This document shows, one piece after another, positions 1 to 64,000 of a stretch of DNA of 64,000 nucleotides. The DNA comes from an uncultured Candidatus Bathyarchaeia archaeon (GTDB lineage Archaea; Thermoproteota; Bathyarchaeia; 40CM-2-53-6): assembly GCA_964601325.1 (NCBI GenBank), contig CAZRNA010000001.1:4042-68041 (forward strand). The letters run 5' to 3'. Under the pieces are notes generated by a model. That model was not told the origin of the DNA. It saw only the letters and a list, made by a program, of their open reading frames with translations, and ran no database searches. How positions within the stretch are numbered: the stretch's first letter is position 1; each line of letters opens with the position of its first letter. The position numbers and the translations under genes are program-made.

Positions 1-793
1 AACGAAAGTGGTAACGGTCACAGCCGCATCGAACGCGCTTGGCACCAAGACCGAACTGGATGAGGTGAGGAAGATTGCAGGAGCAACGAATGCTTACTTC
101 GTGGTGGACGCAGTACATCACATCGCTCATGGTCCGATGGACGTACAAGCCATCGACTGTGACTTCCTGGTCTTCTCCGGATACAAGATCTTCAGCTCAC
201 ATGGAAGCTTTCTCTACGGAAAGGAACATCTTCTCAAGGCACTCAAGCCATACAAAGTCGCCCCAGCACCAAATGAGCCACCTCACAACTGGGAGTGGGG
301 CACTCGCGACCAAGCGAAGTTTGCTGGCATAAAAGGCGTGACAGACCATTTGGTCTGGCTTGCCGGACAAATCGACACGAAACAGAAGAGAGATGCCAAC
401 GTTCATTCAGACCGCGCACGATCCCTGAAAGTCGCGATGCACGCTATCGAGGAATATGGCCGAGACCTGTCCAAGGCAGTACTGGAGGGACAAGGGAATG
501 CCCCGGGACTGCTCCAAATGCGGCACATGAAGCTCTACGGACCTGCGGAGCCGAAGCGTCTGGAGGAGCGAGATCCGACCTTCTCATTCAGATTCCAGAA
601 CACGTCGGATCAAGCAGTGGTGGAACACCTTTGGACGAAGCACGGTATCGCTCTGCGTGCCGACAACTTCTATTCGAGGGTTCCTGAAGTCTACGATGTC
701 CCGACCATGATACGGATCAGCCTCGTACACTACAATACGCCGGAAGAAGTCGAAAGGCTGCTCAAAGGACTGGATCAACTCGACCAGTCCTAG
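1..793 (+). CDS. Class V aminotransferase-fold PLP enzyme (cysteine desulfurase-like), C-terminal fragment; the gene begins upstream of the window
   Basis: The reading frame stays open to nt 2 of the window. 'FSGYKIFSSHGSFLYGK' resembles the class V aminotransferase PLP-lysine region ('SxHK'). Confidence 0.55.
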   Translation, partial: TKVVTVTAASNALGTKTELDEVRKIAGATNAYFVVDAVHHIAHGPMDVQAIDCDFLVFSGYKIFSSHGSFLYGKEHLLKALKPYKVAPAPNEPPHNWEWGTRDQAKFAGIKGVTDHLVWLAGQIDTKQKRDANVHSDRARSLKVAMHAIEEYGRDLSKAVLEGQGNAPGLLQMRHMKLYGPAEPKRLEERDPTFSFRFQNTSDQAVVEHLWTKHGIALRADNFYSRVPEVYDVPTMIRISLVHYNTPEEVERLLKGLDQLDQS

Positions 794-964
794 AGCCAAA
801 GCACCAACAGGTTAGCCCTACAGCACAGAAAGACGACTGTCCGTTGCAGAACTTCCCCGTCCCGCTAACGCGAGTGCACACGAATCGGCGAATCCCGGCT
901 ATCTTGCTCAACAATCAGAAAACTAATCAATCGAGCTGAAGCACCCTTCCTTAGGTTTCAAAAG

Positions 965-2017
965 ATGCCCGTCCAATGGAATCGCACAGGGTACGTACAG
1001 GAGAGTGTGTTCGACTGCATCGGAAGAACGCCACTCGTTGAACTCAGAAGGATCTGCAAGGCGGAGAGGATCACGACCAAGATCCTCGCTAAACTTGAGT
1101 ACATGAATCCAACCGGGAGCCTCAAGGACAGAATCTACCACGAGATGATCACACGCGCAATCGCGCGACGCGACCTTAAACCCGGCATGGAGATACTTGA
1201 GGCATCAACAGGGAACGCAGGTATCGCCTGCGCGTTTGTCGCAAAATTGCTCGGCTACCCGGCAACGATTGTCCTTCCGTCAGGTATGAGCCAAGAACGG
1301 ATGAAACTGATTCGAGCGTACGGCGCAACGATAGTCAACACACCTGGCGCGGAGAGCGACGTTGACCTCTGCATCAAGAAGATCGAGGAACTCAAACGAG
1401 ACAATCCCGGCAAGTACTGGGAACCCGCTCAGTTCGCAAACCCTGACAATGTCAGCGCTCACTACAAGACGACTGGACCGGAAATCTGGGAGCAGACGAA
1501 GGGGAAAGTGGATTGTTTCGTGGCCTCGCAAGGAACCGGCGGGACGCTTACTGGCGTAGGAAAATTCCTACGAAAGCGGAACCGCAAAGTGCTACTTTAC
1601 GCGGTCGAGCCTGCTGAGGCACCTATCCTCGCAAAGCGAAGGTGGGGAACCCACAAGATCGAAGGGATAGGCGACGGATTTGTTCCACGGAACTTGCACC
1701 TCAAGCTGATGACCGGCGTCGTTACAACGAGCTCAGAGGAAGCACTCAACATGGCACGTCGGCTCTCAACAACCGAAGGCATCTTCTGCGGAATCTCATC
1801 TGGATGCAACGTTGCAGCGGCGGTGAAGATCGCGCGGAAACACCCCAAGCTTCGCGCTATCGTGACGATGATCAACGATACAGGCCAGAGATACTTCTCC
1901 ACAGAGCTGTGCGGCGAAGCCAAATCTGTTGACATACCGGAACGCGAGCATCCTCTCGACGACTACAGTCTGTCGGAGCTGGACAAGTATCAGCCATCTT
2001 GGGAGATCATCGAATAG
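965..2017 (+). CDS. PLP-dependent cysteine synthase / cystathionine beta-synthase family enzyme (O-acetylserine or O-phosphoserine sulfhydrylase-like)
   Basis: 'NPTGSLKDR' carries the PLP lysine motif. 'STGNAGIACA' is the glycine loop. Length is 350 aa, with the typical 'GxTPLVEL' N-terminus. Confidence 0.75.
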   Translation: MPVQWNRTGYVQESVFDCIGRTPLVELRRICKAERITTKILAKLEYMNPTGSLKDRIYHEMITRAIARRDLKPGMEILEASTGNAGIACAFVAKLLGYPATIVLPSGMSQERMKLIRAYGATIVNTPGAESDVDLCIKKIEELKRDNPGKYWEPAQFANPDNVSAHYKTTGPEIWEQTKGKVDCFVASQGTGGTLTGVGKFLRKRNRKVLLYAVEPAEAPILAKRRWGTHKIEGIGDGFVPRNLHLKLMTGVVTTSSEEALNMARRLSTTEGIFCGISSGCNVAAAVKIARKHPKLRAIVTMINDTGQRYFSTELCGEAKSVDIPEREHPLDDYSLSELDKYQPSWEIIE

Positions 2018-2079
2018 CACGCTGAACTGGTCGAGGAAAGCCTATATCAGCTCTTGGAGCTGTCAAGCCCGGAGCGGAA

Positions 2080-2340
2080 TTGGCGGACAGCTTCTTCTTC
2101 AACATCGGACTACTTCTAGGCCTCGCCGGGGTCGCGCTGGCAATAGTTGCGATCTTCATCGCGATTATGAGATCAGCGAGAGGAACCGGGAAAGTCCGCG
2201 GCGGGGGAGTTGTGATGATAGGCCCGGTACCAATAGTCTTCGGGACTGACAAGGAGTCCGCTCGGATCCTGATATTGCTCGGCATCGTCTTGATGATTGT
2301 GCTACTGCTCTTTTCATTGCTCCCGGTTGTGTGGAGGTAG
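2080..2340 (+). CDS. Small two-TM membrane protein with a 'GGxVxxIGPxPIxFG' core, paralogous to the C-terminus of the next gene
   Basis: Two hydrophobic helices flank a conserved G/P-rich loop. The next ORF repeats the same module. Confidence 0.4.
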   Translation: MADSFFFNIGLLLGLAGVALAIVAIFIAIMRSARGTGKVRGGGVVMIGPVPIVFGTDKESARILILLGIVLMIVLLLFSLLPVVWR

Positions 2341-2344
2341 ATGT

Positions 2345-2755
2345 TTGTCTCAACGCTGCGAGATCTGTGGGAACCAGGAAGCACGTTTCGTGTGCAGTAG
2401 GTGTGGCAGGCGAGTGTGCTTGCAAGACTTCCGACAGAAACAGTGGCTCTGCGTAACTTGCGAAACGAGCGCACAGAGGGAGGCACCGGAATTCAGGAGC
2501 GCCTTTCCCGCGGGGCTCTCTTGGATCTTTCTTGCTAGTTTCGCGCTGATATTCATTGGCATGGTCGTGATGATGATCGCTTCTTCCACACAGGGCCATG
2601 GCATCGCGAGCGGTGGCGCGGTGATTCTGATCGGACCGATTCCGATATTCCTAGGAAGCGGACCTGAGTCAAGCTGGTTGATTCTTTTGGCTGCAATAGT
2701 CACAGCGATCGCGTTGGTGGTATCCCTGCTCGCGCGCAGGAAGATGCGCAGCTAG
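2345..2755 (+). CDS. Zn-ribbon (CxxC...CxxC...CxxC) fused to the same two-TM 'IGPIPIFLG' module
   Basis: 'CEICGNQEARFVCSRCGRRVCLQDFRQKQWLCVTCE' is followed by TM-loop-TM homologous to ORF 2080..2340. The start is probably a TTG at about 2345, since the ATG at 2297 overlaps the upstream gene. Confidence 0.4.
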   Translation: MSQRCEICGNQEARFVCSRCGRRVCLQDFRQKQWLCVTCETSAQREAPEFRSAFPAGLSWIFLASFALIFIGMVVMMIASSTQGHGIASGGAVILIGPIPIFLGSGPESSWLILLAAIVTAIALVVSLLARRKMRS

Positions 2756-3344
2756 AAGGCCACTTGCCCGCGTTCTCCAATCTGCCGAAGTTTGGTTTAG
2801 ATAACGACCCAATTACCGCGCCATGGGAGAGAACAGACCTTGGCCACCTAGGCCGAACAACCGTCAGTCTTCTCATCCTAGAAGCTCTCTGCATATGGCT
2901 TGCACAGCTCAATTCAATGGCTACAGGCCTGCGAGTCACACAAGGAAGTGGGACTCGCCTCTTCTTCAGGCAAGTGGGTTCCGTCCTAAATAGTCCCCAG
3001 GTAGTGAACCGTCGGTCTCGATATGACCACACGCGTGGCACCGCTTCAGGCCTGGGGCGTCTTCGTGAAGCTCCCGCAGCCCGCAGGATGGGCAAACCAT
3101 CTGCTCTTGCTCTTCCATGGGAGACCCCGTGCCATCGAAATCTTCCCCTAGCATCCCTCTATCCTTTTTGTCACGCATCCCCGTCGCGCAGGACCGTCGT
3201 CGTGCGTCGACAAAGGGTCGCAAAGGGGCGTTAGGGGGTTCCTTGTAGACGCAGCAGAGTCAAGCTATTTCTACGATCCCAGACTCGGCCACATTCGCTC
3301 GCGAGTTCAACATCGTGATGACTGAGACCATGATGGAATTGAAA

Positions 3345-3611
3345 CTATCGCTTGGGTACGTTCTCGTAGCCTATTACGTCGCCCGTCTCCGCGTCAATCT
3401 GGAAGCGAAACGACTTGCGATCCTTTAGAATCCCTGCTTTCCTCATCGATAGGATGCCTTCTACTTCCCAGACATCCTTTCCTTTTCCGCCGACGAACCA
3501 GATCTTGCTGAACTTGACCTCGACGGGCTTGCCCGGGTATTGCGACTCAAGATAGCGTCTAGCCGCAAACTCCGCCGCCGTGGCATGCTCAACCCGGACA
3601 TCATCGCTCAT
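3345..3611 (-). CDS. Small PepSY-like domain protein
   Basis: The pattern 'KPVEVKF...WEVEG...FQIDAETGDVIGYE' matches the PepSY beta-hairpin consensus. No signal peptide is seen. Confidence 0.35.
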   Translation of the reverse strand: MSDDVRVEHATAAEFAARRYLESQYPGKPVEVKFSKIWFVGGKGKDVWEVEGILSMRKAGILKDRKSFRFQIDAETGDVIGYENVPKR

Positions 3612-3770
3612 GTTGCGACCACTGCCAGTCTACCTATCAGGGCCAGTTCATTTATGGTTTGCATCTGCCCGTGCCTTCGCAGAGCATTCCGCGCTCGCTC
3701 TGTGCATGGCCGGTGCAACCACTCAGCTGTGATACGACGGGAAGGCCGCGGGTAGAACTGGATTCAGATC

Positions 3771-4274
3771 TCATTTTTGCGGCGCTGGACCTTGCTTTCC
3801 GCTAGTCGACTCAACAGAGATTCGCACTATCCCGACTTTGTGCACCGCTTCGTCGTTGCCTGCGAAGCGAGCGAGGATGGCCTCTGGTTGGCGTTCGTGC
3901 TTACGAGCGAGAAGCTCGAGCGCTCGTCGCTTCTCAGAGAGATCTGTGACCACGCTTGCCTTTCCTTCCAGGACCAGTGAGCGATAGGCGTGGTCGCATT
4001 CGCCATCTATGTAGCCCCGGTCTTCGACCACTGTTACGCAGACGCGAGGGTTAGCTTGGAGAATCTTGATTTTGCGACCTTCGGTTGCGCAATGGAACCA
4101 TAGCTGACGTGTCCGCGGATCCCAAGCGAAGTCCACTGTGAAAAGGTACGGTTCGTTTCCCGAACAGCAGGCGACCGTCATGATCCTAACGGAAGCGAGC
4201 ACCTGCTCGATCTCTTTTGGATCGTTCAATGCTTTGTCGGAGCGGCGAAGGTGATAATGTGTCATGTGGAGCAT
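3771..4274 (-). CDS. Pyridoxamine 5'-phosphate oxidase-like FMN-binding split-barrel protein
   Basis: 167 aa. 'IMTVACCSGNEPYLFTVDFAWD...LWFHCATEGRKIKIL' is typical of the PNPOx-like / general stress protein 26 fold. Confidence 0.5.
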   Translation of the reverse strand: MLHMTHYHLRRSDKALNDPKEIEQVLASVRIMTVACCSGNEPYLFTVDFAWDPRTRQLWFHCATEGRKIKILQANPRVCVTVVEDRGYIDGECDHAYRSLVLEGKASVVTDLSEKRRALELLARKHERQPEAILARFAGNDEAVHKVGIVRISVESTSGKQGPAPQK

Positions 4275-4285
4275 CCTTCTCGTCT

Positions 4286-5236
4286 TCAGCCTGAGGTGAA
4301 CATGAAGTCTTTGACCCGGTTCCCGTCGATATCCAAGAGCACGCCTCGGAGGATACGTTCGGCGTATTCCGAGCCTGGATTGAGGCAGAGTGTCCGACCG
4401 ATCTTGAATGTGCCCTTTGACTCATGAATGTGACCGTGTAGCGCCAAGAGAGGCTGATGTTTCTGAATGGCGTCTCTGACGGCGGTGCTTCCTGCGGGAG
4501 CCATCTCAAATCCCCCTCCAGGCTGAACGGAAGGATTAAGGTCCTTGTCTAGTTTGGGGGCTTGGTCAAGTCCGCTGTTGTATGGCGGACAGTGCAGATT
4601 GAAGATGCATCGCTCCATCTCTTGGACTTGAGAGGTCATGCTTGCGACTTTCCCGGCAAGCTCGTCTTCAGGTATGTCTCTTGGGCATTTCCAAGGTGTC
4701 ATGTTGCTGTAGCCGCAACTGATCATCTCGTGCTGATCGTCTATCATGACGACCTTTCCTTCCGGAAATACAACATAGTTGGATGATTGAATGATCGGGT
4801 CGATTGCGAATGTGTCATCGTTGCCGGGGGAGATGTAACACTTAACGCCAGAAACCTTGAGCCGCTCTTCAGCTAACTTCATCCAACTGGCTACCGACTC
4901 GCTCATCAGTCGAGAGAAGAGGGCATCCACCTTCTGTTGGTCGGTCTGTATCTCCTCCGCTTCTTTGCGTGGCGCGCGATATGTGTAGTATCCGATGGCA
5001 CGTATCTTCTTCTCCACAGCCTGAATCTCCGTCTCGTTCCGCATAGACAAGCGTTCGCCCAGGAATGTAGTCGTCCACTCTGATTGCGTCTCAGCAACGA
5101 TAGGGATTATCATCTTCCCGGTTATGTCTCCGCCCAAGATCAGCACGTTGGGCTTGTACTCCTTCGCGGCCGCTAGGAACTTTCTGAAGCAGTCCTCAGA
5201 CCCGTGTATGTCGGTCGCATAGAATATTCTGGTGCG
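4286..5236 (-). CDS. Calcineurin-like metallophosphoesterase
   Basis: Motifs 'ATDIHGS' (DxH), 'ILGGDITGK' (GD), 'GNDD' and 'LHGHIHE' are present. The ORF extends upstream of the annotated Met with no ATG/GTG/TTG but a strong AAAGGAGG SD, so the start is uncertain. Confidence 0.6.
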   Translation of the reverse strand, partial: RTRIFYATDIHGSEDCFRKFLAAAKEYKPNVLILGGDITGKMIIPIVAETQSEWTTTFLGERLSMRNETEIQAVEKKIRAIGYYTYRAPRKEAEEIQTDQQKVDALFSRLMSESVASWMKLAEERLKVSGVKCYISPGNDDTFAIDPIIQSSNYVVFPEGKVVMIDDQHEMISCGYSNMTPWKCPRDIPEDELAGKVASMTSQVQEMERCIFNLHCPPYNSGLDQAPKLDKDLNPSVQPGGGFEMAPAGSTAVRDAIQKHQPLLALHGHIHESKGTFKIGRTLCLNPGSEYAERILRGVLLDIDGNRVKDFMFTSG

Positions 5237-5310
5237 AGTCGTCTTCAGCAGGCCTCCTTTGTTCTATGGTTGCAGAAAAACGGGAGGCCGGAGTAGGCGA
5301 AATCTTTCGC

Positions 5311-6894
5311 CTACTCTGGCGGGAGTTGTTTGAACGAGAGTTCGAGTGGGATTCCCTTGCGGTGGTAGAGCGATGAAACGTAGTAGAGGATAGCTCCCAA
5401 GATGAAGAGGCCTATTGTGAACTCCATCGTGGAGGGGTTTATTGTTCCCACCATTGCTGGCGAGACGCTTGCGTATCCGATCCAGATCGATATCAGCAGC
5501 GTGATGAATCCGAGTATAGTGATCACTGGAACGGGTCCGACCTTCATCTTGACGACCTTTGGTGAAGCCTCGAAGATGTCCTTGCGTCTCCACGGGAAGA
5601 TCATGCCTGAGATTGACGCTATTCCTTGCATGATCATCCAGCCGAAGACAGCGTAGGCGAAGAGGCTCGTCCAGGGCGTCCACAGCCAGATCGCCGTCAT
5701 GATGACTGTGACGATGCTCACGACTATCAGCGCAATATATGGTGATCCGTATCGTGAATCCACCTTCGAAAGTGAGGTTGGGGCGACTCGATCAAACGAC
5801 CATGCGAAGAGGAGCCGCACGCAGACGAAGATGTATGTCATCGAAGACGAGAGTGTCATCATCGCGAACCCGAACAGAGCGACGCCATAGACCAAGGGCG
5901 AGGAAGTTGCAAATCTGAACAGGTTCTCGAAGAACGGTGGATATGCGAGTTTGTAGGCTGCGTCACCTGTTCCGAACAAGAACGCAAGCGAACCGATGAA
6001 CTGTCCACCCATTGTGTAGTATGTTACGGCATAGATGACCCACATTATCGCGCCGAAGAGTACTACGCTCACAGGTATTGCGATCAGCTGTGACCTCTGG
6101 ACTTCCTTTATCTCGCCTGACATGTACACGGACGAGTTGAAACCTAGGAAGTTCATGAAGGTGAAGGCTAAGCCCAAGAGCGTGGCAGACCAAACCATGC
6201 CGGTTGGATATCCGCCTGCTGTCGCGATTGAGATAGCCTGATCGTAGTCCATTCCGGATTGAGCGTTGAAGTTGGCTTTGAATCCGGCTGGACCCACATA
6301 CAGCAGCGCAACGATGTACGCTACAACTCCGATGGCAATCAATGCAAAGAAGACCCAGAAGGCTTTGTGTGAGGCTTTGGCTCCTCGAGAGATGATCACT
6401 GCCGAGATGATGAAGAAGACTACCGAGAAAGCAAAAATGAATTCGGGAGTGACCACAACAGCTGCAAGGTCTGGGTATCCACCTACTTCGAGCATCGGCC
6501 CTAGCGCATACTGGGTGAACCAGGGCATGTAGGATCCTGCAATTCCGAGAATAGCCACGAAGAAGAAGAAGTTGATACTGAATCCCACGGCTGGGTGAAT
6601 GACTCGACTAACCCAGACGTAATCTCCCCCGGACCGAGGCATGGAGGCGGAGTATATTGCGTAGAACAGGCCGATTGGTATGGAGATCAATATGCCCACG
6701 ATGGCCGTGATTGGTAGGTCTGTTCCCGGATACGTGAGCAGTGCCCAGATGCCGTAGACGAACACCGCCGTCGGCGCCATGAAGACAACGTTATAGATCA
6801 TGGCGTCCCAGGCAGAGAGTCGTCGTATCAATCCTGAAGTTCTTCTTGCATACACCAGAGGTTGTTTGCTGGATTCCGAACCTGCATTGCTCAA
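5311..6894 (-). CDS. APC-superfamily amino acid permease
   Basis: 527 aa with about 12-14 TM helices and the typical N-terminal 'LKRxLSxWDxxxxxVGxxIGTGIF'-like segment ('LIRRLSAWDAMIYNVVFMAPTAVF'). Confidence 0.7.
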   Translation of the reverse strand: MSNAGSESSKQPLVYARRTSGLIRRLSAWDAMIYNVVFMAPTAVFVYGIWALLTYPGTDLPITAIVGILISIPIGLFYAIYSASMPRSGGDYVWVSRVIHPAVGFSINFFFFVAILGIAGSYMPWFTQYALGPMLEVGGYPDLAAVVVTPEFIFAFSVVFFIISAVIISRGAKASHKAFWVFFALIAIGVVAYIVALLYVGPAGFKANFNAQSGMDYDQAISIATAGGYPTGMVWSATLLGLAFTFMNFLGFNSSVYMSGEIKEVQRSQLIAIPVSVVLFGAIMWVIYAVTYYTMGGQFIGSLAFLFGTGDAAYKLAYPPFFENLFRFATSSPLVYGVALFGFAMMTLSSSMTYIFVCVRLLFAWSFDRVAPTSLSKVDSRYGSPYIALIVVSIVTVIMTAIWLWTPWTSLFAYAVFGWMIMQGIASISGMIFPWRRKDIFEASPKVVKMKVGPVPVITILGFITLLISIWIGYASVSPAMVGTINPSTMEFTIGLFILGAILYYVSSLYHRKGIPLELSFKQLPPE

Positions 6895-7012
6895 GTATGA
6901 TCACATTCCTGCCTGCGCTGCTGTCTGACTTCATAAAGCTTGTTAAGAAAACAGGCTTATCTGTGAGCCGACGCAACAAATCGTTTTCCAATCGTTTGGG
7001 GAGACCGCAGAA

Positions 7013-7825
7013 ATGCCAAGCACCACTGATGATGCCATTCTGGACGATGCAGTTCGCATTGTGAATCAGGCCCAAGAAGCCGGTTTGACGGTTCGCCTCC
7101 TAGGTGCACTAGCGGTAAGAGTTCAGGCCGGCGCGAATGCGGATCTTTTCTATCGACTAGACCGACTAGGTTCCGCAGGGAAGAACTTCACCGACATAGA
7201 CTTAGTTGCGTACAGTAAGCAACGCTCGAACCTGCACAAGTTCCTTGAGGGCGCGCTCCGTTACAAGCTCGATCAGTACGCTGTCTTGATGCATGGTCGC
7301 GATCGGACGATACTCCATCACCCGGAAGGGAAGTACTCGATAGATGTCTTCTTTGACAAGCTGCGTTACAGTCACGAGATCCAATTCGGCTCGAACCCTG
7401 ATGGCGGAAGGTTGTCCTTGGATCCGGTCACGATTTCACCGACTGATCTTGTCCTCGAGAAGATCCAGATCCACGAGATAAATGAAAAAGACATCAAAGA
7501 TCTTGTCACCCTATTCGCATCATGCGGAATCTCTGATCAAGAAGGGCCAGGCAAGACAAATTGCAAACACATCGGGCAGGTCCTCGCCGAAGATTGGGGA
7601 TTCTGGTACGACGCCAACTCGAACCTCGACAAGATCATCCATTTCGCGCAGAAATACCGGAAAGATGGTAAGCTAGATTCAGAACGTCTCAACAGTGTCT
7701 TGACAAGAATCAGCGATCTGAGAAAGACCATCGAAGAGACGCCGAAGACCAAACAGTGGAAGAAACGAGAGAAAGATGGCACAAGAAAGAAGTGGTGGAA
7801 CGATGTTGAGGAACGTACCCGCTAG
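7013..7825 (+). CDS. Putative nucleotidyltransferase-fold protein (minimal NTase-like 'GS...DIDLV' motif) with a Lys/Trp-rich C-terminus
   Basis: 'RLGSAGKNFTDIDLVAY' resembles the pol-beta superfamily hG[GS]x(n)DhDh motif, but the spacing is short. Nothing else is recognisable. Confidence 0.3.
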   Translation: MPSTTDDAILDDAVRIVNQAQEAGLTVRLLGALAVRVQAGANADLFYRLDRLGSAGKNFTDIDLVAYSKQRSNLHKFLEGALRYKLDQYAVLMHGRDRTILHHPEGKYSIDVFFDKLRYSHEIQFGSNPDGGRLSLDPVTISPTDLVLEKIQIHEINEKDIKDLVTLFASCGISDQEGPGKTNCKHIGQVLAEDWGFWYDANSNLDKIIHFAQKYRKDGKLDSERLNSVLTRISDLRKTIEETPKTKQWKKREKDGTRKKWWNDVEERTR

Positions 7826-7834
7826 GAGCCGCGA

Positions 7835-8776
7835 GTGGGCATGATAAGAATACCAAAGAAACCTACGGAGAGGATGACGCAGCAAGGCGACTGTGTCTTC
7901 GGACCGAACGTCAAACCAATCGCTTCCGTCGTGGATGGTGAAACGGTCGAGATTGAGGCCTACGACTGCTTCGCAGATACCGTACGACCAGAACACGACT
8001 GGAAGAAAGCGCTAGAGTCGGGCCAGGAGATATTCGAAAATCCAGTAACAGGCCCCATTCATGTGGACGGAGCAGAACCAGGAGACACGCTCGCGGTAGA
8101 TATCGTCAACATTGAAGTGGGAGAACGAGGCGTCACAGCTCTCGTTCCCGGTTTCGGCGTCCTGGAAGGTTGGTTTACTCAGGTTCCTCCTCTATCAAGG
8201 TTCAGCGAAATCAAGGATGGAGAGGTGACTTTCCCGACATCGGGAGGCAAATCAATCAAAATGCCAGTGCGACTCATGATCGGAACGATTGGCGTTGCGC
8301 CTGCAACGGAAACCATTGCGACCGTGACTCCATCAAGACACGGAGGGAATCTGGACACACCGGAAATTACAGTGGGAAACAGACTGTACTTGCCGGTCAA
8401 CGTTGAGGGAGCCCTGTTTGCGCTAGGCGACGTTCATGCTACCCAAGGACATGGCGAAGTCTGTGGAACAGGCGTGGAAGTCCCAGCTCGTGTGACAGTG
8501 AAGTTCAACGTGTTGAAGGGCAAGAGAATTGAGTGGCCGAGAATCGAGTCCTCCAGCGAGATAATGACTGTCTGCTCCGCGAGGCCGCTTGAGGATGCCG
8601 CTAGGCTTGCTGTTCGAGAACTGGTAAATTGGCTCGTTGCTGATTATGGTCTTGAAGCGTACGACGCCTACATGTTACTAAGTGTCGCAGGCGATGTTGA
8701 GATCTCGCAGATTGTCGATCCCATGTACACGGTGATTGCGAAGATTCGAAAGCAGCTACTCTCGCAACTGAAGTGA
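7835..8776 (+). CDS. Formamidase / acetamidase (FmdA_AmdA family)
   Basis: 313 aa. 'NPVTGPIHVDGAEPGDTLAVDI' and 'LGDVHATQGHGEVCGTGVE' are hallmark segments of the family. It is paralogous to 20888..21805. Confidence 0.7.
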   Translation: MGMIRIPKKPTERMTQQGDCVFGPNVKPIASVVDGETVEIEAYDCFADTVRPEHDWKKALESGQEIFENPVTGPIHVDGAEPGDTLAVDIVNIEVGERGVTALVPGFGVLEGWFTQVPPLSRFSEIKDGEVTFPTSGGKSIKMPVRLMIGTIGVAPATETIATVTPSRHGGNLDTPEITVGNRLYLPVNVEGALFALGDVHATQGHGEVCGTGVEVPARVTVKFNVLKGKRIEWPRIESSSEIMTVCSARPLEDAARLAVRELVNWLVADYGLEAYDAYMLLSVAGDVEISQIVDPMYTVIAKIRKQLLSQLK

Positions 8777-8861
8777 TGCCGAGCATTCTGGTCACTCTCG
8801 GTCCGTCCAAGCTTGGGGAATGCGTCGTCTGCGTGGATTGAAGCCTCAACGCTTCGGAAGC

Positions 8862-9407
8862 CTATGAAAACGGCCAGAAATGTATTGGTGGGATGTAACC
8901 TATCAAGCTCGTTCCCATCAGAACGAGAATCGCTTGCAGAATGCATGCGATGCCGATGATGATGGCGATCGGAGCAAATGACAATATTCCACCGATACTT
9001 CCGAGCAGATCCTCAGCAAACTTGAACAGCAAATACAGAAGCAGCGTCGCCGCGACGAACACTATGATTAGCACAATCATTGTGACTTGGAAGGTGGTGT
9101 AGGCGTAGTATGATGCCAGCAAGCCTACAGCCAAAGCCACCAGCGCGGCCCAACGGACTCCCCTGACTGGCCTTAGGAAGAGCATCAGCCCCGCGACTCC
9201 GAGGATGACTAGTGTGAACACGTCATAGTGCCCGCTTGAGAAGACTACGTACACGAGCACGAGGGCAAGGACCCCAAGGAAGAATCCAATTACGACGAGA
9301 ACACGAGAGACCGGCTTCAGGGGGCCCCTAAACAAGGGTGCAAGACACACGAAACCGACGGCTAGGAGGACGATTGGAAGGTTCTGGACAAAGAGTCCAA
9401 GATCCAA
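8862..9407 (-). CDS. Hypothetical polytopic membrane protein
   Basis: 181 aa with 5-6 hydrophobic helices and no motif. Confidence 0.35.
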   Translation of the reverse strand: MDLGLFVQNLPIVLLAVGFVCLAPLFRGPLKPVSRVLVVIGFFLGVLALVLVYVVFSSGHYDVFTLVILGVAGLMLFLRPVRGVRWAALVALAVGLLASYYAYTTFQVTMIVLIIVFVAATLLLYLLFKFAEDLLGSIGGILSFAPIAIIIGIACILQAILVLMGTSLIGYIPPIHFWPFS

Positions 9408-9483
9408 TCAGTCTGCCTTCTTCTTGCAGCATTCCGCTGCGGCTTGGTAGAGACGACGCGTGGGCGAGTTGCTACACAGTCCT

Positions 9484-10044
9484 TCACTGGGGGCTGGGCG
9501 CAGGCGTGGCTGGTTCCGCCGGTTGCCCTTTGAGGGATTGGCGTGCAGGGTGTTCACTCTTCGCGAGAGGGCTCGCACCAGCGTAATTCACTCGCTCCTG
9601 ATCCGCCTTTGCTACCAGATATCCTGAAACTGAGACTACGCGTCCGCCAATGGCGATGTGACCGTGTGATATCAGTTGTCTAGCTTGCGAGGGGGAGCCC
9701 GCAAGTCCACCGCGGAAGACAATCGTCTGCAGCCTTCGTTCAAGCAGGTCCCTGATGTCTAGGTCGAGGGTATCGTCGATGCTCGCTGTCTCTCCAGCTA
9801 GCCCCATCCTTCTTAATCGTGAGAGAAAGTCCCGCTCGGATTTCTCTCGTTCCGTGCCAGATTTGGCAAGCAGTGAACGAGCAATTCCACGCATTTCGGA
9901 GAGCATCGTCTTGTACCGCCACAGCTCCCGCTTGTTCCTCAGCCCATATTCACCCATCAGTCTGAGTTCCACATCGAGCTGGTCTCGACGCCATGGATGA
10001 CGTGGTGTCGCGTACTTCTTTCTCTGCTTCTTTGGATCTCCCAA
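9484..10044 (-). CDS. rps4: 30S ribosomal protein S4 (uS4, archaeal)
   Basis: 'KKQRKKYATPRHPW...LRNKRELWR' matches the archaeal S4 N-terminus and S4 RNA-binding domain. Confidence 0.85.
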   Translation of the reverse strand: MGDPKKQRKKYATPRHPWRRDQLDVELRLMGEYGLRNKRELWRYKTMLSEMRGIARSLLAKSGTEREKSERDFLSRLRRMGLAGETASIDDTLDLDIRDLLERRLQTIVFRGGLAGSPSQARQLISHGHIAIGGRVVSVSGYLVAKADQERVNYAGASPLAKSEHPARQSLKGQPAEPATPAPSPQ

Positions 10045-10066
10045 ATCACGTTCCCCTGTCCGGTTG

Positions 10067-10567
10067 TTACTTCTTGTCCTCAGCCCTTCCTTCTCTTATG
10101 GCAGCTCTGGCGGCTTCGATCGCGGCCTTCTTCTTCACTCCGACCGCTCGGCCCTTGCGGCCTGTGCTCTTGGTGCGTTGGCCTCGAACCTTCAGGCCAA
10201 GCGAGTGCCGCACACCTTTCCATGTGCGTATTTCCTTGACGAAGTCAATGTCAGCCTTCGTCCTCAAGGCTAGGTCGGGGCCGATCAAGTGTGCATCTCT
10301 GCCTGTCTCAAGATCCTTCCTGCGATTGAAAAGTCTTGATGGAAGGTTGTATTTCGCAGGATCCGTTACCACGTCCTCTAGGCGGTCAACGTCATCTTCT
10401 GAGAGGTTGCCAACTCGCATCTCGGCTTTCAGCTCCGCGGCCTTCACAACTGCAGCTGCAAAGCTCGGGCCTATTCCGCGAATCCTCGTAATACCGTAGA
10501 CGAGCTTCTTGGATCCGTCTATGTCGGTACCTGCGACACGGACGATGTGCCTAAACTCTCTGGACAT
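10067..10567 (-). CDS. rps13: 30S ribosomal protein S13 (uS13)
   Basis: 'FRHIVRVAGTDIDGSKKLVYGITRIRGIG' is the S13 signature. The start is probably the internal Met ('MSREF'). Confidence 0.85.
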   Translation of the reverse strand: MSREFRHIVRVAGTDIDGSKKLVYGITRIRGIGPSFAAAVVKAAELKAEMRVGNLSEDDVDRLEDVVTDPAKYNLPSRLFNRRKDLETGRDAHLIGPDLALRTKADIDFVKEIRTWKGVRHSLGLKVRGQRTKSTGRKGRAVGVKKKAAIEAARAAIREGRAEDKK

Positions 10568-10627
10568 CACTTGAACCGGCAAGCGGCTAACGCAGAACAA
10601 ATCAGGAATTAAACCTTCCCCAAGGAG

Positions 10628-11155
10628 CTAGTCGTGCTCGTGCTGGGCCGTCGTCTTTGTCAGAGGCTTCCTTAGGAGAAGCCTGTCATCGCCGCTCGGA
10701 TACCATTTCCTGTCAACCCGAACGTCTGAGAAGCCTAGAGCATGATAGAAGCTTCGGGTTCTGGCGTAGGGCTCGTACTCAACCGAGTCAGCGACAGTAG
10801 ACACTTCGAGCGCTGAGACACCTGACTTCACGAGGACCTCCTCAAGGGCCTTCACGAGACGGCGACCGACCCCTTTCCGGTGAGACCCTGGATGAACCGC
10901 GATCCAAGTCAACTCGGCAACTTTCTCGCCCGCTGTGATGACGTAGGTGACGAAGCCAATCATGCTCTCGTCTTCCAATGCAACCAGTCCCTTCTGAGTC
11001 TGGAGATCTTTTGCAATATGTTGTACTCCAAGTTCAGTGAACCATTGATGAAGTGCCTTCGCCATCTCGACTATCGCCGTGTGATCTTCCTGAATGATGC
11101 GTCTGATGCCCAGGGTCATGTTATCCTCGGAGCTTGTGGCATAGGGCTCCTTCAT
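10628..11155 (-). CDS. GNAT-family N-acetyltransferase (RimI-like)
   Basis: 'HPGSHRKGVGRRLV' corresponds to acetyl-CoA-binding motif A (Q/RxxGxG/A). Confidence 0.6.
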   Translation of the reverse strand: MKEPYATSSEDNMTLGIRRIIQEDHTAIVEMAKALHQWFTELGVQHIAKDLQTQKGLVALEDESMIGFVTYVITAGEKVAELTWIAVHPGSHRKGVGRRLVKALEEVLVKSGVSALEVSTVADSVEYEPYARTRSFYHALGFSDVRVDRKWYPSGDDRLLLRKPLTKTTAQHEHD

Positions 11156-11226
11156 GTCTCTTAGGCTGACTATCAGAATCTTAATTGAAGAGCCGTCCCT
11201 CTAGCGAAAGTACGTGGCGTATTCTC

Positions 11227-12639
11227 TTGGGCGAGTCATCTAGGGTTGAACATGATACAATGGGAAGTGTCACGGTGCCGGCAAGCGCATACTACGGCGC
11301 TCAGACACAGAGAGCGCTCGACAACTTCCGGATATCCGGACTGGTGTTCCCTAGGAGGTTCATCAGAGCCCTCGGAATCGTCAAGGAGGCCGCGGCCCAC
11401 GTTAACATGCAGTTGGGTCTTCTTGATGAGAAGAAGGGAAAGGCGATCGTTCAGGCTGCTCAGGAAGTAACCGATGGAAAACTGGACCGGCAATTCATCG
11501 TTGATGTCTTTCAAACAGGATCTGGAACGTCAACGAACATGAATGCGAACGAGGTGATAGCGAATCGTTCGATAGAACTCCTAGGTGGCACTAAAGGCGA
11601 TAAGCAGGTTGTTCATCCAAATGACCATGTGAACATGAGCCAGTCCTCAAATGATGTCTTCCCGACAGCAATTCACATATCAGCTGCAGAGGCGCTTGTG
11701 GCCGATCTCCTGCCAGCACTGAAGAAGCTCGTTCTGGCCCTTGAGGAGAAGGCTGACGAGTTTTCCGACGTTGTGAAGCCCGGAAGGACACACCTGCAGG
11801 ATGCAGTCCCCGTGACGTTGGGACAGGAGTTGAGCGGATACGCTAGCATGATAGCTCACGGAATAGAGCGAATTGAGAAAGCGAAGAGTTCACTTTTGGA
11901 ACTTCCAATCGGTGGAACCGCTGTCGGGACAGGCTTAAACGCGGACCCAGATTTCGGAAGGCTTGTTGTGCAGAGAATTAACGAGATGACTGGACTTCAG
12001 TTCTGTCCTTCCAAGAACAAGTTTGAGGCACTCCAGAATCGTGATGCCGCTGTTGAGACGAGCGGGGCGCTCCGATCAGTAGCGGTTAGCCTCATGAAGA
12101 TCTGTAATGACCTTCGGCTGCTCAGTTCTGGACCAGAGACCGGACTCGGTGAAATCGAGCTTCCCGCGGTTCAACCCGGTTCCAGCATCATGCCGGGAAA
12201 GGTGAATCCTGTCGTGCCTGAGTCTGTGAACATGGTTTGTGCGCAGGTCATCGGGAACGACTTGGCGATCACAGTCGCCGGACAGTCCGGAACGCTCGAA
12301 CTGAATGTCATGATGCCTCTGATCGCATTCAACTTGCTCCAATCAATAGCGATCGAGACAAATGGGGCAAAACTGTTGGCTGAGAAATGCATAGCAGGGA
12401 TCAAAGCGAACCGTGGCCGATGTGAGAACCTAGCTGAGAGAAGCTATGCACTAGCAACCGCCGTTGCTCCGTCAATTGGCTATGACCGAGCTGCGCAGAT
12501 AGTGAAAAAGGCCCAAGGCGAGAGCAAGACGATTCGTGAAGTAATGTTGGAGGAAGGTATTCCCAAAGATGAAGTCGACCGAATCCTAGACTTGAAGAGA
12601 ATGACGCAAGGGGGGAAGGTGGAGAACAGGGATTCATAA
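11227..12639 (+). CDS. fumC: Class II fumarate hydratase (fumarase C)
   Basis: 'GSSIMPGKVNP' is the fumarate lyase signature. 'QSSNDVFPTA' and 'GSGTSTNMNANEVIANR' are FumC-like. The start is probably the TTG at 11227 ('(M)GESSRVEHDTMGSV'), and the ORF track starts at 11185. Confidence 0.8.
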   Translation: MGESSRVEHDTMGSVTVPASAYYGAQTQRALDNFRISGLVFPRRFIRALGIVKEAAAHVNMQLGLLDEKKGKAIVQAAQEVTDGKLDRQFIVDVFQTGSGTSTNMNANEVIANRSIELLGGTKGDKQVVHPNDHVNMSQSSNDVFPTAIHISAAEALVADLLPALKKLVLALEEKADEFSDVVKPGRTHLQDAVPVTLGQELSGYASMIAHGIERIEKAKSSLLELPIGGTAVGTGLNADPDFGRLVVQRINEMTGLQFCPSKNKFEALQNRDAAVETSGALRSVAVSLMKICNDLRLLSSGPETGLGEIELPAVQPGSSIMPGKVNPVVPESVNMVCAQVIGNDLAITVAGQSGTLELNVMMPLIAFNLLQSIAIETNGAKLLAEKCIAGIKANRGRCENLAERSYALATAVAPSIGYDRAAQIVKKAQGESKTIREVMLEEGIPKDEVDRILDLKRMTQGGKVENRDS

Positions 12640-12669
12640 GCTGGCCATTACGATTCGAGACTGCGTACA

Positions 12670-13311
12670 GTGCTCTACGCGGTTCCCCACCGAAGGACCG
12701 ATAAAAGCCCGCTGTCAGACTACGTCTCGAAGAGTAATCGACAGAGCGGCTTCATGTTGGCAAGCAGGTTCAGAACAGCCGTGCACGCATCGGCCCTATT
12801 GATCCCGTTCATCGCGGAGGTCACATCAAAATCCACAGTCGCCGTGGCTCTTGTAGCTACGACCGCTGCTTACATTCTGTCGGAGGTACTACGTCTCAGA
12901 TCCAAGAACGTCCCATTGATCACGCGATTCACACTGGCAATGAGTCGTGAGGACGAAAGTCCCCGTTTGGTCGTTGCACCGATCTACCTAGCAGTTGGTG
13001 TGGTTCTCTCTCTGCTCGCTTTTCCGAAGAACATCGCATACGCTTCAATCACCATCGTCGCGGTGGGCGACCCGGTGGCATCGTACCTTGGCAGAAAGCT
13101 CGGTCGAATACATGTGAGGCAGAAGACGTTGGAGGGTTTCGCTGGCGGCTTGATTGTTTCATTTGCGGCCGCGTTGCTCTGGGTTCCTCCTCATCTTGCG
13201 CTGGTAGGCTCAATTGGTGGGATGTTATTCGAGCTTCTCGGACTCCTTGATGATAACCTTACGATTCCAGTTGGTGCGGGGTCAGCAATGCTGATCACGA
13301 GCATTCTGTAG
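12670..13311 (+). CDS. CTP-dependent polyprenol/phosphatidate transferase-kinase family membrane protein (CDS / dolichol kinase / DUF92-like)
   Basis: 213 aa with about 6 TM helices. 'VGDPVASYLGRKLGRIHVRQKTLEGFAGG' resembles the C-terminal signature of the cytidylyltransferase / dolichol kinase family. Confidence 0.4.
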   Translation: MLYAVPHRRTDKSPLSDYVSKSNRQSGFMLASRFRTAVHASALLIPFIAEVTSKSTVAVALVATTAAYILSEVLRLRSKNVPLITRFTLAMSREDESPRLVVAPIYLAVGVVLSLLAFPKNIAYASITIVAVGDPVASYLGRKLGRIHVRQKTLEGFAGGLIVSFAAALLWVPPHLALVGSIGGMLFELLGLLDDNLTIPVGAGSAMLITSIL

Positions 13312-13397
13312 CCCTTCACGTTTCTTGATGCAGAAGAAAGTTTGCGAGCAACCGCCTTCGACAGCTTGACCAGTTCGTTGCGGACAGCAAACGGAGA

Positions 13398-14132
13398 TCA
13401 GACTCCTAGGTGCAGTCGGTCGGCTAGTAGTTTTGGAAGTCCGGCTGCAACTATCTTGCTCGCAGCCGCGTCGATGTCGTAGGCGACTCTGTGTATCTGG
13501 AATTCGGGTTCTGCAAATGGTTCAAGAATCGCATAACTTGCCCGCGCGTTCCCGTCTCTGGGTTGACCGACACCGCCAGGATTCCCAAGCAACATTGAGT
13601 CAAACTTACGAAAGAAGGGGACGTGCGTGTGTCCGAGCAGGAGCATAGTCCCTCCGGAGCCTTCGACCAGACTCCTGAGAATGAACTCCGCAGTATCCGG
13701 GTAGACATACTCGTTGAGAGGATCCCTTGGACTTCCGTGCGCTAGGGCAATCTTGATGCCGTCCACAACGTAAGTTGTCTTCGTGCGCAGGCTCGCGATA
13801 TACCGTAGGTTTTCAGGTGAAATCTTCTTGCGTGTCCATTCGACAGCTTGCACTGCATACTGCACAAACCCTGACGTGTCGCCAGTCGAGACTGCATAGT
13901 CATGGTTTCCCATTACGATGGCCATTGGTCTCAACGATCTGATCTCGGATACGACTTCGTTTGGCTGGGCACCGTACCCGACAAGATCGCCGAGGCACAC
14001 CAAGGCTTCATAGTCACCTATTGCTGACAGAACCGCTTGCAAGGCATCGTAGTTAGAGTGGATATCTGAGATCACTGCGATCCGCGTTGTCTGTTCCGTG
14101 TTCGCGAAGAACTTGGGCGTCTCCTGATCCAT
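13398..14132 (-). CDS. Metallophosphoesterase (YfcE/MJ0936-like)
   Basis: 'IAVISDIHSN' (DxH), 'CLGDLVGYG' (GD), 'MGNHD' and 'GHTHVP' are present. The start is probably the second Met, which abuts the AAA gene stop. Confidence 0.6.
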   Translation of the reverse strand: MDQETPKFFANTEQTTRIAVISDIHSNYDALQAVLSAIGDYEALVCLGDLVGYGAQPNEVVSEIRSLRPMAIVMGNHDYAVSTGDTSGFVQYAVQAVEWTRKKISPENLRYIASLRTKTTYVVDGIKIALAHGSPRDPLNEYVYPDTAEFILRSLVEGSGGTMLLLGHTHVPFFRKFDSMLLGNPGGVGQPRDGNARASYAILEPFAEPEFQIHRVAYDIDAAASKIVAAGLPKLLADRLHLGV

Positions 14133-16735
14133 TAGGCTCTTTCGCCGTATGTTTCTAGGAATCCCCGACATTCTTCAATAGATTCCTTGGTTATCGAAGG
14201 CTTGATTCCCTTGACGGCGTTCTGAAGGTCTCGCGTTGTGATCTTCTCGTGTTCTATCCCCTTTACCGTATCGCGTACTGCTGTCATCTTGGCTTCTCTG
14301 ACGATCGCTGCTATGTCTGCGCCGCTGTAGCCCTCCGTTGACCTTACTAAGACGTCATAGTCGAGGTCGGCCATTGGAGATTCACGCAGTTCAATCTGGA
14401 ATATTGCCCTTCTTGCCTCATGGTCGGGCGGGGGAACGTACACTATCTTGTCAAATCGCCCAGGTCGCAGCAAAGCTGCATCGACCCAATGCGGTTTGTT
14501 TGTTGCTGAGAGCACCATCACATTTCGCAGATCTTTGATCCCGTCCATCTCAATCAGCAGTTGTGAGATAGGCTTGACTGCTTGTGTACCTGCTTCCCGT
14601 GAAGAGGCAAGACTCTCTATCTCGTCTATGAAAACTATCGCGGGAGTGTTTTCTCGAGCTCTATAGAAGAGCTCTTTTATCGCTGCGGCTATTTCTCCCG
14701 CCGACTTGTGAGAAAGTTCCCCTCCACTTGTAGTCAGAAAAGTGGCCTCTAATGAACCCGCGGCTGCTTTCGCAATCAGCGTTTTCCCACATCCTGGGGG
14801 TCCGAAGAGAAGCAGGCCCTTCGTGGACTGAAGACCATATTTCTTCATGAGTTCAGGGCGTTTGAGTGGCAGCTCTATCGTCTCCATGATAATCCGCTTG
14901 ACGTTGTCCAATCCTGCGATGTCTGCGAAGGTCACTCGAGGCTTCAGTTCCTCTTCTTTTCTTGACGTTCTTCTTTCGAAGTCTAGCCTCAACTTCTCGT
15001 AGTCTTCGAGCATTTGGATCGTGATGCTGGGCTTGTAGGTGCGAATGGTCTGTGCGAGTTCACTCATTCCGATCGGTACGACTTCTCCTCCTTTCATTGC
15101 TCTCTTGGCGACGTCAACTGCAGTCATCTGCACAGCATTTCGAATGTCGGCACCAGAGAATCTCTCGGATAGGGCAGCCAACTTGTCGTAGTCCACATCT
15201 GCCGCCATCGGTTTGTCTTTGCAGTGTACTTGGAAGATCGCTTTCCTAGCTTCTTTGTCTGGCGGCGCAATGTAGATCACTCTATCGAAACGTCCGGGCC
15301 TTAGAATGGCCTCGTCTAGAAGTTCTGGCTTGTTTGTGGCGCCCACGACCAAGAGCATTGCCTTCTCCTTCTCCAAGCCGTCCATTTCAGAGAGCATCAA
15401 GCTCAGCAGGCGGGGCGTAATATCGTCTGAACCATACAGGTCTCTCTTCTTGGCTATTGAATCGATCTCGTCAAAGAATAGGACCGATGGCGCGGTGGAT
15501 CGCGCGAGTTTGAATACCTCCGTGACTCGCTTCTCGCTTTCCCCGTACCACTTCGAGACGATGTCAGAAGTCTTCACATAATAGAAATTCGACTTCAGAG
15601 TCTGTGCGAGGGCTTTCATCAGAAGGGTCTTTCCACAACCTGGAGGGCCAAAGAGGAGAATTCCTCTAGGGGGTTCCGCTCCGTACGTTCTTGCAACATC
15701 AGATTTCTGTAGTGGCATCAGCACGGAGTCGTGGATCTCCTGCTTGAGCTGGCTGTAGCCTCCTATCTGGTCCCAGGCCAATTCCGGCTTGGCCTCTCTC
15801 TTCTCGAGTACGGGTTGAGCCACGGTCGTTGTTTGCGCCGCCCTAGCCTTCTGAAGAGCTGTCATCCTCGAGAGGTCCGTTCTTGCGAGTTGAAGAGAGA
15901 AAGTCACGAAGAGACCAAACGCTAATCCAAACATCATCTCGAACCCAAAATTCGATACAAAGATTGAAGATCCATAGGTGTAGGCAGCGGCCAATGGCAA
16001 GAAGCCTAACGCAGTCGCCACCGTCCACGGGTAAGCTCGTGTCCACTTCTTGGCGACCATCCCTGTAACGTATCCCGCTAGGCCCCAGCAGGCCGTCTCG
16101 ATGTAGAACGTCACATCGTCTATGAGATTCCTGAGCAACGTGGCTTGAAGTTGCCCGTATGCCGCCGGACTAGGACTTCGTGAATCATAGATGAATGATA
16201 GAGGAAGCCATGGATCCGGCAGTGGCTGAGGTGGCTGAACAGTAGGGACGTAGGGCACCACCAACAGTGCAAAGTTCGTTGTTCCCTTCATCCAGCCTAG
16301 CAAGAAGAGAGAAACCGCTAGACTCACTCCAGCCAATGCTCCATCCTTCGATCCAATGACCAAGCCACAAACAATCAGGGGCACGAACGCGATGATTGAG
16401 AGCGGGGAAAGAGCCAACGCCCATGCCAAGACCACCAGAGAGAGCGAGGGCCAAGTTCTATTCAACGCAAGCACGAGAAGGCATAGGGAGGCATAGACTA
16501 GTCCGAAGAACGTATTCTGGTAGTAGGCCGGGAGGATCGACAAAAACAGTCCCGTCGCAAGCGCGGCCATTGGATACTTCAAAGAAAGGATGAAAATGCC
16601 GATAACGAGAATGGCGACGATGAATAACGGGAAATACGGGAAAAGAAGCAAGACATAGAGGGACAGACAGACTGCAACCAGGCCACGAAAACTCCTGATC
16701 AGAATCGGAGAGCCAAGGAGGTCCATTCTCGTCAA
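14132..16735 (-). CDS. Membrane-anchored Cdc48/VCP-like tandem AAA+ ATPase. The first about 290 aa form a polytopic membrane domain, followed by D1 and D2 AAA modules
   Basis: Two 'GPPGCGKT' Walker A motifs are each followed by 'DEID/DEIE' Walker B and second-region-of-homology Arg ('RPGRFD'). The N-terminal 290 aa are almost entirely hydrophobic helices. Confidence 0.8.
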   Translation of the reverse strand: MTRMDLLGSPILIRSFRGLVAVCLSLYVLLLFPYFPLFIVAILVIGIFILSLKYPMAALATGLFLSILPAYYQNTFFGLVYASLCLLVLALNRTWPSLSLVVLAWALALSPLSIIAFVPLIVCGLVIGSKDGALAGVSLAVSLFLLGWMKGTTNFALLVVPYVPTVQPPQPLPDPWLPLSFIYDSRSPSPAAYGQLQATLLRNLIDDVTFYIETACWGLAGYVTGMVAKKWTRAYPWTVATALGFLPLAAAYTYGSSIFVSNFGFEMMFGLAFGLFVTFSLQLARTDLSRMTALQKARAAQTTTVAQPVLEKREAKPELAWDQIGGYSQLKQEIHDSVLMPLQKSDVARTYGAEPPRGILLFGPPGCGKTLLMKALAQTLKSNFYYVKTSDIVSKWYGESEKRVTEVFKLARSTAPSVLFFDEIDSIAKKRDLYGSDDITPRLLSLMLSEMDGLEKEKAMLLVVGATNKPELLDEAILRPGRFDRVIYIAPPDKEARKAIFQVHCKDKPMAADVDYDKLAALSERFSGADIRNAVQMTAVDVAKRAMKGGEVVPIGMSELAQTIRTYKPSITIQMLEDYEKLRLDFERRTSRKEEELKPRVTFADIAGLDNVKRIIMETIELPLKRPELMKKYGLQSTKGLLLFGPPGCGKTLIAKAAAGSLEATFLTTSGGELSHKSAGEIAAAIKELFYRARENTPAIVFIDEIESLASSREAGTQAVKPISQLLIEMDGIKDLRNVMVLSATNKPHWVDAALLRPGRFDKIVYVPPPDHEARRAIFQIELRESPMADLDYDVLVRSTEGYSGADIAAIVREAKMTAVRDTVKGIEHEKITTRDLQNAVKGIKPSITKESIEECRGFLETYGERA

Positions 16736-16984
16736 GACCAGACTGCAGTAGGACGATCAGACGCCCTGTGCCTTTAAGGCTTGGTGATTGACCTATCGTC
16801 GGAGCTCTGCTGATCAGGGCAGAAGTGCGCACACAAGAGCAAGGCATACAACGGTATCAAGATAGCAAGCGGAGTATGGAAGATGTTCATCAACAACTCA
16901 GAGCTGAAGACTTGGCCAAGATCTGGCATGACGCCAAAAGCTTGATCTGTTCATGACTCAGGACTTCCTGACTGGGAGATCGGG

Positions 16985-18319
16985 ATGAAGAGGACTCAGG
17001 TCAAAGTACTCGCTCTCTTCGTCATCCTCTGTTCCCTCACTCTGTTAGGTCAGATGCCACGCGAAACACTTGCTCAAACAGGAGAGATTGAGGTTGATAA
17101 CCTTCGAGGTGTGCAGTACCAAACCTCCGAGGACGTGTTCTCCAATGCAGCGGTGAACGGCACATTCTATTGGTGGGTTCCGGTGAAGAACCAGGAGAGC
17201 GGCACCCTGAACGGCGCCACTGTCGAAGTCGTGACCCGATTACCTTCTACATGGTTTGAATATTTCGGGCCAGATCCCAACTCAACTCTTCAGAAGGGAG
17301 ACGATTATCTCTACACATGGAAGATGGGGTCGATAGCTCCTCGTGGCGAGCAGGGGATTTCGCTTGGAAGCAAGTCCGTAGAGAAATTCGCACCCGGATT
17401 CGACTCTCGAAGAGTTTTGATTCCTGGCATAATCGAGTCCCAGATTTCGAACCAGACAGTTGTTGTGTCGGTCACACCGCGTGAGAGTCTGCAGCGAATC
17501 GAGGCTGAAGTATATCTTGAGCAAGGCACTGGTGTTTCGGCGGCTTTCATTCTCTCCACCGCGCTCCCCAAAGTTGACTGGACTTGGGATGATGGAAGAG
17601 GGTTAGGTTGGGGGCTCGATAATCCCAAACCTAATCATGAATACACGTTCAGAGTCATGCTTCAGCTGAAGAACCCAACCTACCCGAACAAGATGTTCTA
17701 CAAGCCCAGGGTTACGGTACGTTCGATAGAAGGGAGAGAGCAGACGAGATCTAGAGGCTCATCTCTCGTGGCCAAGGATGAGGTTCTAGGTACAATCACG
17801 TACTCTCTGCCTGGTAATCATGAATGGTTCTACTACCATGATCACAGGAAGGAGGTTGTGCATCGGTACTCATTAGGGGTGCCGTTCGTTGCGTTGATGA
17901 TTGATAGTCCGACAGCTTTGTCGGTGGTGAAAGGGGTTATGAACATCTCAGCCTCAGCTGTCTCTTCGAGTGGAACGGTACTGGCCATGCAGTGTCGAAT
18001 TGATGGAGGAGAATGGATGCCCTTGAACCCCGGTAACGAGACTCAGAAGGAGTATGGATATGGGGCTCTGGGTGCAAAGTCAGCCTATGTCGGCTCGATC
18101 GACTGGGATACCACTCCCTTGCCGGACGGCCCCCATGAAATCACTATTAGAGCAGAAGACTCAAACGGCATAGCCGACAACAAGACCATCACCGTCATAG
18201 TCGACAACTCTGGGCCAAGGTTCGTCGGGTACTCGCAGATCATCAACTTCGTCTATGTCGTCGCAATAGTCATCGGAATTGTCGGGTTAGTATGGATAGT
18301 GGACAGAAAACGTCGATAG
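16985..18319 (+). CDS. Secreted/cell-surface protein with N-terminal signal peptide and C-terminal TM anchor ending in RKRR
   Basis: 'MKRTQVKVLALFVILCSLTLLGQ' is a signal peptide. The C-terminal 'VYVVAIVIGIVGLVWIVDRKRR' is a TM anchor. It is divergent from the AAA gene. Confidence 0.45.
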   Translation: MKRTQVKVLALFVILCSLTLLGQMPRETLAQTGEIEVDNLRGVQYQTSEDVFSNAAVNGTFYWWVPVKNQESGTLNGATVEVVTRLPSTWFEYFGPDPNSTLQKGDDYLYTWKMGSIAPRGEQGISLGSKSVEKFAPGFDSRRVLIPGIIESQISNQTVVVSVTPRESLQRIEAEVYLEQGTGVSAAFILSTALPKVDWTWDDGRGLGWGLDNPKPNHEYTFRVMLQLKNPTYPNKMFYKPRVTVRSIEGREQTRSRGSSLVAKDEVLGTITYSLPGNHEWFYYHDHRKEVVHRYSLGVPFVALMIDSPTALSVVKGVMNISASAVSSSGTVLAMQCRIDGGEWMPLNPGNETQKEYGYGALGAKSAYVGSIDWDTTPLPDGPHEITIRAEDSNGIADNKTITVIVDNSGPRFVGYSQIINFVYVVAIVIGIVGLVWIVDRKRR

Positions 18320-18462
18320 TTCCAGAGGACGCGTCACGAAGAGATACGTGGCTCTGTCGAACTACCGATTCATCTGCTATGATTCTCTGAACCAATTATG
18401 ATGAGCGACCAAAAGTTGCACTCCGTGGTCGAGACGGGTCAAGGGCGTAGACATATCCAAGA

Positions 18463-18849
18463 GTGAGACACACATCCCATGGGAGAAGGTGGAGTGTCAT
18501 GCGTGCGTTGGAATCCATAGACGAGAAATTCGAGCGCAGTGGAGTCACGTTTCATGCCAGCTTGGTCAAGCTTGAGAATGCTGTCCTCATTCTCTTCTAC
18601 GAAGGATCTAGTAAGCTTGGGACGGTGGCCTTGGCTATGCCAGGGATCTTAGAGGAGAAAGTGGGACGATCATCAGTCCTCTTGGGTGGCAAGTACCTAA
18701 TGGTGAGCAGAGCGCTCGCCGAAAGGGCAGCTGGATCTTTCGGCAAACTAGCACTCGTTTCAGTGAACACATCCATTGAGGAGCCTGAAGCGCTCAGAAT
18801 CTACGCGAAACTGCTAGACGACTTGAAGCAGCCCCAGACGGCCGGCTAG
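18463..18849 (+). CDS. Hypothetical small soluble protein
   Basis: 128 aa with no motif recognised. It is convergent with the HD phosphohydrolase. Confidence 0.3.
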   Translation: MRHTSHGRRWSVMRALESIDEKFERSGVTFHASLVKLENAVLILFYEGSSKLGTVALAMPGILEEKVGRSSVLLGGKYLMVSRALAERAAGSFGKLALVSVNTSIEEPEALRIYAKLLDDLKQPQTAG

Positions 18850-20123
18850 TATGAGACGAGACTCGACAGCGCCGATTCTCCGAGCACGCTTGCCGAGGCT
18901 CTTTGAACCTCATCTCTGTACTGTTCATCCGTATAGACTCGAATGATGTTCATATAGGCCGTCAGCACGTCAACGATTTTCGAGACCTCTGAGATCTTCT
19001 GTGGCAGTTTCTCGCCGTTTGGGCCCCGGTAGAAGACCGGGATATCCATAGGTTCCAGTTCTGCTGCCGAGTGGTATGGTACCGACGGAAGAGACGGCAA
19101 GTCTATGCTGACATCTTCGACGGCAACTTTCGCCTTATGCGCAATCTCCTCCTCCATCTTGACTCGAACCGTGTCCTTCGTGAAGAGACTTGAGAGAAAC
19201 TCGTCTTTCACGAAGAAAGTCTTCTCGTATGCACACTTGAGCAGCCTACGGCGGTCAAGGTCATCAACTATCGTTCTGGATTTCGCGCTCCTACGGAGTG
19301 CAGCCCACACGACATCGTCGTCGAGTGCAAGATACTCGTCAACAGAGCCAAGCTGGGTGATGTCGAGATCGTCCTTTGCATACTCCAGAGCCTTCAGTAG
19401 CATTAACTGGGCTGCGCGTGAAGTCTTGTGGAAGTAGATTGTTCTGAACGATTCCAGCCTCGCCAGTATGAAGCTCTCAAGTGTTGAAAGAGCCGTCACA
19501 TCCACGGCCAGGTTGCCGTTGAGAACATCCATCGTGTAGATTAGACGGAAAATGTCGACACCACCGTACCCGGCGCCGGTGTGGTACGAGTCTCGAAGCA
19601 CAAAGTCCATCTTATCGACATCCACTGAGCTCCGAATGATTTGATCAAGATAGGCACGTTTCGGATCCTCGAATCTTCCAACACATAGTCTGCTGACGAG
19701 ATTCGGATCCAGCCCTTCGTGTTGGAGCACCTTAGAGAGTTCTGAGTTGAGGATGATGCTTGTGGACATGTCCTCGTGGGTCTTCCCAACATACTTCTGC
19801 AGTAGCGGTTCGAAGAGATGTGAGAATGGTGCGTGACCCACATCATGCAGCAATGCGGCAACCTTCACGGCCTTCTTCTCACCTTCATCAAGTCTCACAG
19901 GGAGATTCTCAGACACGACTCCAGCCAAGTACATTGTTCCCAGCACATGCTCAAAGCGAGTGTGCGTAGCCGCAGGATACACGTACTCGGCCCCAGAAAG
20001 CTGTCTGATTCTTCTCAGCCGCTGAACTGGGCCGGTGTCGAGTATTCTCTTCTCGGTTTCTGTGAGCCTAATGTAACCATAAATCGGATCTTTGATGAAG
20101 CCCCAGAAGCCCTTTTCGCTCAA
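18846..20123 (-). CDS. HD-domain phosphohydrolase (dNTP triphosphohydrolase / dGTPase-like)
   Basis: 'RFEHVLGTMYLAG' and 'LLHDVGHAPFSHLFE' form the H...HD motif of the HD superfamily. 425 aa. Confidence 0.7.
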   Translation of the reverse strand: MSEKGFWGFIKDPIYGYIRLTETEKRILDTGPVQRLRRIRQLSGAEYVYPAATHTRFEHVLGTMYLAGVVSENLPVRLDEGEKKAVKVAALLHDVGHAPFSHLFEPLLQKYVGKTHEDMSTSIILNSELSKVLQHEGLDPNLVSRLCVGRFEDPKRAYLDQIIRSSVDVDKMDFVLRDSYHTGAGYGGVDIFRLIYTMDVLNGNLAVDVTALSTLESFILARLESFRTIYFHKTSRAAQLMLLKALEYAKDDLDITQLGSVDEYLALDDDVVWAALRRSAKSRTIVDDLDRRRLLKCAYEKTFFVKDEFLSSLFTKDTVRVKMEEEIAHKAKVAVEDVSIDLPSLPSVPYHSAAELEPMDIPVFYRGPNGEKLPQKISEVSKIVDVLTAYMNIIRVYTDEQYRDEVQRASASVLGESALSSLVSY

Positions 20124-20246
20124 AGTTGCTCCGTCTCACAGAATACGTATGCCATTCTCTGCTCTGCTTGTCCTTAAAAGGCAAGAAGCTGCCATGTGGA
20201 TACTTGAGAGAGTGGAAGCCCGACCGACACCATTTTCTATACGACC

Positions 20247-20891
20247 TTGGCGGAGACCTCAAAACGACAGGAGCGGCAGGTTGTGAATAGACCCCACAAA
20301 GGGGCATTCATAGTTCTCGAGGGTGGCGATGGTTCTGGAAAGACCACTCAGGCAAGATCGCTCCAATCTGCGCTGAGACACGGGGGTTACAAGGTCCACT
20401 CGACAGCTGAGCCAAGCCTAAGCACAGTAGGCAGACTGATTCGGCGAAGGATACTCCATGGGAAGAAGACTTCGCCGGAGGTCGAGGCCCTTCTATTCGC
20501 CGCTGACCGATTCCTGCACCTAGAGTCCGAGATATTCCCTGCGCTCGCTGACGGAAAGATTGTCGTGTGTGACCGCTACATGTATGCCTCCTTCGCCTAT
20601 CAAGGCGCCCAAGGTGTAAACGCAGATTGGCTTCGCGAGATCAACCGGTTCGCCGTGAAACCAGACCTCGTACTCTACTTGGACGTTCCCGCTGAGACTG
20701 GTATGAGCAGGATAAGGAGAAAGAAGAGCATCTTGGAGAAGCTGGAACTTCAACGGCGTGTGAGAGACGAGTACCTGAGACTGGTTCGAGCGGGAGAACT
20801 CACGCTCGTTGATTCAACCCAACCGATCACGAAAGTAAGTGAGAATATCCTAGACTTGGTCGCACAGAAGATACGAGAACTGGAAATCTAG
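20247..20891 (+). CDS. tmk: Thymidylate kinase
   Basis: P-loop 'LEGGDGSGKTTQ', 'DRY' motif 'CDRYMYAS' and a LID region with R/K residues. Confidence 0.8.
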   Translation: MAETSKRQERQVVNRPHKGAFIVLEGGDGSGKTTQARSLQSALRHGGYKVHSTAEPSLSTVGRLIRRRILHGKKTSPEVEALLFAADRFLHLESEIFPALADGKIVVCDRYMYASFAYQGAQGVNADWLREINRFAVKPDLVLYLDVPAETGMSRIRRKKSILEKLELQRRVRDEYLRLVRAGELTLVDSTQPITKVSENILDLVAQKIRELEI

Positions 20892-21805
20892 AGGTACTTC
20901 TTCGGGAATTTCGCAATGATCGTCCAAACGTTTCCAAGGTTAGCCTTCGCGATCTGGGTGCAGAGCTGATACGCGTCCCACCGATCATAACCGTACTCGC
21001 TCTCAAGCCACCGGATCAACTCTACAAAAGCAATTCTCACCGCCTCGTCTAGTGGCATGCCGGTGCCAGAGCACGCGACGGCAGCGATGAATTCTCCGGA
21101 CTCGATTCGAGGCCAACCTATCTGCTTCTTCTTGATCACCTCGACAGTTGCCTCAACTTCAGCAGGCATCTCTATTGCCGTTCCACATAGTTCCGCGTCG
21201 CCTTGAGTTGCATGAACATCGCCGATGTAGAGGTAGGCGCCGCTGATGTTGACCGGCAAGTAGAGCGTGTTTCCACATGCGATGTCCGGCACGTCCATGT
21301 TTCCTCCATGAGGACCAGGCTTCTCGCTCGAGATCGATTCGATCTCGGGAGCAGTCCCGATCGTACCAATCATTGGACTATATGGAAGCGTGTGCTTATC
21401 ATCAAAGACCACCTTGCCGTCGCGTATCGGGCAGACGCGTGTTCCGTGCGGAGGATTCACTCCGAGGAAATCTTGGTATGCGTACTTTGCTTGGTCGCAC
21501 AGGTACCACCACCAAGACGGGATACGTGTCGCACCCTGACCTATTCTCGGGCGAATATCTTTGATCTTCACTGCGAGCGTGTCGCCCTTCTCGGCGCCGT
21601 CAACATAGATCGGTCCGACTACGGGGTTCGAGAAAGGCATGGCCTTTGTGTCCCGTCTATCTTGTGGACTCCTGATCTGGCCTGAGAAGGCATCCTCGGT
21701 CTCGACAAGAACGGTCTCTCCTGATCCTATTCGAAGAGTAGGTTCGTAGAATGGCCCTAGCGAGTACCGTAGTACCTTCTGATCAGCCAGGGTCAATCGC
21801 TTCAT
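20888..21805 (-). CDS. Formamidase / acetamidase (FmdA_AmdA family), second paralogue
   Basis: 'NPVVGPIYVDGAEKGDTLAVKI' and 'IGDVHATQGDAELCGTAIE' are present. It is collinear with 7835..8776. Confidence 0.7.
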   Translation of the reverse strand: MKRLTLADQKVLRYSLGPFYEPTLRIGSGETVLVETEDAFSGQIRSPQDRRDTKAMPFSNPVVGPIYVDGAEKGDTLAVKIKDIRPRIGQGATRIPSWWWYLCDQAKYAYQDFLGVNPPHGTRVCPIRDGKVVFDDKHTLPYSPMIGTIGTAPEIESISSEKPGPHGGNMDVPDIACGNTLYLPVNISGAYLYIGDVHATQGDAELCGTAIEMPAEVEATVEVIKKKQIGWPRIESGEFIAAVACSGTGMPLDEAVRIAFVELIRWLESEYGYDRWDAYQLCTQIAKANLGNVWTIIAKFPKKYL

Positions 21806-22831
21806 CTAAGTTTCCCTTCGAACCATGAATCGAGCAAGGCCCTCAATGGTATCTCTAGCGCTCGATTTCGGGAGTCTCTTGAGGGCGCTCAACCCGTCTT
21901 CGATGTATCTATCTGCTAGGCTCTTCGCGTGATCTAAGCATCCGTATTTCCTGTACAGGTCAATTGCTTCACCGATCTCTTCTTGTGAAATCGTCGACTT
22001 TCCGAGCACTTTCATGAACCGTTCCCTGTCTTCTGCCGAGGCGGATTTGACAAGGTGTGCGGCCATGATGGTCCGCTTGCCTTCTCTGATGTCGCCGCCG
22101 ATCTCCTTCCCGTACTTGTGAACGTCACCAGTGACATTCAATAGATCGTCAACGATCTGAAAGCCCACGCCTGTGGCTTCGCCGAACTTGGTTGCAGCAG
22201 ACAGCTGACTCTTTTTTCCGCCTGCTGCGATCACGCCCGCCTCACAGGCCAAAGCAATGAGCGCGCTTGTCTTGTTCCGGAGCACTTCGATAACGTCCTC
22301 TTCAGTGAAGTCCTGTCGGTTATTGAGTTCGAATTCCAGTGCTTGACCTTTGGTAATCTGGAACGCCCTGTCAGCGAATCGCTGAATGAGCTTGTTCTTG
22401 GTCGTCGCGTCAAGTGATCCGCCTGTGGCGGCTTCGAAGACTTTGATCAGCATCGCGTCGCCGGAGTTGATTGCTGTCGATTGCCCGAACATTATGTGGA
22501 TGCACGGTTTCCCTCGTCTTAGTTCGCTCTGGTCCTCGATGTCGTCATGAATCAACGTCATGTTGTGGAGGATCTCAATTGCGCCTGCGGCTGGAAGGGC
22601 TCTTCGTTCTTGACCTCCAACTACTTTGCAGAAGAGAAGTGTGAGGGCTGGCCTGAACCTCTTTCCTCCACGATCGAGTAGTTCCCACATCGGCTGATGA
22701 AGCGTGCCGGGTTGGCCGGCCCGCGGAATGTATTCTTCGATTTGTCGATTCACCATAGTTGCGTACTTTTCAAGCACAGAATTTAGTTCGCTCATGGGTA
22801 ACTGACGCTCTTGAGGCATTAGTGTTGTCAA
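21806..22831 (-). CDS. Geranylgeranyl diphosphate synthase (short-chain trans-prenyltransferase)
   Basis: First DDxxD motif is 'LIHDDIEDQSELRRGKP' and second is 'FQIVDDLLNVTGD'. Confidence 0.8.
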   Translation of the reverse strand: MTTLMPQERQLPMSELNSVLEKYATMVNRQIEEYIPRAGQPGTLHQPMWELLDRGGKRFRPALTLLFCKVVGGQERRALPAAGAIEILHNMTLIHDDIEDQSELRRGKPCIHIMFGQSTAINSGDAMLIKVFEAATGGSLDATTKNKLIQRFADRAFQITKGQALEFELNNRQDFTEEDVIEVLRNKTSALIALACEAGVIAAGGKKSQLSAATKFGEATGVGFQIVDDLLNVTGDVHKYGKEIGGDIREGKRTIMAAHLVKSASAEDRERFMKVLGKSTISQEEIGEAIDLYRKYGCLDHAKSLADRYIEDGLSALKRLPKSSARDTIEGLARFMVRRET

Positions 22832-22865
22832 AGACCATATGTCTTTGCTGGGGCTCGATCTGTGG

Positions 22866-25146
22866 CTAGTCGTGGGAGGTTGTGTCGTCTTCCCTGTATG
22901 GGGCTGTGAGTAACTTTCTGATCCGCTCAGAGATCTTCTTGCCTATGCCCTCTACGTTTTGAAGTTCCTTGTCTGATGCCAAGAAGACCCTCTCCACTGT
23001 GCCGAATGCATTCAGCAGCCGCCTTGCGATGACCGTGTCGACTAGCGGCAGACCTGCCACAACGAATTCCTGTTCGCGCGCGAGTGAGTCGGGCTTGCGT
23101 TCCATTCTTATTCGGGGCCGGCGCTCTCCCTTTGACTGCTCACGCCTTGCGATTGAGAGCAGCAGGAGAGCGGTCTCAGAGGGGCTTCTAGTCCACACCA
23201 CGGGTACACCGAAGTCTACGATGATGCTTGCAAGTGCCCCCATGACAGCCTCTGGTGCGATGTTACGCGCGGTCTGGAAACCCTCTCCCTCGATCAGCAG
23301 GATCGGCATCTCGTACGCTGACTTGAGGTTGGAGATCTGCTCGAACAATCTCCCATCGATTATAGATGCAACAAAATCCTCAACGGTCTTTCGTTCTATC
23401 GCCGTTCGGTCTGAAATCACGAAGTCGCCTATGCTGAGCGTCTCCTGGGTGATGAGGATGTCGTACTTGGAAAGTTCCCTAGTAGTCGGTGAACCTAGTT
23501 CACGCGCGTCAACGATTATCGTCGGCTTCTGCGATGTCACTATCACAGGTTCCTCCTTCAGGAACTCCTCCAAGTTAGGCTGGTCGAGGTCCGTTTCGGT
23601 CGCCTGAGACGCGACCTGCTTCAACGCAACGGCCATCATCCTTTCTCTTCGTCGAGAGATGTAATAGTATGCCTCATCCCTAGTTCCAATGGCCATGAGC
23701 ACTGTTGCCTTGCCAGGACCCTTCCTGCCCGTCCTTCCCCTCCGCTGAATGTATCGGATCGCGCTCGGCACTGTGTCGTAGAATATGACCTCGTCACATT
23801 CAACGATGTCTAGACCTTCTTCACCGATCTGGGTGGCGACCAAGACATTGTATTCGCCTGACTTGAAGTCCTCAAGAAGCATCGTCTGCTGCTTCTGAGA
23901 AAGGCCCTTGTCGGCGCTCTTCGTCTGCTGCCCCACAAGCCTTACGGCGGAGATGCCTGGCTGCTTGCTCAGCTCTTCAACAAGCCTAGCTGCGGTTGCT
24001 CTATAGTTGGTGAATACCATGACGCGCCTCGAACCGAGCGCAAATGTCTCTGTGATCCTCTTGAGGAGAACTTGCAATTTCGGATGCTCGTTCCCTTTGT
24101 CTATTTCCTGCGATGCTACTCTCGAAATATCTACGATCCTTGAATCCTCAAGAAACGCTCTGAGCCAGGGCATTGCTCGCTTCTTCAGTCGTTCTTGCAA
24201 GCTGTCAAGGTAGGCTTTCAGCGGGGAGAATCCCTGTGTCTCGAGGAGTTCCATCGCCTTGAGCGCATGAATTGAGGAATACAGGCCGAACGATATTCTT
24301 CGAAGCAGGTTCTTTGCAGCCGGCTCATGTATTGTGTCATGGCGTATCTTCTCTCTTGCTTCGAGAATATCGCGTAGACGAATTCGGTCCGCGTCAGCGG
24401 TGGGCAGATAGCCATAGTCTCTGGCTCCCTTCAGCACGTCCTTCACGTAGTCATCGAGCAACCGTTTGACTTCTCGGAAAACGGGGGGCAGTTCCACGGG
24501 GACCCAGTCGACCTTGATTCCTCCGACGAAAGGTTTCACGTCTTGATCTGAGATCGTGCGGGCCTCAATCCGTTTGATGTTGAGACGGTTGCAGACTTCC
24601 TGTATTGCCTCCTTGGTTGATCCCGGAGAAGCGGTGAGTCCAAGCACGAGGCCATGCGGGACTTTGCTGTATCGCTCTCCGATGTACGTGTAGGCGTAAT
24701 CGCCGACAGCTCTATGTGCCTCATCGAAAACGAGGAGACATATCCCAGCCAAGTCGATCTTGCCGGATATGAGATCATTAACGAAGACCTGAGGCGTTGA
24801 GACGACTAGGCGTTTCGCCCAAGCCTGACTCCTGTCATCCGGGGAGGTCTGTCCTGTTATGCAGGCGAATTCTTCAGGATCAAGTCGAAGCAAGCCTTTG
24901 AACGTCTTGTAGTGTTGTTCGACTAGTGGGCGTGTCGGCGCCAGCACCACCACGTGCCTTGCAGGGTACTGTTCTAGTCTCTTTGCGGCGACTAGAGCAG
25001 CGATCAGGGATTTCCCCAATCCTGTTGGTATGGAGACGAGTGTGTTGGCACGAAGTGCGTTCTCGGCTACCCTCTCTTGATACGTTCGCCTCTCGACCGA
25101 CTCTGCATTGATCAGAGGATGATCGAAGAGGCTGAGGTGAGCCAAG
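22866..25146 (-). CDS. hef: Hef-type helicase-nuclease (FANCM/XPF-like): DEAH helicase plus ERCC4 nuclease plus HhH2
   Basis: 'IPTGLGKS' (motif I), 'FDEAHRAVG' (DEAH) and 'RRGRTGR' (motif VI) mark the helicase. 'GDFVISDRTAIERKTVEDF' is the ERCC4 nuclease motif, and the C-terminus carries helix-hairpin-helix. The ORF-track start at 25256 overlaps the divergent DHH gene, so the likely start is a TTG near 25146. Confidence 0.8.
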
Positions 25147-25231
25147 TCTATCAACTCACAGCGTGATGTCGAGCGAATTAAGAATTGCCAAGCGGATCGC
25201 GGAGAAACACCCTGCCTGAAATACTTGAGGC

Positions 25232-26203
25232 TTGCATGGTGAGTTGGGAACGGCAATGCAGATCATAGCGCATGAGGATGCTGACGGAATCTGTAGCGCA
25301 GCAATTGTGAGGATGACTAACCCGTCTGCAAGGGTATTCTTCAGCAAGCCATGCAGTCTGCTGCATGATCTTGATCAGATGGAGACTCGAAGAGATCTTG
25401 TCGTACTCGATCTGGCACTGTGCGAACTTGCGAAGGAACAGATCGTAAGCAGACTGTCTCGCTGGGGTGGCAGAGTCCTCTACATCGATCACCATCCCGA
25501 CACTGCAATCTCCTTCCCAAGGCGGTCCAGCGTCGAGGTTGTCGCCGGCGACGTTTCAGCCTCGGAGTTGACGTTCACTCACCAGGGATCAGGCCTCAGA
25601 AGAGAAGCTGAGCGCATTATGCTGATGGGTGCAATCGGCGATTATGCGGATCTGACACCATTCTGCGTCGATCGTCTGAACAGGTGGGATAAGCGCTCTG
25701 TCTTCCTCCAAGCAGGCTTCCTGTGTGGAGCATTGGAGGTTACGCGACCCGATCACGAGTTTCATAGGCAGATTGTGGATCTCCTAGCTAGCTGTAGACC
25801 TCCCTGCGAAGACAGTAGAATCGTAGCATATGCGGTCAAGGCGAGCGAGCTAGAGGAATCGTTCAGGCAACGTGTAGAGAAGAGTGCTCAGAAGCTTGGG
25901 AGGATAGGTGTTGCCTATGACTTGAACGGTCCTGCCGGGAAGGGCGCAACCTATGCTGCTGCCGCTGCGGCCGTTAGCATCGGAGCTTACGTCGACAAGG
26001 ACATGCGTCGTGGCTCTGCGGATATTTCCTTTCGTGTCATTGACCGATCGGTTGACATGAACAGGATCCTTCGAACAGTCGCCCCCAAGCTGGGCGCCTC
26101 AGGAGGAGGACATCCGGAGGCCTGTGGCGCTCGGGTTCCTCTCGACAAGCTCGATGAGTTCTTCCAAGCGGTAAATGACATGCTGGCACCTAGCACGAAC
26201 TAG
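25232..26203 (+). CDS. DHH/DHHA1 phosphoesterase (NrnA/RecJ-like nuclease)
   Basis: 'IAHEDADGICSAAI' (motif I), 'YIDHHPD' (DHH) and C-terminal 'SGGGHPEACG' (DHHA1 GGGH). Confidence 0.7.
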   Translation: MHGELGTAMQIIAHEDADGICSAAIVRMTNPSARVFFSKPCSLLHDLDQMETRRDLVVLDLALCELAKEQIVSRLSRWGGRVLYIDHHPDTAISFPRRSSVEVVAGDVSASELTFTHQGSGLRREAERIMLMGAIGDYADLTPFCVDRLNRWDKRSVFLQAGFLCGALEVTRPDHEFHRQIVDLLASCRPPCEDSRIVAYAVKASELEESFRQRVEKSAQKLGRIGVAYDLNGPAGKGATYAAAAAAVSIGAYVDKDMRRGSADISFRVIDRSVDMNRILRTVAPKLGASGGGHPEACGARVPLDKLDEFFQAVNDMLAPSTN

Positions 26204-26246
26204 CACTATCCGGTCAATACCGTAGACATCCACGACAGTTCGTGAG

Positions 26247-26591
26247 CTACGCAGATCTGAGCTTTCTGATCTGCTCCAACGCAGAAAGGTACGTCTTGAC
26301 GGCTTCTCCAAGTTCTCGAAGGGGCGCGAGTCCATGCTCGCTCTTGATCGCCGCGTTCAGTTCAGCGATCTTCTCAAGGATCGCCTGATCAAGGTTGTCA
26401 AGCACTTGCTGACTGGCGAGCCTGACTTCTTCCTCAGCCGACTTGACGATCGCGACGGGACGATTGCACTTTGGACAGAACGTGTCTTTTCCGAGCCTGA
26501 ATAGTGGAGTTGCGCATACTGGGCATGTTTCTTGCAGCATTGTTGCGCCAGATCTGAGGAGATCTGCCATTCGCTTCACTTCTGCGCCCAT
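26247..26591 (-). CDS. UPF0148-family Zn-ribbon protein (archaeal homologue of the Sjogren/scleroderma autoantigen p27 family)
   Basis: 'LRSGATMLQETCPVCATPLFRL...FCPKCN' is the family signature. Confidence 0.55.
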   Translation of the reverse strand: MGAEVKRMADLLRSGATMLQETCPVCATPLFRLGKDTFCPKCNRPVAIVKSAEEEVRLASQQVLDNLDQAILEKIAELNAAIKSEHGLAPLRELGEAVKTYLSALEQIRKLRSA

Positions 26592-26631
26592 CCAAGATCG
26601 CCTGTCTAAGGGAAGGTTTTTGGGCGGGACC

Positions 26632-26640
26632 TATAAAATG
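26632..26640 (+). promoter_or_regulatory. Archaeal TATA-box-like element upstream of the UPF0147 gene
   Basis: 'CCTATAAAATG' lies at -45 from the ATG at 26677, spacing compatible with an archaeal box A / TSS arrangement. Confidence 0.25.
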
Positions 26641-26676
26641 CGTGAATCAGCGAGTTAGCGATGCGGGGCGCAGGGA

Positions 26677-26955
26677 TTGTCGAAGGCAAAGCGCAAGGAA
26701 GAATACGAGGAACGAACAAAACAAGCCATGGCCGTTCTTAACGAAGTTTCCCAAGACACAACGACCCCTAGAAACATAAGACGAGCCGCCAAGACCGCCA
26801 TGGATTCACTTCAGACGCCGGGCGTCAGCTTAGGCGTGAGGGCCGCGAACTCCATATCAATCCTCGACGATATCAGTCAGGATCCGAACATGCCACAATA
26901 CACTAGAGTGAAGATCTGGAACGCCGTGAGCCTGCTCGAAGCAATCAAGGACTAA
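26677..26955 (+). CDS. UPF0147-family protein
   Basis: 'PRNIRRAAKTAMDSL...ILDDISQDPNMP...RVKIWNAVSLLEAI' matches the conserved UPF0147 pattern. A TATA-like 'CTATAAAAT' lies about 45 nt upstream. Confidence 0.55.
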   Translation: MSKAKRKEEYEERTKQAMAVLNEVSQDTTTPRNIRRAAKTAMDSLQTPGVSLGVRAANSISILDDISQDPNMPQYTRVKIWNAVSLLEAIKD

Positions 26956-27091
26956 CACATCACCAAAACGACGATACCGTTTCAGCAGTTCGCATGGCCG
27001 CTAACGTGAGCAGATCCGGCCACAGCTGAGATTTCTCGGCAGCAACGAAGGCTTAAATTCAACAAAATCAAGCCCGGTGCAAGTGACGTGA

Positions 27092-27505
27092 TTGGGCTTT
27101 CTTGGAAATCATGCACCCTACGCGGCAGACTTGAATCTCGTCATCCAAATAGTCGTGCTTTCCATGTTGCTGGCTGGAGCATACTTTGTGAGAGCGTCGA
27201 AACTCAAAACTCATAGTCGTCTTATGAAATCGGCAATTATCACCCAGCTTGGTGCGCTGATCCTTTGGATGGGCCCATCCTTGGTGCTCAACATCGAGGC
27301 GTTGAGGTCGTTCACGTCTGGTGTGATCATTACAGCTCTGCATGCTCTAGGGGGCGTTTTGGCGCTGGCTCTCGCGATCAGTGCCTCTTACCATAGAACA
27401 ATTGGCTCTTTGCAGTTGAAATGGACTATGTGGTCAGCTTTCATCGTGTGGACTTCGACCGTAGTTCTCGGAATAGGCTTCTACGTTTACTACTACTTGC
27501 ACTGA
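27092..27505 (+). CDS. Hypothetical four-TM membrane protein
   Basis: 137 aa with four hydrophobic helices. Confidence 0.35.
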   Translation: MGFLGNHAPYAADLNLVIQIVVLSMLLAGAYFVRASKLKTHSRLMKSAIITQLGALILWMGPSLVLNIEALRSFTSGVIITALHALGGVLALALAISASYHRTIGSLQLKWTMWSAFIVWTSTVVLGIGFYVYYYLH

Positions 27506-27558
27506 AACTGCCTCGCAGCCACAAAGAGAGGCAATGCATTCCAGTGGTCTTTTGGAGC

Positions 27559-28419
27559 ATGAGCCTAATGAAACGACTCCAGCTTGACGAAAAAATCGAT
27601 CTCAGGCTTGCCTCAAGACTCGCGCTCCGATTCTACGCTGACACTAGACCACACACTCTTCAGACAGGAGGACTTCACAAGGGTGCCATTGTTGTCTGTA
27701 ACGGTACAGAACTTGTCGAAGAGGCACTTGGAATCGGTGTCCCGGTGTGCAGGTATCAGGACGGTGCGCGATTCTCACTTAGCGCGGACACATTTCTCGA
27801 CGATTCCAACGAGAATCCAACACTGATCAAGATCTATGACATGAATGGGATAGCTTCGAAGAGATTCCGCGGATTGCCAATACGACGCGGAAGTTCCCTT
27901 GCGAGCCTTCTCAAGGCCCTGGAGAAAAGATATCGCGTCTTGCACAGGTTCAGAACCGTAGCAACCGTGATGCTGGACATTCTTAGTCTGTTTGGGATGA
28001 GAAATGAGTACTTAGAGTCCCCCTCAAAAGGACAAGTCGCGGTTACTTATCGAAGGAAGGGTAGAGGCTTGCAGATCGAGGCCACTCTCGACGAACTGTC
28101 CCGCGAAGGTCTACAGAACATCGTCTTTGCGAATGAGCAAGGAGGAAGGCTATTCAATGAATATGAGGATTCAACCGGGATCAGGCTTCATGACACACAA
28201 ATTGAACCTTGGCGAACGACCCAAGCAGAGTGGGCGAGTCTGCGTTCCCGAGTGTTCGGTGTTGGATTCAGACTAAACCGGCCAAGCGGGTGGCTCATGG
28301 TGAGGGGAAGAGAGGTCGTCAGAAACCGCATTTCTTGGTCCGGTCTAGACTTGTCTTGTGGGGAGTTGCCTCAGAAATTGGAGTATCTGGTAGAGATAGC
28401 CGGAGAATGTGTTAGTTGA
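27559..28419 (+). CDS. Hypothetical protein. The start is probably the internal Met at about 27559, and the gene is cotranscribed with the downstream B12-radical SAM gene
   Basis: The long ORF has a 4-nt overlap (28416) with the next gene. No motifs are recognised. Confidence 0.4.
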   Translation: MSLMKRLQLDEKIDLRLASRLALRFYADTRPHTLQTGGLHKGAIVVCNGTELVEEALGIGVPVCRYQDGARFSLSADTFLDDSNENPTLIKIYDMNGIASKRFRGLPIRRGSSLASLLKALEKRYRVLHRFRTVATVMLDILSLFGMRNEYLESPSKGQVAVTYRRKGRGLQIEATLDELSREGLQNIVFANEQGGRLFNEYEDSTGIRLHDTQIEPWRTTQAEWASLRSRVFGVGFRLNRPSGWLMVRGREVVRNRISWSGLDLSCGELPQKLEYLVEIAGECVS

Positions 28420-29792
28420 CTGACGTTGCTCTCGTCTATCCATACTTTCGGCCACCACGGGATGGATCTCCATTCAGATTTCCTCCTCTGGGACTTGGCT
28501 ACATCGCGTCCCACCTCAGGAATCACGGACTATCCGTGGGACTCGTTGACTGCACCTTCAAATCAGAAGATTCAGTGCTTCGCGCCGTCAGGGGTCTGAA
28601 CCCGTCGATCATTGGAGTCTACTCGATGTTTTCCATGAGCGCATCCACACTTCGCTTGGCCGGACTGTTGAAGGACGACTGCGATCTGCTCGTTGCCGGA
28701 GGCCCGCTTCCCACACTCTTCCCCGAAGACTACCTGAAGGTGTTTGACGCTGTCTGTATCGGGGAAGGAGAGGAAACGATGCTCGAACTCGCAGAAGCAC
28801 AGCTTGAACGACGAAAGCTCTCTGAGGTCAAAGGAATCTGTATCAGAACGGATCACGAGTCGAATACGACGAGCGAATCTATCATACGGACGCCTGCTCG
28901 GCCTCCAATTCATGATCTTGACTCCATTCCATTTCCCTCAAGAGATCTATTCGACAACGCGGAATACAAGGAGTATTTTAGGAGACGTTTCGGTCGTGAA
29001 GAGACTTCAATTATCACAACTCGGGGATGCCCATTTGATTGCGATTTCTGTAGCAGACCTATCTTCTCAAACCAGTTCAGAGCGAGATCCGCAGGAAATG
29101 TGGTCGATGAGCTAGAGCAGATTTCTGAACTCGGGTACGATTCTGTGTGGTTCTCCGATGATTGCTTCACACTAATCCCGAGCAGAGTTCTACATGTCTG
29201 TCGAGAGATCAAGAGCAGAGGCCTTGAACTGAAGTGGGAGTGCCTTTCAAGAGTCGACGGTTTTAGCGTTGACATGGCGAGGGAGATGAAAGCGGCTGGA
29301 TGCGAACGAGTATTCTTTGGAATCGAGTCCGGCGACGATGGAATTCTCAGGCAAATGAACAAACGAATTGATATCGATCAAGCACGCAAGGCCGTCGAGG
29401 CAGCTGCGAAGGCAGAGTTGAGGGCCGCCGCATTCTTCATCGTCGGCTATCCAGGAGAGACTGACTCAACGATACTACGGACGATTAGGTTCGCAAGTAG
29501 GCTTCCTCTCGACTACGCTTCATTCAGCCTTCCGTATCCGATTCCCGGGACCGGTCTCTATGACAAAGTCAAGGATAGACTGCGTGAACGGGATTGGCGG
29601 TATTCAAGTTGGAGACTGATCGACCATTCACTGCTGTATGACTCTGATTTCTCGGAGTTCAAACTGAAGTTCGCGATTGCCAAGGCAGCTATTCAACACC
29701 GAGTGAGGAAGCACGGCGGCAAATGGGGATACAGATTGTTCGGCACGCCCTTCGAAGCGCTTACGGACTTGGCCTTCAGGAGCCTGAGCTAG
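28416..29792 (+). CDS. Cobalamin-binding radical SAM enzyme (class B radical SAM)
   Basis: The N-terminal domain looks like a B12-binding Rossmann fold ('VALVYPYF...LGLGYIASHL...CDLLVAGGP'). Radical SAM motif 'CPFDCDFC' (CxxxCxxC). Confidence 0.75.
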   Translation: MTDVALVYPYFRPPRDGSPFRFPPLGLGYIASHLRNHGLSVGLVDCTFKSEDSVLRAVRGLNPSIIGVYSMFSMSASTLRLAGLLKDDCDLLVAGGPLPTLFPEDYLKVFDAVCIGEGEETMLELAEAQLERRKLSEVKGICIRTDHESNTTSESIIRTPARPPIHDLDSIPFPSRDLFDNAEYKEYFRRRFGREETSIITTRGCPFDCDFCSRPIFSNQFRARSAGNVVDELEQISELGYDSVWFSDDCFTLIPSRVLHVCREIKSRGLELKWECLSRVDGFSVDMAREMKAAGCERVFFGIESGDDGILRQMNKRIDIDQARKAVEAAAKAELRAAAFFIVGYPGETDSTILRTIRFASRLPLDYASFSLPYPIPGTGLYDKVKDRLRERDWRYSSWRLIDHSLLYDSDFSEFKLKFAIAKAAIQHRVRKHGGKWGYRLFGTPFEALTDLAFRSLS

Positions 29793-31087
29793 AGATCGAT
29801 TTCGATAGGCACATTCGGGTGATAGCGTCGAGGATCCGTTACTTGATTCTTCTGAGTGCGGGGATTCAACTCGCGCTCGGCGCCTTCACGGCACACCCCT
29901 ATGATGGACGAGTGTTCATGGCTGCTGGATACTTGGTGGCTCATGGCAATTCGCCCTATGTCCTCACGAGCGTTTCCAGCGTCTTTGGGAATTCACTCTT
30001 CCCCGACCCCGTTCCAGGCATCGGCTATCCTCCTCCTTGGGGCCTAGTATTGGCGTTATCCTATCTTGTCAGCTACAATATTGTCCCTAACCTGATCCTG
30101 TACAACTTCGCCATCAAGATCCCCATAGTCATCGGCAATATCCTTCTGGCTTTGCTAATCGGAAAAATGATCCTCAGCGCGACTTCTGATTCAACCAAGT
30201 CAGCAAACGCAACTCGCTTCATGCTGTTCAACCCATTTGTCATCTACACTACAGCCATCTGGGGACAATTTGATACGCTCAGTGCACTTCTGATGTTGCT
30301 CGCCATTTTCGAACTCACTCAAGGCAAGCGGCGTCTTTCAGCCTTGGCCTTGGGAGGAGCTATTGCATTCAAGTTGATCCCTGTTGTCCTGCTTCCTCTT
30401 CTGATCTTGCACGTAAGAAAACGCGAAAACTGGTTCCGTGCGTTCGAGTATTTTGCGTTCGTCGCTGCCGTTGTTGGGCTCTCATTTTTCCCGTTCTTGA
30501 TCGGTTGGAGTCCCCAACCCATCATCGATAACTGGAACATCCATTTTGTCCGAATCGGGGCGTTCTCGCCGATGAACGTATTACTTCTCCTTGGATTAGC
30601 CGGCGCCACAAATGGATTCAGCTTCCTGGGATTCCTCTGGTTGCCCTCTCTAGCGTTGGTCTACTTCATTCTCATTAGAAGAGGGACCATCAGATCCACG
30701 GACCTTGTGCTTCCAGCTCTCGCCGTGATGTTGGGAGTCTTTCTCACCAGATCATGGGTATCTGAACAGAACCTGAACTTTGTCGTTCCCCTTGTTCTCT
30801 TATCCTCCGTTAGGCAGGGCTGGTCTAAGAAGTGGGTTTCATCTACGTGGTTGCTCCCGCTGATATTCGCAGTGGTCCATACTTCGCCCACGAGCATGCT
30901 CTTCCTAACAGCGCCTCAGCCACTCATAGAACATACCCAACTCCAGCTGCAGCTCTTCTTCACGTCAGAGTTGGGCAGCGTAATACGAGCTTCGATAACG
31001 CTTGTGTGGCTCGCCGTGGGCCTTTCGCTCCTCCGAAAGTCGGTTCATTCCACCGGTCCCTCTCTTTCTGAAAGAATACCACAATAG
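29723..31087 (+). CDS. GT-C fold polyprenyl-phosphate-sugar-dependent membrane glycosyltransferase (DUF2029 / GT87-like)
   Basis: About 12 TM helices with a DUF2029-like N-terminal region. The start is uncertain because the ORF overlaps the radical SAM end by 70 nt. Confidence 0.5.
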   Translation: MGIQIVRHALRSAYGLGLQEPELEIDFDRHIRVIASRIRYLILLSAGIQLALGAFTAHPYDGRVFMAAGYLVAHGNSPYVLTSVSSVFGNSLFPDPVPGIGYPPPWGLVLALSYLVSYNIVPNLILYNFAIKIPIVIGNILLALLIGKMILSATSDSTKSANATRFMLFNPFVIYTTAIWGQFDTLSALLMLLAIFELTQGKRRLSALALGGAIAFKLIPVVLLPLLILHVRKRENWFRAFEYFAFVAAVVGLSFFPFLIGWSPQPIIDNWNIHFVRIGAFSPMNVLLLLGLAGATNGFSFLGFLWLPSLALVYFILIRRGTIRSTDLVLPALAVMLGVFLTRSWVSEQNLNFVVPLVLLSSVRQGWSKKWVSSTWLLPLIFAVVHTSPTSMLFLTAPQPLIEHTQLQLQLFFTSELGSVIRASITLVWLAVGLSLLRKSVHSTGPSLSERIPQ

Positions 31088-31196
31088 ATGTTCAGAATAG
31101 CCCTTCATGAAAGCGCTGCATCCTTGACGAACTTACGAATGAAAGCTTCCCTGTGAAATAGGTTCACGTTCAAACTGGTTCCCTGTTTAAGCTCGT

Positions 31197-31730
31197 GTGC
31201 CTCGTTTGAACGACATGTTGCTTGGAGGATCTGGAATGAACGCGAAATCTATGGTAGTTGTCGCGACGCTTCTTGCTATGGTAATCTTGGCTTACAACGC
31301 AAGCGCCTATGCATGGAACTCTTCTCCTCAGATAACGAATTCTCTTGACGGTTCTGGGAACACAGTTCTCACTATCCAATTCGATTTCTCGCAAATGTCG
31401 GATCCGCCCACGGCGAGTCACCACCCGACTGACTTCCAGGTTCGCACCTCTACAGACGGATCTTCATGGACCGAGCAGGCTGTCGTCCACATCACATCGA
31501 TACCGGCAACAACCGTATTCACCGTGACCTATTCTCTCGGGAAAGTCACAGGCGATCTTCAAGCCCAAGCAAGACTCAATTGTAACGTCCATGGATGGAG
31601 TAACTGGGGACCGGACCCGGCAGTCCCTGTTCCGGAATTTCCCTTCGGAATGGTCACTGTGACCTCACTGTTGCTCCTGGTGGGAAGCCTCCTACTGGTC
31701 CGCAGGGAACGCCCAGCGTATTCGTCCTAA
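31197..31730 (+). CDS. Secreted protein with signal peptide and PEF-CTERM-like C-terminal sorting signal
   Basis: N-terminus 'MNAKSMVVVATLLAMVILAYNASAYA'. C-terminus 'PVPEFPFGMVTVTSLLLLVGSLLLVRRERP' has a PEF tripeptide, then a TM helix, then an Arg-rich tail. Confidence 0.45.
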   Translation: MPRLNDMLLGGSGMNAKSMVVVATLLAMVILAYNASAYAWNSSPQITNSLDGSGNTVLTIQFDFSQMSDPPTASHHPTDFQVRTSTDGSSWTEQAVVHITSIPATTVFTVTYSLGKVTGDLQAQARLNCNVHGWSNWGPDPAVPVPEFPFGMVTVTSLLLLVGSLLLVRRERPAYSS

Positions 31731-31829
31731 GCATTGAAATCGAAGGGACCTGCAAGGATCCATTCTTGTTTCTTTGTCTGCCACCACGTTCAACTTCGTT
31801 ATTGGTTGCGCGATAGGCAGCTCGTTATG

Positions 31830-32711
31830 CTAGGCGCTCTGCTCTCTTAGTCTCTTTTCGGCTAACCGGCAGTAGTCTCGATTAATTTCCACGCCTATTC
31901 CAATTCTATTGGTCTGCAGGCATGCAATCAGTGTGGTTCCGCTACCGAGGAATGGGTCCAAGACGACGTCTCCTTTGTAGCTGAACAGTTTGATGCATCG
32001 TTTCGGCAGTTCGATGGGGAACGGTGCCGGGTGCCCAATCTTGGTTTTGCTTTCGCCGCTGAAGTTCCACACACCATTCGTCCATTGGATGAACTCATCG
32101 CGTGTGACATCTGATTCTCCTTTCCGCATCTTCTCCCACCTAGCTTTGTACATGACCAATATGGTCTCAACTGGCGCGATCACATAGGGTGCGGAAGCGC
32201 TCATCCACGATCCCCATGCTGTGCGTCTAGAGATGTTTTGCTCATTCCAGACGATTGTTGAGTGATACTTCCATCCAACTTCCTTCGCGATGGTCGTGAT
32301 GTCGGCGCACACGCTCTGCTGACCACCCTTGTTCTTGTCTAGCGGGATATTCAGGCACAGGCGCCCGTCAGGTCTGGCCAAGCCTAGAATCTTCGACAGC
32401 CACTTCCTGGTGAAATCGAGATACTGATCATACGGCAGATTGTCGTCATAGCCCCGGTACTTGATGTTGATGTCGTATGGAGGCGATGTCACGATGAGGT
32501 CTATACTCTCGTCTTGTATCGCATCGATCTCCAAGATGTCCGTATTGTAGATGCGTAGCGAGCTTGCCTCTGAGAACGGTTTCGTAGCTTTTTCAGGCGC
32601 CATTTGCTTCAGGCTTCTTCGAGCGATCCATCTGTTCACTGACGGCTTTACTCGTGGCAATGTCAAGGTATAAGAGTTTGACAAGGACTCCGGGGCGTTC
32701 ATACACTTCAA
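31830..32711 (-). CDS. Beta-class DNA methyltransferase (N4-cytosine or N6-adenine), apparently orphan
   Basis: 'IVTSPPYDINIKY' (motif IV, SPPY) precedes 'LDPFLGSGTT' (motif I, FxGxG), the beta-class order. No restriction endonuclease candidate is adjacent. Confidence 0.75.
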   Translation of the reverse strand: MKCMNAPESLSNSYTLTLPRVKPSVNRWIARRSLKQMAPEKATKPFSEASSLRIYNTDILEIDAIQDESIDLIVTSPPYDINIKYRGYDDNLPYDQYLDFTRKWLSKILGLARPDGRLCLNIPLDKNKGGQQSVCADITTIAKEVGWKYHSTIVWNEQNISRRTAWGSWMSASAPYVIAPVETILVMYKARWEKMRKGESDVTRDEFIQWTNGVWNFSGESKTKIGHPAPFPIELPKRCIKLFSYKGDVVLDPFLGSGTTLIACLQTNRIGIGVEINRDYCRLAEKRLREQSA

Positions 32712-32723
32712 GTAAGGTCTCTA

Positions 32724-33605
32724 ATGCCCATGCACTCTCACGCTTCCACCACCAAAGCGTTAGTGGTAGCCGTGGGCATAACCGCCTGTTTCTTTGTCAT
32801 TGAATTGGTCGGGGGAATTCTAACAAACAGCTTGGCTCTCCAAACTGACGCATTTCACATGCTGACCGACGTTGTGGCTCTTGCGTATGCCTTGGTTGCC
32901 GTTCGGCTTGCACAACGACCAGTAAGTTTGAGGAGAACCTACGGATATTATCGTGTCGAGATTCTTTCAGCGTTCTTGAACGGCATATTGCTTTGGGCCG
33001 TTGTGATATTCGTGTTCTACGAGGCCATCCAACGAATCCAATATCCGTCAGATGTCCAAAGCCTGAATATGCTGATTATCGCGGTTCTCGGACTCGTAGC
33101 GAACGGCCTAGTTGCAGCAACTCTCTCACGATCTAGAAATGCGAGCCTGAATCTCAAGGGCGCGTTCTTACATGTGATGGCTGATGCCTTGGGCTCGGTA
33201 GGGGCTATTTCTGCTGGGATAATTATGTTCTTCACTGGCTGGTACCAGGCCGACCCCATAGCTAGCATCATGATTGGCGTGCTGGTCTTCTACAGTTCCG
33301 GAAAACTGGTTCGCGACTCTGTGAACGTCCTCCTCGAAGGAGTCCCCAGCCATATCGACGTGTCCGCAGTTGAGCGCAGGATACTCGGGATGAAGGGCGT
33401 GAAGAACATCCACGATCTCCACGTATGGTCCATAGCCGACACCAAGATGTGCTGCATGAGCAGCCACGTGGTTGTGGAAGATGACACAAACGGCAAGGAC
33501 TTGGTCACGAAGCTCATTCACATTCTCAAGGAAGAGTTCGGAATCGATCACACAACTTTTCAGCTGGAAGACGAGAACTATCCGAAGGCTGCTGGCGAAC
33601 ACTAG
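32724..33605 (+). CDS. Cation diffusion facilitator family metal efflux transporter (CzcD-like)
   Basis: 'SLALQTDAFHMLTDVVAL' carries the H/D metal-site residues in TM2, and 'FLHVMADALGSVGA' the corresponding residues in TM5. Six TM helices plus a C-terminal cytoplasmic domain. Confidence 0.8.
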   Translation: MPMHSHASTTKALVVAVGITACFFVIELVGGILTNSLALQTDAFHMLTDVVALAYALVAVRLAQRPVSLRRTYGYYRVEILSAFLNGILLWAVVIFVFYEAIQRIQYPSDVQSLNMLIIAVLGLVANGLVAATLSRSRNASLNLKGAFLHVMADALGSVGAISAGIIMFFTGWYQADPIASIMIGVLVFYSSGKLVRDSVNVLLEGVPSHIDVSAVERRILGMKGVKNIHDLHVWSIADTKMCCMSSHVVVEDDTNGKDLVTKLIHILKEEFGIDHTTFQLEDENYPKAAGEH

Positions 33606-33674
33606 AAGAATTGAGAACGCCCAAAACCTTAACGCCGCCCCTCAAGTAGGTCTGGAATAAGGAGGGAAACTGGC

Positions 33675-34646
33675 ATGCCTGAAAGCGCGATTAGAACACG
33701 CGGCCTCACAAAAGTCTTCGGAAAATTCACTGCTGTAGACGGCTTGAACTTGGATGTCAAACAGGGTGAATTGTTTGGCCTGCTTGGTCCAAACGGTGCC
33801 GGGAAGACTACTACCGTTCGCATGCTCTGTACCCTTATCGAACCGACAAGCGGCACGGCGACCGTTGCCGGTTACGACCTCGCAAGGGAGGCCGCCAAAG
33901 TCAGACGTGAGATCGGCGTTGTCTCGGAGGGTGTCATGCTCTACAAGGAGCTGACTATTGAGGAGAATCTGAGATTTCTCAGCAGACTGTACAACCTCCC
34001 TAGCGGAGAAGCAGAGAACAGGATAGCGCACTTGCTCGAGATGTTCAGGTTCGAAGACAAAGCAAAACGAATGGTGAAGGCCCTCTCGTCAGGTTGGACC
34101 AAGAAAGCACTGATTTGTGCAGCCCTCCTTCACAATCCGAAGATACTCTTCCTTGATGAAGTGACCTCTGGCCTAGATCCGCAGTCGGCAGCAGCCCTTC
34201 AAGACTTCACTAAGAGCCTTTGCAAGGAAGGTGTCACAGTCATCTGGACAACTCACTACATGACGGAGCCCGAGAAGATCTGCGACCGCGTGGGAATCGT
34301 GTTTGCGGGGAGACTGATCCAGGTAGGCTCGCCCAGTGATCTGAAGCGCAAGGTAAGCGAGCTCTCCGTCATGGAGGTTGAGACGCCAGGATTGTCAACA
34401 CAACAGCTGGAGAAGATCAAGAACATAGAAGACGTAGCCAACATCTCTTACAGTGATCCGGTCCTCAGAATCACGTGCGTGCATGATCACGCACTTGCAG
34501 AAAACGTAACGAGAATCCTTCTGTCCGAAGGTGCCAAGATCAGATCGATCAACACGAAAGGACCGACACTGGAAGAAGCTTTCATCAAACTGACTGGTGG
34601 CGAAGAAGAGATCGACCGCTTCCTCGAGAAAGGCCGGACAGAATAG
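33675..34646 (+). CDS. ABC transporter ATP-binding protein (ABC-2 / DrrA-like exporter ATPase)
   Basis: Walker A 'GPNGAGKTT', signature 'LSSGWTKKA', Walker B 'ILFLDEVTSGLD' and an H-loop. Confidence 0.85.
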   Translation: MPESAIRTRGLTKVFGKFTAVDGLNLDVKQGELFGLLGPNGAGKTTTVRMLCTLIEPTSGTATVAGYDLAREAAKVRREIGVVSEGVMLYKELTIEENLRFLSRLYNLPSGEAENRIAHLLEMFRFEDKAKRMVKALSSGWTKKALICAALLHNPKILFLDEVTSGLDPQSAAALQDFTKSLCKEGVTVIWTTHYMTEPEKICDRVGIVFAGRLIQVGSPSDLKRKVSELSVMEVETPGLSTQQLEKIKNIEDVANISYSDPVLRITCVHDHALAENVTRILLSEGAKIRSINTKGPTLEEAFIKLTGGEEEIDRFLEKGRTE

Positions 34647-34692
34647 ACGCAACAAGCGAGCGAAGCCAAATCACACAGACGTGGATGCATTA

Positions 34693-35846
34693 ATGTCTAC
34701 TAGGACGTTCCTCGGCGATCTCTTGGCAGTCATGACCAACGAATTTCGCCTTTTGAGGCGTAATCGTTCCGCGATCATAATCTCCCTTGTCATTCTGCCG
34801 ATCTTCTTCACAATATCTCTTGGAGGAGCTAGTGGCGGGGCGGGTGAGCACTTCACACCGACAGCACATATAGCCATCGCCTACGTTGATAATGATCTGA
34901 CGATTGCTTCAGGTCGCCTCTTCGCGACGCTTTCAAGCTCGGGGAATTTCAACAATCTAGTTCAAGGTTACAGCGAAGAGAGCGCCATTAGAACACTAGG
35001 AACCGGAAAGATCTACGCAGCAATCATAGTACCCAAGGGCTTTGAAGGTAACCTTGCAAAGGACAAGCAAGTCACCTTGGTAGTCTACGTGGATGACAGC
35101 ATAAACGAGCTAGGAGGCCAAGTCGTCTCAAGCCTACAGACCAGCCTGCAGAACTTCAGCCCGCGTGCTGAGGTAGGACCCCTTCTCAGCAAGGGTGCGT
35201 CACAAGTCGAGATTATTCAGAAAGGAGCCAAGTTCTCGAGTTTCAACATAGGCCTGACGATCATTCTAGCTTTGGTCATAATATTCGCAACATTCTACGA
35301 AATCGCGGGGGGCATGTCACGCGAGAGCGAGGAGGGAACCTATGTGGCCTGCTCATGAGCCCTATCAGTCTTGGAGCTGTAATGCTTGGAAAGACAACGT
35401 ATGATGTGGCTCTCAACATAGCACGTACGCTCATAGTTTTCGCACTCGCCTTCTACGCTTACGGAGCGAGGCCGAGTACCGACTTCGCTACAATCTTAGC
35501 GATCTCACTCCTCATAGCTTTGCTGACGATGGGGTTTGGATTCTTGATTTCTGCGATTGGAATAGGGGTGAGAGCGGTCATCATCATCGAGTTTTTCCTC
35601 GTGTTGTTCCTTTTCGCGTTCAGCGGGTTCATTATCGATAGAGAACTGCTGAGAGGGATATCAAGCACAATCTCGTACCTGCTGCCATGGGCGTATGGCA
35701 TCGAGATATTGAAGCGTACCATACTCATTGGACAACCTCTGCTTACCCTGGCGACCCCGCTCGGATTCATCATAGTATCGATCGTGACGTTCTACGGCAT
35801 TGCCTACGTTCTTCTGAGGTTGTCGCGAGAGAGGCTTGTCACATGA
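34693..35846 (+). pseudogene. ABC-2 family permease split into two ORFs (34597..35358 and 35355..35846) by an apparent -1 frameshift near 35340
   Basis: The conserved TM2-TM3 linker motif 'IAGExExGTLExLLxSP' is read as 'IAGGMSRESEEGT' in frame 1 and continues as 'LCGLLMSPIS' in frame -1. The two halves together make about 416 aa with 6 TM helices. Confidence 0.45.
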
Positions 35847-36955
35847 ATCGTTTCGCTCGCGACACGACAACTGTCACTCTCAAGGAACTGAAACAGCTCC
35901 TGCGCGATCCGCTTTCCTTGGCTCTGACGATAATGTTCCCGATATTCTTGATCCAAATCTTTGTTGTCATAGTCACAGCATTCGGTGCCCCTAGCTACAA
36001 CGTGGCTGTGGTCGTTTCAGATCTTGATGGCTCACCCATGTCGAAGAGTCTGGTAGACAAACTGGCCAACTCACGTTTGATCAAGGTGACACAATTCGTT
36101 CAAACAGAAGAACAGGCTTTGCATTCCGTCGAATCAGGAGCGGCGACAGGAGCAGTAATCATTCCAAAGGGCTTCGGCGACGCACTACTCAATAATCGGC
36201 AGGCCTTCGTTGTTCTTCAGACTGACAACTCGAAGATCACATCTTCTTCCTTGGTTCAGAGCGCCGTAAGCGAGAGCACGCAGAGCCTTCTGGAGCTGGT
36301 GAGCGCCCGCCTCGGCGCAACGCCTGTGGAGGTGATACTGAGGCCCATCTCGGGTCGTCCTCCATCAGGAGATTTTATTCTGCCGGGCATGCTGGGTATG
36401 ATTACGATACTCGGCGCCTTCGACGATATTGTGAACGCCATAACAAGGGAACGCGAACGCGGCACATTTCCACGCCTCGTTCTTACGCCCACGAGTATTC
36501 TATCAATCTATAGCGGAAAGATATCTGCGACAGTTGTCCTTAACGCAATCCGAACAACTCTCATGATCGTAATCTTTGTGCTGACTGGCTTGGTAATAAG
36601 GGGGAATGTGCTCTTGGTCTATTTGACGACTACTCTGATCGCGGTATTCACCATGTCGTTGGGCTTGTTGCTTTCCACAAAGGTTCATAGTTCAGCAACA
36701 CTGACGATCCTCGAAATCGCCATCACGTTTCCGCTTTTCCAGCTTGCAGGCGCGATACAGGCCCCGGAGTCATTGGCGTCAGGAGGAAGAGCGATTGCGG
36801 CAATGTTGCCGTGGACATACGGGAACGACGCCCTAAGACGTGTCATCTACCTTGGAGTTGGGTTCGACGCGTTAGCTGTCGACTTCGTGGTTCTCTTGTT
36901 GAGCAGCCTTGTCTTGTTGCCAATTGCAACCCTGCTGTCAAAACGCACCATGTAG
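35843..36955 (+). CDS. ABC-2 family permease (second membrane subunit)
   Basis: An ATGA start overlaps the previous stop. N-terminus 'LKELKQLLRDPLSLALTIMFP', a large extracytoplasmic loop, then five C-terminal TM helices. Confidence 0.65.
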   Translation: MNRFARDTTTVTLKELKQLLRDPLSLALTIMFPIFLIQIFVVIVTAFGAPSYNVAVVVSDLDGSPMSKSLVDKLANSRLIKVTQFVQTEEQALHSVESGAATGAVIIPKGFGDALLNNRQAFVVLQTDNSKITSSSLVQSAVSESTQSLLELVSARLGATPVEVILRPISGRPPSGDFILPGMLGMITILGAFDDIVNAITRERERGTFPRLVLTPTSILSIYSGKISATVVLNAIRTTLMIVIFVLTGLVIRGNVLLVYLTTTLIAVFTMSLGLLLSTKVHSSATLTILEIAITFPLFQLAGAIQAPESLASGGRAIAAMLPWTYGNDALRRVIYLGVGFDALAVDFVVLLLSSLVLLPIATLLSKRTM

Positions 36956-37032
36956 AATCCAGAGGCCAGCACTGGCAGGAGAATTGATATACACGGACTC
37001 GAAGGCTGAATGCAAGCCATGCTGGAGATGAT

Positions 37033-38289
37033 GTGATCTTGACTCGGCGAGTATTGGTTCTCTCGATCATGCTGATCACCGTGATGGCCATGCCTTTTGT
37101 TAGCAGCATCGGAGCGGTCTCTGAACCAAACGTTGTTGTTACGTCGGTGTATTGGGGAACCAACCCGCTAGGGGGCATCTCTGTGCATCCGGGTGACACG
37201 AACATACCCCTGTCGATTGATCTGTCCAACGCCGGAGATGCAGCAGCCCGCGATGTCAGTGCTACGCTTGTGTTGGCGTCTCCGTTCAGCTACGCCTACA
37301 ACGTTAACGGAAGCGAAGTGAACGCTGGAACAGTTGACCAGAGCGCCGGCGATATTCAAGCAGGCTACTCCTTCACTTTGCGGTATGCTTTGACAGTTGC
37401 TTCGGATGCGATTGCGGGGATTCACAGGCTCACGCTCATAGTTGATTACAAGACTGCCAGGGAACTGCTGCCCGTGGAGAAGACCCTCTCCGTGGACGTG
37501 CCCGTGTGGACGGGTGATGTTCGCGTTCAAAACGTCGTGACCGTACCCGCGAAAGTCTACCCAGGCGACAATCAAATCACCGTGAAGGCGTGGCTCGTGA
37601 ACTCGGGGACTGGATCAACGGCCGACTTTCAAGTGCGCCTCGTTCTGCAGGACCCGTTCCAAGCGTCCTCCGGAGGGTCGGACACGTTCTTTCTCGGAAC
37701 GATGCAGCCAGGACAGGTCAGCGAAGCAGACTTCTACGTTGACATCAGCAAATCGGCCCAGTTCGGAAGCTACAACCTCAAACTCGTCACCGTCTCAGCT
37801 GGATCCAGCGGACAGGTGGAGATTGGACAGATCCCGATCTACGTGAGCGAGAAAGTAGTATTCGAAGTCGTTCAGTTGGAGCCTAAGGTTGTTCACGCCG
37901 GCGACTCTGGCGTCAGCATACAAGTAACTATCAAGAACACTGGAACCGTCGCTGCAGATTCAGTTAGGGCACAGCTGATGGTCGGCAACTACTTCTCAGG
38001 AACGCTCACCGACTTCCTCGGGACGATGCAACCAGGCGAATCAAAGACCGCATACCTGACAGTTGACGTAGACTCAAAGGCCACCTCTCAAGTATACAAG
38101 ATGGATTTGCGCCTTGACTGGACCCAATCAGACAACAGCCTCGACAACACTCTCCCAGTGGAACTGCAGGTAGCCTCTGCTGAACTTCCACTGCCATTGA
38201 TTGCAGTGGCCGTCGTGTTGCTCGTGCTTGTAGCTGCAGTTCTCGTTCGCAGAAGAAGAAAGGCTCAAGAACAGAAGCTCAAGACTTGA
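37033..38289 (+). CDS. Cell-surface (S-layer-like, COG1361/CARDB-like) protein with signal peptide and C-terminal TM anchor
   Basis: A signal peptide is followed by repeated beta-rich segments ('DFQVRLVLQDPF', 'DFLGTMQPGE...AYLTVDV'). The C-terminus 'LPLIAVAVVLLVLVAAVLVRRRRK' is a TM anchor. The gene is adjacent to the ABC-2 operon. Confidence 0.5.
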   Translation: MILTRRVLVLSIMLITVMAMPFVSSIGAVSEPNVVVTSVYWGTNPLGGISVHPGDTNIPLSIDLSNAGDAAARDVSATLVLASPFSYAYNVNGSEVNAGTVDQSAGDIQAGYSFTLRYALTVASDAIAGIHRLTLIVDYKTARELLPVEKTLSVDVPVWTGDVRVQNVVTVPAKVYPGDNQITVKAWLVNSGTGSTADFQVRLVLQDPFQASSGGSDTFFLGTMQPGQVSEADFYVDISKSAQFGSYNLKLVTVSAGSSGQVEIGQIPIYVSEKVVFEVVQLEPKVVHAGDSGVSIQVTIKNTGTVAADSVRAQLMVGNYFSGTLTDFLGTMQPGESKTAYLTVDVDSKATSQVYKMDLRLDWTQSDNSLDNTLPVELQVASAELPLPLIAVAVVLLVLVAAVLVRRRRKAQEQKLKT

Positions 38290-38312
38290 TGCCGCCTATC
38301 ACGAACCCCAAG

Positions 38313-38873
38313 TCAACTCGATAGCGGCCGTGAGGCCCACTTCTTTTCCTCAACGCCCGCGCGTTTGTCCACGACTCTGGCCAATACAAACAGCAGGGAG
38401 GATAGGCGATTCAAGTACGGAACAAGCGGAGGATCCAGTTTCTCTTCTTGCGCGAGCGTAATAGTTCTGCGTTCTGCGCGCCTGGCGATGGTCCTAGCCA
38501 CATGTAATGCGGCGGCAGGGCCGGTTCCATTCGGAATTATGAAGGCCGACAGTGGCGACAGTTCGGCGTCGAGTCTGTCGATCTCTTGCTCAAGATGCTT
38601 AACCATATCTTGAGTGACCTGTGCCTTCTGTGCACGGGACTTCTTCTGACGCGTGGCGAGTCCTGCGCCGACGAGAAAGAGGTCTTGCTGAACCCCCTCC
38701 AGTATAGTGTCGATCTCATCGTCTTCAATCAGTGATCGCGTGTATCCTATCCAGCATGACAACTCATCCACGGTGCCGTACGCCTCAACCCTGAGGGAAT
38801 CCTTCGCAACCCTCTCGCCTGAGAAGAGACCAGTCTCTCCGCCATCTCCGGTCCGCGTGTACATTCTCGGCAT
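38313..38873 (-). CDS. ATP:cob(I)alamin adenosyltransferase, PduO/MMAB type
   Basis: 'MYTRTGDGGETGLFSGERVAKDSLRVEAYGTVDEL' is the canonical PduO-type N-terminus. 186 aa. Confidence 0.75.
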   Translation of the reverse strand: MPRMYTRTGDGGETGLFSGERVAKDSLRVEAYGTVDELSCWIGYTRSLIEDDEIDTILEGVQQDLFLVGAGLATRQKKSRAQKAQVTQDMVKHLEQEIDRLDAELSPLSAFIIPNGTGPAAALHVARTIARRAERRTITLAQEEKLDPPLVPYLNRLSSLLFVLARVVDKRAGVEEKKWASRPLSS

Positions 38874-39097
38874 TGATATCTACACGGAGAAAGTCACGTG
38901 ACTACCAATTCAGAGTTTTGATTCAAACCCCCCAGGAACAGGATACGGGACCACGCAAGGTGGACTCACCCATTCGCCCACGCCCTGCGCCCGTGGTCGC
39001 GCTTCAAGTGAAATGATTAAGAGCACTTTCTCCTCCTAGAACGTTCCGAGCGGTGGCATTCGTAGGCAGCTCACGCCACGGATCCTGCCACGTGGGA

Positions 39098-39922
39098 ATG
39101 AACATGGAATCACCAGATCACAGCATTTACTTGGGTGGCCGGCCGCTTCGAAGGCTGGGTCAGAACTTCCTTGTTGACAGGACGACGCGAGATCTGATGG
39201 TGAGCTCATCCGATCTGCAACCATCGGACGTTGTCCTTGAGGTGGGGCCCGGGAAAGGGTTTCTGACTGAGGCGCTCCTTGCCCACGCAGGAAAGGTTAT
39301 CGCTGTTGAGAAGGACCCAAGACTCGTGACCATTCTCAGACACAAGTATGGACGAGATCGAAGGCTACGTATCATCGAGGGCGACATACTGAAAGTGAAG
39401 ATTCCTCGCTTCAACAAAGTCGTTTGTACTCCTCCCTACTACATTTCTTCCCGACTAGTTCTCCTCATAGTTTCCAAGAGGTTTCGTTGCGCGGTTCTGA
39501 CTCTTCAGAGGGAGTTTGCTGAACGACTGGCGGCGAAGCCGGGCTCGCCAGACTATGGGAGGATTAGCGTCATGGTGCAGCACAGGTCTTCAGTAGAGCT
39601 GGTTGGAGTGATTCGAAGGGATTCGTTCAGGCCCGTACCGAAGGTGGATTCCGCCGTCGTCGTGATCCGAAGGAAAGGGTCCGAAGTGCCGGTTAGGAGC
39701 GAGCGACTTTTTGTGGATGTGGTTCGGTTCATGTTCACCCAAAGAAGAAAGAGAGCCAAGAAGGTTCTCCGTCAATACCTTGAGACGTCCCTCGGGCACA
39801 TGGATCTGACGAATCAAGCGTCTTCATCCCTACGAGACGTGCGGGTGTTTCAATTGAGCGTTAGTGATTTCGAGCATCTGTCAAACGAGATCTCGATGAT
39901 GGAGCGTGAACGCCGTGAATGA
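39098..39922 (+). CDS. ksgA: 16S/18S rRNA (adenine-N6,N6)-dimethyltransferase KsgA/Dim1
   Basis: 'LGQNFLVD', 'VLEVGPGKGFLT' (motif I) and 'VCTPPYYISS' (NPPY-like motif IV). Confidence 0.8.
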   Translation: MNMESPDHSIYLGGRPLRRLGQNFLVDRTTRDLMVSSSDLQPSDVVLEVGPGKGFLTEALLAHAGKVIAVEKDPRLVTILRHKYGRDRRLRIIEGDILKVKIPRFNKVVCTPPYYISSRLVLLIVSKRFRCAVLTLQREFAERLAAKPGSPDYGRISVMVQHRSSVELVGVIRRDSFRPVPKVDSAVVVIRRKGSEVPVRSERLFVDVVRFMFTQRRKRAKKVLRQYLETSLGHMDLTNQASSSLRDVRVFQLSVSDFEHLSNEISMMERERRE

Positions 39923-40688
39923 TCCGGCGCCTATGAAGGGAAGACTCTCCTGTGTAGGAAAGCTTGGTGCACGTTTTCGCGTCGTGCTTGTGCAGCCCGA
40001 GAAGGAGGGAAACATCGGCTCTGTTGCTCGGTCAATGAGAAACTTTGGCCTAACAGATCTCTGTCTTGTCTCGCCGAAGGTATCTCTTGGAGACGAGGCC
40101 TATCGATATGCCACAAAAGGCAAGGAGATTCTCAAGAAAGCCCGAAAAGTGAAGACGCTCCCCGACGCTTTGAGAGGAATCGACCGCGTCGTCGGCACAA
40201 CCGCAATTGTGGGCACGAGCAGTCGGAACATACTCAGACTAGTTATCGATCCATCACAACTCGCATCACGTCTAGCAGAGACATCAGGTTCTGTCGCGCT
40301 ACTTTTCGGGAGAGAAAGCACGGGGCTCAGCAACCGAGAGCTGCAGCAGTGCGACATAATCGTCAGCATTCCGGGAAGCGAGGACTACAATGTGCTCAAT
40401 GTCGCGACAGCAGCATCAATCATATTCTACGAACTCTTCAAGGTTAGGCAAATGCATCCATCTTCGCTCGAACCCTCGCAATTATCGATGGATCGTCTAG
40501 TATCCATCTTCAACCAGCTTGCGGACATTGCAGACCTTCCACCGCACAGGAAACGCTTAGCGAATCGAGCCTTCAGGAACATTCTCGCAAGATCGATCAT
40601 CTCAAGAAGAGAACTATCATTGATCATGGGGGTGCTGAGAAAAGCCAAAGACAAGACACATCCCGTCCCCAGCCCACTGGGTGGGTAG
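39906..40688 (+). CDS. SpoU/TrmH-family RNA 2'-O-methyltransferase (SPOUT)
   Basis: 'FRVVLVQPEKEGNIGSVARSMRNFGL', 'ALLFGRESTGLS' and 'SIPGSEDYNVLNVATAASIIFYE' are the SPOUT trefoil-knot motifs. Confidence 0.7.
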   Translation: MNAVNDPAPMKGRLSCVGKLGARFRVVLVQPEKEGNIGSVARSMRNFGLTDLCLVSPKVSLGDEAYRYATKGKEILKKARKVKTLPDALRGIDRVVGTTAIVGTSSRNILRLVIDPSQLASRLAETSGSVALLFGRESTGLSNRELQQCDIIVSIPGSEDYNVLNVATAASIIFYELFKVRQMHPSSLEPSQLSMDRLVSIFNQLADIADLPPHRKRLANRAFRNILARSIISRRELSLIMGVLRKAKDKTHPVPSPLGG

Positions 40689-40702
40689 CATGAAACTGGA
40701 TC

Positions 40703-41602
40703 TCAACCAGTCGTGGGCGCTCGGCTCAGCAACATGACCCCGACCAGAATCAAAGAACCGCCTGCGGCGACGTTGATATCCACGCTCTCGCCGAGAATGA
40801 CCCATCCCAGGATCACAGCGACGATCGGGGTGATGAATGTGAAAAGCGAGATCCGTGTAACCTGCATGCGAGTGAAGAGCCAGTAGAGAGCGACAAAGGC
40901 AAAAGTCGACCCTAGCACGGCAAGATACAGGATCGCGAATACTGATGTGTAGTCAAAGTTCAAGGGCTCTCCGTGTTCAAGAAGGAGCCCGGCTGCGACT
41001 AGGAGAATGGCGCCAACACCCATCTGAACAACGACATTGACTGTGGAGTTGATGGCCTGAGAGTACTTCTTGCCGACCACGTTCGCGCATCCAGCAATTC
41101 CAGCACTTGCGACCACCGCAACGCCGCCCCAGAAGGAATTGACCGTGAACATCAACTCTCTAGAGAAGATGACTGCGACCCCGACAAAACACAGCAACAT
41201 GGCCGAGACCTTCCTAGCGGTCACGCGCTCGCCAGGTATCATGAAATGAGCGAAGACGACCACGAAGAAAGGCAGCGTAGCAAAGAGCAGGGAGGTTAGG
41301 CCTGCTGTCATGTATTGTTCTCCCCAGAACGCAAGAGCATATGGCACGGCGATCTGGGATAGGCTGAGAAATAGCATGACTCGCCAACTGTTCGCGTCTC
41401 TCGGAAACTTGGTCCTCCTTACAATCGCGTAACTAGCGAGCAAAACGGAAGCTATGACAAATCGAATCCCTGCGAACGTGATGGGCGGGAGAGAACCCAA
41501 TCCCACCTTTATCGCGAGCCATGTCGACCCCCAGACGAAGCAGAGGAATGCGAAGACCAATCCAGGCAGAGGGCCTCCATTCGTCCGGTGTCCCATGGTC
41601 AA
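40703..41602 (-). CDS. EamA/DMT-family transporter
   Basis: 299 aa with ten TM helices in two repeated halves, typical of EamA. Confidence 0.65.
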   Translation of the reverse strand: MTMGHRTNGGPLPGLVFAFLCFVWGSTWLAIKVGLGSLPPITFAGIRFVIASVLLASYAIVRRTKFPRDANSWRVMLFLSLSQIAVPYALAFWGEQYMTAGLTSLLFATLPFFVVVFAHFMIPGERVTARKVSAMLLCFVGVAVIFSRELMFTVNSFWGGVAVVASAGIAGCANVVGKKYSQAINSTVNVVVQMGVGAILLVAAGLLLEHGEPLNFDYTSVFAILYLAVLGSTFAFVALYWLFTRMQVTRISLFTFITPIVAVILGWVILGESVDINVAAGGSLILVGVMLLSRAPTTG

Positions 41603-41698
41603 CTCCTGTATTCCGGTGATAGTCTACGTTACATCTTACAACTAGAAATAGTATCGCCAACCTTTCAGTGAGACGACAATAGACGGACGAGAAAGACG

Positions 41699-42904
41699 AT
41701 GGATTCCACAGCAAGGCGCGGCCGCTCCAGCGCGGAGAGCCAAATAATCCTCTTGATTGCAGTGAACGCGCTATTCGGTTTCGCGGTTGGATTCAGCTCG
41801 CCCTCGGTTGCCCCGCTCATAGTCGCTCTTGGAGTGAGCATATCCTTCGTGGGCCAAGCACAGACTGTCGGTGGCTTGGCGACGACGTTTCTACGTCTCC
41901 CAATAGGTGTCGCAATGGACAGAATTGGAAGAAAACCCTTCCTCATTCTTGGCGGCTTGGTGACGCTCCTCGGATTCGTCTCATACTCGTACGCCACGTT
42001 CTGGCTCCTGCTGGGTTCAGGAATAGTGCTTGTCGCGCTTGACTACACAATTCGAGGAACTGCTTCTTCGGCGTCGTTGGGCGACGCCGCAAAGGCTGGA
42101 AGAATCGGCCGAGTATTCAGCCTCGACCTAGGCGTGACAGAATCCGCCGCCACTATCGCCCCGATCTTGGGCGGGTATGTCGCGACCGTGATGGCGGTCC
42201 CATCGCGTTTCATGTTCGCAACATCAGCAGTCATGGTCCTAATCGCGATCGCCGTAGTCTCAATCTCCTACAAACCCGCACCAGTGCAACAGGCACGAAC
42301 GAGAACTGTTGATTCATGGAGGGAGTATGTTCGTGTAGATAAGCGCATTTTGCCCTTGGTAATTGTAGTAGCGCTTGACGCGGCTGCGTGGAGAATCTCG
42401 TTCCCATTCTGGGCGCTCTACATCTTCAAAGAGATGAACGCGACTCAGGAGCAGCTTGGAATCGCCCTAGCCATTTCTGCAGGGATCCCCGCGCTGACCG
42501 GACTGACGCTGGGGAAGAAGCTTGACAAGGCGGGCAGAAAGCCATTCCTGGCCCTGAGCGAATGGAGCTCTATCGGAGCGTTCTTACCACTGTTGCTGAG
42601 TTCGCGACCTGAGTTCGCGTACATCTCCGCAGTCTTTTGGGGTCTTGTCTACAGTCTCTACGTGCCCGCCCTCAACGCCTACGTGGTGGATCATTTTGGG
42701 AGCGAGAGATTCGGGCAGACCTTGGGAACCCTGAGCCTCGTAGCCGGCCTCGCCTCCATAGCCTCGCCCGCGCTGGGAGGCTGGATGTGGGACAACATAT
42801 CTCCGAAATCGCCGTTCATCCTCACGCTAGTGCTGGCCAACATTATCGGCGTGATAATCTGGTTCAAGATCGTAGAAAAGAAAGATGATGCGGCTAGGCT
42901 TTGA
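41699..42904 (+). CDS. Major facilitator superfamily transporter
   Basis: 401 aa with 12 TM helices. 'MDRIGRKP' and 'KKLDKAGRKP' are the MFS D-R/K-x-G-R-R/K loop motifs between TM2-3 and TM8-9. Confidence 0.7.
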   Translation: MDSTARRGRSSAESQIILLIAVNALFGFAVGFSSPSVAPLIVALGVSISFVGQAQTVGGLATTFLRLPIGVAMDRIGRKPFLILGGLVTLLGFVSYSYATFWLLLGSGIVLVALDYTIRGTASSASLGDAAKAGRIGRVFSLDLGVTESAATIAPILGGYVATVMAVPSRFMFATSAVMVLIAIAVVSISYKPAPVQQARTRTVDSWREYVRVDKRILPLVIVVALDAAAWRISFPFWALYIFKEMNATQEQLGIALAISAGIPALTGLTLGKKLDKAGRKPFLALSEWSSIGAFLPLLLSSRPEFAYISAVFWGLVYSLYVPALNAYVVDHFGSERFGQTLGTLSLVAGLASIASPALGGWMWDNISPKSPFILTLVLANIIGVIIWFKIVEKKDDAARL

Positions 42905-42989
42905 CTGACAACATGACTACATGATCCCCGCGGGATGAGGCAGTCCAGCCCTCGTCATTAGCGCCGTATGCGGCTAGGATATTGGACTG

Positions 42990-43658
42990 ATGGAGCCTCA
43001 GGGTTATATTCTACGGCAAGCCCAACATCTAGACGGGACGCTCTTGAAGAGGCAGGACGCGATCAGAGCCATCGTTATCGTCTGCGTGACCCTCGCAGCA
43101 CTCGGGATTCTTGTTCCGGCCATGGCACCGGCAATTACCCCAATGCAGGGACCCGTGACAACCACGGTCACGACGACATATTCTTCTGGTACCACGACGG
43201 CGCAAGTCGTTCTCACATTCATTTTCTCGAACATAACGACGGGTATGACGTATACGTCGTACACAGGCACAACTACGAGCACTGTGCCAACTGTCACGAC
43301 CTACCCCGTGACTGTGACTGTTTCCACGACATCTTGGACTGCAGTGTCAACTCGCACTTGGAAATCGACACTAGGGACGAAGACTGTCCCGTCCACGTCC
43401 ACAACCTTGACGACGGAAACCGTGACCACAACTGGTCAAACGATAGCGACTACGGCGAACCAAACCATAACTTCGACATATTACACGACGACGAGCAACA
43501 TCTCGACGAGCGTGCTTACTGTGACGGGAGCGCCGACGCCTACTCCTCCGCCTATACCCGGTTTTCCCTTGGAATCGATTCTAGCTGGACTTGGATTAGG
43601 CTTGCTGGGCGTGCATCTGGTCTACCGAAATCGCCGAGCAGGGAGGGGACACTCTTGA
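42990..43658 (+). CDS. Thr-rich secreted surface protein with signal peptide and PGF-CTERM archaeosortase sorting signal, tandem copy 1
   Basis: The signal/TM segment 'AIVIVCVTLAALGILVPAMAPA' is followed by more than 120 aa of T/S/V-rich low complexity. C-terminus 'PPPIPGFPLESILAGLGLGLLGVHLVYRNRRAGR'. Confidence 0.55.
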   Translation: MEPQGYILRQAQHLDGTLLKRQDAIRAIVIVCVTLAALGILVPAMAPAITPMQGPVTTTVTTTYSSGTTTAQVVLTFIFSNITTGMTYTSYTGTTTSTVPTVTTYPVTVTVSTTSWTAVSTRTWKSTLGTKTVPSTSTTLTTETVTTTGQTIATTANQTITSTYYTTTSNISTSVLTVTGAPTPTPPPIPGFPLESILAGLGLGLLGVHLVYRNRRAGRGHS

Positions 43659-44272
43659 AGAGACGGGACGCGATCAGAGCCCTCGTTATCGTCTGCGTGA
43701 CCCTCGCAGCACTCGGGATTCTTGTTCCGGCCATGGCACCTGCAATGACCCCCATGCAGGGAGTCGTGACAACCACAGTCACGACGAGCTATAATACGGG
43801 ATACGGTTGGTGGAATTTCACTTTCACATTCATTTTCCACAACAGCACAACATCCACGATATCTACCGCGACGACTACCTCAGGTACGTCCTGGCGCTCA
43901 AGTATCACGTATTACACTACGACCATGGTTTCTCCATCAACCTCTTGGACTACATCCACCACATACAAAACGACCACCACCAGTGGGACCACGATTGTCC
44001 CTTCGACATCCACGACTCGGATAACAACAGGCGCGATTACGACCAATCGAACGATATCGACAACTGTGAGCCAAACGATAACCTCAACATTTCACACGAC
44101 CACAAGCCTAACCACAACGAGTACCTATTCCGTAACCGCGACTACGCCGCCTACTCCCCCACCTATTCCTGGCTTCCCGTTGGAATCGATCTTAGCGGGA
44201 CTCGCGTTAGGCCTACTGGGCGTGCATCTCATCTATCGAAATAGGCGAGCAAACAGGAAACGCTCATCATAA
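43656..44272 (+). CDS. Thr-rich PGF-CTERM surface protein, tandem copy 2 (TTG start after a GGAGGGG SD)
   Basis: The signal-peptide DNA and PGF-CTERM DNA are nearly identical to copy 1, and the middle is diverged and Thr-rich. The annotated 434-aa ORF 42968..44272 reads copy 1 in the wrong frame. Confidence 0.5.
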
Positions 44273-44356
44273 CCGACTTCCAGACCGGGGTCGCCGCGGC
44301 ACCCAAGGACGCTGCACTCCTATACAGCACAGTGTGCGTGGATCATACGAACACAT

Positions 44357-44956
44357 CTACTGGGCGATTTGTTGATAGCACCTGACCGACGGGAACTCCT
44401 CAAGTAGATTGTTCAGCTGACCTCGGAAGAGTGAAGTCGGCTGGGTCGTGAGAAGCAAGAGGAATCTCCCCTTGGCCGGGACCTCATTCTTCTCGTCGCT
44501 CAGTTTCAGCAGATCGTTCCGAATTCGAACCGCCCAGTTCTCTGGAACGACCGGGATGTATTCTATCTCGACTGCGAAGGAGAGCCGCTGTGTGACGTTG
44601 TTCCAAGTGGTGGGAATTGAGGCTGCCCATCCCGCCAATGCGAAATGATCGTTCCTTCCTGTTAGAGACGGTGTCAGCGAGCCGTCCTCGCGCTGCTCAT
44701 ATCTGTTCTTTGTAGGGAAACTGAGAAAAACGTTGCCAAGCGACCCTTTCTTGAAGAGTCTCCCTTTCAGGAGTTGTACCTTCAAGTGGCATCGGATGTC
44801 ATCAGTTGACCAAAAGGACCTTGGGCTTTCCCTGAACTTCCTCATCGTCTTGATTATGGATTTCTCGATAAGCGCAAGTTCCTTCGCGTCTGTCGCTGGC
44901 TTGCTGTTCAACGTTCGGCCACGTCCACGTGCGCGCTCCCACGATCTTGGTTTCAA
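44357..44956 (-). CDS. Hypothetical protein downstream of Clp1
   Basis: 199 aa, basic N-terminus, no motif recognised. Confidence 0.3.
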   Translation of the reverse strand: MKPRSWERARGRGRTLNSKPATDAKELALIEKSIIKTMRKFRESPRSFWSTDDIRCHLKVQLLKGRLFKKGSLGNVFLSFPTKNRYEQREDGSLTPSLTGRNDHFALAGWAASIPTTWNNVTQRLSFAVEIEYIPVVPENWAVRIRNDLLKLSDEKNEVPAKGRFLLLLTTQPTSLFRGQLNNLLEEFPSVRCYQQIAQ

Positions 44957-44984
44957 CTAATATGTACGGCTTGCTTTCGCACCG

Positions 44985-46157
44985 TTATCGTTGTCCCAAG
45001 TAGCCCAATTCGCGGCCGTCACTGTTCAGTTTGACATCTCCAACCTCGATCTTGGCAGGGAGACTCGGGATTCTGGACCATATCTTGACCATTCTGGTAG
45101 AGGGAATGATGTCCTTGAGAATGCCAATCTCCTGCAGCAAATCATCCGCGTCCAAGAGACCGATGACCGTATCCTTCAGGTTCTCGACCCACGATCGTGA
45201 GGCGCGATCTAGACTCAGATCTCCCATCGTTGTATAGTGACGCAGCCGAGTTCCGCTCATGCTGAAGGTTCTGAGGGAAGCTCCTGCAAGGTACTTCTGG
45301 TAACCCAGTGATCTGAGCTCTCTACGATCGACGCGGCTTCTCTCCTTGATCGTGTCGGGGGAGCCTACAAGCAGCGTCGTGCGGTTTCCCGCTTGAAGAA
45401 TAGGAGAGAGGTCACTGCCTCCAATTCCTAACGTGATGTCTGGTTGGAGTTCGTCGATCATCTGGAGCTTGTAGAGAACCGCTTCGTTTCCGGAGACCCA
45501 GCCATCGGTGTTCACGAGCGCTATCTTCCCAGGTGTGGTGTGGTAGCCGACGAGTCTCTTGGTGCTACGGATCACCTTGTCTTTGGCACGCCCGGGGCTA
45601 GTGAGACCGATGAATAGACGCTCAGACGGCATGATCTGTGAGAGGCTTGTCACCCTCGCCTTGACCTCTCCTGCAGCCATCGTTGTTGGCGGGCCAAGGT
45701 CAGTCTGACCTATGTCCGCGTCGACAACTGCGACCTTTCTGTTTTCGGCAAGTAGATAGTTTGAGAGGAAAGTGCATAGGGTTGTCTTTCCTGTGTCCGC
45801 TCCACCCACCACGACCGCTACGCCTTCTCCGAGTTCAACGAGGGCTGAGCCGGCTTCACGCCAGGAGAGCGGAATCGTGCTTCCGTCGAGCACCTCCACG
45901 CCAGCGTCCTCGCCCAGACTGACTCTGAATGACGAGAGAGAATGAATCTCGACCGGGGTCTGTTTTCCACGCGGTACGATGTTCCTAGCGGAGTCTAATG
46001 GAGCGCCTAGTACGCTTGCTTCGCCCTCAGTCAGCTCGAATGAGGCCGGACCCGCTATCACGACCGTCTTCCCAGCGTCGGCGCGGATCGTCCTCCCGGC
46101 TCCGACCATAGAGAGCGGCGCCATCGTGGATAACGAGAGAAGATCACCAGCTATCAC
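44985..46157 (-). CDS. Clp1/Grc3-family polynucleotide 5'-hydroxyl kinase
   Basis: P-loop 'VVVGGADTGKTTLC' and 'VAVVDADIGQTDL' form the Clp1 Walker A/B pair. The three-domain length of about 390 aa is typical of archaeal Clp1. Confidence 0.6.
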   Translation of the reverse strand: MIAGDLLSLSTMAPLSMVGAGRTIRADAGKTVVIAGPASFELTEGEASVLGAPLDSARNIVPRGKQTPVEIHSLSSFRVSLGEDAGVEVLDGSTIPLSWREAGSALVELGEGVAVVVGGADTGKTTLCTFLSNYLLAENRKVAVVDADIGQTDLGPPTTMAAGEVKARVTSLSQIMPSERLFIGLTSPGRAKDKVIRSTKRLVGYHTTPGKIALVNTDGWVSGNEAVLYKLQMIDELQPDITLGIGGSDLSPILQAGNRTTLLVGSPDTIKERSRVDRRELRSLGYQKYLAGASLRTFSMSGTRLRHYTTMGDLSLDRASRSWVENLKDTVIGLLDADDLLQEIGILKDIIPSTRMVKIWSRIPSLPAKIEVGDVKLNSDGRELGYLGQR

Positions 46158-46305
46158 TCGTTAAGCTTTCCATTGGCTAGAGGCGAGTCGCTTAGAATCG
46201 TCCTGAGATGCCTGAGAGAACTGGCGAGTTGCCAGCGAATGATTCTATATATCCAGGCGAGATACAGAACAACGAGAGCAACCGACAGGGACAGGCGAGA
46301 TCTGA

Positions 46306-46716
46306 ATGGTTGAGGGAAAAGAAATCCTGGGCGAGCTGAAATACACGAGGGAACATGAGTGGGTTCGCGTTGAAGGCGCCAACTGCAGAATCGGAATCAC
46401 AGACTACGCACAGAATTCCCTTCATGAGGTTGTCTATGCTGACCTCCCGAAGGTCGGAAGAGTGCTGGGCAAAGGGGAGTCATTCGGCACGGTTGAATCG
46501 GTAAAAGCGGTGTCCGAAGTCTACTCTCCCGTGTCGGGCGAAGTCGTGGAGGCGAATCAGAAACTTATTGATGCCCCAGAACTCGTCAACCAGCAACCCT
46601 ACGGAGAGGGATGGCTCATATTGTTGAAGCCTTCGAAGCTAGGAGAGGAACTCAGCTCACTGATGCCCGCGAAGGAATATGGAGAACTGCTCGAGAAACT
46701 GTCGAAAGAGAAGTAG
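46306..46716 (+). CDS. gcvH: Glycine cleavage system H protein
   Basis: The lipoyl-lysine motif 'VESVKAVSEVYSPVSGEV' is present. 136 aa. Confidence 0.8.
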   Translation: MVEGKEILGELKYTREHEWVRVEGANCRIGITDYAQNSLHEVVYADLPKVGRVLGKGESFGTVESVKAVSEVYSPVSGEVVEANQKLIDAPELVNQQPYGEGWLILLKPSKLGEELSSLMPAKEYGELLEKLSKEK

Positions 46717-46797
46717 AACATCACATGGGCGAGTGCATCCATTGTCAAGGTAAGACATAAAAAGCGAAGCCATGGCCGATCATAGCGAGATACCAAG

Positions 46798-47160
46798 ATG
46801 GAAGCGGACACAGCAGATCTCTTCGCCAGCAGACATGCACAGGCACGCTACCTGAAACGATTCGTTCTAAGGAGAATCGCAAAGGGAAAACCTAGCGAGC
46901 CCAATGCAAACTTCTGGGATTGGGAGATAGCGTCAAGATTCATGGAATTTCCATCACTTGAGAATGTCCACCACCTGTGCCTCTTCTATGGCTACGCCAA
47001 AGTGCGCAGCGCACTCATCAAAGTCGAGAGAGCAATCTTCGAGGAGTTCTTCTACGGCAAAATCTTCCTATACCCGTTGTGGTTGAAGAGATTCAGCAGA
47101 ATATTCGACGCCGCAAAACCTAGAGCCCAAATCAGAGAACTACTCTCAAGCCAAGAATGA
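46798..47160 (+). CDS. Hypothetical protein
   Basis: 120 aa with no motif. Confidence 0.3.
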   Translation: MEADTADLFASRHAQARYLKRFVLRRIAKGKPSEPNANFWDWEIASRFMEFPSLENVHHLCLFYGYAKVRSALIKVERAIFEEFFYGKIFLYPLWLKRFSRIFDAAKPRAQIRELLSSQE

Positions 47161-47280
47161 GATCTCTAAAAAAGGAGATTCAGGAGCCACCGGCTCGAAC
47201 GAAACACAACCTAGCCTCAGGCTCGCAGTGGTACGATTCGTTATAGTAGGAGAAGCTTTGAGATCACTGCGGGAGGTCCG

Positions 47281-49431
47281 TTGAGCAAAGTAGTTCTTGC
47301 CGGTTGTACGCTGCTTGCACTTCTCATTCTGCCAATTGTTCCGATCACAATAGCTCCCTCGCTCACACTTGGGATGGAGCCAGTAAGGAACCCTGCCGCT
47401 ATGGGGCATGGTGTGGATAGATCCTCGCCTCAAAGCTCAGTGAACATTGGGAAACTGGGTGGTGACTTCAGACTCATTGTGATCCTGGTGGAATTCGCCG
47501 ATATCAAGCACAAGACATCTGCTGATCAAATTCAGAAGTTAAGCGTGGAACGGATGAACAAGTACTGGCTTGAAGTCTCATACGGCCAATTCAATGTCAT
47601 CAGCGACACTGTCGGATGGTTCGAACTAAGTCATGATGAAGCATACTACGGTAGGGACATGAGCCCCAAAGACCCTGGAAGCGATCAAAATGATCTCGAT
47701 GTAGTCGCCGACGCGTGCAAGTTAGTAGGGAACATAGACTTCAACCAGTATCAGTCTATAATGGTGATTTTCGCGGGGCACGGTCAGGATTCAGATGCCA
47801 AGAACACCGACCTGCTCTGGCCGAGCGCATGGTGGGATGGACTTGAGGCGAAATGTGGAAGCAAGACCTTCGCTAACGGAGGATTCGCTCCTGAGGTTAC
47901 GTCGTACGATACGGTCGATTTCGGGGGTGTCACGCACGAATTCGGCCACACAATCAACTTGCCTGATCTCTACGACGCCGGCCCCAACGCTCCCGACTAT
48001 TGGAAGACACGCGTAGACTTTGTGGGCATGTGGTCTCTGATGGCATCTGGCAGCTGGGGTGGGCCTGACGAGGACGGGACAGATCCTACAGGACTTGAAT
48101 CGTGGAGCAGGATCAAGCTTGGCTGGCTCTCAACCGTATCCATCCCCTTGGCCCCGGGCGGGTTCGTCCAGCAACTCAATCAATTAGGCGATACGACTGG
48201 CCCAAGGGCATTGAAGCTACTAGCAGCAAGCGGCAGATACTATCTGTTCGAGGCCAGGGCCAAGGTCGGAGTGGACAAGTACCTACCCGACTCGGGAGTC
48301 CTCATCACGCTCATAGACGAGTCGAGGGATTCGGGACAGGGCATCGTCAAAGTTGTGGACTGCCACCCTGGGACAAGATCCATTGACGACGCGACCTGCG
48401 GAGTGAACGAGTCATGGTCAGACGCAGCAAACAACATCTACATGAAGGTCATTGGGCAACAGGGAACTAGCTACACTGTCGCGTTCGCAAGCAAACCAAT
48501 AACGACTCTGAAGGTATACACAGCCGAGTTTTCATTGACGGGTGTTCCATCTTCAGCTTCTGCAAACGTCACGGTTGACGGCGCAGAATACGCAGAGATT
48601 ACAGGGAGCGAGAGGCTCGTGCTGGTCTTCCCGCTCGGCTCAACTCACACTGTCACGCTCTCCCAGTGTGCCACGGTTGGTGAGGACACGCGTTATTGCA
48701 CAACCGAAAACACGATCGCAGTCGCGACGCAGGGCACCTATTCAGTTCACTATGACACGAAACAGTATAGACTCCTCGTCGAGACACAGCCCTCATTCAT
48801 CGCATGGCCGATTGAGAAATGGTTCACAGCCGGCCAGACTGAGACGGTCGGACCATACGACGAAACTGTACCCGTGAGTGCCGGCATTCGCTACTTCCTT
48901 CCGGGATTGACAGTAGACGACACTCAACTCAAGGAAAGGACAGTGACTTTGCACATGGACCAACCACACATTGTCAAAGTCAGTTACGTTACCCAATACT
49001 TCCTCAAGATTACCTCGGCTTTCGGAAACCCGAAAGGCGAGGACTGGTATACGTCAGGCGACGTTGCCGAATATTCCGTGACTACTCCCTATGGCGTCCT
49101 GATACAGCACTTCTTCGTCTCATGGACGGGCGATGTGACTTCGGCCCAATCAAAGGGAACGCTGACAATGACAGGACCCTATGCAATTGAGGCCAAATGG
49201 CGGGACGACTACACTCAGCTTTGGGTCGCACTGGTTGTGTTGGCTGCGGTTGCGGCCGGATTCTTGGGCTTGAGACACCGCAAGGCAAAGAAGATCACGC
49301 CGACCACATCCGTTAGCGGTGCTCCCACCTCACAGGCAATACCAACAGAATCAGGCTGGTTCTGCATCAAGTGCGGAGCACCTCTTCCTCCAGATTCGAG
49401 CTTCTGCGAGATCTGTGGCTCTCGACAATAG
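47281..49431 (+). CDS. Secreted M6-like (immune inhibitor A-like) zinc metalloprotease domain protein with a C-terminal TM helix and a cytoplasmic Zn-ribbon tail
   Basis: TTG start after a GGGAGGT SD, then a signal peptide. 'VTHEFGHTINLPDLYD' matches the M6 'HEFGHxLGLPDxYD' motif. Near the C-terminus 'LWVALVVLAAVAAGFLGL' is a TM helix, followed by 'CIKCGAPLPPDSSFCEICG'. Confidence 0.6.
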   Translation: MSKVVLAGCTLLALLILPIVPITIAPSLTLGMEPVRNPAAMGHGVDRSSPQSSVNIGKLGGDFRLIVILVEFADIKHKTSADQIQKLSVERMNKYWLEVSYGQFNVISDTVGWFELSHDEAYYGRDMSPKDPGSDQNDLDVVADACKLVGNIDFNQYQSIMVIFAGHGQDSDAKNTDLLWPSAWWDGLEAKCGSKTFANGGFAPEVTSYDTVDFGGVTHEFGHTINLPDLYDAGPNAPDYWKTRVDFVGMWSLMASGSWGGPDEDGTDPTGLESWSRIKLGWLSTVSIPLAPGGFVQQLNQLGDTTGPRALKLLAASGRYYLFEARAKVGVDKYLPDSGVLITLIDESRDSGQGIVKVVDCHPGTRSIDDATCGVNESWSDAANNIYMKVIGQQGTSYTVAFASKPITTLKVYTAEFSLTGVPSSASANVTVDGAEYAEITGSERLVLVFPLGSTHTVTLSQCATVGEDTRYCTTENTIAVATQGTYSVHYDTKQYRLLVETQPSFIAWPIEKWFTAGQTETVGPYDETVPVSAGIRYFLPGLTVDDTQLKERTVTLHMDQPHIVKVSYVTQYFLKITSAFGNPKGEDWYTSGDVAEYSVTTPYGVLIQHFFVSWTGDVTSAQSKGTLTMTGPYAIEAKWRDDYTQLWVALVVLAAVAAGFLGLRHRKAKKITPTTSVSGAPTSQAIPTESGWFCIKCGAPLPPDSSFCEICGSRQ

Positions 49432-49568
49432 AGCTACACAACAGACTAGAGGAACGAGCTCTCGGCATCAATTGCTTGATTCCGCTCGTTTCCGGCATGA
49501 TATCAGTTCACCTTTTACGCGCTAGACAGTCGATAGATTCGACTACGATGTCCGGCAGGGAAACATGA

Positions 49569-50267
49569 TTGACACAGGTCGAGGATGTGATTCCTTCCCG
49601 ATGCGAGCCCCTTGACGCCCTGCTAGATGGCGGTTTCACGATTGGAGAGATCGTCGTCGTCTACGGTGAGGCGAGGACGGGCAAGACCACCCTCACGATC
49701 CAGACCAGCGTAGAAGCTGCGCGTCGCGGTTCAAAGGTTCTCTATATCGACACTGACCACTCTTTCACTCATCAACGGTTCGCGCAGTTGACAGGAGAAG
49801 ACTCCGATGCCGTGAGCGAACGGATACTCCTGTTCTTCCCGGATACCTTTTCGGACCAAACCAGCCTTGTGGAAAGCGTTGAGAACTACTTGACAAAGTC
49901 GACACGGCTGATCGTCGTGGATTCGATCACGTCACTATACAGAGTCAGCCTCGGTCCTGCGCAACAGACATTCGCTCTCAACAGGGAGTTAAACAGACAA
50001 CTTGCCTATCTAAGTGAAGTTGCGGTGCGCGGCAAACTCGTCGTGCTCTTGACAAGCCAAGTACATGCAAGAATGGACTTTCCTTTCGGACGGATTGAAC
50101 CGGTCGCGCGTCGAACACTTGCACATTGGCCTCGCACAATCATAAGACTGAAGAACACGCCAGAGCAATCAAGGAAAGATATCATAGTGGAACGCCGAAA
50201 AGGAAGACAAACCGGCTCATTGAGATGCTCAGCGAAACTCACAGCTCGAGGATTCGAGCCAATCTGA
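49569..50267 (+). CDS. radB: RadB-like RecA-superfamily ATPase
   Basis: 'VVVYGEARTGKTTLTIQ' is Walker A and 'LVVLLTSQV' is Walker B-like. A RadB-like length of about 230 aa with no N-terminal HhH domain. Confidence 0.6.
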   Translation: MTQVEDVIPSRCEPLDALLDGGFTIGEIVVVYGEARTGKTTLTIQTSVEAARRGSKVLYIDTDHSFTHQRFAQLTGEDSDAVSERILLFFPDTFSDQTSLVESVENYLTKSTRLIVVDSITSLYRVSLGPAQQTFALNRELNRQLAYLSEVAVRGKLVVLLTSQVHARMDFPFGRIEPVARRTLAHWPRTIIRLKNTPEQSRKDIIVERRKGRQTGSLRCSAKLTARGFEPI

Positions 50268-50334
50268 CCTTTATTACAACCCAGCTCATCACAGAGATTT
50301 TGAGAGGCTGAGAGCGCAAGAGAGCGAAAACCAC

Positions 50335-50835
50335 ATGTTCGACTTGAACGATCTACTGATCGCAATCTACGTGGCAATTCCAACGTATGTCGCGAACTCC
50401 ACTCCCGTCTTGCTTGGAGGAGGAGTCCCCATTGATCGAGGGAGAGAGTTCGTTGACGGCCGCCAGATACTCGGAACCAACAAGACGGTGAAAGGATTCG
50501 CGTATGGACTATTGCTAGGCAGCGTGGCAGCTGCGGCAGAAGCCATCTTATTCGGGAACCACTTGCTCGTGCTTGTCGGAGTTCTCGCTAGCCTCGGAGC
50601 GTTGCTCGGAGACCTTTTCGGAGCCTTCGTTAAGAGGAGGCTGGACATTCCGCCTGGACACCCTCTACCTGTGGTCGATCAGCTAGATTTCATCTTGGGT
50701 GCGCTCGTCCTGGTTTCTCCGTTGCTAAACGTAACGGTAGGCGCGGTCTTGATCCTAGTGATAGCAACTGTCCCGATTCACTTGTTATCCAATGCGGTAG
50801 CGTACGTGCTACGATTGAAGAAGCGTCTCTGGTAA
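50335..50835 (+). CDS. carS: CDP-archaeol synthase (CarS, UPF0290/DUF46 family)
   Basis: 166 aa with 5 TM helices. 'YVANSTPVLLGGGVPIDRGREFVDGRQILGTNKTVKGFAYG' matches the conserved CarS N-terminal segment. Confidence 0.5.
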   Translation: MFDLNDLLIAIYVAIPTYVANSTPVLLGGGVPIDRGREFVDGRQILGTNKTVKGFAYGLLLGSVAAAAEAILFGNHLLVLVGVLASLGALLGDLFGAFVKRRLDIPPGHPLPVVDQLDFILGALVLVSPLLNVTVGAVLILVIATVPIHLLSNAVAYVLRLKKRLW

Positions 50836-50848
50836 GGTCTAGGTCAGC

Positions 50849-51322
50849 CTAGCCGCCCTTTTGTGCAAGAAGTTGCCCTGAGTAGTAGATCACGATGACT
50901 GTAGTCACGAACCCGATGATTAGGAGAATGTATGCATTTCTGGGGCGATAGGCGAATCTCGTGCTCCTATATAGCATGTAGAAGCCTGACAGGCCGAGAA
51001 GATAGAGTATGCCGGAGAGAATGCTCTCGTTCAGCGTCTGGGCTCCGAGCCCGCCGGGATATATGAACGTCCAGCCCTGCGAGGTCGATCTTGGAAGGAG
51101 GGAAACGGGCCTTTCAAGGAGATCGTAGATTCCCCCAGCCAGAAAGAACGTGGCTAGGCTAATCGCCACGAGAAACAGGACCGTCCATGAACCCTTGAGT
51201 CCTGCCGCCCCGGGGGCGCGAACTAAGCGAAGTCTGTATGCAACGTTTCCGAGGCTCCGCCTGATTCTCCACGGCGCACGCCTAAGCCAATTCCTGAGCC
51301 CTACAGACATCGTTCGTCGCAC
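50849..51322 (-). CDS. Hypothetical membrane protein
   Basis: A basic N-terminus is followed by 3-4 TM helices. Confidence 0.3.
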   Translation of the reverse strand: MRRTMSVGLRNWLRRAPWRIRRSLGNVAYRLRLVRAPGAAGLKGSWTVLFLVAISLATFFLAGGIYDLLERPVSLLPRSTSQGWTFIYPGGLGAQTLNESILSGILYLLGLSGFYMLYRSTRFAYRPRNAYILLIIGFVTTVIVIYYSGQLLAQKGG

Positions 51323-51387
51323 GCGGATAATGGCAAGAAGTTAAAATACGTTGCCTCACTTCCCGATGCTCTACCGAGGCTACTTGG

Positions 51388-51561
51388 ATGCCCCAACGCG
51401 TCTTCTGTCACGCATGCGGCGCTACCCTCTATGATGGACTCGAGCTTGAATCACCCACCGAGATAATCCAGCGATACAACGGAACCTGCCCCAAATGTCA
51501 GAAGAAGCTCTCATTCGAACCTGAGGCAGTAAGAATAATCCCGTCCGAAGACAAAACATAA
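51388..51561 (+). CDS. Small (57 aa) Zn-ribbon protein, missed by the 60-aa ORF cutoff
   Basis: 'MPQRVFCHACGATLYDG...TCPKCQKK' carries CxxC...CxxC. It lies just upstream of gcvT. Confidence 0.35.
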   Translation: MPQRVFCHACGATLYDGLELESPTEIIQRYNGTCPKCQKKLSFEPEAVRIIPSEDKT

Positions 51562-51622
51562 CAGTTCGCGAACAGGCAGCTTCAATGCACGGACCTGACA
51601 AGAGTGCAGACAGAGGCTAGCG

Positions 51623-52768
51623 TTGTGGGAGTATGTTCCTATGCCGTTGAAGACCCAACTGCATGACTACCATCTACAGAATGGTAAGGTCGTTGACTTT
51701 GCAGGATTCGAGATGCCAATATGGTACAAAGGGATAATCCCCGAGACGTTGGTGGTTAGAAACCAGGTTGGCATTTTCGATGTCTCGCACATGGGCAGAG
51801 CGATAGCTCGAGGCACAAATGCCGAAGCATTCCTCAACTTCGTAACCACCAACGATGTCAGCGCGCTTAAGCCCGGACAAGCACACTACACGTTACTATG
51901 TAACGATAGAGGGGGCATCAAGGATGATATCATCGTGCTTCGCCTCGAGCCGGAGCGATTCGTCGTCATCTTCAACGCTGGCAACCGGAAGAAGGATGCA
52001 GACTGGCTGAAGGCACAAGCTGCGCGAAGCGACGCAGATCTCACAGACGTATCAGATGAGACAGCTCTAATCTCACTTCAAGGCCCGAAAGCTCAAGCCA
52101 CACTCGGAAAACTGTCGAAGATAGAACCGTCGAAGGTTCCGCGGTTCGGATGCGTAGAGACAGAGGTCGATGGCATTGGATGTCTTGTCTCTCGAACAGG
52201 CTACACGGGTGAGGATGGGTTTGAGATACTGGTGTGGGAATGCCCGATCTCCAATCCCGGAAAAGCTGAACGTGTTTGGAACTCTTTGCTTGCCGGTGGT
52301 AAAGAGTTCGGGATAGAACCCTGCGGGTTGGGCTCCAGGGACGCTCTGAGATTAGAGGCAGGGATGTGCCTCTACGGAAACGATATTGACGAAGAAGTTA
52401 GCCCGTACCAGGCGCGTCTTGGGTTCACGGTGAAGCTCACGAAGTCGGACTTCATCGGCAAGAAGGCTCTTGAGAAACAGAAGGCTGAAGGCGCGAGACT
52501 TCTGCGAATAGGCCTGAAGGCTACAGCTCAAGGCATACCAAGACCCGGATATGAGATCGTGAAGGATACTACCGCTATTGGAAAGTTGACGAGCGGAACC
52601 TTCTCGCCGACTCTGAACCTGGGCATCGCGATGGGATACGTTCCTCGTGAACACGCAACTGAAGGTCAAACGCTTGGAATCATGATCCGAGGAAGACGAG
52701 TAGATGGTGTTGTCACAAAGTTCCCATTCTATCCTACCGACAAGTACGGCTGGCAGAGAAAGACATAG
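51623..52768 (+). CDS. gcvT: Glycine cleavage system T protein (aminomethyltransferase)
   Basis: The N-terminal signature 'FAGFEMPIWYKG...DVSHMG' and a GcvT_C barrel of about 370 aa are present. Confidence 0.8.
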   Translation: MWEYVPMPLKTQLHDYHLQNGKVVDFAGFEMPIWYKGIIPETLVVRNQVGIFDVSHMGRAIARGTNAEAFLNFVTTNDVSALKPGQAHYTLLCNDRGGIKDDIIVLRLEPERFVVIFNAGNRKKDADWLKAQAARSDADLTDVSDETALISLQGPKAQATLGKLSKIEPSKVPRFGCVETEVDGIGCLVSRTGYTGEDGFEILVWECPISNPGKAERVWNSLLAGGKEFGIEPCGLGSRDALRLEAGMCLYGNDIDEEVSPYQARLGFTVKLTKSDFIGKKALEKQKAEGARLLRIGLKATAQGIPRPGYEIVKDTTAIGKLTSGTFSPTLNLGIAMGYVPREHATEGQTLGIMIRGRRVDGVVTKFPFYPTDKYGWQRKT

Positions 52769-52801
52769 CTTCGAAGCGGGAGACGAGCTGCGACGGTCGC
52801 C

Positions 52802-53917
52802 GTGAAGCGCCTCGGATTGATCGTCAACCCGATCGCGGGCATGGGAGGAAAAGTCGGCCTAAAAGGCACCGACGGACCGGAAATCCTTGAACGCGCAATT
52901 AGGCTCGGCGCAGCACCCGTTGCGCCCCAGCGAGCTGTCGAAGCTATGCGGACTCTCCGCACCCACTACACGTCCTCACTAGAACTAATCACATGCTCTC
53001 AGAAGATGGGAGAGGAGTCTGCGAAAGAGGCTGGTTTCAGTCCAGAAGTCGTCGACGGACCATCCAGTCAGCAAACAACATCCGATGACACGAAGAGAGC
53101 AGCCGAGGTCCTACAGACGCGCAGGGTTGACTTGCTTCTCTTCGTTGGCGGCGACGGCACCGCTCGAGATATCTGCCACGTGATCGACCAGGAAACCCCA
53201 TGCCTTGGTATTCCAGCCGGAGTCAAAGTCTACTCTTCTGTGTTCTCAACCAATCCTCGAACCGGCGGCGACTTGACCGCCAGCTACTTGGATGGCGAAG
53301 CCAGACTCGCGGATGCCGAAGTATTGGACATTGACGAATCCGAGTTCAGGGCGGACAGAATATCGGTTCGCCTCTACGGATATCTCCGAGTTCCATTCCA
53401 CGCCGCGAATCTTCAGAACTCCAAGACCGGTTCCCTCTTGGATGAGGTCTCTGCACAAAACGCGATAGCGAAGTTCGTGGGCGAGGAACTCAAGGATGAC
53501 CGGACGTACATCATCGGACCAGGATCCACAACCGCAGCACTCGGCAGACGTCTAGGATTCGAGAAGACGATGCTCGGGGTCGACGCTATTCGTGGGAGAG
53601 CTCTCATCGAGAAAGACCTTTCCGAAAAAGGCATCATGCAACTGCTGGCTCAGAGCCGAGCATCGATAATTGTGACCCCGATCGGCGGACAGGGTTTCAT
53701 CTTCGGCCGAGGCAATCCTCAGATCAGCGCACAGGTGATCAGACGAGTTGGTAAGGAGAATATCATAGTCATCGCCACGGAACGCAAGATACACTCACTC
53801 AAGACCAAACGCCTACTGGTCGATACAGGAGATACAGAACTGGATAAGGAGTTGGGCGGATACATGAAGATCATAACAGGATACAGAGAATTCTCCGTTC
53901 TTCCAGTCAACGCGTAA
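52802..53917 (+). CDS. ATP-NAD kinase / diacylglycerol-kinase catalytic-domain family protein (COG3199-like)
   Basis: 'GLIVNPIAGMGG' and 'LLLFVGGDGTARDI' carry the GGDG motif. Confidence 0.5.
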   Translation: MKRLGLIVNPIAGMGGKVGLKGTDGPEILERAIRLGAAPVAPQRAVEAMRTLRTHYTSSLELITCSQKMGEESAKEAGFSPEVVDGPSSQQTTSDDTKRAAEVLQTRRVDLLLFVGGDGTARDICHVIDQETPCLGIPAGVKVYSSVFSTNPRTGGDLTASYLDGEARLADAEVLDIDESEFRADRISVRLYGYLRVPFHAANLQNSKTGSLLDEVSAQNAIAKFVGEELKDDRTYIIGPGSTTAALGRRLGFEKTMLGVDAIRGRALIEKDLSEKGIMQLLAQSRASIIVTPIGGQGFIFGRGNPQISAQVIRRVGKENIIVIATERKIHSLKTKRLLVDTGDTELDKELGGYMKIITGYREFSVLPVNA

Positions 53918-54046
53918 CAGTCGCGCCTAGGACCAAGGTGCACTATTGTCAAAGAATTTCAGAAACTGCACAGCGATCGCAAAGAGACAATCTTAGATAC
54001 AACAACGGGGCTTGAACCGCAGAAACTGTCTGGAGGTGGATTCTCA

Positions 54047-54562
54047 ATGAGAGGTTTCGAGGTCAACCGTAATGAGTCTCATGGAGAATTCCCACTATCT
54101 CGGATATTCATCGGCCTTGAGAACTCTGAAGTCATTCAATCACTATTCGGAGGCAAGGAACACGCAGCTGAAACCTTACGGAACCTGCGTGTGAAGCTGG
54201 ACGATTCAGCGGAGTACATGTACGTGAACGACACGGACGGAAGTATCATTGTTAGAGGAGGGTACCTGCGGTCTGCCAGCGAGAAGCTTCTCTATCTTGA
54301 CATCATTCACGAGCTTGTTCACGTCAAGCAATATCGACAGGGGCGAGACCTGTTCGATTCAAAGTTCTCATATGTGGATCGACCGACAGAGCTCGAAGCA
54401 TACAAGATCACGCTGGATGAAGCACGCAAGATCGGCATGACCGAAGAAGAGATCGAGGACTATCTCTACGTAGAATGGATAACCAAGAAGGAACATAAGA
54501 AACTGGCGAAGACTCTAGGCGTGAACGGCCAGCGACGAAGAAAGAGCAAACCTACTTCTTAG
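54047..54562 (+). CDS. Small putative zincin-like protein with HExxHxxQ motif (DUF4157-like)
   Basis: 'LDIIHELVHVKQYRQG' carries the motif, and a downstream 'ELEAYKIT' may supply the third ligand. Confidence 0.35.
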   Translation: MRGFEVNRNESHGEFPLSRIFIGLENSEVIQSLFGGKEHAAETLRNLRVKLDDSAEYMYVNDTDGSIIVRGGYLRSASEKLLYLDIIHELVHVKQYRQGRDLFDSKFSYVDRPTELEAYKITLDEARKIGMTEEEIEDYLYVEWITKKEHKKLAKTLGVNGQRRRKSKPTS

Positions 54563-55066
54563 CGAGCTTTCTTGACGCTTGCATCCCTCAAGTATGCTTC
54601 CACTAGGTTTCTCGTAAACGATTCCAAGTCCATGTGAAGCGCATCACTGGGGGTTGTCCAAACGTACTCCTGTATCTCTTTCCCATCCAACTTCACTCCT
54701 GATGAGTTGGTTCGACAGAGATAGTCCAGGAAGATGTAGTGTTCGTGCTTGATGTAGTCCGCGGGGTAGATCGCTTCTTGAACTAGAAGCAACTTGACGG
54801 GTTCGGTGTCAAGTCCGACTTCCTCCTTGATCTCTCTCTTGACAGCTGTCTCGGATCGTTCACCAAGTTCGATGTGTCCTCCTGGTACTGTGTATTTGGT
54901 TCCCCATTTGTGCGACCGCACGAGCAGTATCTCCTCTTTCTCGTTGATGACGAGTCCGCCAACGGTGGCTTCGGGGTAATTCTGAACCAAGGGCAAATCC
55001 ATCCTAGGCGTAGTTCCAGGTTCTCCGTAGGCAATGGGACCGATATTCTTGTCTTTCCGTATCATC
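54559..55066 (-). CDS. NUDIX hydrolase
   Basis: Nudix box 'GGHIELGERSETAVKREIKEEVGL'. The real start is probably 'MIRKDKNIG', and the longer ORF-track N-terminus overlaps the divergent MBL gene. Confidence 0.7.
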
Positions 55067-55102
55067 AACCTACGGGGCGAGCGGCGTGGGGGGGAAGAAC
55101 GG

Positions 55103-55747
55103 ATGCCAGAAAGCTTAGGTGAACATGATCCGCGGCTGAGGGACATCCATTTCATCGAAGGAATCGGTCTCTGCTCGAACATTTTCATATTTGCTGAAGG
55201 CGACACTATCTCACTTGTTGATACCGGGTCGGGAATGGAGCCTAACGCGGTCCGTCCCCAGCTCGAACAGCTTGGCTTGAAGATCGATGGTGTTAGCAGA
55301 ATTGCCATTACTCATGGGCACATAGATCACATAGGAGGGCTCACCGAGATATGCGAGAATTCCTCACCCGAGATCTTCGTCCATCAGAACGACGCGGACG
55401 ACTTGAAATCCTTGGGGATAAGATCAATCGTCTACATGAAGGATGGGGACAATGTCAGACTTGGTCGACGAAACCTAAGAGTAATTCATACTCCTGGCCA
55501 CACAGAAGGGAGCGTGTGTCTACACGACAACGAAATCATACTCACAGGGGACACTGCTTTCCCAGGCGGATACTTCGGAAGAACTGACCTCCCATCCGGG
55601 GACTGGAGAAAGCTCATCGACTCACTCGACAAGCTATCCCGTTTGGACGTTCGAGTCATGCTGCCAGGACATGGCGAACCGCTCCTGTCAGAGGCATCCT
55701 CGCATCTTAGGCTGGCTCGGAAAACCGTCGAACTTGTCAGATACTGA
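55103..55747 (+). CDS. MBL-fold metallo-hydrolase
   Basis: 'IAITHGHIDHIGG' is the HxHxDH motif, with downstream 'HTPGHTEGS' and 'LPGHG'. Confidence 0.7.
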   Translation: MPESLGEHDPRLRDIHFIEGIGLCSNIFIFAEGDTISLVDTGSGMEPNAVRPQLEQLGLKIDGVSRIAITHGHIDHIGGLTEICENSSPEIFVHQNDADDLKSLGIRSIVYMKDGDNVRLGRRNLRVIHTPGHTEGSVCLHDNEIILTGDTAFPGGYFGRTDLPSGDWRKLIDSLDKLSRLDVRVMLPGHGEPLLSEASSHLRLARKTVELVRY

Positions 55748-56061
55748 CCAACCTGCCTTGTGCTGACCGAATCCAAAACTAACACCGCAAATCATGGACT
55801 CGCTCGGAATCTACGGATGGTCTGGAATTGCAGGCTGGAATGCTCGCGAACTCCCGCGCCTGTGTTCATTCTGACTGCTTCATCAGTTGACTAGGATGTG
55901 AAAGACCCCTGAAACCAACCACTGAGCGACCTCTGAACCTTCGTGAGCTTTCTGAGAGGTTCAAGTTCTCAGAGGAGACACTCGGAGAACTTCTCCCAGT
56001 CTACGGTTCCGAGCTTGAGAGAGTAGTCCGAGCGCTGAAGTCACCTGGTAAGCGTTACTAT

Positions 56062-57114
56062 GTGAGAGTAAACATCCTCAGAACAACACCGGAGAAAGTA
56101 AGAAAGAGGCTTGCCGAGAGGGAATTCGACGTTTCACAGCACGAATTGATACCTGAAGCTTTGTGGGTTCCCATTGAAGGACCGTTCGAAGTCCCAGCGC
56201 GCCTGAAGAAAGTGATGGTTGACAAATTCACAGCGGAATCAGTTCTACAAGGAGCCAACGTCTACGCGCCTGGAATCGTGCGATGCAGCAGAATCCGAAT
56301 CAGTGACAACGTGAGCATAATCGATGACGAAGGAGAAACACTCGCATCTGGAATCGCCCGAATGAATGAGACTCAGATCCTGACTTTCAGAAAAGGACTC
56401 GCAGTAGAAGTGACCGAATCGAAGTATAGAGTTCCCAGCTTCCGCGAGACACCTGAGTATCAGGAAGGACTCATCTATCCACAGTCACTGCCAGCGATTG
56501 TCACCAGCCGAGTACTTGACCCGAAACCGAACGAGGTCGTCCTTGACATGACTTGCTCGCCAGGCGGCAAACTCTCGCACATCTCTCAACTCATGGAAAA
56601 CCAAGGTCGCGTCATTGGCGTGGATCGTAATAGACGCAAAACTGAGGAAACGATGCAGACTTGCGCCCGTCTGGGTTGTTCGAATGTGACTCTCTTCGTG
56701 CACGACAGCAGGTATCTCTCGAGCGACTTCTCGACGCTCAAACCGGACAAGATCCTCGTTGACCCACCCTGCAGCGCGCTCGGAATAATGCCCAAGGTCT
56801 ACGAGTACGCTCCAAAGAGTGAGATCGAGGCTCTCGCCAGATACCAGAAACAGTTCCTTGAGGAGGCGTCCAAGATCGTGAAGCCAGGAGGACGGATCGT
56901 CTACAGTGTATGTACACTCACCCTACAGGAATGCGAACGGAATGCACTTCATGCTAGTACAAACTGCAACCTCTCAATTCAAGCGCAGTCACCTATGCTC
57001 GGTGACAGGGCGATTCCGATCGATGACGGATCTACAGAGCAATGTCAGAGATTCCACCCGCACAAACACGACGCTGGCTTCTTCATAGCCTGCTTCAAGA
57101 GACATGCCCAATGA
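56062..57114 (+). CDS. NOL1/NOP2/Sun-family RNA m5C methyltransferase with N-terminal PUA-like domain
   Basis: 'DMTCSPGGK' is motif I. 'DPPCSALG' is motif IV with the catalytic Cys, and 'CTL' is motif VI Cys. The frame stays open about 160 nt upstream with no ATG, so the start is uncertain. Confidence 0.7.
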   Translation: MRVNILRTTPEKVRKRLAEREFDVSQHELIPEALWVPIEGPFEVPARLKKVMVDKFTAESVLQGANVYAPGIVRCSRIRISDNVSIIDDEGETLASGIARMNETQILTFRKGLAVEVTESKYRVPSFRETPEYQEGLIYPQSLPAIVTSRVLDPKPNEVVLDMTCSPGGKLSHISQLMENQGRVIGVDRNRRKTEETMQTCARLGCSNVTLFVHDSRYLSSDFSTLKPDKILVDPPCSALGIMPKVYEYAPKSEIEALARYQKQFLEEASKIVKPGGRIVYSVCTLTLQECERNALHASTNCNLSIQAQSPMLGDRAIPIDDGSTEQCQRFHPHKHDAGFFIACFKRHAQ

Positions 57115-57176
57115 ACGTGGCGACCGGACAGCAAGACTTAACCGGGGCAACAACAAGACCGGCGTTTCTGATCTAA

Positions 57177-57464
57177 ATGGGCTTCTCAGATGAAGTCCTG
57201 ACAAGAGGCAAATCCGGAAAACTCGAAGTCAGGGCGCTCCACTCACGTGGATCCTTCGTAATGTGCAAGTACCTGAACCCCGAGACGTTGAGGTTGGCTG
57301 ATAAGAAGACAAAGCTGACGCTGAAACGGGAAGATGGAACCGCCGAGGAATACTTCATCATACCGCTAAGAGATCCAATAAGATCACTCCTTGTGAAGGC
57401 CGCTGGTGAGGAGAAGAGTAGAAAGGTCTGGAACGAGCAGACTCAGCAGGAAGAAGAACTTTGA
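57177..57464 (+). CDS. Hypothetical small protein
   Basis: 95 aa with an acidic C-terminus. Confidence 0.3.
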   Translation: MGFSDEVLTRGKSGKLEVRALHSRGSFVMCKYLNPETLRLADKKTKLTLKREDGTAEEYFIIPLRDPIRSLLVKAAGEEKSRKVWNEQTQQEEEL

Positions 57465-57523
57465 ATCTCGTCGCCTATCAGAGCGATGGTTCTGGCTCCA
57501 CTCAGCTCTTCCGGTGAAGCGCG

Positions 57524-58447
57524 TTGCATGAGGAAATCGAGATCTCGCGAGAACAGATCTTGGGGCCGCTTGATCTTGAGGCCACCTTGCTGAGCGGTCA
57601 AACCAGCGAACCACAGTGGGACCTCGCAGATGGGTACTACTCAGACGCCGAGGATTTCGAAGGAAGAACCGCAAGATATCGCGTCCGCCAGATCGGGACC
57701 CGAGAGGAACCGCACCTCAAGATCGTGACAACCTCAAATGACGAGAACGCGAGTCTCGCGAGAACCGTAACTGATCACATAGCCAATGTGCTGAGGCTTC
57801 GTGATGATCTGAACGCGTTCTATCAGGCGTTCGACCCGGCGAAAGGAGACATAGTCTCCAAGACTTTTCCGCAGCTCATTGGCCTCAGACTGATGCGAGG
57901 CAATAACCCGTTCGAGAGCCTAATCAGTTCGATCTCGACACAGCACAACTCGATAGTGCTCTGGACGAAATCGGTGAAACTGATCAGAGACACCTTTGGA
58001 CTTCCTGTGCGCTTGTCTGACGGTTCAACAATCCATCTCTTTCCCAAACCGGACACACTGGCCTCTGTCGGAGAACGTGACCTTGAGACAACAGGACTGA
58101 CGTACCGTACGAAATACATCATCGAGGCAGCTCGCAGAGTACGAGATGGGGTACTGAGCTTGGAAGAACTTCAACGCGATAACTACGAGACCGCGAAGAC
58201 GAAACTAATGGACCTGCCTGGAATTGGACCGAAGGTCGCTGATTGCTTTCTCCTGTATGGCCTCGGAAAGACGGAAGCGGCTCCCGTGGATATTTGGATC
58301 CACAGGATCGTTCGCAAGCTGTATTTCCACGGCGCTAATGTCAGTATCGATAGGGTAGCCAAGTTCCTCCGAGAACGATATGGGCCTTGGGCCGGGTACG
58401 TCCAATTGTACCTATTCCACTACGCTCGCAAGACACGGCTCGTCTGA
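57524..58447 (+). CDS. HhH-GPD superfamily DNA glycosylase (AlkA/Ogg1-like)
   Basis: 'LMDLPGIGPKVADCFLLYGL...PVDIWIHRI' is the helix-hairpin-helix plus Gly/Pro-rich loop with the catalytic Asp. Confidence 0.65.
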   Translation: MHEEIEISREQILGPLDLEATLLSGQTSEPQWDLADGYYSDAEDFEGRTARYRVRQIGTREEPHLKIVTTSNDENASLARTVTDHIANVLRLRDDLNAFYQAFDPAKGDIVSKTFPQLIGLRLMRGNNPFESLISSISTQHNSIVLWTKSVKLIRDTFGLPVRLSDGSTIHLFPKPDTLASVGERDLETTGLTYRTKYIIEAARRVRDGVLSLEELQRDNYETAKTKLMDLPGIGPKVADCFLLYGLGKTEAAPVDIWIHRIVRKLYFHGANVSIDRVAKFLRERYGPWAGYVQLYLFHYARKTRLV

Positions 58448-58474
58448 ATAGATCGACAGATGGGTCCTTGATTC

Positions 58475-59113
58475 TCAGGTGCGGCCGATCTTTCTTGTCG
58501 CTTTCCCTTTTCTCACGACCTTCCTCTTCAGTGGGGTTCCGCAGACTCCGCACGTCTGATCAGCATCTTCGGTCGTGTATCTCCTGAAACAAGCGGGACA
58601 GTAGTAGATCCAGTCGAACTTCTCCGCTATCCCGAATGTTGCGAGCGAGGCGTGCTCCATCCCTAGTGTCTCGGACACATTCTGTATTGCATAGTCATCG
58701 CTAACGATGGCGGGCGAGAGGCCGTTCTCTTTCAGATCGAGGGCGAGGGCGAGAACCTCAATATCCGCTTTCGAGAGCACCGCTGCGTCACCGACTTTGG
58801 ATGAAGTCTCTTGCACAGTCTTCATGGAAGATGAGGTTGGTTTCTTCACTGTCAGCTGACCTGAATCTCGGGATGTGGCGAATCTGGTGTACGGCAGAGC
58901 GTCAGGCGTTAGCTCATCCAAGACGCTCGTGGCTGAGTAACTGGGCAGGCTGAGCGCAGAAGGATTAAGACCCATCACGAACGCAGAGGTGTCTAGCACC
59001 AAAACCTTCGTCTCAGTCTTCTCCGGGGCCAAACGACTTACGCTACCCGAGGCTTCTGATAGGCAGTCGAAGCCTACGATCGGATTAAGGTTTGGTCGAG
59101 CAGAAGTCGACAC
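58475..59113 (-). CDS. PIN-domain plus Zn-ribbon endonuclease (Nob1-like)
   Basis: 'VLVLDTSAFV' supplies the PIN Asp. 'IVSDDYAIQNV' is a PIN acidic motif. The C-terminal 'CPACFRRY...CGVCGTP' is a Zn ribbon. Confidence 0.5.
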   Translation of the reverse strand: MSTSARPNLNPIVGFDCLSEASGSVSRLAPEKTETKVLVLDTSAFVMGLNPSALSLPSYSATSVLDELTPDALPYTRFATSRDSGQLTVKKPTSSSMKTVQETSSKVGDAAVLSKADIEVLALALDLKENGLSPAIVSDDYAIQNVSETLGMEHASLATFGIAEKFDWIYYCPACFRRYTTEDADQTCGVCGTPLKRKVVRKGKATRKIGRT

Positions 59114-59230
59114 GGTACTTCACGTGAAAGCGACCCGCACCGTAGCGGTCATTTGATATTAACCGACAATTCAGTCTTCCCAGAACGCGGCGACGTCCAC
59201 GTCCAGATGTGGAGATGGGTCGTCCAACCC

Positions 59231-60481
59231 TCAGCGGTGCCTATTCAATGCCCAGGCGCTCAATGTGATTCCCGGCAACGCCGCCGAGGTGAGCGCTAGC
59301 AAGCTCGTGGACAGCTGCATTAGCAGGTCGAATCTTGTTACCTCTGAAATCACGATCAGAGTTGAAGCAGTGGCCAGCAGCACTAGCGACAATGATACGT
59401 GCTTGAACGTCAGTTTCTTCCGGAAAGCTCGTGAGACGGCAACCGAAAGACCATAGAATGGCAATGCGTAGAGTAACCCGATCATGCTGCCTGTGAGGAC
59501 GCCTGCTACCACGATGGCTCCTTCAGGGCTGAAAGCAAGTGCGGTATGGAGCTGCTGAGAAACCCAGAGAATCCCAATCAGCGGATACAGCACATACCGC
59601 ATGACCGTCCTGAGGTTCTCGTTCGAACTGATCGTCTGAGCAACCTGCGGACTGAACGAGTAGTAGATCAGATTGAAGACCTTCATTCCCTCACCGCCCG
59701 CGTATGTCTGAAGCACGTCGCGATCGCGGAAGTTGCGCAACAGCTGAACCTCAGGACTCAACTCAGATCCATAAGTCGCAGTAGCAATGTAGCAAGCCCC
59801 AAAGCAGTGCTTCATGTAGGGTGTCCAAAAACCGCCGGAACAGAAATAGCCATACTCACACTCGGGTTCTTTGAGTAAGTAGTTGCACGTCCTTATACAA
59901 TTGAGTTCGTTGGGCTTGCATTCTGGACAGCGCTCTGGGTTTGTCTCCCGCTGCCATGCCCCGTTCGTGCATACCTCTCGTGTATTCCATTTCTTCGGGT
60001 CTATCTTACAATTTACCACGTTCCTAGGTGGGTCTCCAGCGTTGCATTGCGGACAGGGCTGTGGGTTTGTCTCTTGCTGCCATTCCCCGTTCTTGCATAT
60101 CTGGCGTGTCTTCCACCCTGTGCCGCCCGGACACCACTCCGTAACTTTGGGTGCTTCCTCAGCACCGCATTGGGTAGACTGCGTTTGCGTTTCAGTCTGT
60201 GTCTCTGTAGGACAGTCCTGTGTTTCTAGAACCTGGACACCGTTGTGGCACACCATTGCTCTCTTCCATGTCTTGTACTCCTGTCCTGGACACCACTCCC
60301 AAACTGACGCTTGACCTTCTATACAGCCCGCTGGTGGGGGTCCCACACTTAGTGGATGAGGCTGTCCAGCGTTGACGTGAACAACATTGGCTCCAATCGA
60401 GACTATGAAAATGACTAGAATCGCAGTGGCGACAAGATAGGACAGACGCACTCCAACGTATCCCCCTTGATAGAACGCCAT
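59231..60481 (-). CDS. Membrane protein with three tandem Trp/Cys-rich repeats of about 40 aa and a conserved 'CxxCYIATATYGS...LRNFRD' module
   Basis: An N-terminal signal-anchor is followed by repeats 'WxWCPGxxxWKTRxxCxNGxWQxETNPxxCPxC' x3. 'CFGACYIATATYGSELSPEVQLLRNFRD' is followed by at least 4 TM helices. Confidence 0.5.
   Translation of the reverse strand: MAFYQGGYVGVRLSYLVATAILVIFIVSIGANVVHVNAGQPHPLSVGPPPAGCIEGQASVWEWCPGQEYKTWKRAMVCHNGVQVLETQDCPTETQTETQTQSTQCGAEEAPKVTEWCPGGTGWKTRQICKNGEWQQETNPQPCPQCNAGDPPRNVVNCKIDPKKWNTREVCTNGAWQRETNPERCPECKPNELNCIRTCNYLLKEPECEYGYFCSGGFWTPYMKHCFGACYIATATYGSELSPEVQLLRNFRDRDVLQTYAGGEGMKVFNLIYYSFSPQVAQTISSNENLRTVMRYVLYPLIGILWVSQQLHTALAFSPEGAIVVAGVLTGSMIGLLYALPFYGLSVAVSRAFRKKLTFKHVSLSLVLLATASTLIVISEVTRFDLLMQLSTSLLALTSAALPGITLSAWALNRHR
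59910..60320 (-). repeat. Three imperfect tandem DNA repeats of about 120 bp encoding the Cys-rich protein repeats
   Basis: The encoded repeats share the W/C/P/N/G skeleton. The antisense ORF 59883..60314 shows the same periodicity. Confidence 0.45.
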
Positions 60482-60517
60482 GGACTCTCCTATACGAATA
60501 AAACACTTGGCATCCTG

Positions 60518-61444
60518 CTACTTCTTCGACGACTCCGAGCAGTTGACGCCCTTTACAATCAGCATCTCCGCAAATAGGTTCAACACTGTCTCCCGCCGCT
60601 CAATCTTCTCGAAAACGGCCACAATCGGGGTCAGCAGGAGATCCCTTGCCTTCGCTACGGACCGGTCAGGAAACTGCTGGATCCAAAGATCTAGCCACCT
60701 CAACTGTTTCGGAAACAGATGATACCCGTTCACCTCGACATCTGAGAAGCCCGCCTCCAATATAGCGTTCCTAATCTCACTAGGCGTAAAATGTAGCTCA
60801 GGGCTAGTGAGCTTCCTCAAGGCCCCAATCTTGCTGAGGAACACGCAAGACCAATAACGCATCCAAAGATTCTGGACGTTCGGAACTCCGACTATGATGC
60901 AGCCTCCATTCTTCGTCGCATCTCGTTGCTCGTTCAGACATGTTCTCCATTCTCGTACGTGTTCTATGCTGCCGAAACTGCAGGCAACCCCGAATGATCC
61001 AGATCTGAAGGGCAAATAACGAAAATCCGCCAGAACCGGATGCGCCTTGTCGTAGAGTCCATCGTCCATCATTCTACGACGTGCCACTTCGATAACTCTA
61101 CGCGAAACATCAACATACGCAACGTCCAGACCTCTCTGCATGAAATAGTAGGCGTACTTCGTCAACGTAGCTTCATTGTAAACGTCGAGCTTGAGTATCC
61201 ACTCACCCTGTCTCGGCTTGGTCCATTTCAGAAAGTATCTCTCGACCAAGCTCCGGTAGGCACGATCGGTCGGCGTGGGAACGGTTTGCCTGAGGTGAAA
61301 CGAATGTTCGAACACGTTTTCCCATAGACGCCTCATCTCGGCGCCCGTCATTATTGTGAGATCCCTTTCACCGTGAGGCAAAGCTCTGACACCATTTGAG
61401 GCTGAGACGGCGACGAACGTACCAGCTGGCAGCTGAGATCCCAC
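60518..61444 (-). CDS. Class I SAM-dependent methyltransferase-fold protein (Methyltransf_11-like) with an atypical motif I
   Basis: 'LPFRSGSFGVACSFGSIEHV...KNGGCIIVGV' matches post-II/III motifs. The Gly-rich motif I is replaced by 'LKLDVYNEAT'. Confidence 0.4.
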   Translation of the reverse strand: MGSQLPAGTFVAVSASNGVRALPHGERDLTIMTGAEMRRLWENVFEHSFHLRQTVPTPTDRAYRSLVERYFLKWTKPRQGEWILKLDVYNEATLTKYAYYFMQRGLDVAYVDVSRRVIEVARRRMMDDGLYDKAHPVLADFRYLPFRSGSFGVACSFGSIEHVREWRTCLNEQRDATKNGGCIIVGVPNVQNLWMRYWSCVFLSKIGALRKLTSPELHFTPSEIRNAILEAGFSDVEVNGYHLFPKQLRWLDLWIQQFPDRSVAKARDLLLTPIVAVFEKIERRETVLNLFAEMLIVKGVNCSESSKK

Positions 61445-62618
61445 CGGGTCTTGACACGAGGCGTTTCCAGTGCCACAGAAACCGGAGTCTGTGCTTGTAC
61501 GGGTGTCGCCTCGCGCCTTCTAGTTGCTCGTCAACCACGCGTCTCGCCAGCTCTCCCGGAGTACTTCCGTTTGGGCGCTCGAGCACCAGCATAACTCCAT
61601 CGTGGATTTTCTCTCGAACAACGCTCCGCAGAACATCTGTTGGAACATTTAGTCTGCACAGGAAACCTCCTAGAACGCCTCCTGCGTTTGCGACGAAGTC
61701 AGGAATGACCAAGATGCCTCTCTCAGCGAGAGGGGCCTCGGCAGACTCACTCACAGGGGCGTTGGCACACGGGACAATCAACTTCGCTTGGACCTCGTCG
61801 ATGTTTGACCTCGTGACAAGTAGTGGCCGCGCGGATGGAATCAGTACGTCGACCGACTCATTGACTATCGCGGACGGTTCTCTAATCTCAGCCATAGGCG
61901 TAGTCCTCACGTATTCCTCGAATGCGGTGAGGCCCGGGCGTTGTTTGGAATCGGAGACAAGTCCGAGGTCAATCCCGCCTTCTTGGAATAGCGCCTGTTC
62001 TTCGTTCGATATGGCGGAGACCTTCAGACCGCGTTCGACCAACATCATTCCTATCAATCTGCCAAGCCTACCAAAACCCTCAATCGCAACTGAAGAATTC
62101 CCTATTCTGTTTCCTGTCATCCTGATGCTTGTCACTACTGCTTCGACTACACCCTCGGCTGTGCATAGCCGAGCCAAAGGGATACTATCTACAGTTTTCT
62201 TGAGGATGCTATTTCGAAGAAGGGACTCGCAACCAAGCTGTTTGTATATCGCTATTATGTCCGATTCCGTGGAGCCCATGTCTGGGCTAGGCACATAGCG
62301 TAACTCTCGAATCAGGTCAGACACAGCTTCGCCGAAGCCGGCAATTACCTTGACACGAGATCCGGATTTGGGATCAAAAGCGATTCCGGTTTTCGCTCCG
62401 CCGGCGGGAATGGCGAAGAAAGCATTCTTGCGAGTCATTGCCTGAGCGAGAAGTTTCACCTCCGCCTCACTAACATCTGGAAGGATTCGCACTCCTCCGG
62501 AGCTTGGTCCCAATAGTGTACTGTTGAGGACAAGTACGCCATCGAACCCGTGTTTCCAGTTCTCGAATCGAATGATGGCTTCTGAGTCATGCATCGTAAT
62601 CCACCTTGCCACGTTCAA
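61368..62618 (-). CDS. Glu/Leu/Phe/Val-family amino acid dehydrogenase (glutamate dehydrogenase-like)
   Basis: 'GPSSGGVRILPDVSEAEVKLLAQAMTRKNAFFAIPAGGAKTGI' carries the catalytic Lys-Gly-Gly region. A C-terminal NAD(P) Rossmann domain is present. Confidence 0.8.
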   Translation of the reverse strand: MNVARWITMHDSEAIIRFENWKHGFDGVLVLNSTLLGPSSGGVRILPDVSEAEVKLLAQAMTRKNAFFAIPAGGAKTGIAFDPKSGSRVKVIAGFGEAVSDLIRELRYVPSPDMGSTESDIIAIYKQLGCESLLRNSILKKTVDSIPLARLCTAEGVVEAVVTSIRMTGNRIGNSSVAIEGFGRLGRLIGMMLVERGLKVSAISNEEQALFQEGGIDLGLVSDSKQRPGLTAFEEYVRTTPMAEIREPSAIVNESVDVLIPSARPLLVTRSNIDEVQAKLIVPCANAPVSESAEAPLAERGILVIPDFVANAGGVLGGFLCRLNVPTDVLRSVVREKIHDGVMLVLERPNGSTPGELARRVVDEQLEGARRHPYKHRLRFLWHWKRLVSRPGGISAASWYVRRRLSLKWCQSFASR

Positions 62619-62629
62619 TGTATGTTAGG

Positions 62630-63925
62630 CTAGAACGGAACCAGCTTGATTGGGAACTGCAGAATCATCATGACAAGCAGGCAGGACAGATAGAGGCTCC
62701 TGACGTACGGGTTAATCGAACGATGACACGTCATGCTCGCCACCATTATCGAGATAGGTCCCATCGTTGGCAACATATAGAAGATGTACATGATACGACC
62801 GGCGAATGCTATTGGATACATTATCAGGTATGCCCAGCTCCACCAGACCAGCCCGAAGAGGTCGAGCCTTGCGCGAGTTCTCCAGTAGCTCCAGGCTGAG
62901 AACGCAAGTCCGGGAAGCATCATGTAGATCAGCATCGGATTCATCTCTCCCACATAGTTCACGGTGAGTCCGCTTACTGTGCCGCTGTAGTATTCGATAA
63001 CGTTGCGATTGAATATCCAAAGCCAAGGCGGACAGATGATCCCGAAGGTAGAACTGTTCGAGCTAACGGCAACATACGATCCGTCCAAGTTATAGTGGTC
63101 GACCCTGTATAGGCCCAGCCTAGCGATATTCTGCCACGGAGTCATTTGCCACCAGACCAACATCAAAGCCGAGAGTAGGGCAACTGGTACAGCGAGACCG
63201 AGCAGTACCTTTGCAGCCAGCACAGCTGACTCTCTTGTGATGAGTGTGCGCTTCGAAACGCGTTCGACAGCCAGAAAAGTCATGATGATCGCGATTCCGA
63301 TGACGCCCATCTCCTTGGAGAGCGCCGATAGTCCAATCGCCATTCCAGCGGCAACGTAGCGGCCACGCAGGAAGAGGTAGAATCCGAGCATCATGAATGA
63401 CATCATGAAGATATCGAGCGTGAATATGCGTGAATGAATCAACGTCAGCGTGTCTAGCGAAAGAAAAGTCGCTGCGTAGAACGCGACTTGATCGGATGCA
63501 AGCCTCTTCACCGCCAGATAGAGAAACAGTAGCAGAAGTGTCCCAAAGATCACGCTCGGCAACCTGTACGCGAGCGCATTTTCGCCGAGCGCCAATGCCG
63601 ATATGGCCACAATGAGCTTCGCGAGCGGGGGGTGTCCCGGATATGGATCTGTAAACTTTGGATAGATGTCAGTCACAGGATTGTCTGCGGGGCCGAAAAT
63701 CATTGGCCTGCCAATTATGTTCCTCGCGGCGTTGATGAAGTAAACTTCGTCGAAGACTAGGCCCAAATCCCACGAATCCACACAGGAAGCGGGCTCGCAA
63801 CGAGTTGTGAGTGGGGGAACACCAATGAATGCCAAACGAAGAGCGAGACTCGCGCACAATACGAAAAGAAATAGTCTATCCCAGTGACTGAGTCTCCGAT
63901 GCAAATGAAGGCCGGGCCAAGTCAT
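62630..63925 (-). CDS. GT-C fold dolichyl-phosphate-mannose-dependent glycosyltransferase (PMT/GT39/ArnT-like)
   Basis: 431 aa with about 11 TM helices and a first extracytoplasmic loop containing 'DEVYF' (DE motif). Confidence 0.6.
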   Translation of the reverse strand: MTWPGLHLHRRLSHWDRLFLFVLCASLALRLAFIGVPPLTTRCEPASCVDSWDLGLVFDEVYFINAARNIIGRPMIFGPADNPVTDIYPKFTDPYPGHPPLAKLIVAISALALGENALAYRLPSVIFGTLLLLFLYLAVKRLASDQVAFYAATFLSLDTLTLIHSRIFTLDIFMMSFMMLGFYLFLRGRYVAAGMAIGLSALSKEMGVIGIAIIMTFLAVERVSKRTLITRESAVLAAKVLLGLAVPVALLSALMLVWWQMTPWQNIARLGLYRVDHYNLDGSYVAVSSNSSTFGIICPPWLWIFNRNVIEYYSGTVSGLTVNYVGEMNPMLIYMMLPGLAFSAWSYWRTRARLDLFGLVWWSWAYLIMYPIAFAGRIMYIFYMLPTMGPISIMVASMTCHRSINPYVRSLYLSCLLVMMILQFPIKLVPF

Positions 63926-64000
63926 GTATGGCCTTTCCAGGAGTTATCCCGTGGGCTCAGGCTATCAATGCATGGGGCTGATTACGCTTTGTTCATGTTC

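Follow-up and report, generated by a model that had tools for sequence, protein, structure and literature searches.

The gene at 14132..16735 (minus strand) of the window, by which we mean the whole 64,000-nucleotide stretch of Bathyarchaeia DNA analysed here, would encode a membrane-integrated, presumably hexameric, tandem AAA+ unfoldase whose membrane-proximal module, D1, threads membrane or membrane-associated substrates. This function is one that we infer, and we give the reading a probability of about one half. Judging from sequence comparison, the gene is a member of a distinct family, found mostly in archaea and akin to the 'membrane-bound AAA' proteins of Sulfolobus. Its N-terminal ten-transmembrane (10-TM) domain is a new membrane domain that no Pfam model covers and that recurs in combination with TIR, NYN-RNase, FHA and extracellular modules.

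The open reading frame begins at a TTG and codes for 867 amino acids, with the stop codon at 14132-14134. An alternative ATG at codon 4 (16726) would give 864 aa and is the likelier start, because the relative P0003 begins MDLFGSP. The 867-aa protein consists of the 10-TM domain (about residues 1-285) followed in frame by two classic AAA modules, and no stop or frame change interrupts the path from the hydrophobic N-terminus to these modules anywhere in the ORF. The initial annotation had allowed that the N-terminus might be a mis-joined upstream membrane-protein gene, or that close homologues might all lack the membrane domain, and our data refute both. The same fusion, length and architecture are found in independent assemblies at 94, 91, 80, 71, 67 and 53 % identity, and in some 100 more distant homologues the first Walker A is preceded by 5-10 hydrophobic segments; the fusion architecture is common to about 100 of the top 120 homologues, and therefore is not a mis-join. 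That a sequencing error joined adjacent genes for a membrane protein and a soluble AAA protein has a negligible probability, as the same continuous ORF recurs across independent assemblies (JGI, ENA, Logan and NCBI) as well as in the divergent homologues, and we found nothing in favour of such an artefact.

A strongly hydrophobic N-terminus with at least eight helices had been claimed, and AlphaFold bears this out with 11 helices between residues 10 and 283 (pLDDT 80-97), giving 10 TM segments. The full-length monomer model has a pLDDT of 79.8 and a pTM of only 0.43; the N-domain modelled alone has a pLDDT of 81 and a pTM of 0.78. The first TM cluster (residues 10-149; 16289..16708, minus strand) has seven predicted helices and carries the signature residues P-[FY]-[YF]-P (33-36), Y72-Q73, W95 and G128. 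It is followed by a Pro-rich acidic loop (residues 150-189; 16169..16288, minus strand), predicted to be extracytoplasmic and modelled with low confidence (pLDDT 48-60), which contains a near-invariant P161 and across the family averages 3.95 D+E versus 2.05 K+R over a length of about 50. The second helical cluster (residues 190-283; 15887..16168, minus strand) opens with an amphipathic helix (190-206), after which come three TM helices, at 208-230 (with a near-invariant W217), 236-259 and 265-283, the last of which is predicted to exit to the cytoplasm. The WTRAY loop (231-235) is placed in the cytoplasm because of the positive-inside rule, with which every loop of the predicted N-in/C-in, 10-TM topology is consistent in 21 family members. 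According to this topology, the signature residues lie at the outer-face ends of helices and in the adjoining loops.

The first TM bundle resembles the fold of ECF-transporter S-components, at 10-18 % identity and with Foldseek E-values that are not significant. Such a likeness could suggest ECF-like uptake of small molecules, with AAA modules instead of ABC ATPases powering the S-component-like bundle, but we consider this very improbable: no S-component Pfam model matched, no EcfT or EcfA genes occur among the neighbours, and the predicted first cluster has seven helices with an N-in/C-out topology versus the 6-TM, N-in/C-in arrangement of S-components. Moreover, the substrates threaded by classic, pore-loop-bearing AAA modules are polypeptides, and such modules are not known to drive solute transport.

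A basic cytoplasmic linker (residues 284-320; 15776..15886, minus strand), made of a helix and then a disordered stretch (pLDDT 38-49 at residues 297-317) and with a family mean of 5.6 K+R, joins the last TM helix to D1. Both AAA modules are intact, as initially annotated, with two Pfam matches to PF00004 AAA (2.1e-77) and two to AAA_lid_3, and all the quoted motifs were found. D1 (about residues 321-590; 14966..15775, minus strand) keeps every one of them: Walker A GPPGCGKT (residues 363-370; 15626-15649, minus strand), Walker B FFDEID, sensor 1 GATNKP and the Arg fingers RPGRFD. Its pore loop 1 is the canonical aromatic K-W-Y-G (residues 395-398; 15542-15553, minus strand), in which W396 and G398 are invariant. 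The ATPase motifs of D2 (about residues 591-867; 14135..14965, minus strand) are likewise intact, with Walker A GPPGCGKT at residues 645-652 (14780-14803, minus strand), Walker B FIDEIE, sensor 1 SATNKP, RPGRFD and sensor 2 GYSGADI. The pore-loop-1 position of D2, however, reads K-S-A-G, without an aromatic residue (residues 677-680; 14696-14707, minus strand), so that the segment KWYGESE of D1 compares with KSAGEIA in D2, versus KWVG in D2 of canonical archaeal Cdc48 controls. Inteins interrupt D2 in some family members, which we count in favour of a functional unfoldase, since such insertions are typical of functionally important ATPase sites.

By way of a linker some 35 residues long, the 10-TM domain holds the motor at the membrane's cytoplasmic face. 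As we picture the unfoldase, D1 would grip and thread the polypeptide by means of its aromatic pore loop KWYG, and the chief role of D2 may be that of an ATP-dependent ring for assembly or power rather than of a second gripping ring; NSF-type enzymes, in which only one ring threads, offer a parallel. The conserved membrane bundle would select or deliver substrates from within or at the membrane, and the enzyme would extract or unfold membrane or membrane-associated proteins and release them to the cytoplasm, where they could refold or be degraded by separate proteases. It could then be the functional equivalent of an FtsH without protease, or of an Msp1- or Derlin/Cdc48-like dislocase. A more specific version, possible and held only tentatively, is a self-contained dislocase in which an undescribed, mostly archaeal 10-TM module (PFYP...YQ...W...P...W, with an S-component-like first bundle) passes substrates sideways from the bilayer to the D1 pore, the MBA proteins being a reduced derivative.

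The initial annotation cast the protein as a Cdc48/VAT whose N domain had been replaced, and it was right that the modules are spaced similarly to those of Cdc48, Walker A to Walker A measuring 282 residues versus 272-274 (about 273) in canonical Cdc48 controls. The best-scoring named models and solved structures are also those of CDC48, VAT and p97, the closest solved structures by sequence being VAT, Cdc48 and p97, which are substrate-threading unfoldases (E 1e-122). Yet the protein scores 525.3 bits against TIGR01243 (CDC48), below the cutoff of 802.65, and the best stretch of this match aligns query D1 to profile positions 447-731, that is, to Cdc48 D2; both modules are D2-like when compared with VAT and p97. 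Single-module neighbour-joining trees, a crude method whose deep branching was unstable between the two trees, place the D1 and D2 modules of the family in clades of their own, outside canonical Cdc48 D1 and D2. No Pfam model matches residues 1-300, including CDC48_N (PF02359) and CDC48_2 (PF02933), whereas the canonical P0071 and P0076 do carry PF02359. The conserved C-terminal Y-G-E-R-A (14135-14149, minus strand), at the end of a tail that is Vps4_C-like in the Pfam search, is not the HbYX proteasome-docking motif, which has, third from the end, a residue that is small or hydrophobic, and Tyr or Phe in penultimate position (PMC3493965); the tails of canonical Cdc48 controls are LPYA and KMYA. 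In archaeal proteasomes, AAA proteins without HbYX failed to activate the 20S particle (PMC3493965). Together with the degenerate D2 pore loop, these results make it distinctly improbable that the protein is a Cdc48/VAT orthologue that merely swapped its double-psi-barrel N domain for a membrane domain and otherwise remained Cdc48-like, including feeding the 20S proteasome. What survives of the earlier proposal is an unfoldase or extractase working at membrane level, the most economical functional reading of a fused polytopic tandem AAA protein with no protease; its description as a modified Cdc48 does not.

The PAN model NF003069 returned 503 against a cutoff of 500, a score that exceeds the cutoff solely through the summed contributions of two AAA modules; profile positions 1-115, the coiled-coil/OB part, are unmatched. 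The FtsH model TIGR01241 returned 438 against 600, and the Pfam search gave no Peptidase_M41 (PF01434) match; having no protease domain, the protein is not FtsH, in agreement with the initial annotation. A scan of N-domain-bearing family members other than the window sequence found no HExxH. Proteins of this family are variously labelled VCP-like, CDC48 subfamily, FtsH or microtubule-severing ATPase, and such varied labels, added to a passing PAN score, constitute an annotation hazard.

It had also been thought that nothing comparable was known in archaea, but a 'membrane-bound AAA (MBA)' group was described from Sulfolobus in 2009, as cited in PMC3493965. A single-TM protein of 604 aa from Sulfolobaceae (L003) is 46 % identical to residues 259-863 of the window protein, and nests inside the D1 and D2 clades of the family in the module trees. 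We take L003 to be of MBA type because of its architecture and its occurrence throughout Sulfolobales, not from published accessions. The original MBA1 and MBA2 (Serek-Heuberger et al. 2009, Biochem Soc Trans 37:118) reportedly have a short N-terminal extension, about 50 residues long, that contains one TM helix. The window protein is a polytopic relative of MBA and, strictly speaking, not itself an MBA. The literature open to search holds no prior description of the 10-TM domain or of the large polytopic family.

This polytopic family is found mainly in DPANN, Thermoproteota and Thermoplasmatota, with members in Micrarchaeota and other DPANN (small genomes), Bathyarchaeia, Thermoprotei, Marsarchaeota and Thermoplasmatota. 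Within Bathyarchaeia its distribution looks patchy, with about three clusters at >=80 % identity for the AAA gene versus more than 55 for Hef, which makes an essential housekeeping function in these archaea less likely. The patchiness would suit the main rival to our reading, a transmembrane sensor-effector that senses a ligand or the state of the membrane or envelope at its outer face and relays it to interchangeable cytoplasmic outputs, here an AAA remodeller of soluble targets in stress signalling or conflict and defence. The modularity of the N-domain points the same way, for true homologues keep the PFYP/YQ/W/P/W signature while fused elsewhere to an NYN RNase, TIR plus AAA, Schlafen-AlbA2 plus HEAT or a single AAA, and some carry FHA or extracellular add-ons. 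So do the predicted extracytoplasmic position of the signature residues and the resemblance, not significant in Foldseek, of the first bundle to ligand-binding S-components. Against it, the large majority of N-domain proteins carry an AAA motor with an intact threading loop, and family members occur on contigs of 0.9-1.0 Mb (P0081 and P0118, the latter from Micrarchaeia), which would fit a core rather than an accessory role. The surroundings of the window gene, and those of the NYN and TIR fusions, do not resemble defence islands, and PADLOC gave only partial, generic AAA-core matches to IetA and TRIP13 for the gene and none for its neighbours. On balance we judge the sensor-effector somewhat unlikely. 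Two further observations sit awkwardly with an unfoldase: fusion of the N-domain to effectors that are not unfoldases (NYN RNase, TIR) fits a sensor module at least as well, and the conserved residues face outward, where a pick-up site for the substrates of a cytoplasmic motor is not obvious.

The AAA gene sits among housekeeping genes for fumarase, the ribosomal proteins S13 and S4, thymidylate kinase and Hef, another point in favour of the unfoldase reading. Its immediate neighbours are as first described. A YfcE-like metallophosphoesterase ORF (13398..14171, minus strand) overlaps the stop codon of the AAA gene, with which it is probably co-transcribed; L081 and L082 have it whereas L083 does not, so it is conserved only in the closest relatives and is probably not part of the system. 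No conserved operon partner pointing to a pathway was found among the family loci examined, which also counts against the unfoldase reading. On the other side, a divergent gene (16985..18319, plus strand) encodes a secreted protein of 444 aa that has a signal peptide, contains a Big_7 Ig-like domain and is anchored by a C-terminal TM segment; it may possibly be a partner or substrate of the AAA protein. Its homologues adjoin the AAA gene in L081 (94 % AAA identity) and L083 (53 %), a pairing that persists despite rearrangement of the other flanks, and the Micrarchaeota locus L078 also has an adjacent signal-peptide protein with a C-terminal anchor. This leads us to consider whether the AAA protein is a dedicated assembly, anchoring or turnover factor for C-terminally anchored surface proteins, for example by Msp1-like extraction of mis-inserted or surplus tail anchors. 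We think this unlikely, as the pairing is limited to three loci of the window's own clade, with no recurring homologous or analogous neighbour at the other 10 family loci examined, and the divergent orientation gives no evidence of co-expression.

The removal of misfolded or surplus membrane proteins in archaea is poorly understood beyond membrane-bound LonB and, to our knowledge, archaea mostly lack FtsH. A conserved family with a protein-threading motor covalently joined to a folded 10-TM domain offers a concrete and testable candidate for this task. If the dislocase reading is true, the enzyme would be an archaeal counterpart of the logic of Derlin/Cdc48 or FtsH and would fill a gap in archaeal membrane-protein quality control. 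For the MBA proteins of Sulfolobus, which are genetically tractable functional orphans, the family also supplies an evolutionary setting and a form that is likely ancestor-like.

Compared with known systems, the window protein shares with archaeal Cdc48/VAT (e.g. PDB 5vc7, 5g4g) and p97 the classic-clade tandem AAA modules, RPGRFD Arg fingers, AAA_lid_3 and similar spacing, and presumably also hand-over-hand threading, at least in D1; unlike them, it is an integral membrane protein without double-psi barrel, aromatic D2 pore loop or HbYX. The S-components ThiT, PanT, FolT, BioY and RibU, at the low identity given above, differ from its membrane domain in predicted helix count and topology, and the latter is fused to a protein-threading motor. 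The MBA-type L003 resembles it in having tandem classic AAA modules, an N-terminal membrane anchor, no folded soluble N domain and a non-canonical D2 pore-loop segment, but has one TM helix in a short extension instead of a folded domain of about 285 residues with 10 TM helices and signature residues, and lacks the conserved C-terminal YGER motif of the window family. FtsH likewise places an N-terminally membrane-anchored classic AAA ring directly under the membrane, which fits membrane-protein quality control, but it combines two TM helices with one AAA module and has an M41 Zn-protease at its C-terminus, as against 10 TM helices, two AAA modules and no protease. Msp1/ATAD1 and Derlin-Cdc48 ERAD are functional analogues only, with no homology claimed. 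In both, an AAA motor with no attached protease extracts membrane proteins to the cytosol; Msp1, unlike the window protein, has just one TM helix and one AAA module, and in ERAD a rhomboid-like protein with six TM helices works together with a tandem AAA motor.

The AAA gene (14132..16735, minus strand) is an uninterrupted reading frame of 867 codons, and its mechanically called start is a TTG (16724..16735). The ATG at 16726, three codons further on (codon 4), is probably the real start and the TTG is probably not used, because an 80 % identical relative, P0003, begins at the same methionine (MDLFGSP...). Pfam recognises the AAA domain (PF00004, E 2e-77) and AAA_lid_3 twice each, along with a Vps4_C-like tail; residues 1-300 find no match in Pfam or NCBIfam. 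What the initial annotation had read from the sequence holds up here: GPPGCGKT occurs at residues 363 and 645, FFDEID and FIDEIE are present together with two copies of RPGRFD, the first 285 residues are strongly hydrophobic and are modelled by AlphaFold as 11 helices (pLDDT mostly 80-97), and Pfam finds no M41 match that would indicate an FtsH-type protease.

Among 5.8 billion proteins searched, full-length relatives turned up at 94, 91, 80, 71, 67 and 53 % identity; at 37-42 % identity there were about 100 more, which cover 96-100 % of the query. Nearly all of these relatives show 5-10 hydrophobic segments followed by two Walker A motifs about 282 residues apart. Their source names include Micrarchaeota/Micrarchaeia, Anstonellales, Burarchaeum, Parvarchaeota, Thermoprotei and Thermoplasmata; a full-length genome scan of at least 600 stretches, a sample rather than a census, adds Marsarchaeota and Thermoplasmatota among the matches listed. 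The initial annotation had allowed that the N-terminus might be a mis-joined gene, or that close homologues might all lack it. Neither is the case, because the fusion recurs in relatives and the membrane domain aligns across the family; the same fusion is kept across many independent assemblies, so that mis-joined genes are ruled out and the probability of an assembly artefact is negligible.

FtsH-like proteins of about 1100-1440 aa were also found among the protein matches (P0013, P0021, P0045, P0048, P0088 and P0111; one is named Acidimicrobiales). They combine three or four consecutive AAA modules with a Peptidase_M41 domain, an unusual multi-ring FtsH architecture, and have one or two hydrophobic segments ahead of the first Walker A (one in P0045).

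In a separate model built with 21 family sequences, the N-terminal membrane domain (hereafter N-domain) folds confidently (pLDDT 81, pTM 0.78). Applying the positive-inside rule to the family alignment, with helix boundaries taken from the model, gives a self-consistent predicted topology of 10 transmembrane (TM) helices with both ends inside. The basic N-terminus, the turns with K53, R92 and K130, the loop WTRAY (231-235) and the basic linker (284-315) are predicted to be cytoplasmic; the FPYFP loop, the end of the helix carrying Y72-Q73 and an acidic, proline-rich loop of about 50 residues (150-189, with P161) are predicted to lie outside. Six positions in the alignment, P36, Y72, Q73, W95, P161 and W217, are near-invariant family-wide. 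The first helical cluster of the model resembles the S-components of ECF transporters, a likeness at the level of fold and not proven homology, and the S-components' own topology differs from that predicted for this cluster. That the protein might itself be an ECF-like transporter is highly improbable: the S-component link has no Pfam match, and no EcfT or EcfA genes were seen nearby. Foldseek found no significant match in the PDB.

The two AAA modules, compared motif by motif with canonical Cdc48 sequences as controls, both keep their ATPase motifs. In D1 (residues ~321-590), Walker A, Walker B (DE), sensor 1 (TN) and the two arginines are all present, and pore loop 1, SKWYGESE, is canonical; its W396 and G398 never vary among 40 family members. 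D2 (residues ~591-867) retains both Walker motifs, sensors 1 and 2 and the arginines; its pore-loop position reads K-S-A-G, against K-W-V-G in Cdc48 D2, and relatives have G-Y-E or no recognisable loop there. The family ends in a conserved Y-G-E-R-x, where the Cdc48 controls end in LPYA and KMYA. By the published criterion, a small or hydrophobic third-last residue and a penultimate Tyr or Phe (PMC3493965), this tail contains no HbYX motif; AAA proteins lacking the motif neither bound nor activated archaeal 20S proteasomes (PMC3493965).

Some family members are interrupted and reach about 1390-1910 aa. P0090, P0094 and P0117 carry intein and homing-endonuclease domains (PF14890, PF14528) between the two Walker A motifs, which shifts the second to about residue 1170, and a similar interruption may be present in P0123 (1912 aa, second Walker A at 1685), judging from its size alone.

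We propose, with a probability of about one half, that the protein is a membrane-integrated hexameric unfoldase whose TM domain would present membrane or membrane-associated proteins to the motor. The membrane-proximal D1 ring would extract or unfold these substrates by threading them, and D2 would be a ring for ATP-dependent assembly or power; the product would leave for the cytoplasm and would not pass straight to a protease docked on the motor. What the analysis shows is the architecture and its conservation, the topology, the integrity of the motifs and the lack of both a protease domain and an HbYX motif; that the subunits form a hexamer, which way they thread, what kind of substrate they take and what D2 does are inferred.

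The distribution of the N-domain bears on the main rival reading: the conserved bundle, which faces outward, would act as a sensor for a ligand or for the state of the envelope, with exchangeable output modules under its control in the cytoplasm. When 1.84 billion representatives were searched exhaustively with a profile, the domain was recovered in only 149 clusters, most of which join it to two AAA modules. Other architectures include the N-domain with a single AAA module; in Thermoplasmatota, an extracellular domain of about 350 aa, itself preceded by a signal or TM segment, ahead of the N-domain and AAA module(s) (loci L004:4084-7749 and L075:4705-7896; proteins P0145, P0147, P0157 and similar); and an FHA-like domain followed by the N-domain, with its LPFYS and PIAYYTP motifs, and two AAA modules (L060:5629-8562, 977 aa). 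This last homologue lies on a 1.48-Mb contig that bears a bacterial label, Verrucomicrobiae, and its modules branch at the base of the family D1 and D2 clades. More divergent fusions pair the N-domain with an NYN/Zc3h12a RNase (P0230, L086:6001-7896), with TIR and AAA (P0249, L085:1929-4148), or with Schlafen-AlbA2 and HEAT repeats that precede it (P0235); these are true homologues and not compositional matches, since the signature residues are kept. All AAA modules that are directly joined to the N-domain and carry the KWYG loop group with family D1. Such modularity, and the S-component resemblance of the bundle, would suit a sensor, but intact threading motors dominate among N-domain proteins, the gene contexts are of the housekeeping kind, and the family is present on contigs of about 1 Mb, one of them from Micrarchaeia. 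We consider sensing possible, at clearly lower odds than extraction by a membrane-integrated unfoldase.

The neighbouring genes agree with the initial annotation. Upstream and divergent (16985..18319, plus strand) lies a gene for a secreted, C-terminally anchored protein of 444 aa, and a metallophosphoesterase gene (13398..14171, minus strand), if read from its first ATG, shares 40 nt (14132..14171) with the end of the AAA gene. The metallophosphoesterase pairing is kept only in the closest relatives and is lost in the 53 % relative; in the related locus L082 the metallophosphoesterase is called from an internal methionine and has a single base (3777) in common with the AAA stop codon, an arrangement suggestive of translational coupling. 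Within the window's clade, three loci, the most distant at 53 % AAA identity, have the surface-protein gene next to the AAA gene, with the other flanks rearranged. An all-vs-all BLAST of the ORFs of 13 family loci revealed no neighbour common to the whole family, only clade-local pairs: the surface protein in three Bathyarchaeia-type loci, and an unrelated soluble protein of about 265 aa, homologous among three Micrarchaeota loci (L007:7813-8658, L008:5287-6069 and L010:8563-9360, minus strand), convergent and directly downstream of the membrane-AAA gene. A conserved operon partner is thus not borne out, and a role dedicated to the neighbouring surface protein seems unlikely.

The surrounding genes are of the housekeeping kind and encode fumarase, GNAT, ribosomal proteins S13 and S4, thymidylate kinase, polyprenyl synthetase and Hef. 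PADLOC gave only partial, generic matches to the AAA core, and the loci of the NYN and TIR fusions also lie among housekeeping genes; a defence-system assignment was rejected on these grounds. The window's Hef, a helicase-nuclease, shares 86 % identity with a protein named 'Candidatus Bathyarchaeota', in line with a Bathyarchaeia genome. Hef is represented by more than 55 clusters at 82-91 % identity against about three at 80 % or above for the AAA protein, so the AAA gene may be patchy among close Bathyarchaeia relatives, as these match counts weakly suggest. Just past the surface-protein gene, a 128-aa ORF (18463..18849, plus strand) has a weak match (E 6e-4) to PAC4, proteasome assembly chaperone 4, below threshold (20 bits, cutoff 31) and notable near an AAA unfoldase gene. 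Between the fumarase and metallophosphoesterase genes, an ORF at 12670..13311 (plus strand) encodes a 213-aa polytopic membrane protein without a Pfam match. Unrelated to the membrane AAA protein, a 716-aa ORF (47281..49431, plus strand) contains an M6 (immune inhibitor A-like) metallopeptidase catalytic domain, unusual in an archaeon. An Rfam scan of the window gave no matches.

The initial annotation saw a Cdc48/VAT-type ATPase with an exchanged N domain, a description against which four features speak: the model score, the placement in the module trees, the pore loop of D2 and the form of the C-terminus. Canonical Cdc48 orthology was rejected for these reasons. Against the CDC48 family model the protein scores 525 bits (cutoff 803) and its first module aligns to the D2 part of the profile; among solved structures both modules best match D2 of VAT and p97. 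Two neighbour-joining trees built from single AAA modules place family D1 and family D2 each in a clade of its own outside canonical Cdc48 D1 and D2. Because the deeper branches are ordered differently in the two, we make no claim on a D1/D2 duplication independent of Cdc48. Among those of the window's ORFs that were scanned with Pfam there was no canonical Cdc48, Lon or proteasome gene, and the ORF list holds no other long candidate for these. That the protein nevertheless performs the function of a true Cdc48 is very unlikely. It also scores 503 bits (14135-16735) against NF003069, the model for PAN (proteasome-activating nucleotidase), passing the cutoff of 500 only because its two AAA modules add up, so automatic pipelines could mislabel the family as PAN.

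A 604-aa Sulfolobaceae protein (L003), in which two AAA modules follow a single N-terminal TM helix, shares 46 % identity with residues 259-863 of the window protein and nests inside the polytopic family with both modules. Sulfolobales keep this single-TM form throughout (S. acidocaldarius, Sulfurisphaera tokodaii, Saccharolobus islandicus and S. shibatae), under mixed annotations: CDC48 subfamily, FtsH and microtubule-severing ATPase. The S. acidocaldarius protein is 79 % identical to L003. Proteins of the Sulfolobus 'membrane-bound AAA' (MBA) group reportedly have a single TM helix in an extension of roughly 50 residues, and the Sulfolobales form appears to match this cluster. Forouzan et al. 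(PMC3493965) treat MBA as an archaeal AAA group of its own, with reference to Serek-Heuberger et al. 2009. Membrane-anchored tandem AAA proteins are thus already known in archaea. The 10-TM domain has no Pfam or NCBIfam model, and in the searchable literature we found no description of the domain, its fold, signature or modular reuse, or of the size and spread of the polytopic family. The finding puts membrane-protein extraction in archaea within reach of direct tests, which could begin with the Sulfolobus relative. Given the low CDC48 score, the separate clades, the nesting of L003 and the MBA match, the window protein is best described as a polytopic relative of the MBA lineage, which it resembles in being a membrane-anchored tandem AAA protein and from which it differs in having 10 predicted TM helices in place of one.

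Follow-up and report, generated by a model that had tools for sequence, protein, structure and literature searches.

A radical SAM enzyme, a partner protein of predicted carbohydrate-enzyme fold and a GT-C glycosyltransferase: a conserved gene cluster of Bathyarchaeia as a candidate module for tailoring lipid-linked sugars

What does a radical SAM enzyme do when its gene lies between one for a protein of no named family and one for a membrane glycosyltransferase? The question is raised by three neighbouring genes of an uncultured member of the Bathyarchaeia, which are among the most abundant archaea of sediments and peat and about whose envelope chemistry, to our knowledge, almost nothing is known. 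The locus poses three issues: (i) whether the genes belong together, (ii) what the first of them encodes and (iii) whether the radical SAM enzyme acts on a lipid tail or on a sugar. Features of the window (the whole stretch of DNA analysed, 64 kb) that bear on these issues are collected in Table 1.

Table 1. Genes of the cluster and its surroundings in the 64-kb window.
Feature	Coordinates	Strand	Remarks
DUF420-like 4-TM membrane protein gene	27092..27505	+	137 aa; upstream of partner gene
Partner gene ('unk', ORF 1)	27559..28419	+	283-286 aa; probable start ATG 27568
Radical SAM gene of class-B architecture (ORF 2)	28416..29792	+	458 aa; TTG start; orthogroup 'rSAM-A'
GT87-like GT-C gene (ORF 3)	29843..31087	+	414 aa from TTG 29843; alternative GTG 29819
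Small secreted/surface protein gene	31197..31730	+	about 165-177 aa; downstream of GT-C gene
Corrinoid adenosyltransferase gene	38313..38873	opposite strand to cluster	PF01923, 3.9e-60

The preliminary description reported three co-directional open reading frames at 27559-31087 with overlapping ends, and the three frames are indeed present. The partner stop and the radical SAM start share 4 nt (28416/28419; TTGA), and the enzyme would be translationally coupled to the partner protein. The second overlap, 70 nt between the radical SAM and GT-C genes (29723/29792), is a start-codon artefact: ATG 29723 is an unlikely start for the GT-C gene, and stop codons lie upstream in the GT-C frame of the three closest genomes. 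The gene caller starts the GT-C at the TTG, with GAGGA 8 nt upstream; with either this codon or the alternative GTG, the gap from the radical SAM stop is therefore 26-50 nt. ATG 27568 is the likelier partner start, since it gives 283 aa, as in most homologues, and follows an SD-like GGAG 11 nt upstream. A single operon for the three genes, as originally suggested, is plausible. The promoter and terminator scan was uninformative, with counts no higher than the shuffled expectation and consensus patterns that are bacterial and ill suited to archaea, and neither RNA families nor tRNAs were found within the window.

The adjacency of the three genes is more than chance. Neighbourhood in related genomes had been named at the outset as a test of the cluster, which passed it: the order partner, radical SAM, GT-C is kept in the three nearest Bathyarchaeia genomes (L006, L007 and L008; 64-74% identity), and the three families also occur together in distant lineages. 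Three complete sequences, a Bathyarchaeota genome (L003), a Freyarchaeum genome (L004) and an Anaerolineales chromosome (L062), also have the partner gene next to the radical SAM gene, as do Dehalococcoidia (L065, L066, L068) and others; sampling from the radical SAM side found the partner gene directly upstream in 4 of 5 orthologues. Partner, radical SAM and GT-C are found together in nine loci, with a tenth (L076, an Actinomycetes MAG) in which the tblastn table alone lists a GT-C, a partner and a split rSAM-A-like match. Three different clades of class-B radical SAM enzymes pair with partner paralogues. A glycosyltransferase (GT-C or GT2) or class-B radical SAM gene lies within four genes in 70 of 76 partner-family loci; a GT-C, GT2, PMT_2 or c11 membrane protein does so in 58, a figure that overstates the number of independent events because many of the glycosyltransferase-linked loci are related Bathyarchaeia with common synteny. 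GT-C homologues occur in 39 of the 76 loci, and GT2 genes in 39 related loci (27 of the membrane type, PF13632, and 12 of the PF00535 type). All sequences compared are from uncultured organisms, and a literature search on the partner-radical SAM pair found nothing.

The key part of the cluster is the partner protein, the hub of the system. It had been described as a 287-aa protein without recognisable motif; although neither Pfam nor NCBIfam gives a match and none of its sequence relatives has a known function, a confident structure prediction gives it a galactose-mutarotase-like β-supersandwich fold, which is common to carbohydrate enzymes and carbohydrate-binding domains. Membership of the aldose 1-epimerases or hexose-6-phosphate mutarotases was rejected: there is no Aldose_epim match, and the catalytic His/Glu pattern is absent. 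The family comprises 607 clusters at 50% identity, and its conserved residues K41, E55, K91, E193 and E252 would line a cleft of the partner. The partner is cytoplasmic. Around residues 106-147 it forms a helical hairpin, cationic and amphipathic, that contains its most amphipathic 18-residue window and would hold the protein at the membrane surface. This 41-aa hairpin is present in 72 members and absent from five members of an Anaerolineae subfamily, and exactly these five are the only ones with a signal peptide or TM segment. Two gene fusions tie the family directly to glycosyltransferases: P0361 joins a GT87-like GT-C to a partner domain, with a K/R-rich tail after the last TM segment of the GT-C, and P0364 joins a GT2 (PF00535) to a partner domain.

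For the radical SAM enzyme, the original domain assignment stands. Pfam finds B12-binding (7.7e-17) and Radical_SAM (9e-28) domains, the N-terminal Rossmann-type B12-binding domain of class B is present, and the CPFDCDFC motif (C205-x3-C209-x2-C212), invariant in 43 orthologues, fits the CxxxCxxC motif of a [4Fe-4S] cluster. Sequence comparison assigns the enzyme to a new orthogroup, rSAM-A, whose members share 47–58% identity from Bathyarchaeia to Asgard and Chloroflexota and almost always adjoin a partner gene. Its closest full-length structural relative is AprD4 (PDB 6fd2), which, together with AprD3, is the radical SAM 1,2-diol dehydratase of apramycin biosynthesis. Cobalamin binding does not follow from the Pfam match, because AprD4 has a similar B12-binding-like domain and binds none. 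Curated class-B families all score far below their NCBIfam cut-offs: PhpK, the best, reaches 152 bits against 600; HpnJ, the second-best, 147 against 578, so that the enzyme is not an HpnJ member; BchE 144 against 481; AprD4 118 against 500; and MgmA 110 against 360. The cut-offs of ApyD, the ladderane radical SAM enzyme, HpnR, TIGR04295 and other curated class-B families are likewise not reached.

The enzyme is also distinct from those that modify archaeal lipid tails. The tetraether desaturase Ted, described with its partner Hgs from Candidatus Bathyarchaeota B1_G15 (DRO69_02625), was searched for by its authors at E <= 1e-100 and >= 500 aa (bioRxiv 10.1101/2025.10.20.683597). Its locus (L089) was recovered here from the published primer sequence; Ted lies outside the rSAM-A clade and has 31% identity to the cluster enzyme over 429 aa (E 3e-42; 614 versus 458 aa), and identity with Ted/Hgs is further ruled out by gene order and partner fold. 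Against Grs, identity falls to 22% over 198 core residues (E 2e-4), the comparator being solely the Grs-like 571-aa radical SAM enzyme that adjoins Ted and is so named from the paper's description of the locus. Homology to MJ0619 (PDB 7tom), the measure used for Tes / GDGT-MAS, was not found.

The third gene was correctly recognised as a GT-C of the GT87/DUF2029 type. The GT87 model (PF09594) scores 38.9 bits against a cut-off of 25 (E 1e-9) and the PIG-U model 28.4 against 24.5 (E 1e-6), and the protein has about 12 hydrophobic segments. The Asp of an HPYD motif in the first loop, just after TM1, is conserved in more than 90% of about 45 homologues and is the putative catalytic residue; K, W, R and E positions are conserved as well. 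No PDB chain was matched by sequence, even at E 10.

Upstream, a small and divergent DUF420-like protein, absent from the preliminary description, is a fourth member of the cluster. The window protein scores 19.9 bits against a gathering threshold of 30.5 for DUF420 (PF04238; E 9e-4), and 7 of 11 homologues match at E <= 0.1, the best at 5e-7. The homologue alignment has an invariant H84, a near-invariant H41 and an MxPS motif. Homologues lie near the partner gene, the radical SAM gene or both in eight loci (L007, L008, L041, L048, L059, L061, L087, L088) and about 3.4-4 kb away in L004 and L006. The DUF420 literature describes no function, and opinions differ even on whether DUF420 is related to haem A synthase. 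Downstream, the small surface protein is probably, if tentatively, a fifth member: its translation starts like a signal peptide and ends in a PEF motif, a TM segment and a basic tail, and a 65% identical homologue occupies the same position in L008. It matches no Pfam or NCBIfam family, the PEF-CTERM model included; its C-terminus may resemble a PEF-CTERM sorting signal, and it is possibly an acceptor or cargo. The nearby corrinoid adenosyltransferase, to which the preliminary description drew attention, is a genuine gene; its link to the cluster does not hold up. It stands on the opposite strand at a distance of 7 kb, separated from the cluster by ABC-2 transporter genes and by genes for a DNA methylase, a CDF transporter and a CARDB protein, and no such gene stands near the pair in the gene tables of L003, L004 and L086-L088.

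Taken together, these observations are best explained by a module at the membrane surface in which a lipid-linked sugar is tailored before the GT-C uses it, as part of a pathway to a cell-envelope glycoconjugate; we put the probability of this reading at about one half. Its core would be a two-protein unit, the cytoplasmic supersandwich partner together with a class-B-architecture radical SAM enzyme of its own. A GT2 whose gene lies elsewhere in the genome would make a substrate anchored in the membrane, either a polyprenyl-phosphate sugar or a glycolipid, and the partner would bind the sugar head of this substrate. The radical SAM step on the sugar could be a C-methylation that depends on cobalamin or, in the manner of AprD4, a dehydration or rearrangement that does not. 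After flipping, the GT-C would use or extend the lipid-linked sugar on the outer face, with surface proteins as possible acceptors, for instance the product of the next gene downstream, and the DUF420-like protein in an accessory role. The model draws on the conservation, the glycosyltransferase links and fusions, the fold and location of the partner, its repeated pairing with radical SAM enzymes and AprD4 as a sugar-acting structural neighbour. The genes with their domains, the partner's fold, the adjacency, the fusions and the separation from lipid-tail enzymes are shown; attachment to the membrane, substrate, chemistry, sequence of steps and acceptor are inferred. Against the model counts that no GT2 or other sugar-activating gene was found in the 64-kb window. 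Of the lipid and glycan modifications originally proposed, the lipid-linked glycan is the candidate that the evidence favours; the GDGT idea is not supported. A bolder and distinctly more tentative version would make the partner family a previously unrecognised membrane-surface adaptor or co-enzyme for lipid-linked sugars, with repeated recruitment of glycosyltransferases and of class-B-type radical SAM enzymes from three clades; the pair would make an undescribed surface-sugar modification (e.g. C-methyl, deoxy or ring-contracted) on a polyprenyl-phosphate carrier in Bathyarchaeia, Asgard archaea and Chloroflexota.

The main competitor holds that partner and radical SAM enzyme form a self-contained cytoplasmic system whose substrate is a sugar, sugar phosphate or nucleotide sugar in solution, altered for example by AprD4-like dehydration or by C-methylation, the adjacency of the GT-C reflecting at most a shared pathway. 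In several loci, among them two complete archaeal genomes (L003, L004) and two long contigs (L087, L088), no glycosyltransferase lies in the 6-7 kb read on the flanks of the pair; this counts against the main reading, since the substrate of the pair may then be a soluble sugar. Such a system would hardly account for the fusion of the partner to membrane GT-C and GT2 enzymes, for the TM anchor that replaces the cationic hairpin in one subfamily, or for the 4-TM membrane protein that recurs with the pair even in L087 and L088. An AKR and a flavodoxin, considered as its recurrent reductase partner, were found in Freyarchaeum only. We regard this alternative as unlikely, if a serious contender.

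Far less probable is that the genes are neighbours by shared ancestry only, with no common pathway and an unrelated role for the radical SAM enzyme in cofactor, RiPP or protein modification. Its NCBIfam similarity to PhpK, BchE, ApyD and MgmA, the last being also its third structural neighbour, is weak (about 110-150 bits against cut-offs of 360-750), no precursor-peptide-like or cofactor genes recur, and the adjacency of partner and radical SAM genes is kept across archaeal and bacterial phyla in several gene orders. About as improbable is that the enzyme works on archaeal membrane lipids, at their isoprenoid tails or their backbone, to introduce a GDGT ring, bridge or methyl group, a desaturation or a butanetriol; in favour of this speak a class-B architecture as in Grs, Gmm, the GDGT methylases and Ted, a host among the Bathyarchaeia, where Ted was found, and a polyprenyl synthase gene 4.3 kb upstream of the cluster.

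A 'hypothetical protein' has thereby become a defined family of sugar-enzyme fold with glycosyltransferase fusions, and rSAM-A a new, widely conserved orthogroup with a near-constant partner. The same partnership in other archaea and in bacteria points to undescribed tailoring of membrane-anchored sugars rather than of archaeal lipid tails, and cautions that not every archaeal class-B radical SAM gene encodes a GDGT-modifying enzyme. If the pair does tailor lipid-linked sugars, radical chemistry would be added to polyprenyl-phosphate glycosylation pathways common to archaea and bacteria, and a new glycan or glycolipid biomarker might follow.

Several known systems resemble parts of the cluster. 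AprD4 matches the radical SAM enzyme in sequence only at residues 161-387, has no partner of mutarotase fold, and its substrate, in actinomycetes, is a soluble aminoglycoside. The Ted-Hgs pair likewise consists of a class-B radical SAM gene overlapping a gene for a ~280-340-aa partner without Pfam match, in Bathyarchaeia; however, the order is reversed, Ted first and Hgs second, Hgs is AttH-like and unrelated to the partner here (E 0.12), and the Ted locus has a Grs-like gene and no glycosyltransferase. The OpgG/OpgD proteins of osmoregulated periplasmic glucan synthesis (OpgH-OpgG/OpgD), in which no radical SAM enzyme takes part, are periplasmic, of about 500 aa and in a Pfam family of their own, whereas the partner is cytoplasmic, of 283 aa and without sequence similarity to them; OpgH presumably belongs to PF13632. 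In hopanoid cyclitol-ether synthesis (HpnI/HpnK/HpnJ), a GT2 and a class-B-type radical SAM enzyme act on a lipid-anchored sugar head group, much as membrane GT2 genes accompany the partner family in 27 loci; here there are no hopanoid genes, and those pathways have neither GT-C nor supersandwich partner. The calditol synthase of Sulfolobus follows a similar logic, being a radical SAM enzyme that remodels a sugar already on a membrane lipid, again in a pathway not known to use a GT-C or supersandwich partner. Finally, GtrA/B/C, ArnC-ArnD-ArnE/F-ArnT and DprE1/E2 with GT-C arabinosyltransferases are three-component polyprenyl-phosphate-sugar systems: a sugar is loaded onto polyprenyl phosphate by a GT2, may be modified while it still faces the cytoplasm and is then transferred by a GT-C on the outside. 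The window, with no GtrA-like match and no recognisable flippase, holds less than the full Gtr/Arn set, and we know of no radical SAM tailoring or supersandwich partner in these systems. The likeness lies in the related loci that hold a GT2 (PF00535), a GT-C and a partner, the partner being fused to each of the two glycosyltransferases.

The three co-directional genes that the preliminary description assigned to this part of the window, encoding a partner protein, a radical SAM enzyme and a GT87-like GT-C glycosyltransferase, are all present where it placed them. The first two overlap as described, with the stop codon of ORF 1 and the start codon of ORF 2 sharing TTGA, and the domain calls for ORFs 2 and 3 (B12-binding plus Radical_SAM, and GT87) were matched in Pfam. 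ORF 2 has the cluster motif CPFDCDFC, and ORF 3 scores 38.9 bits against a threshold of 25 for GT87 (formerly DUF2029), also passing the threshold of the related PIG-U model. The proposed ORF 3 start at ATG 29723, with a 70-nt overlap, is not supported: stop codons lie upstream in the same frame in the three closest genomes. GAGGA lies 8 nt upstream of the TTG used by the gene caller. For ORF 1, ATG 27568 is most likely the start, giving 283 aa as in most homologues. No rRNA, tRNA or Rfam features were found within the window. It derives from an uncultured Bathyarchaeia archaeon; identical contigs occur in ENA assemblies, and soil and lagoon-sediment MAGs of Bathyarchaeota are its closest relatives among genomes.

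Coordinates of the cluster, other window genes and compared loci
Feature	Sequence	Position	Strand	Details
4-TM protein	window	27092..27505	+	137 aa; just upstream of partner; travels with cluster
ORF 1 (partner)	window	27559..28419	+	no Pfam or NCBIfam match
ORF 2 (radical SAM)	window	28416..29792	+	458 aa, TTG start; B12-binding 7.7e-17, Radical_SAM 9e-28
ORF 3 (GT-C)	window	start TTG 29843 (gene caller), alternative GTG 29819	+	Pfam GT87
Small protein	window	31197-31730	+	directly 3' of GT-C; signal-peptide-like N-terminus
Hef-type helicase-nuclease	window	22866-25256	-	full length; adjoins polyprenyl synthase
Polyprenyl synthase	window	21806-22831	-	
N6/N4 DNA methyltransferase	window	31830-32711	-	no obvious restriction partner
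Freyarchaeum pair locus	L004 (deiterrae CP147778)	3352-7359		
rSAM-A orthologue locus	L086 (Bathyarchaeia, JGI 3300038673)	7001-15365		
Larger cluster	L056 (Bathyarchaeota MAG)	6840-14990		
Protein overlapping Ted	L089	7917-8951		344 aa

The Hef-type helicase-nuclease (DEAD/Helicase_C, ERCC4 and HhH domains) and the polyprenyl synthase appear to have no link to the cluster. The methyltransferase sits between the cluster and a CDF plus ABC-2 transporter block.

The partner had been called motif-less, which holds for Pfam and NCBIfam but not for its modelled structure, in which a carbohydrate-enzyme fold can be recognised. A first search returned close relatives only; the radical SAM orthologues of Freyarchaeum and of a complete Bathyarchaeota genome are directly preceded by proteins that share 30-33% identity with the partner and 54% with each other. 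A profile search expanded the family to 607 clusters at 50% identity, and none of 40 diverse members matched a Pfam family. Fold relatives include the GH174 fucanase, the supersandwich domains of GH38 mannosidases and LacZ, polysaccharide lyases, aldose-1-epimerases, the hexose-6-phosphate mutarotase-like proteins YeaD, Slr1438 and HI1317, and OpgG and OpgD, with Slr1438 and HI1317 at the top of the Foldseek ranking. Because identity to these relatives never exceeds 13% and the family has no invariant histidine, membership of the epimerase family was ruled out and only the fold is shared.

The genomic surroundings of the partner point to glycosyltransferases. Eighty partner-family loci were fetched, mostly from Bathyarchaeia but also from Anaerolineae, Dehalococcoidia and Limnocylindrales and from Actinomycetes and Acidobacteriota MAGs, and ORFs flanking the partner were clustered and annotated; the "Limnocylindrales" contig L027, which clusters with Bathyarchaeia sequences, may be mis-binned or horizontally acquired. 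Within four genes of the 76 full partner ORFs, 58 loci have a glycosyltransferase of some listed type, many of these loci coming from related MAGs with synteny in common: a GT87-like GT-C (39), a membrane GT2 (PF13632; 27), a PF00535-type GT2 (12), a 12-TM protein, c11, weakly matching a "cell surface glycopolymer formation" model (15), or a PMT_2-type GT-C next to a gene of Wzy-like type (3). A class-B radical SAM gene occurs at 29 loci, and 70 of the 76 have a glycosyltransferase or a class-B radical SAM gene; among the six that lack both are short contigs of 2-7 kb (L013, L026, L040). The partner, radical SAM and GT-C genes occur together at nine loci, including the window and the complete Anaerolineales chromosome L062; at a tenth, in an Actinomycetes MAG (L076), a GT-C, a partner and a split rSAM-A-like match were seen in the tblastn table only. 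Two natural fusions, in which the partner domain forms the C-terminus of a GT87-like GT-C (P0361) or of a PF00535 GT2 (P0364), confirm the link with glycosyltransferases. In neighbour-joining trees without support values, built entirely from sequences of uncultured organisms, partners directly preceding the radical SAM gene form basal clades and glycosyltransferase-linked partners a large derived clade. Other paralogues adjoin two further class-B radical SAM clades. Taken together, the partner seems to serve as a hub linked with radical SAM enzymes as well as glycosyltransferases. Larger clusters in two Bathyarchaeota MAGs (L056 and L070) contain two partner paralogues, a GT-C and three class-B radical SAM genes of different clades, with a GH15-like fragment upstream in L056; they would be well suited to tracing the complete pathway.

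Archaeal and most bacterial partners have neither a signal peptide nor a TM segment. An N-terminal TM helix occurs only in one Anaerolineae subfamily (five loci), whose partners lack a helical hairpin of ∼41 residues that the other 72 all possess. The net charge of the hairpin ranges from 0 to +9 and is positive in all but two of the 72; the most amphipathic 18-residue stretch of the window's partner lies within it. In the GT-C fusion the tail past the last TM segment is rich in Lys/Arg, as expected if cytoplasmic, and on a reading of its sequence the GT2 fusion has no convincing TM segment between its domains. We infer that the partner lies on the cytoplasmic membrane face, held there by the hairpin or, in the TM-bearing lineage, by its helix. 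The TM-anchored, hairpin-less Anaerolineae partners (L073, L077-L079, L084) sit among a Wzy/O-antigen-ligase-like gene, an FG-GAP beta-propeller and a PMT_2-type GT-C; a SAM methyltransferase is encoded nearby, as is a more divergent radical SAM enzyme of class B (31-35% identity).

The radical SAM enzyme has many homologues, and its best 120 matches (54-94% identity) belong to Bathyarchaeia and to Freyarchaeum, an Asgard archaeon. All curated NCBIfam models score far below their cut-offs (the best, in bits, being PhpK 152 against 600, HpnJ 147 against 578, BchE 144 against 481, AprD4 118 against 500, MgmA 110 against 360). A confident model (pLDDT 90.3) superposes best on the sugar 1,2-diol dehydratase AprD4 (31.9, 412 residues aligned), followed by TsrM (30.8), MgmA (30.3) and CysS (28.2), and on Tes/GDGT-MAS (7tom) at 10.9 over the radical SAM core only. 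According to a recent review, AprD4 binds no cobalamin despite its Rossmann-like domain, so the "B12-binding" label is architectural and no proof of cofactor. Beyond the three cluster cysteines, C46, C250, C262, C276 and C296 are invariant in 43 orthologues and may be ligands of an auxiliary cluster or hydrogen-atom donors. The only sampled member of the orthogroup (rSAM-A) with no partner upstream, in L086, is followed by a second radical SAM gene and by genes for a 331-aa protein that matches no Pfam family, two NosD/beta-helix proteins and a CDP-alcohol phosphatidyltransferase.

Neighbourhood conservation holds in relatives: the order partner, radical SAM, GT-C is kept in L006, L007 and L008 (64-74%, 74-83% and 59-66% identity to the window). 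The 4-TM protein is DUF420-like but divergent, and two of its histidines are conserved; DUF420 has no established function in the literature. A homologue of the 4-TM protein stands before the partner gene in L007, L008 and L041, adjoins the pair or one of its genes in L048, L059, L061, L087 and L088, and lies ∼3.4-4 kb away in L004 and L006. The small protein, conserved in the same position in L008, carries near its C-terminus PVPEFPFG, which holds a PEF motif, and after it a TM segment and the basic tail RRER. This C-terminus presumably resembles an archaeosortase (PEF-CTERM-type) sorting signal, and the protein could be a glycosylation target.

A lipid or glycan modification pathway had been proposed, of which lipid-linked sugar tailoring is the most likely mechanism. 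We give a probability of about one half to the general model that partner and radical SAM enzyme tailor a membrane-anchored sugar later used by the GT-C. A GT2 encoded elsewhere in the genome (none lies within the 64-kb window) would make this sugar, and the partner would bind its head group at the membrane surface. The translationally coupled radical SAM enzyme would then act on the sugar by cobalamin-dependent C-methylation or AprD4-like cobalamin-independent chemistry. The product would be flipped and used by the GT87-like GT-C at the outer side of the membrane, with surface proteins like the neighbouring one as possible acceptors.

In the main rival, which is less probable, the substrate of the pair is a soluble sugar or sugar phosphate. 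Several points speak for it: the pair stands alone in L003, L004, L087 and L088, where the 6-7 kb read to either side hold no glycosyltransferase; the nearest structure is that of AprD4; hexose phosphates are bound by stand-alone proteins with the partner's fold; and the pair in Freyarchaeum is directly preceded, in the same direction, by genes for an aldo-keto reductase and a flavodoxin. This last set recalls a dehydratase, reductase and electron donor, but it occurs in no other fetched locus. An unrelated role is improbable.

Chemistry on isoprenoid lipid tails, the other half of the original proposal, is very unlikely. Ted, a class-B radical SAM tetraether desaturase of Bathyarchaeota described in a 2025 preprint, is encoded by a gene that overlaps that of the AttH-like hydratase Hgs beside a ring-synthase gene (bioRxiv 10.1101/2025.10.20.683597). 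Its locus (L089, Ga0180300_10001364) was recovered through the 5' end of a published cloning primer; the gene overlapping that of Ted encodes a 344-aa protein which should be Hgs and which, at the thresholds used, matches nothing in Pfam or NCBIfam. The window enzyme was rejected as Ted (614 aa, 31% identity) and as Grs (Ted's Grs-like neighbour, 22% identity over the radical SAM core only), and the partner as Hgs (unrelated, E 0.12). A neighbour-joining tree, without support values, of the class-B enzymes in all fetched loci places the window enzyme inside rSAM-A, nearly every member of which adjoins a partner gene, and Ted outside it. The clade includes enzymes from Dehalococcoidia and the complete Anaerolineales chromosome (47-48% identity), bacteria from which archaeal-type isoprenoid ether lipids are not known, which argues against GDGT or archaeol tail chemistry.

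No description of the pair or the partner family was found in the literature searched. The fold and the enzyme superfamilies have been described before; new are the radical SAM orthogroup and the partner family, which has no name, and their combination is undescribed. The proposed logic of the cluster resembles that of known systems of which it is not a member. In the Arn pathway and in DprE with the arabinosyltransferases, a sugar bound to a polyprenyl-phosphate carrier is likewise tailored and then moved by a GT-C. HpnI/K/J and calditol synthase similarly use a class-B-type radical SAM enzyme to remodel a lipid-bound sugar. The pairing of a membrane GT2 with a supersandwich protein in OpgH/OpgG is mirrored by the partner family, and the bathyarchaeial Ted-Hgs system is alike in gene layout.

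Follow-up and report, generated by a model that had tools for sequence, protein, structure and literature searches.

Bathyarchaeia are abundant uncultured archaea of sediments and soils. On a stretch of DNA from one of them, analyzed here over its full length of 64,000 nucleotides (the window), lies a DNA methyltransferase (MTase) gene that appears to stand alone, which raises the question of what kind of enzyme it encodes and why it is there. An earlier note on this DNA left three readings side by side: an orphan epigenetic MTase, what remains of a lost restriction-modification (R-M) system, or one component of a non-canonical defence locus. We consider, with a probability of roughly three in four, that the gene encodes a functional, vertically inherited, persistent orphan Type II MTase, likely of the N4-methylcytosine (m4C) kind, from a family that descends from mobile R-M systems. 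Its catalytic activity, the base that it modifies and the use of its mark are what we infer here.

Identification of the methyltransferase gene

The open reading frame (ORF) reported in the earlier note was found in place on the reverse strand. Its features are as follows.

31830 to 32711, minus strand: MTase ORF as mechanically listed, 293 amino acids from a TTG
31830 to 32603, minus strand: MTase coding sequence from its probable true start, 257 amino acids, the ATG being M37 of the listed ORF
32472 to 32489, minus strand: motif IV, TSPPYD, catalytic, residues 75–80 of the listed ORF, aligned with TSPPY of TTHA0409
31932 to 31961, minus strand: motif I, LDPFLGSGTT, SAM-binding, residues 251–260 of the listed ORF, aligned with LDPFAGTGTT of PDB 2zie

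The Pfam model PF01555 (N6_N4_Mtase) matched the ORF from end to end (model positions 1–221 of 221, E = 2.8e-47, 161.9 bits; curated cut-off, 26.7 bits). Motif IV lies N-terminal to motif I, the beta-class order that had been read from the sequence before, and both the score and this order place the protein among the PF01555 beta-class amino (N6A/N4C) DNA MTases. The PADLOC Type II MTase model PDLC03353 (MTase_II) also matched, with E = 3.9e-93. Among solved structures, the best match was 2zie (E = 5e-27), and further matches included 8urk, a DPPY enzyme, and 8s9n, a DNA cytosine-N4 MTase (E = 2.7e-17); these structure matches identify the fold unambiguously. The nearest NCBIfam models were those of adenine MTases and scored far below threshold (74.8 bits vs a cut-off of 292), as did the CcrM model (54.5 bits; cut-off, 830). 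The best matches were thus DNA methyltransferases, in agreement with the earlier choice of a DNA enzyme over an RNA or protein MTase. TTHA0409 of Thermus thermophilus HB8, the putative modification methylase in 2zie, matches over residues 53–289 and shares TSPPY, HPAPFP and DPFxGxGTT with the window protein, but it is a remote relative (98 bits) that carries additional insertions.

Probable start codon and conserved intergenic element

Translation of the MTase probably begins at the ATG at 32603, leaving the first 36 codons of the listed ORF untranslated and giving a protein of 257 amino acids. We favor this start because homologues are mostly 251–270 amino acids long, spanning about 85% of the ORF as listed, because the orthologue in L004 (loci compared in this study carry L numbers) has a stop codon within the supposed N-terminal extension, and because a conserved element lies inside these 36 codons. 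The element was seen when the region between the MTase and the divergent cation diffusion facilitator (CDF) gene was aligned across six orthologous loci.

32724 to 33605, plus strand: CDF cation-efflux transporter, divergent from the MTase (PF01545 and PF16916; TIGR01297, E = 2.3e-83)
32654 to 32684, minus strand: conserved intergenic element TTGTCAAACTCTTATACCTTGACATTGCCAC, 31 nt, between the divergent MTase and CDF genes

The TIGR01297 match confirms the CDF transporter that had been named as one flank; we used this gene as a synteny anchor only and did not take it as a functional partner. The element TTGTCAAACTCTTATACCTTGACATTGCCAC was near-identical in the six loci, and the intergenic DNA around it was variable. 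It contains a TATA-like box between the arms of an inverted repeat, TGTCAA/TTGACA, and was found once in the window, with 0 occurrences expected by chance. TTGTCAAACTCTTATACCTTGACATTGCCAC is probably a promoter and operator region shared by the MTase and CDF genes. A start at 32603 gives the two divergent promoters 120 nt, compared with 12 nt for the listed ORF.

Prediction of the modified base

Motif IV reads SPPY in 258 of the 259 relatives that show the motif (120 of the 120 closest clusters and 138 of 139 representatives of 50%-identity clusters), and the remaining one reads SPPF. The cytosine-N4 enzyme N4CMT uses SPPY as its catalytic motif and the adenine enzyme CcrM uses DPPY; the serine and proline of SPPY position the target amino group (PMC10406627). 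The window protein has serine, the residue of the cytosine-N4 class, at the first position of motif IV. Because motif IV is SPPY, the product is likely N4-methylcytosine rather than N6-methyladenine. Two demonstrated cytosine-N4 MTases, N4CMT of Adineta vaga (8s9n) and M.PvuII (1boo), share the beta-class order and SPPY or SPPF with the window protein, but the similarity is low (E = 2.7e-17 and 2.4e-10, respectively); moreover, M.PvuII is part of a complete R-M system, and N4CMT is eukaryotic and carries a chromodomain.

An enzyme that methylates N6 of adenine, all else being as in our preferred reading, is an alternative that we regard as improbable but worth keeping in mind. PF01555 covers both activities, the nearest NCBIfam models are of the adenine type despite their low scores, and close relatives are annotated as adenine-specific by JGI automatic annotation, a label without experimental weight in either direction. 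M.PvuII reportedly also modifies adenine weakly, which we counted in favor of this alternative. However, essentially every family member has SPPY at motif IV, and the matched structures with SPPY are 8s9n, a cytosine-N4 enzyme, and TTHA0409, whereas 8urk and CcrM have DPPY.

Flanking genes and search for a nuclease

The gene on the other side of the MTase encodes a small protein that the earlier note had described as PEF-CTERM.

31197 to 31730, plus strand: small secreted-type protein, 177 amino acids, convergent with the MTase across a 99-nt spacer; not a nuclease

The encoded protein starts with a hydrophobic, signal-like stretch and ends in a tail made up of PEF, a hydrophobic segment and RRER. 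Pfam, NCBIfam and PADLOC gave no match to it, and NCBIfam gave none even at E ≤ 10 with the whole protein or its last 50 residues. A secreted-type protein with a PEF tail is retained, but the PEF-CTERM label is one read by eye, because no domain model matched. Orthologues are present in L004, L007, L008, L010, L013 and L052 and diverge faster than the neighbouring genes (60–68% identity); the ORF is absent in L053.

Seventeen neighbouring proteins within about 13 kb were scanned against Pfam and/or PADLOC. No restriction-type nuclease, specificity subunit or Vsr was detected among them, and PADLOC defence models matched none of the MTase neighbours scanned. A Hef/XPF helicase-nuclease 6.5 kb from the MTase is a housekeeping repair enzyme. 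Other neighbours were a thymidylate kinase, a polyprenyl synthetase, a DHH phosphoesterase, a B12/radical-SAM enzyme, a GT87-like glycosyltransferase, an ABC-2 transporter, a CARDB surface protein and a cobalamin adenosyltransferase. Searches of the whole 64-kb window by tblastn with the three nuclease families that accompany relatives of the MTase (HNH, BsaWI-like and 164-aa PD-ExK; see below) returned nothing credible, and none of these nucleases was found in the syntenic loci or in 80 loci anchored on the CDF gene. An HNH match at 49050–49475 (E = 0.016) fell inside an ORF for a 716-aa secreted protein and was dismissed as chance. The adjacent small ORFs were inspected again, and no endonuclease homologue was recognized. 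The absence of an endonuclease, specificity subunit or Vsr, as claimed before, thus holds for the 17 neighbours and, for the three partner nuclease families searched by tblastn, for the window. Together with the PF01555 match and the motifs, it supports the reading of an orphan beta-class SPPY DNA methyltransferase; a complete Type II R-M system would have its cognate nuclease next to the MTase, and none is there.

The MTase might instead be one half of a working R-M system, with its nuclease located elsewhere in the genome or standing nearby unrecognized, but we consider this unlikely. The visible portion of the genome is 64 kb, and Type II nucleases are hard to recognize from sequence (PMC10609329). 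Two nearby proteins, and only two, have no family assignment: the PEF-tailed protein and a 332-aa protein encoded at 27421–28419. In relatives, however, the partner nuclease is always directly adjacent to the MTase, and the three partner families have no homologue in the window or in the 80 orthologous loci. The 332-aa protein is a poor candidate, as its gene sits in a three-gene block missing from L008 (the closest relative), L004, L010 and L053, loci that all retain the MTase. The 177-aa protein begins with the signal-like stretch, ends in a membrane-anchor tail and is itself missing in L053.

Relatives of the methyltransferase are linked to nucleases

The family comprises 654 clusters at 50% identity (E ≤ 1e-30), and one genome per species was taken in the scan of relatives. 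Relatives at 72–93% identity occur in Bathyarchaeia. At 59–71% identity they occur in Chloroflexota, WOR-3, Omnitrophota, Planctomycetia, Francisella, Bdellovibrionales, Aquificales, Clostridia and a CPR bacterium, as well as in Syntrophoarchaeum and one 'Thaumarchaeota' MAG. This taxonomic spread is a signature of horizontal transfer. A search of viral contigs, by a method that finds near-identical peptides only, revealed no close relative.

Nearly all bacterial and several archaeal homologues were tightly linked to a nuclease gene, either abutting it or overlapping it by a few bases. These nuclease-linked relatives share 59–76% identity with the window protein, and their partners belong to at least three unrelated families. 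The first is an HNH protein of about 200 amino acids with an N-terminal winged-helix-like region (PF01844/PF14279), found at twelve loci that include L018, L019, L022, L024, L025, L028, L029, L030, L033 and L039. It also occurs in a cultured organism, Calditerrivibrio nitroreducens, whose plasmid pCALNI01 (NC_014749) has a RefSeq 'HNH endonuclease' (WP_013447292) directly after the MTase; Calditerrivibrio is not in the supplements of Blow et al. 2016. The second is a BsaWI-like PD-(D/E)xK protein (PF18643, RE_BsaWI) in L014, L015, L017, L020, L021, L031, L037, L054 and L055, with a partial copy in L035. Single-sequence PDB searches with partner nucleases gave nothing useful, and NCBIfam had no model for them. 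A profile of seven BsaWI-like partners reached PDB 4zsf (BsaWI) as its sole meaningful match (E = 0.0037), and all seven retain the catalytic Glu, Asp and SxK, in alignment with those of BsaWI. The third family is a 164-aa PD-ExK protein in L026 and L027.

Other surroundings were more complex. L048 has a small ribbon-helix-helix-like protein, the MTase, a 509-aa PD-ExK-like protein with an IVEAK motif, an EVE-domain protein and AIPR. L055 has GmrSD and an integrase near its BsaWI-linked system, which lies on an integrase-bearing element, and L034 has a second MTase, of the C5 type. The nuclease is truncated at its N-terminus in L050 and frameshifted in L036 and L040. A link to DNA repair through Mre11-Rad50 (L051) or NurA-HerA (L048), neighbours of some orphan relatives, was considered and rejected; these contexts are absent in the window and are partly defence-island-like.

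Because relatives are tightly linked to unrelated nuclease families, we place the origin of the family in Type II R-M systems: judged from gene order, its members are Type II modification enzymes whose nuclease partners have been exchanged. The R-M origin that the earlier note had raised as one possibility is therefore supported by homologues at 59–76% identity. The argument does not extend to branching order, as described next.

Conservation at the CDF locus

The window MTase belongs to a monophyletic clade (80 of 80 bootstraps) whose members are all solitary and lie beside a CDF gene. The enclosing archaeal clade (74 of 80) includes BsaWI-linked genes of Bathyarchaeia and Syntrophoarchaeum, and the branch order inside it is not resolved (23–53 of 80). 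The direction from R-M system to orphan therefore rests on nuclease decay elsewhere and on the distribution, not on the tree.

In the solitary clade the MTase lies between CDF and small secreted-protein genes, and its position beside CDF recurs in L004–L008, L010, L012, L013, L052 and L053. Adjacent genes other than CDF changed among orthologous loci, and the MTase was kept. Retention was estimated from 80 metagenome contigs fetched by CDF protein similarity without selecting on the MTase; the denominator is a metagenome sample of one locus, and the taxon is set by locus similarity and not by taxonomic rank. In contigs whose CDF protein was at least 75% identical, the MTase was present in 22 of 24 informative cases, upstream and on the opposite strand, and the gap to CDF in the CDF-anchored contigs was usually 121–340 nt. 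Among informative contigs with CDF identity of 45–74%, none carried it (0 of 32). All 21 full-length copies were free of stops and kept both SPPY and DPFxGSG. In the two exceptions, L071 and L125, a ZIP-like transporter gene takes the MTase position, and the same holds for L084, which is more distant. Most simply read, the MTase arrived once at the CDF locus, in one sublineage. Identity to the window co-varied between the MTase and CDF (r = 0.78, n = 26). A conserved position, presence in most of the taxon (22 of 24 contigs) and no nuclease found are the marks of a persistent orphan.

Pairwise dN/dS of the MTase was 0.04–0.15, at dS from 0.25 to more than 2 (saturation), compared with 0.03–0.10 for CDF and 0.06–0.27 for the PEF ORF. 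The MTase is thus under strong purifying selection, as a persistent orphan is. Its GC content was 0.514 (z = −1.1) and its GC3 z-score +1.5, and in codon usage it ranked 13th most deviant among 57 genes. This composition, which the earlier note had proposed to check for horizontal acquisition, is unremarkable and does not indicate recent transfer.

These data bear on the possibility, raised before, that the gene is a non-functional R-M remnant drifting to decay, which we now regard as very unlikely. The family does derive from R-M systems, nucleases have decayed in L050, L036 and L040, and codon 176 is an in-frame stop in the syntenic orthologue of L012, which may reflect either a genuine loss or an error in long-read assembly. 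Against a remnant, the window gene spans the full family model, all of the full-length orthologues are intact with both motifs, 22 of 24 contigs hold the gene at one position, and its dN/dS, as low as that of the housekeeping neighbour CDF, has been maintained over saturated synonymous divergence.

Two further alternatives have very little probability left. An RNA or protein substrate is hinted at by sub-threshold similarity to Trm14 and TrmN (E from 8e-6 to 4e-4; 20–25 bits vs cut-offs of 280–350) and a marginal UPF0020 match, but DNA MTase models and structures match orders of magnitude more strongly, and relatives at 59–76% identity are paired with restriction nucleases, so that the substrate is DNA. 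Membership in a new multi-gene defence locus, the third reading of the earlier note, recalls the defence-like surroundings of some relatives (L048 and L055) but finds no support in the window, where the MTase is surrounded by genes for transporters, a secreted protein and lipid or glycan functions, PADLOC matches none of them, and the adjacent genes except CDF vary among relatives while the MTase stays.

Proposed function and target sequence

We return to the reading of a persistent orphan. Most likely, the protein would act as a solitary Type II beta-class SAM-dependent MTase that methylates N4 of cytosine within a short specific sequence, wherever this occurs on the chromosome. The enzyme would flip the target cytosine out and transfer the methyl group of SAM to N4. 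One nuclease-less copy was probably placed between the PEF-tail gene and the CDF gene when a single Bathyarchaeia sublineage had its common ancestor, and vertical inheritance under purifying selection would have followed from that placement on. The mark is most likely either an epigenetic signal read by DNA-binding proteins, in regulation or in replication and repair, or a standing protection of the chromosome against restriction systems of the same specificity. A regulatory or replication/repair signal has been proposed for other persistent archaeal orphans (PMC10609329). Related restriction systems circulate in other Bathyarchaeia, among them the one on the integrase-bearing element of L055.

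Word avoidance was examined as the ratio of observed to expected 4-, 5- and 6-mer palindromes in R-M-bearing relatives, syntenic orphans, the window and the Calditerrivibrio plasmid. CCGG and NCCGGN were not avoided in the R-M-bearing loci. The most depleted 5-mer was GGWCC (123 observed vs 219 expected), in some loci only. GATC, GGCC and CTAG were strongly avoided in subsets of loci but not in others with intact systems; in the Calditerrivibrio plasmid, CTAG occurred 6 times vs 90 expected. As no word was consistently avoided, we claim no target.

In the BsaWI-type nuclease family, R-(D/E)-R reads CCGG (PMC4652773). The partners in L031 and L037, and these only, have R-E-R four residues after the catalytic lysine, and the archaeal partners have H-G-R or H-N-R at this place. 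Because L031 and L037 keep R-E-R, a CCGG-like core may be taken as a lead to the MTase target; it is only a lead, because of the archaeal H-G-R and H-N-R and because CCGG and NCCGGN are not avoided. A fuller scenario is tentative, and we would sooner expect it to fail than to hold: the MTase was captured once from a BsaWI-like system, its fixed genome-wide m4C mark serves the host in regulation or in replication and repair and at the same time gives the sublineage permanent immunity to related restriction systems that still move through the class, and the archaeal H-G-R nucleases represent a new specificity of the CCGG family.

Comparison with known systems

Archaeal taxa commonly carry persistent orphan Type II MTases of the beta class that make m4C (Anton & Roberts 2023, PMC10609329); among them are the Halobacteria enzyme for CTAG and, in Nitrososphaerota and Methanomicrobiales, the enzymes for AGCT, GTAC and CGCG. 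Like these, the window MTase is small, beta-class, of the cytosine-N4 type, without a nuclease and vertically inherited in one taxon. The likeness is one of description, as the supplement of that survey gives cluster numbers and not sequences, and the conservation seen here is that of one sublineage (CDF identity of at least 75%), not of the whole class. Bathyarchaeia are mentioned 0 times in the survey, and the literature searched contained no Bathyarchaeia methylome. The gene is of a type already known, and the finding is sound, not surprising; since other archaeal groups have been shown before to possess persistent orphan m4C enzymes, it leaves current understanding unchanged.

Other well-known enzymes offer partial parallels. 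BsaWI (W/CCGGW) and other CCGG-family systems resemble the nuclease-bearing relatives, many of which pair the MTase with BsaWI-like nucleases, but the window has no such nuclease, and the archaeal partners depart from R-(D/E)-R. Dam and CcrM are likewise solitary, lineage-conserved MTases of R-M ancestry, and CcrM is also of the beta class; they have DPPY where the window protein has SPPY, and they modify adenine, with established repair and cell-cycle functions.

The proposed activity predicts one fully methylated m4C motif in one sublineage, written by the 257-aa enzyme, and such a motif could help to bin genomes from long-read metagenomes through its methylation signature. The loci also form a natural series, from complete R-M systems (L014, L054 and L055) through a decaying nuclease (L050) to the fixed orphan of the window, which is useful for studying the domestication of modification enzymes.

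Intergenic element and divergent partners of the CDF gene

The orphan beta-class DNA methyltransferase (MTase) gene and the cation-efflux (CDF) transporter gene of the window are transcribed divergently, and the region between them contains a 31-nt element that is nearly invariant across six loci.

31830-32603, (-) strand, MTase gene (from its probable start codon)
32654-32684, 31-nt intergenic element
32724-33605, (+) strand, CDF gene

Within the element, a TGTCAA...TTGACA inverted repeat brackets a TATA-like box, and because of this arrangement the element may, judging from its sequence, serve both as an operator for some regulator and as a promoter. Might such a regulator be metal-responsive, acting for the CDF gene?

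In relative loci where the MTase was absent, a ZIP-like metal transporter gene was found divergent from the CDF gene, at the following positions.

L071, 2601-3398
L125, 2602-3378
L084, 2614-3390

The ZIP-like gene opposite the CDF gene is probably the ancestral arrangement, later replaced by the MTase.

Variation in the neighborhood of the MTase

Comparison of the loci revealed that a block at 27421-31087 of the window, comprising genes for a 332-aa protein of unknown family, a B12/radical-SAM enzyme, and a GT87-like membrane glycosyltransferase, was also present in the relative loci L007, L012, and L013, and was missing in L008 (the closest relative), L004, L010, and L053. This pattern of presence and absence among the relatives indicates an indel within otherwise conserved synteny. 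The first ABC-2 permease gene of the window was apparently divided into two ORFs, 34597-35358 (253 aa) and 35355-35846 (163 aa), whereas its counterpart in L007 was a single gene of 387 aa. The split may reflect a frameshift or a sequencing error.

MTase homologues and partner nucleases in relative loci

In L012, codon 176 of the syntenic MTase orthologue (6001-6792) was an in-frame stop beside a small insertion; the stop might reflect true loss of function or a mistake in the nanopore assembly. A single 625-aa ORF spanned the MTase and an HNH nuclease in a Chloroflexia MAG (L038, 5497-7374), which is either a true restriction-modification fusion or an artefact of long-read assembly.

In L051 (564-4792), an orphan MTase relative with 77% identity began 4 nt past an Mre11-like/Rad50-like gene pair and was followed by a protein in which the end of an HNH motif was fused to HEAT-like repeats; these surroundings may be an operon for repair or else a defence island. 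A conserved ribbon-helix-helix-like protein of 53-54 aa, a possible controller protein, was encoded immediately upstream of the MTase at two loci (L048, 3843-6883; L055, 3826-3990). In L048, the MTase was followed by two further genes, one for a 509-aa protein whose IVEAK motif was PD-ExK-like and one for a protein with an EVE domain.

The archaeal BsaWI-like partner nucleases of L014, L015, L017, L020, L054, and L055 carried H-G-R in place of the CCGG-reading R-(D/E)-R; the final arginine of the motif was retained, as were the residues for catalysis. This substitution may represent altered specificity inside the CCGG family.

On the Calditerrivibrio nitroreducens plasmid NC_014749 (1-50000), CTAG was nearly missing, with 6 occurrences observed versus approximately 90 expected under a Markov model; this scarcity may have nothing to do with the MTase-HNH pair carried by the plasmid.

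Follow-up and report, generated by a model that had tools for sequence, protein, structure and literature searches.

A genuine one-base deletion splits the first permease gene of a Bathyarchaeia ABC-2 exporter operon and probably marks its recent inactivation

The first permease gene of an ABC-2 exporter operon in an uncultured Bathyarchaeia archaeon carries a one-base deletion, which divides the gene into two open reading frames (ORFs) of 221 and 163 aa in two frames. This deletion is genuine, and one natural Bathyarchaeia population has it fixed in its consensus. A sequence-only reading of the window, i.e. the whole 64,000-nt stretch of DNA analyzed here, had proposed three causes for the break: a recent inactivating deletion, a sequencing error or programmed -1 frameshifting. 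The first is the best supported, and we consider it reasonably likely that the deletion represents the recent inactivating loss of an ABC-2 transporter in a dispensable cluster.

The operon encodes, in order and all on the plus strand, a DrrA-type ATPase, two paralogous ABC-2 permeases and a three-domain CARDB surface protein of 418 aa (37033-38289). This anatomy, including the ATGA at 35843, had been recognized from the sequence and is borne out by the ORFs and the profile matches. The ATPase is a DrrA-type nucleotide-binding subunit of 323 aa (33675-34646) with a good Shine-Dalgarno sequence, AAGGAGGG, about 7 nt 5' of its start. It matches Pfam ABC_tran (109 bits, 3.4e-31) and DrrA1-3_C, and is 96% identical to its L003 orthologue with every motif retained. 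Against NCBIfam TIGR01188 (drrA) it scores 309.6 bits (cut-off 312.45) over the full length of the profile, and NCBIfam holds no equivalog-level match for the exporter of the window. Permease 2 (35843-36955, 370 aa) is an intact paralogue of permease 1, with about 26% identity between the two (tblastn). It matches the full PF12698 profile with 112.2 bits and its orthologues over their full length, with dN/dS values of 0.09-0.11, and its start codon overlaps the stop codon of permease 1 in the ATGA at 35843-35846. Rfam and tRNA scans of the window gave no matches. A second, redundant paralogous ABC-2 system was also sought in the window and rejected; the similarly sized ORF pair at 51623-53917 encodes a glycine-cleavage T protein and an NAD kinase.

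The homologues of permease 1 (more than 100) are single proteins of about 384 aa that read EEGTYARLLMSP. The best 120 homologues are likewise all single proteins, of about 346-416 aa and up to 95% identical, with the same EEGTYARLLMSP reading; the idea that homologues might encode two separate half-permeases thus finds no counterpart among them. In the window, the N-terminal fragment (34693-35358, 221 aa; start ATG 34693, stop TGA 35358) comprises TM1, an extracytoplasmic domain and TM2, and matches PF12698 (ABC2_membrane_3) with 63.5 bits (cut-off 31.6) over profile positions 3-191 of 347. The C-terminal fragment (35355-35846, 163 aa; ATG 35355, TGA 35846) comprises TM3 to TM6, and matches PF01061 with 56.8 bits (cut-off 26.9) and PF12698 over profile positions 198-346. 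Alignment of the permease HMMs across the frames thereby places the two halves on consecutive PF12698 segments in different frames. The 221-aa product is also called by other gene-calling pipelines, and the exact 163-aa protein is found on 6 contigs of other assemblies. Another 163-aa protein, P0125, was considered as an independent second split and ruled out: its contig begins 31 nt upstream and reads SEEGTYARLLMSP in frame, and it is therefore a contig-edge gene-calling artefact.

The lesion itself can be placed precisely. The window keeps EEGTY in the first frame (ACC TAT, T-Y) and then reads GTGGC at codons Ala218-Arg219, where relatives have GCGCGC (L001) or GCACGT (L002); therefore, the missing base lies within 35344-35348 on the plus strand, beside a C-to-T substitution that corresponds to A218V. 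The sequence-only reading was right that the first permease is broken, but had set the break at 35338-35342, about 4-8 nt upstream of the true site. It had also attributed the break to a missing C in a C-run, and site 35344-35348 contains no such run; nor do the intact homologues have the linker form GT-L-x-x-LL that it had assumed, since they read EEGTYARLLMSP instead. Repair by inserting a C at 35340, which would give GTLCGLLMSP, was discarded because T-Y remains in frame and the homologous sequence is GTYARLLMSP; the corrected restored peptide is GTY(V/A)RLLMSP. Comparison of the locus with related genomes, in which permease 1 is intact and in a single frame, confirms the deletion. The blastn alignment of L001 with the window contains one single-base gap as the sole indel in 1834 nt, and the neighbouring genes are all full length relative to L002 and L003. 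The N-terminal half ends with EEGTYVACS and a stop, so that four of the 384 native residues are lost by the frameshift (ARLL to VACS). At 35355-35358 (plus strand) the sequence reads ATGA, in which the stop of the N-terminal half overlaps the start of the C-terminal half, the Met being native Met222 of EEGTYARLLMSP. This overlap is absent from the earlier reading.

To locate the break in the protein, helix positions of permease 1 were taken from the AlphaFold model of P0001, an intact, 95%-identical orthologue (mean pLDDT 72). The model has six TM helices in one chain, with a short helix at 216-222 (TYARLLM) between TM2 (183-214) and TM3 (227-257). The window departs from this single six-TM chain, which is cut within helix 216-222 where VACS replaces ARLL. 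A218, R219, L220 and L221 are each at least 90% conserved in 68 homologues, and the window has V, A, C and S at these positions. Foldseek with the P0001 model against the PDB gives ABCH-9C as the best match (E = 4e-11, probability 1.0), followed by ABCG1, NosY, KpsM, Wzm, PmtCD and ABCA1, and the permease profile also matches ABCH among the PDB sequences (E = 1.4e-10). The TM2-TM3 loop of ABCG2 forms the coupling helix (PMC12250437). As positioned on the model, the break falls in the TM2-TM3 coupling helix, which in the type V fold docks on the ATPase.

In the mechanism that we propose, the one-base deletion would shift the frame inside the short cytoplasmic TM2-TM3 helix of permease 1, one half of a putative heterodimeric ABC-2 exporter. 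Translation would end four codons on, at the TGA that overlaps native Met222, yielding a 221-aa fragment with VACS at its end; re-initiation could possibly add a second fragment of 163 aa. Transporter function would most likely be lost, as a recent first step of gene loss. With a premature stop and a 1-nt deletion relative to more than 100 intact orthologues, permease 1 bears the disabling lesion of a pseudogene, and the split protein is probably no longer functional. The lesion is also probably recent. The polarized window branch carries 24 synonymous and 10 non-synonymous changes, and its dN/dS of about 0.14 equals the background. At most about 10% of this branch could have been neutral; the lesion would therefore be young. 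Across both permease 1 ORFs and the partner genes dN/dS is 0.06-0.18, and no second lesions (stops or indels) were found in either permease 1 half, the ATPase or permease 2; both observations speak against inactivation. A relaxed-selection test for a pseudogene accordingly shows neither a raised dN/dS (0.14-0.18 on the branch itself) nor further stops or indels; the unraised value is expected if the lesion is very young. The split allele is restricted to one population of at least 99.9% identity and one recombinant haplotype, P0137. Its presence on this second protein haplotype, which also speaks against inactivation, indicates that the allele is old enough to have been involved in recombination. 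P0137 was also considered as a sign of long persistence and was downgraded: its 8 differences from the window all lie within residues 78-126, where the window shares synonymous states with L003, and this sharing marks a recombination tract, not tree-like divergence.

Further support for gene loss comes from close relatives, in which a span corresponding to 33616-36941 is deleted, as delimited by gene tables, blastn breakpoints and junction sequences. The missing stretch is 33616-36689 in L042, about 33741-36806 in L043 and 33620-36941 in L044/L045, so that the deletions take out the ATPase and permease 1 together with the greater part, or nearly the whole, of permease 2. The breakpoints differ among L042, L043 and L044/L045, which keep 3' remnants of permease 2 of 266, 149 and 14 nt, respectively; L043 also retains a 5' remnant of the ATPase gene. 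Microhomology is found at the deletion junctions (TGCCGTGGAC in L043 and AACG in L044), and the CARDB gene of all of these loci is 92-95% identical to that of the window at the nucleotide level. The cluster has thus been removed outright, and independently, in at least two, and probably three, other lineages. Since close relatives have deleted the ATPase together with both permeases, the pump is dispensable in the subclade, and the frameshift is therefore most likely ordinary gene loss in progress.

A different outcome, which we regard as possible but doubtful, is that the split permease still works. Ribosomes ending at TGA 35356-35358 would re-initiate at ATG 35355, and the 221-aa and 163-aa fragments would enter the membrane as separate chains and join permease 2 and two ATPases in a working exporter. 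Synthesis of the fragments would be marked by the N-terminal peptide MSPISLGAVMLGK or by a C-terminal peptide ending in ESEEGTYVACS. The stop/start ATGA is identical to that at the native permease 1/permease 2 junction, an observation that counts against inactivation, and overlapping stop/start pairs in archaea are tightly coupled by termination-reinitiation (PMC6728339, PMC10666635). On the model, the break lies on the cytoplasmic side between two TM helices, so both pieces would keep their native topology. Membrane transporters such as LacY function when expressed as two fragments. Just four residues are lost, in a class of change that amounts to about 1.6-3% of possible one-base deletions: 29 of 899 distinct deletions give an ATGA-type overlap with no more than six residues lost, and 14 of the 29 lie at the lesion site, the class having been defined after the data were seen. 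The ORFs and partner genes are otherwise intact and constrained (the dN/dS range of 0.06-0.18 given above), and the split allele prevails in the consensus of five or more samples and is known from at least two protein haplotypes. However, a very recent lesion predicts the low dN/dS equally well, and none of the more than 100 homologues is split. The cut and the change from ARLL to VACS strike four nearly invariant residues of the coupling helix, ATG 35355 lacks a suitably spaced Shine-Dalgarno sequence (the end of GAGGAGGG is 18 nt upstream) and the transporter is dispensable in sister lineages. The full form of the proposal, in which a type V ABC permease consists of two chains, with the cut exactly at the coupling helix, and is still assembled and functional by way of ATGA termination-reinitiation, seems to us rather unlikely, and recent inactivation remains the preferred reading.

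An assembly or sequencing error, with an intact 384-aa gene in the true genome, is highly improbable. Single-base indels are a common artefact, and comparable breaks are seen in other genes of the long-read MAG loci of relatives (L005, L008, L010 and L018). In the present case, however, at least seven contigs from other assemblies, 99.9-100% identical and representing at least four SNP haplotypes, carry the deletion, with an identical junction in L030, L032-L035, L038 and L039; the deletion recurs across L030-L035 and L038-L039. Five or more samples and three assembly pipelines (MEGAHIT-style k141 names/ENA, JGI and Logan) are represented. The contigs differ mutually at SNPs 34238, 34925, 35474 and 37210, and are therefore not derived from one read set. 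The lesion site is not a homopolymer, and no other indels occur over 20.6 kb relative to L038. The extra C that a plain sequencing error had been expected to reveal is not seen, as the other assemblies show no added base.

Even less credible is the restoration of a full-length permease by programmed -1 ribosomal frameshifting or transcriptional slippage, for which the predicted junction-spanning product is EEGTYV-x-LLMSPISLGAVMLGK: the two frames do overlap by 186 nt and the overlap contains a single heptamer of the formal X XXY YYZ type (G GGG GGC, at 35307), but this heptamer sits 37 nt upstream of the lesion and is kept in intact homologues as Ala-Gly-Gly codons, a shift there would turn the invariant GMSRESEEGT motif into GHVTRERGGNLCG, the region 35340-35350 contains no slippery sequence, runs of A or T on which the polymerase could slip are absent, the RNA at 35335-35460 (126 nt) has a folding energy of -31.2 kcal/mol, no better than its shuffles (mean -30.7; z = -0.15), and all of the listed homologues are in one frame, none of them sharing the shift of the window.

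The CARDB surface protein has a hydrophobic/signal helix at its N-terminus and matches CARDB (PF07705) with 44.3 bits (cut-off 22.7) and NPCBM_assoc with 45 bits (cut-off 24.4); at its C-terminus, RRRRK comes after a TM helix. Its AlphaFold model (mean pLDDT 80) contains beta-sandwich domains at about 34-158, 163-271 and 277-381 and a helix at 387-415; the fold search returned generic Ig-repeat matches only (integrin legs and macroglobulin domains), with no functional lead. The sequence-only reading described such clusters as widespread in archaea and bacteria; the comparison made here covered Bathyarchaeia, where the CARDB gene is found beside the transporter in 27 loci with three different arrangements. 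In most relatives it is co-operonic with the gene for a protein of about 1270 aa, which is absent here. The suggestion of a role for the surface protein as cargo or obligate partner of the exporter is supported by this conserved linkage but weakened by three transporter-less lineages, in which the CARDB gene is intact and under purifying selection (dN/dS 0.06-0.14); therefore, no obligate dependence is seen. The literature on COG1361 and ABC transporters yielded passing mentions only.

Taken at face value, these results describe ordinary microevolution: one Bathyarchaeia species complex is losing an accessory exporter, through a point frameshift in one population and through microhomology-flanked deletions in others. 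For annotators, the two ORFs belong to a single broken gene, whose interruption is genuine and should not be corrected as an error. The CARDB surface protein shows no obligate dependence on the neighbouring transporter. The intact, split and deleted alleles, apparently from one project (adjacent JGI sample numbers, L001 and L044), provide a natural experiment on the role of a conserved, uncharacterized Bathyarchaeia envelope cluster. If the split protein works, it would be informative on coupling-helix mechanics in type V ABC exporters; a true two-chain permease would mean that energy coupling in the type V fold does not require the TM2-TM3 coupling helix to be covalently continuous, and that gene fission has been caught mid-process in an uncultured archaeon.

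Finally, we compared the operon with known systems. The nearest solved structure to the permease is insect ABCH-9C (8z01/8yzp), and ABCG1/ABCG2, NosFY, KpsMT and Wzm-Wzt are more distant. The operon resembles type V/ABC-2 exporters in its HMM matches, which exceed the Pfam cut-offs, in a predicted set of six TM helices, the first two of which are separated by a domain, in the conserved E-x-E-G-T that closes TM2 ahead of a short helix, and in the DrrA-type ATPase encoded by a separate gene. It differs in that the membrane domain is a predicted heterodimer of two paralogues (about 26% identity) instead of a homodimer or a fused half-transporter, and in that permease 1 is in two pieces. As in NosDFY (NosD) and GldAFG (GldG), the gene of a secreted or anchored beta-rich protein adjoins ATPase and ABC-2 permease genes, and NosY is among the fold matches of the permease model. 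However, the window has, in place of a beta-helix NosD or a GldG-type protein, a CARDB/Ig-like partner that consists of three domains and carries a TM anchor of its own, and, unlike an obligate NosDFY-like pairing, the CARDB protein and the transporter are not kept or lost together. With the ATGA gene pairs that undergo termination-reinitiation (Huber et al. 2019, PMC6728339), the split gene shares the 4-nt overlap, the co-directional ORFs and products that are parts of one complex, although its overlap is an accident of a frameshift within one gene and the coupling is only putative. Lastly, young pseudogenes and gene loss in accessory clusters show the same single frameshift relative to intact orthologues, the same presence or absence of a cluster among close relatives and the same deletion scars with microhomology. 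The present case differs from these in its unraised dN/dS, in the lack of secondary lesions and in a frameshift that creates a stop/start overlap, which could allow a two-piece protein.

In the window (G+C 52.8%), a tandem series of five + strand open reading frames occupies 33675–38289. They encode a DrrA-type ABC ATPase (33675–34646), assigned by a profile match, an N-fragment (34693–35358) and a C-fragment (35355–35846) of permease 1, the complete paralogous ABC-2 permease 2 (35843–36955) and a 418-aa CARDB/NPCBM_assoc protein (37033–38289), predicted to carry three Ig-like β-sandwich domains on a transmembrane anchor and giving generic fold matches only. The permease 1 fragments match successive halves of one ABC2_membrane_3 profile, the N-fragment the first half only (positions 3–191 of 347) and the C-fragment the second half only (positions 198–346). 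These frames and profile matches bear out the operon anatomy of the sequence-only reading, including permease 1 in two frames, and its ATGA overlap at 35843 is present. Immediately upstream is a cation-diffusion-facilitator gene (32724–33605), divergent from an N6/N4 DNA methyltransferase gene (31830–32711, − strand) with no obvious restriction partner nearby; both are kept in all close relatives, including the transporter-deleted ones. Further upstream, a variable island (26954–31299) encodes a hypothetical protein of 332 aa, a B12-binding radical SAM enzyme (28416–29792) and a GT87-like glycosyltransferase (29723–31087), along with a 177-aa ORF. L002 and L038 share the island, L003, L004, L043 and L044 lack it, and alignments with island-less loci skip from 26953 to ~31127–31300.

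Next, we located the lesion. With the repaired permease 1 as query, 358 homologues were found, and the best 120 of these are all single proteins (~346–416 aa, mostly 384 aa, up to 95% identical), so the separate half-permeases that had been envisaged in homologues do not occur among them. The junction in intact homologues is EEGTYARLLMSPISL, and the window reads GAG GAG GGA ACC TAT GTG GCC TGC TCA TGA (EEGTYVACS-stop). The closest intact relatives compared read GGA ACT TAT GCG CGC CTG CTC ATG AGC (L001) and TAT GCA CGT CTG CTC ATG AGC (L002), which shows that Thr–Tyr is still in the original frame. Window 35344–35348 (GTGGC) has five bases versus six in the relatives, and the lesion is one base missing in the Ala218–Arg219 codons together with a C-to-T change. 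The break proposed earlier is real; its position, a missing C in 'AACC' at 35338–35342, was a few bases off, and the rebuilt linker GTLCGLLMSP is artefactual, the two frames having been joined too soon. The permease 1 gap is the sole indel versus L001 in 1834 nt, and the neighbouring genes each align full length with their L002 and L003 orthologues.

The fate of the transporter in close relatives favors inactivation. Among non-identical CARDB proteins, the three closest (95–96% identity) were traced to their contigs, and the transporter is absent from all three lineages. Window position 33615 is joined to 36690 in L042; in L043, ~33740 is joined to 36807 inside a 10-nt microhomology (TGCCGTGGAC), retaining the ATPase Shine–Dalgarno sequence and first 22 codons; and in L044/L045, 33619 is joined to 36942 at AACG, leaving the last four permease 2 codons alone. 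These permease 2 and ATPase remnants prove deletion rather than ancestral absence. The L043 deletion is certainly independent of the L042 and L044 events, whereas the L044 junction may have arisen by continued erosion of an L042-type scar. The same species complex also harbors intact alleles (L001; L002–L005 and many other contigs), and adjacent JGI sample numbers yielded both L001 and L044. Given independent deletions alongside intact alleles, the exporter is an accessory, dispensable trait under repeated loss in this subclade, and inactivation is accordingly the most parsimonious explanation for the frameshift. Of the causes offered by the sequence-only reading, we thus favor the inactivating deletion and reject sequencing error and frameshifting; we consider it rather likely that a recent, population-fixed loss of one base in the coupling helix has inactivated one permease subunit of this accessory ABC-2 exporter, which relatives have already deleted.

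The linkage of the CARDB gene was compared across 27 related genome loci, from Bathyarchaeia/Bathyarchaeota MAGs except for two probably mis-binned records; the nearest species representative to the window organism, itself a Bathyarchaeia archaeon, shows 87% protein-level identity. All 27 Bathyarchaeia loci keep the ATPase, permease 1 and permease 2 in synteny, and a CARDB homologue (45–56% identity in distant loci) is nearby wherever the sequence extends far enough: directly downstream in the clade of the window, upstream in divergent orientation in six loci, and ~4 kb downstream in convergent orientation in most. In the latter two arrangements, the CARDB operon continues with a secreted protein of ~1250–1277 aa that is anchored at its C terminus (for example, L022 8297–12130, − strand; also L006–L029), the pair adjoining the ABC-2 genes. 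This protein, with no informative domain matches and weak fn3_3/CarboxypepD_reg similarity only, could be a major envelope protein; neither the 64-kb window nor L002–L005 carries a homologue. The conserved linkage suggests a shared cell-envelope role for CARDB and the transporter. The CARDB gene is intact in all transporter-less strains and under purifying selection (dN/dS 0.06–0.14), and its retention without the pump argues against obligate dependence as the cargo or partner once proposed. Downstream, at 43044–44265, two tandem paralogous genes encode small Thr/Ser-rich proteins; the PGF-type C-terminal anchor of their L044 orthologues (PIPGFPLESILAGLGLGLL...) suggests archaeosortase-processed surface proteins, probably glycosylated.

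Pairwise dN/dS of permease 1 is 0.12–0.15 among intact relatives and 0.18 for the window versus L001; for the ATPase, permease 2 and CARDB genes it is 0.06–0.14. After polarization of the window/L001 differences with L002–L004, the window branch of permease 1 carries 24 synonymous and 10 non-synonymous changes (dN/dS ~0.14), with a neutral share of at most about one-tenth. This low value fits either a very recent lesion or a permease still under selection. The new TGA lies within ATG-AGC (Met222–Ser223), so the N-fragment stop and the native in-frame ATG of the remainder overlap as ATGA (35355–35358), the same arrangement that links permease 1 to permease 2. Since such overlaps support termination–reinitiation in archaea (PMC6728339, PMC10666635), permease 1 may still function as two pieces, a reading to which we give a rather low probability. 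Permease 1 allows 899 distinct one-base deletions, of which 29 would create an ATGA-type overlap at a cost of no more than six residues, a class defined post hoc after the data were seen, and 14 of the 29 fall at this site; no Shine–Dalgarno sequence lies at a useful distance from the C-fragment ATG. The YVACS ending recurs in a second N-half haplotype, P0137, which has eight residue differences, all in positions 78–126, where window synonymous states match L003 rather than L001. The difference is thus a recombination tract, and P0137 shows that the frameshift allele is old enough to have recombined and no more. At 34951–35058 (codons 87–122), window synonymous codon states are common to L003 and not the otherwise-closest L001, and the identity of L042 and L043 to the window is mosaic along the locus; together these point to frequent homologous recombination in the species complex.

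Sequencing error and programmed frameshifting are, taken together, very improbable. By exact-sequence look-up, identical 163-aa and 221-aa products occur on contigs from JGI samples 3300010302, 3300010319, 3300025145 and 3300022556, in ENA assemblies ERZ27245470 and ERZ27245614 (with the k141 contig naming characteristic of MEGAHIT) and in a Logan assembly of SRR5214703. The deletion-bearing contigs are 99.9–100% identical to the window with zero indels, in one case across 20.6 kb, and all carry the same junction. They are separated by SNPs at 34238, 34925, 35474 and 37210, and the deletion is common to at least four haplotypes, hence to different read sets; these assemblies leave practically no room for a random error of sequencing or assembly. 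Some long-read MAG loci of relatives have genes broken into 2–3 tblastn pieces in differing frames, resembling ordinary indel errors: the ATPase in L008 (484–1444), L010 (3633–4401) and L018 (4990–5957), and a Cob gene in L005 (9635–10196). These are probably assembly indel errors and illustrate artefactual frameshifts in this cluster. The two permease 1 frames overlap by 186 nt, with a single formal slippery heptamer, G GGG GGC at 35307, 37 nt upstream of the lesion and unchanged in intact homologues, where it encodes Ala-Gly-Gly. Programmed frameshifting and transcriptional slippage are rejected because slippage at this heptamer would swap the invariant GMSRESEEGT for unrelated sequence, nothing slippery occurs at 35340–35350, folding of the downstream 126 nt is no more stable than that of shuffled sequence (z = −0.15) and no homologue shares the arrangement.

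Finally, P0001, the intact orthologue with 95% identity, was modelled with AlphaFold from an alignment of 68 sequences (mean pLDDT 72); the model predicts TM1, a mixed α/β extracytoplasmic domain, a long TM2 helix (183–214), a short helix (216–222, TYARLLM), TM3 (227–257) and three further TM helices. Residues A218, R219, L220 and L221, all with at least 90% conservation among 68 homologues, are replaced by V, A, C and S. By sequence profile and by fold alike, the insect ABCH-9C lipid exporter is the closest solved structure; next come ABCG1, NosY, KpsM, Wzm and PmtCD, and every one of these has the type V ABC exporter fold. In ABCG2, which shares this fold, the TM2–TM3 loop serves as the coupling helix, relaying the movements of the ATPase (PMC12250437). 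In permease 1, the frameshift breaks the chain within this helix, a functionally serious lesion although only four residues are lost. The exporter is an uncharacterized member of a well-known transporter family, and the process is likewise well known.
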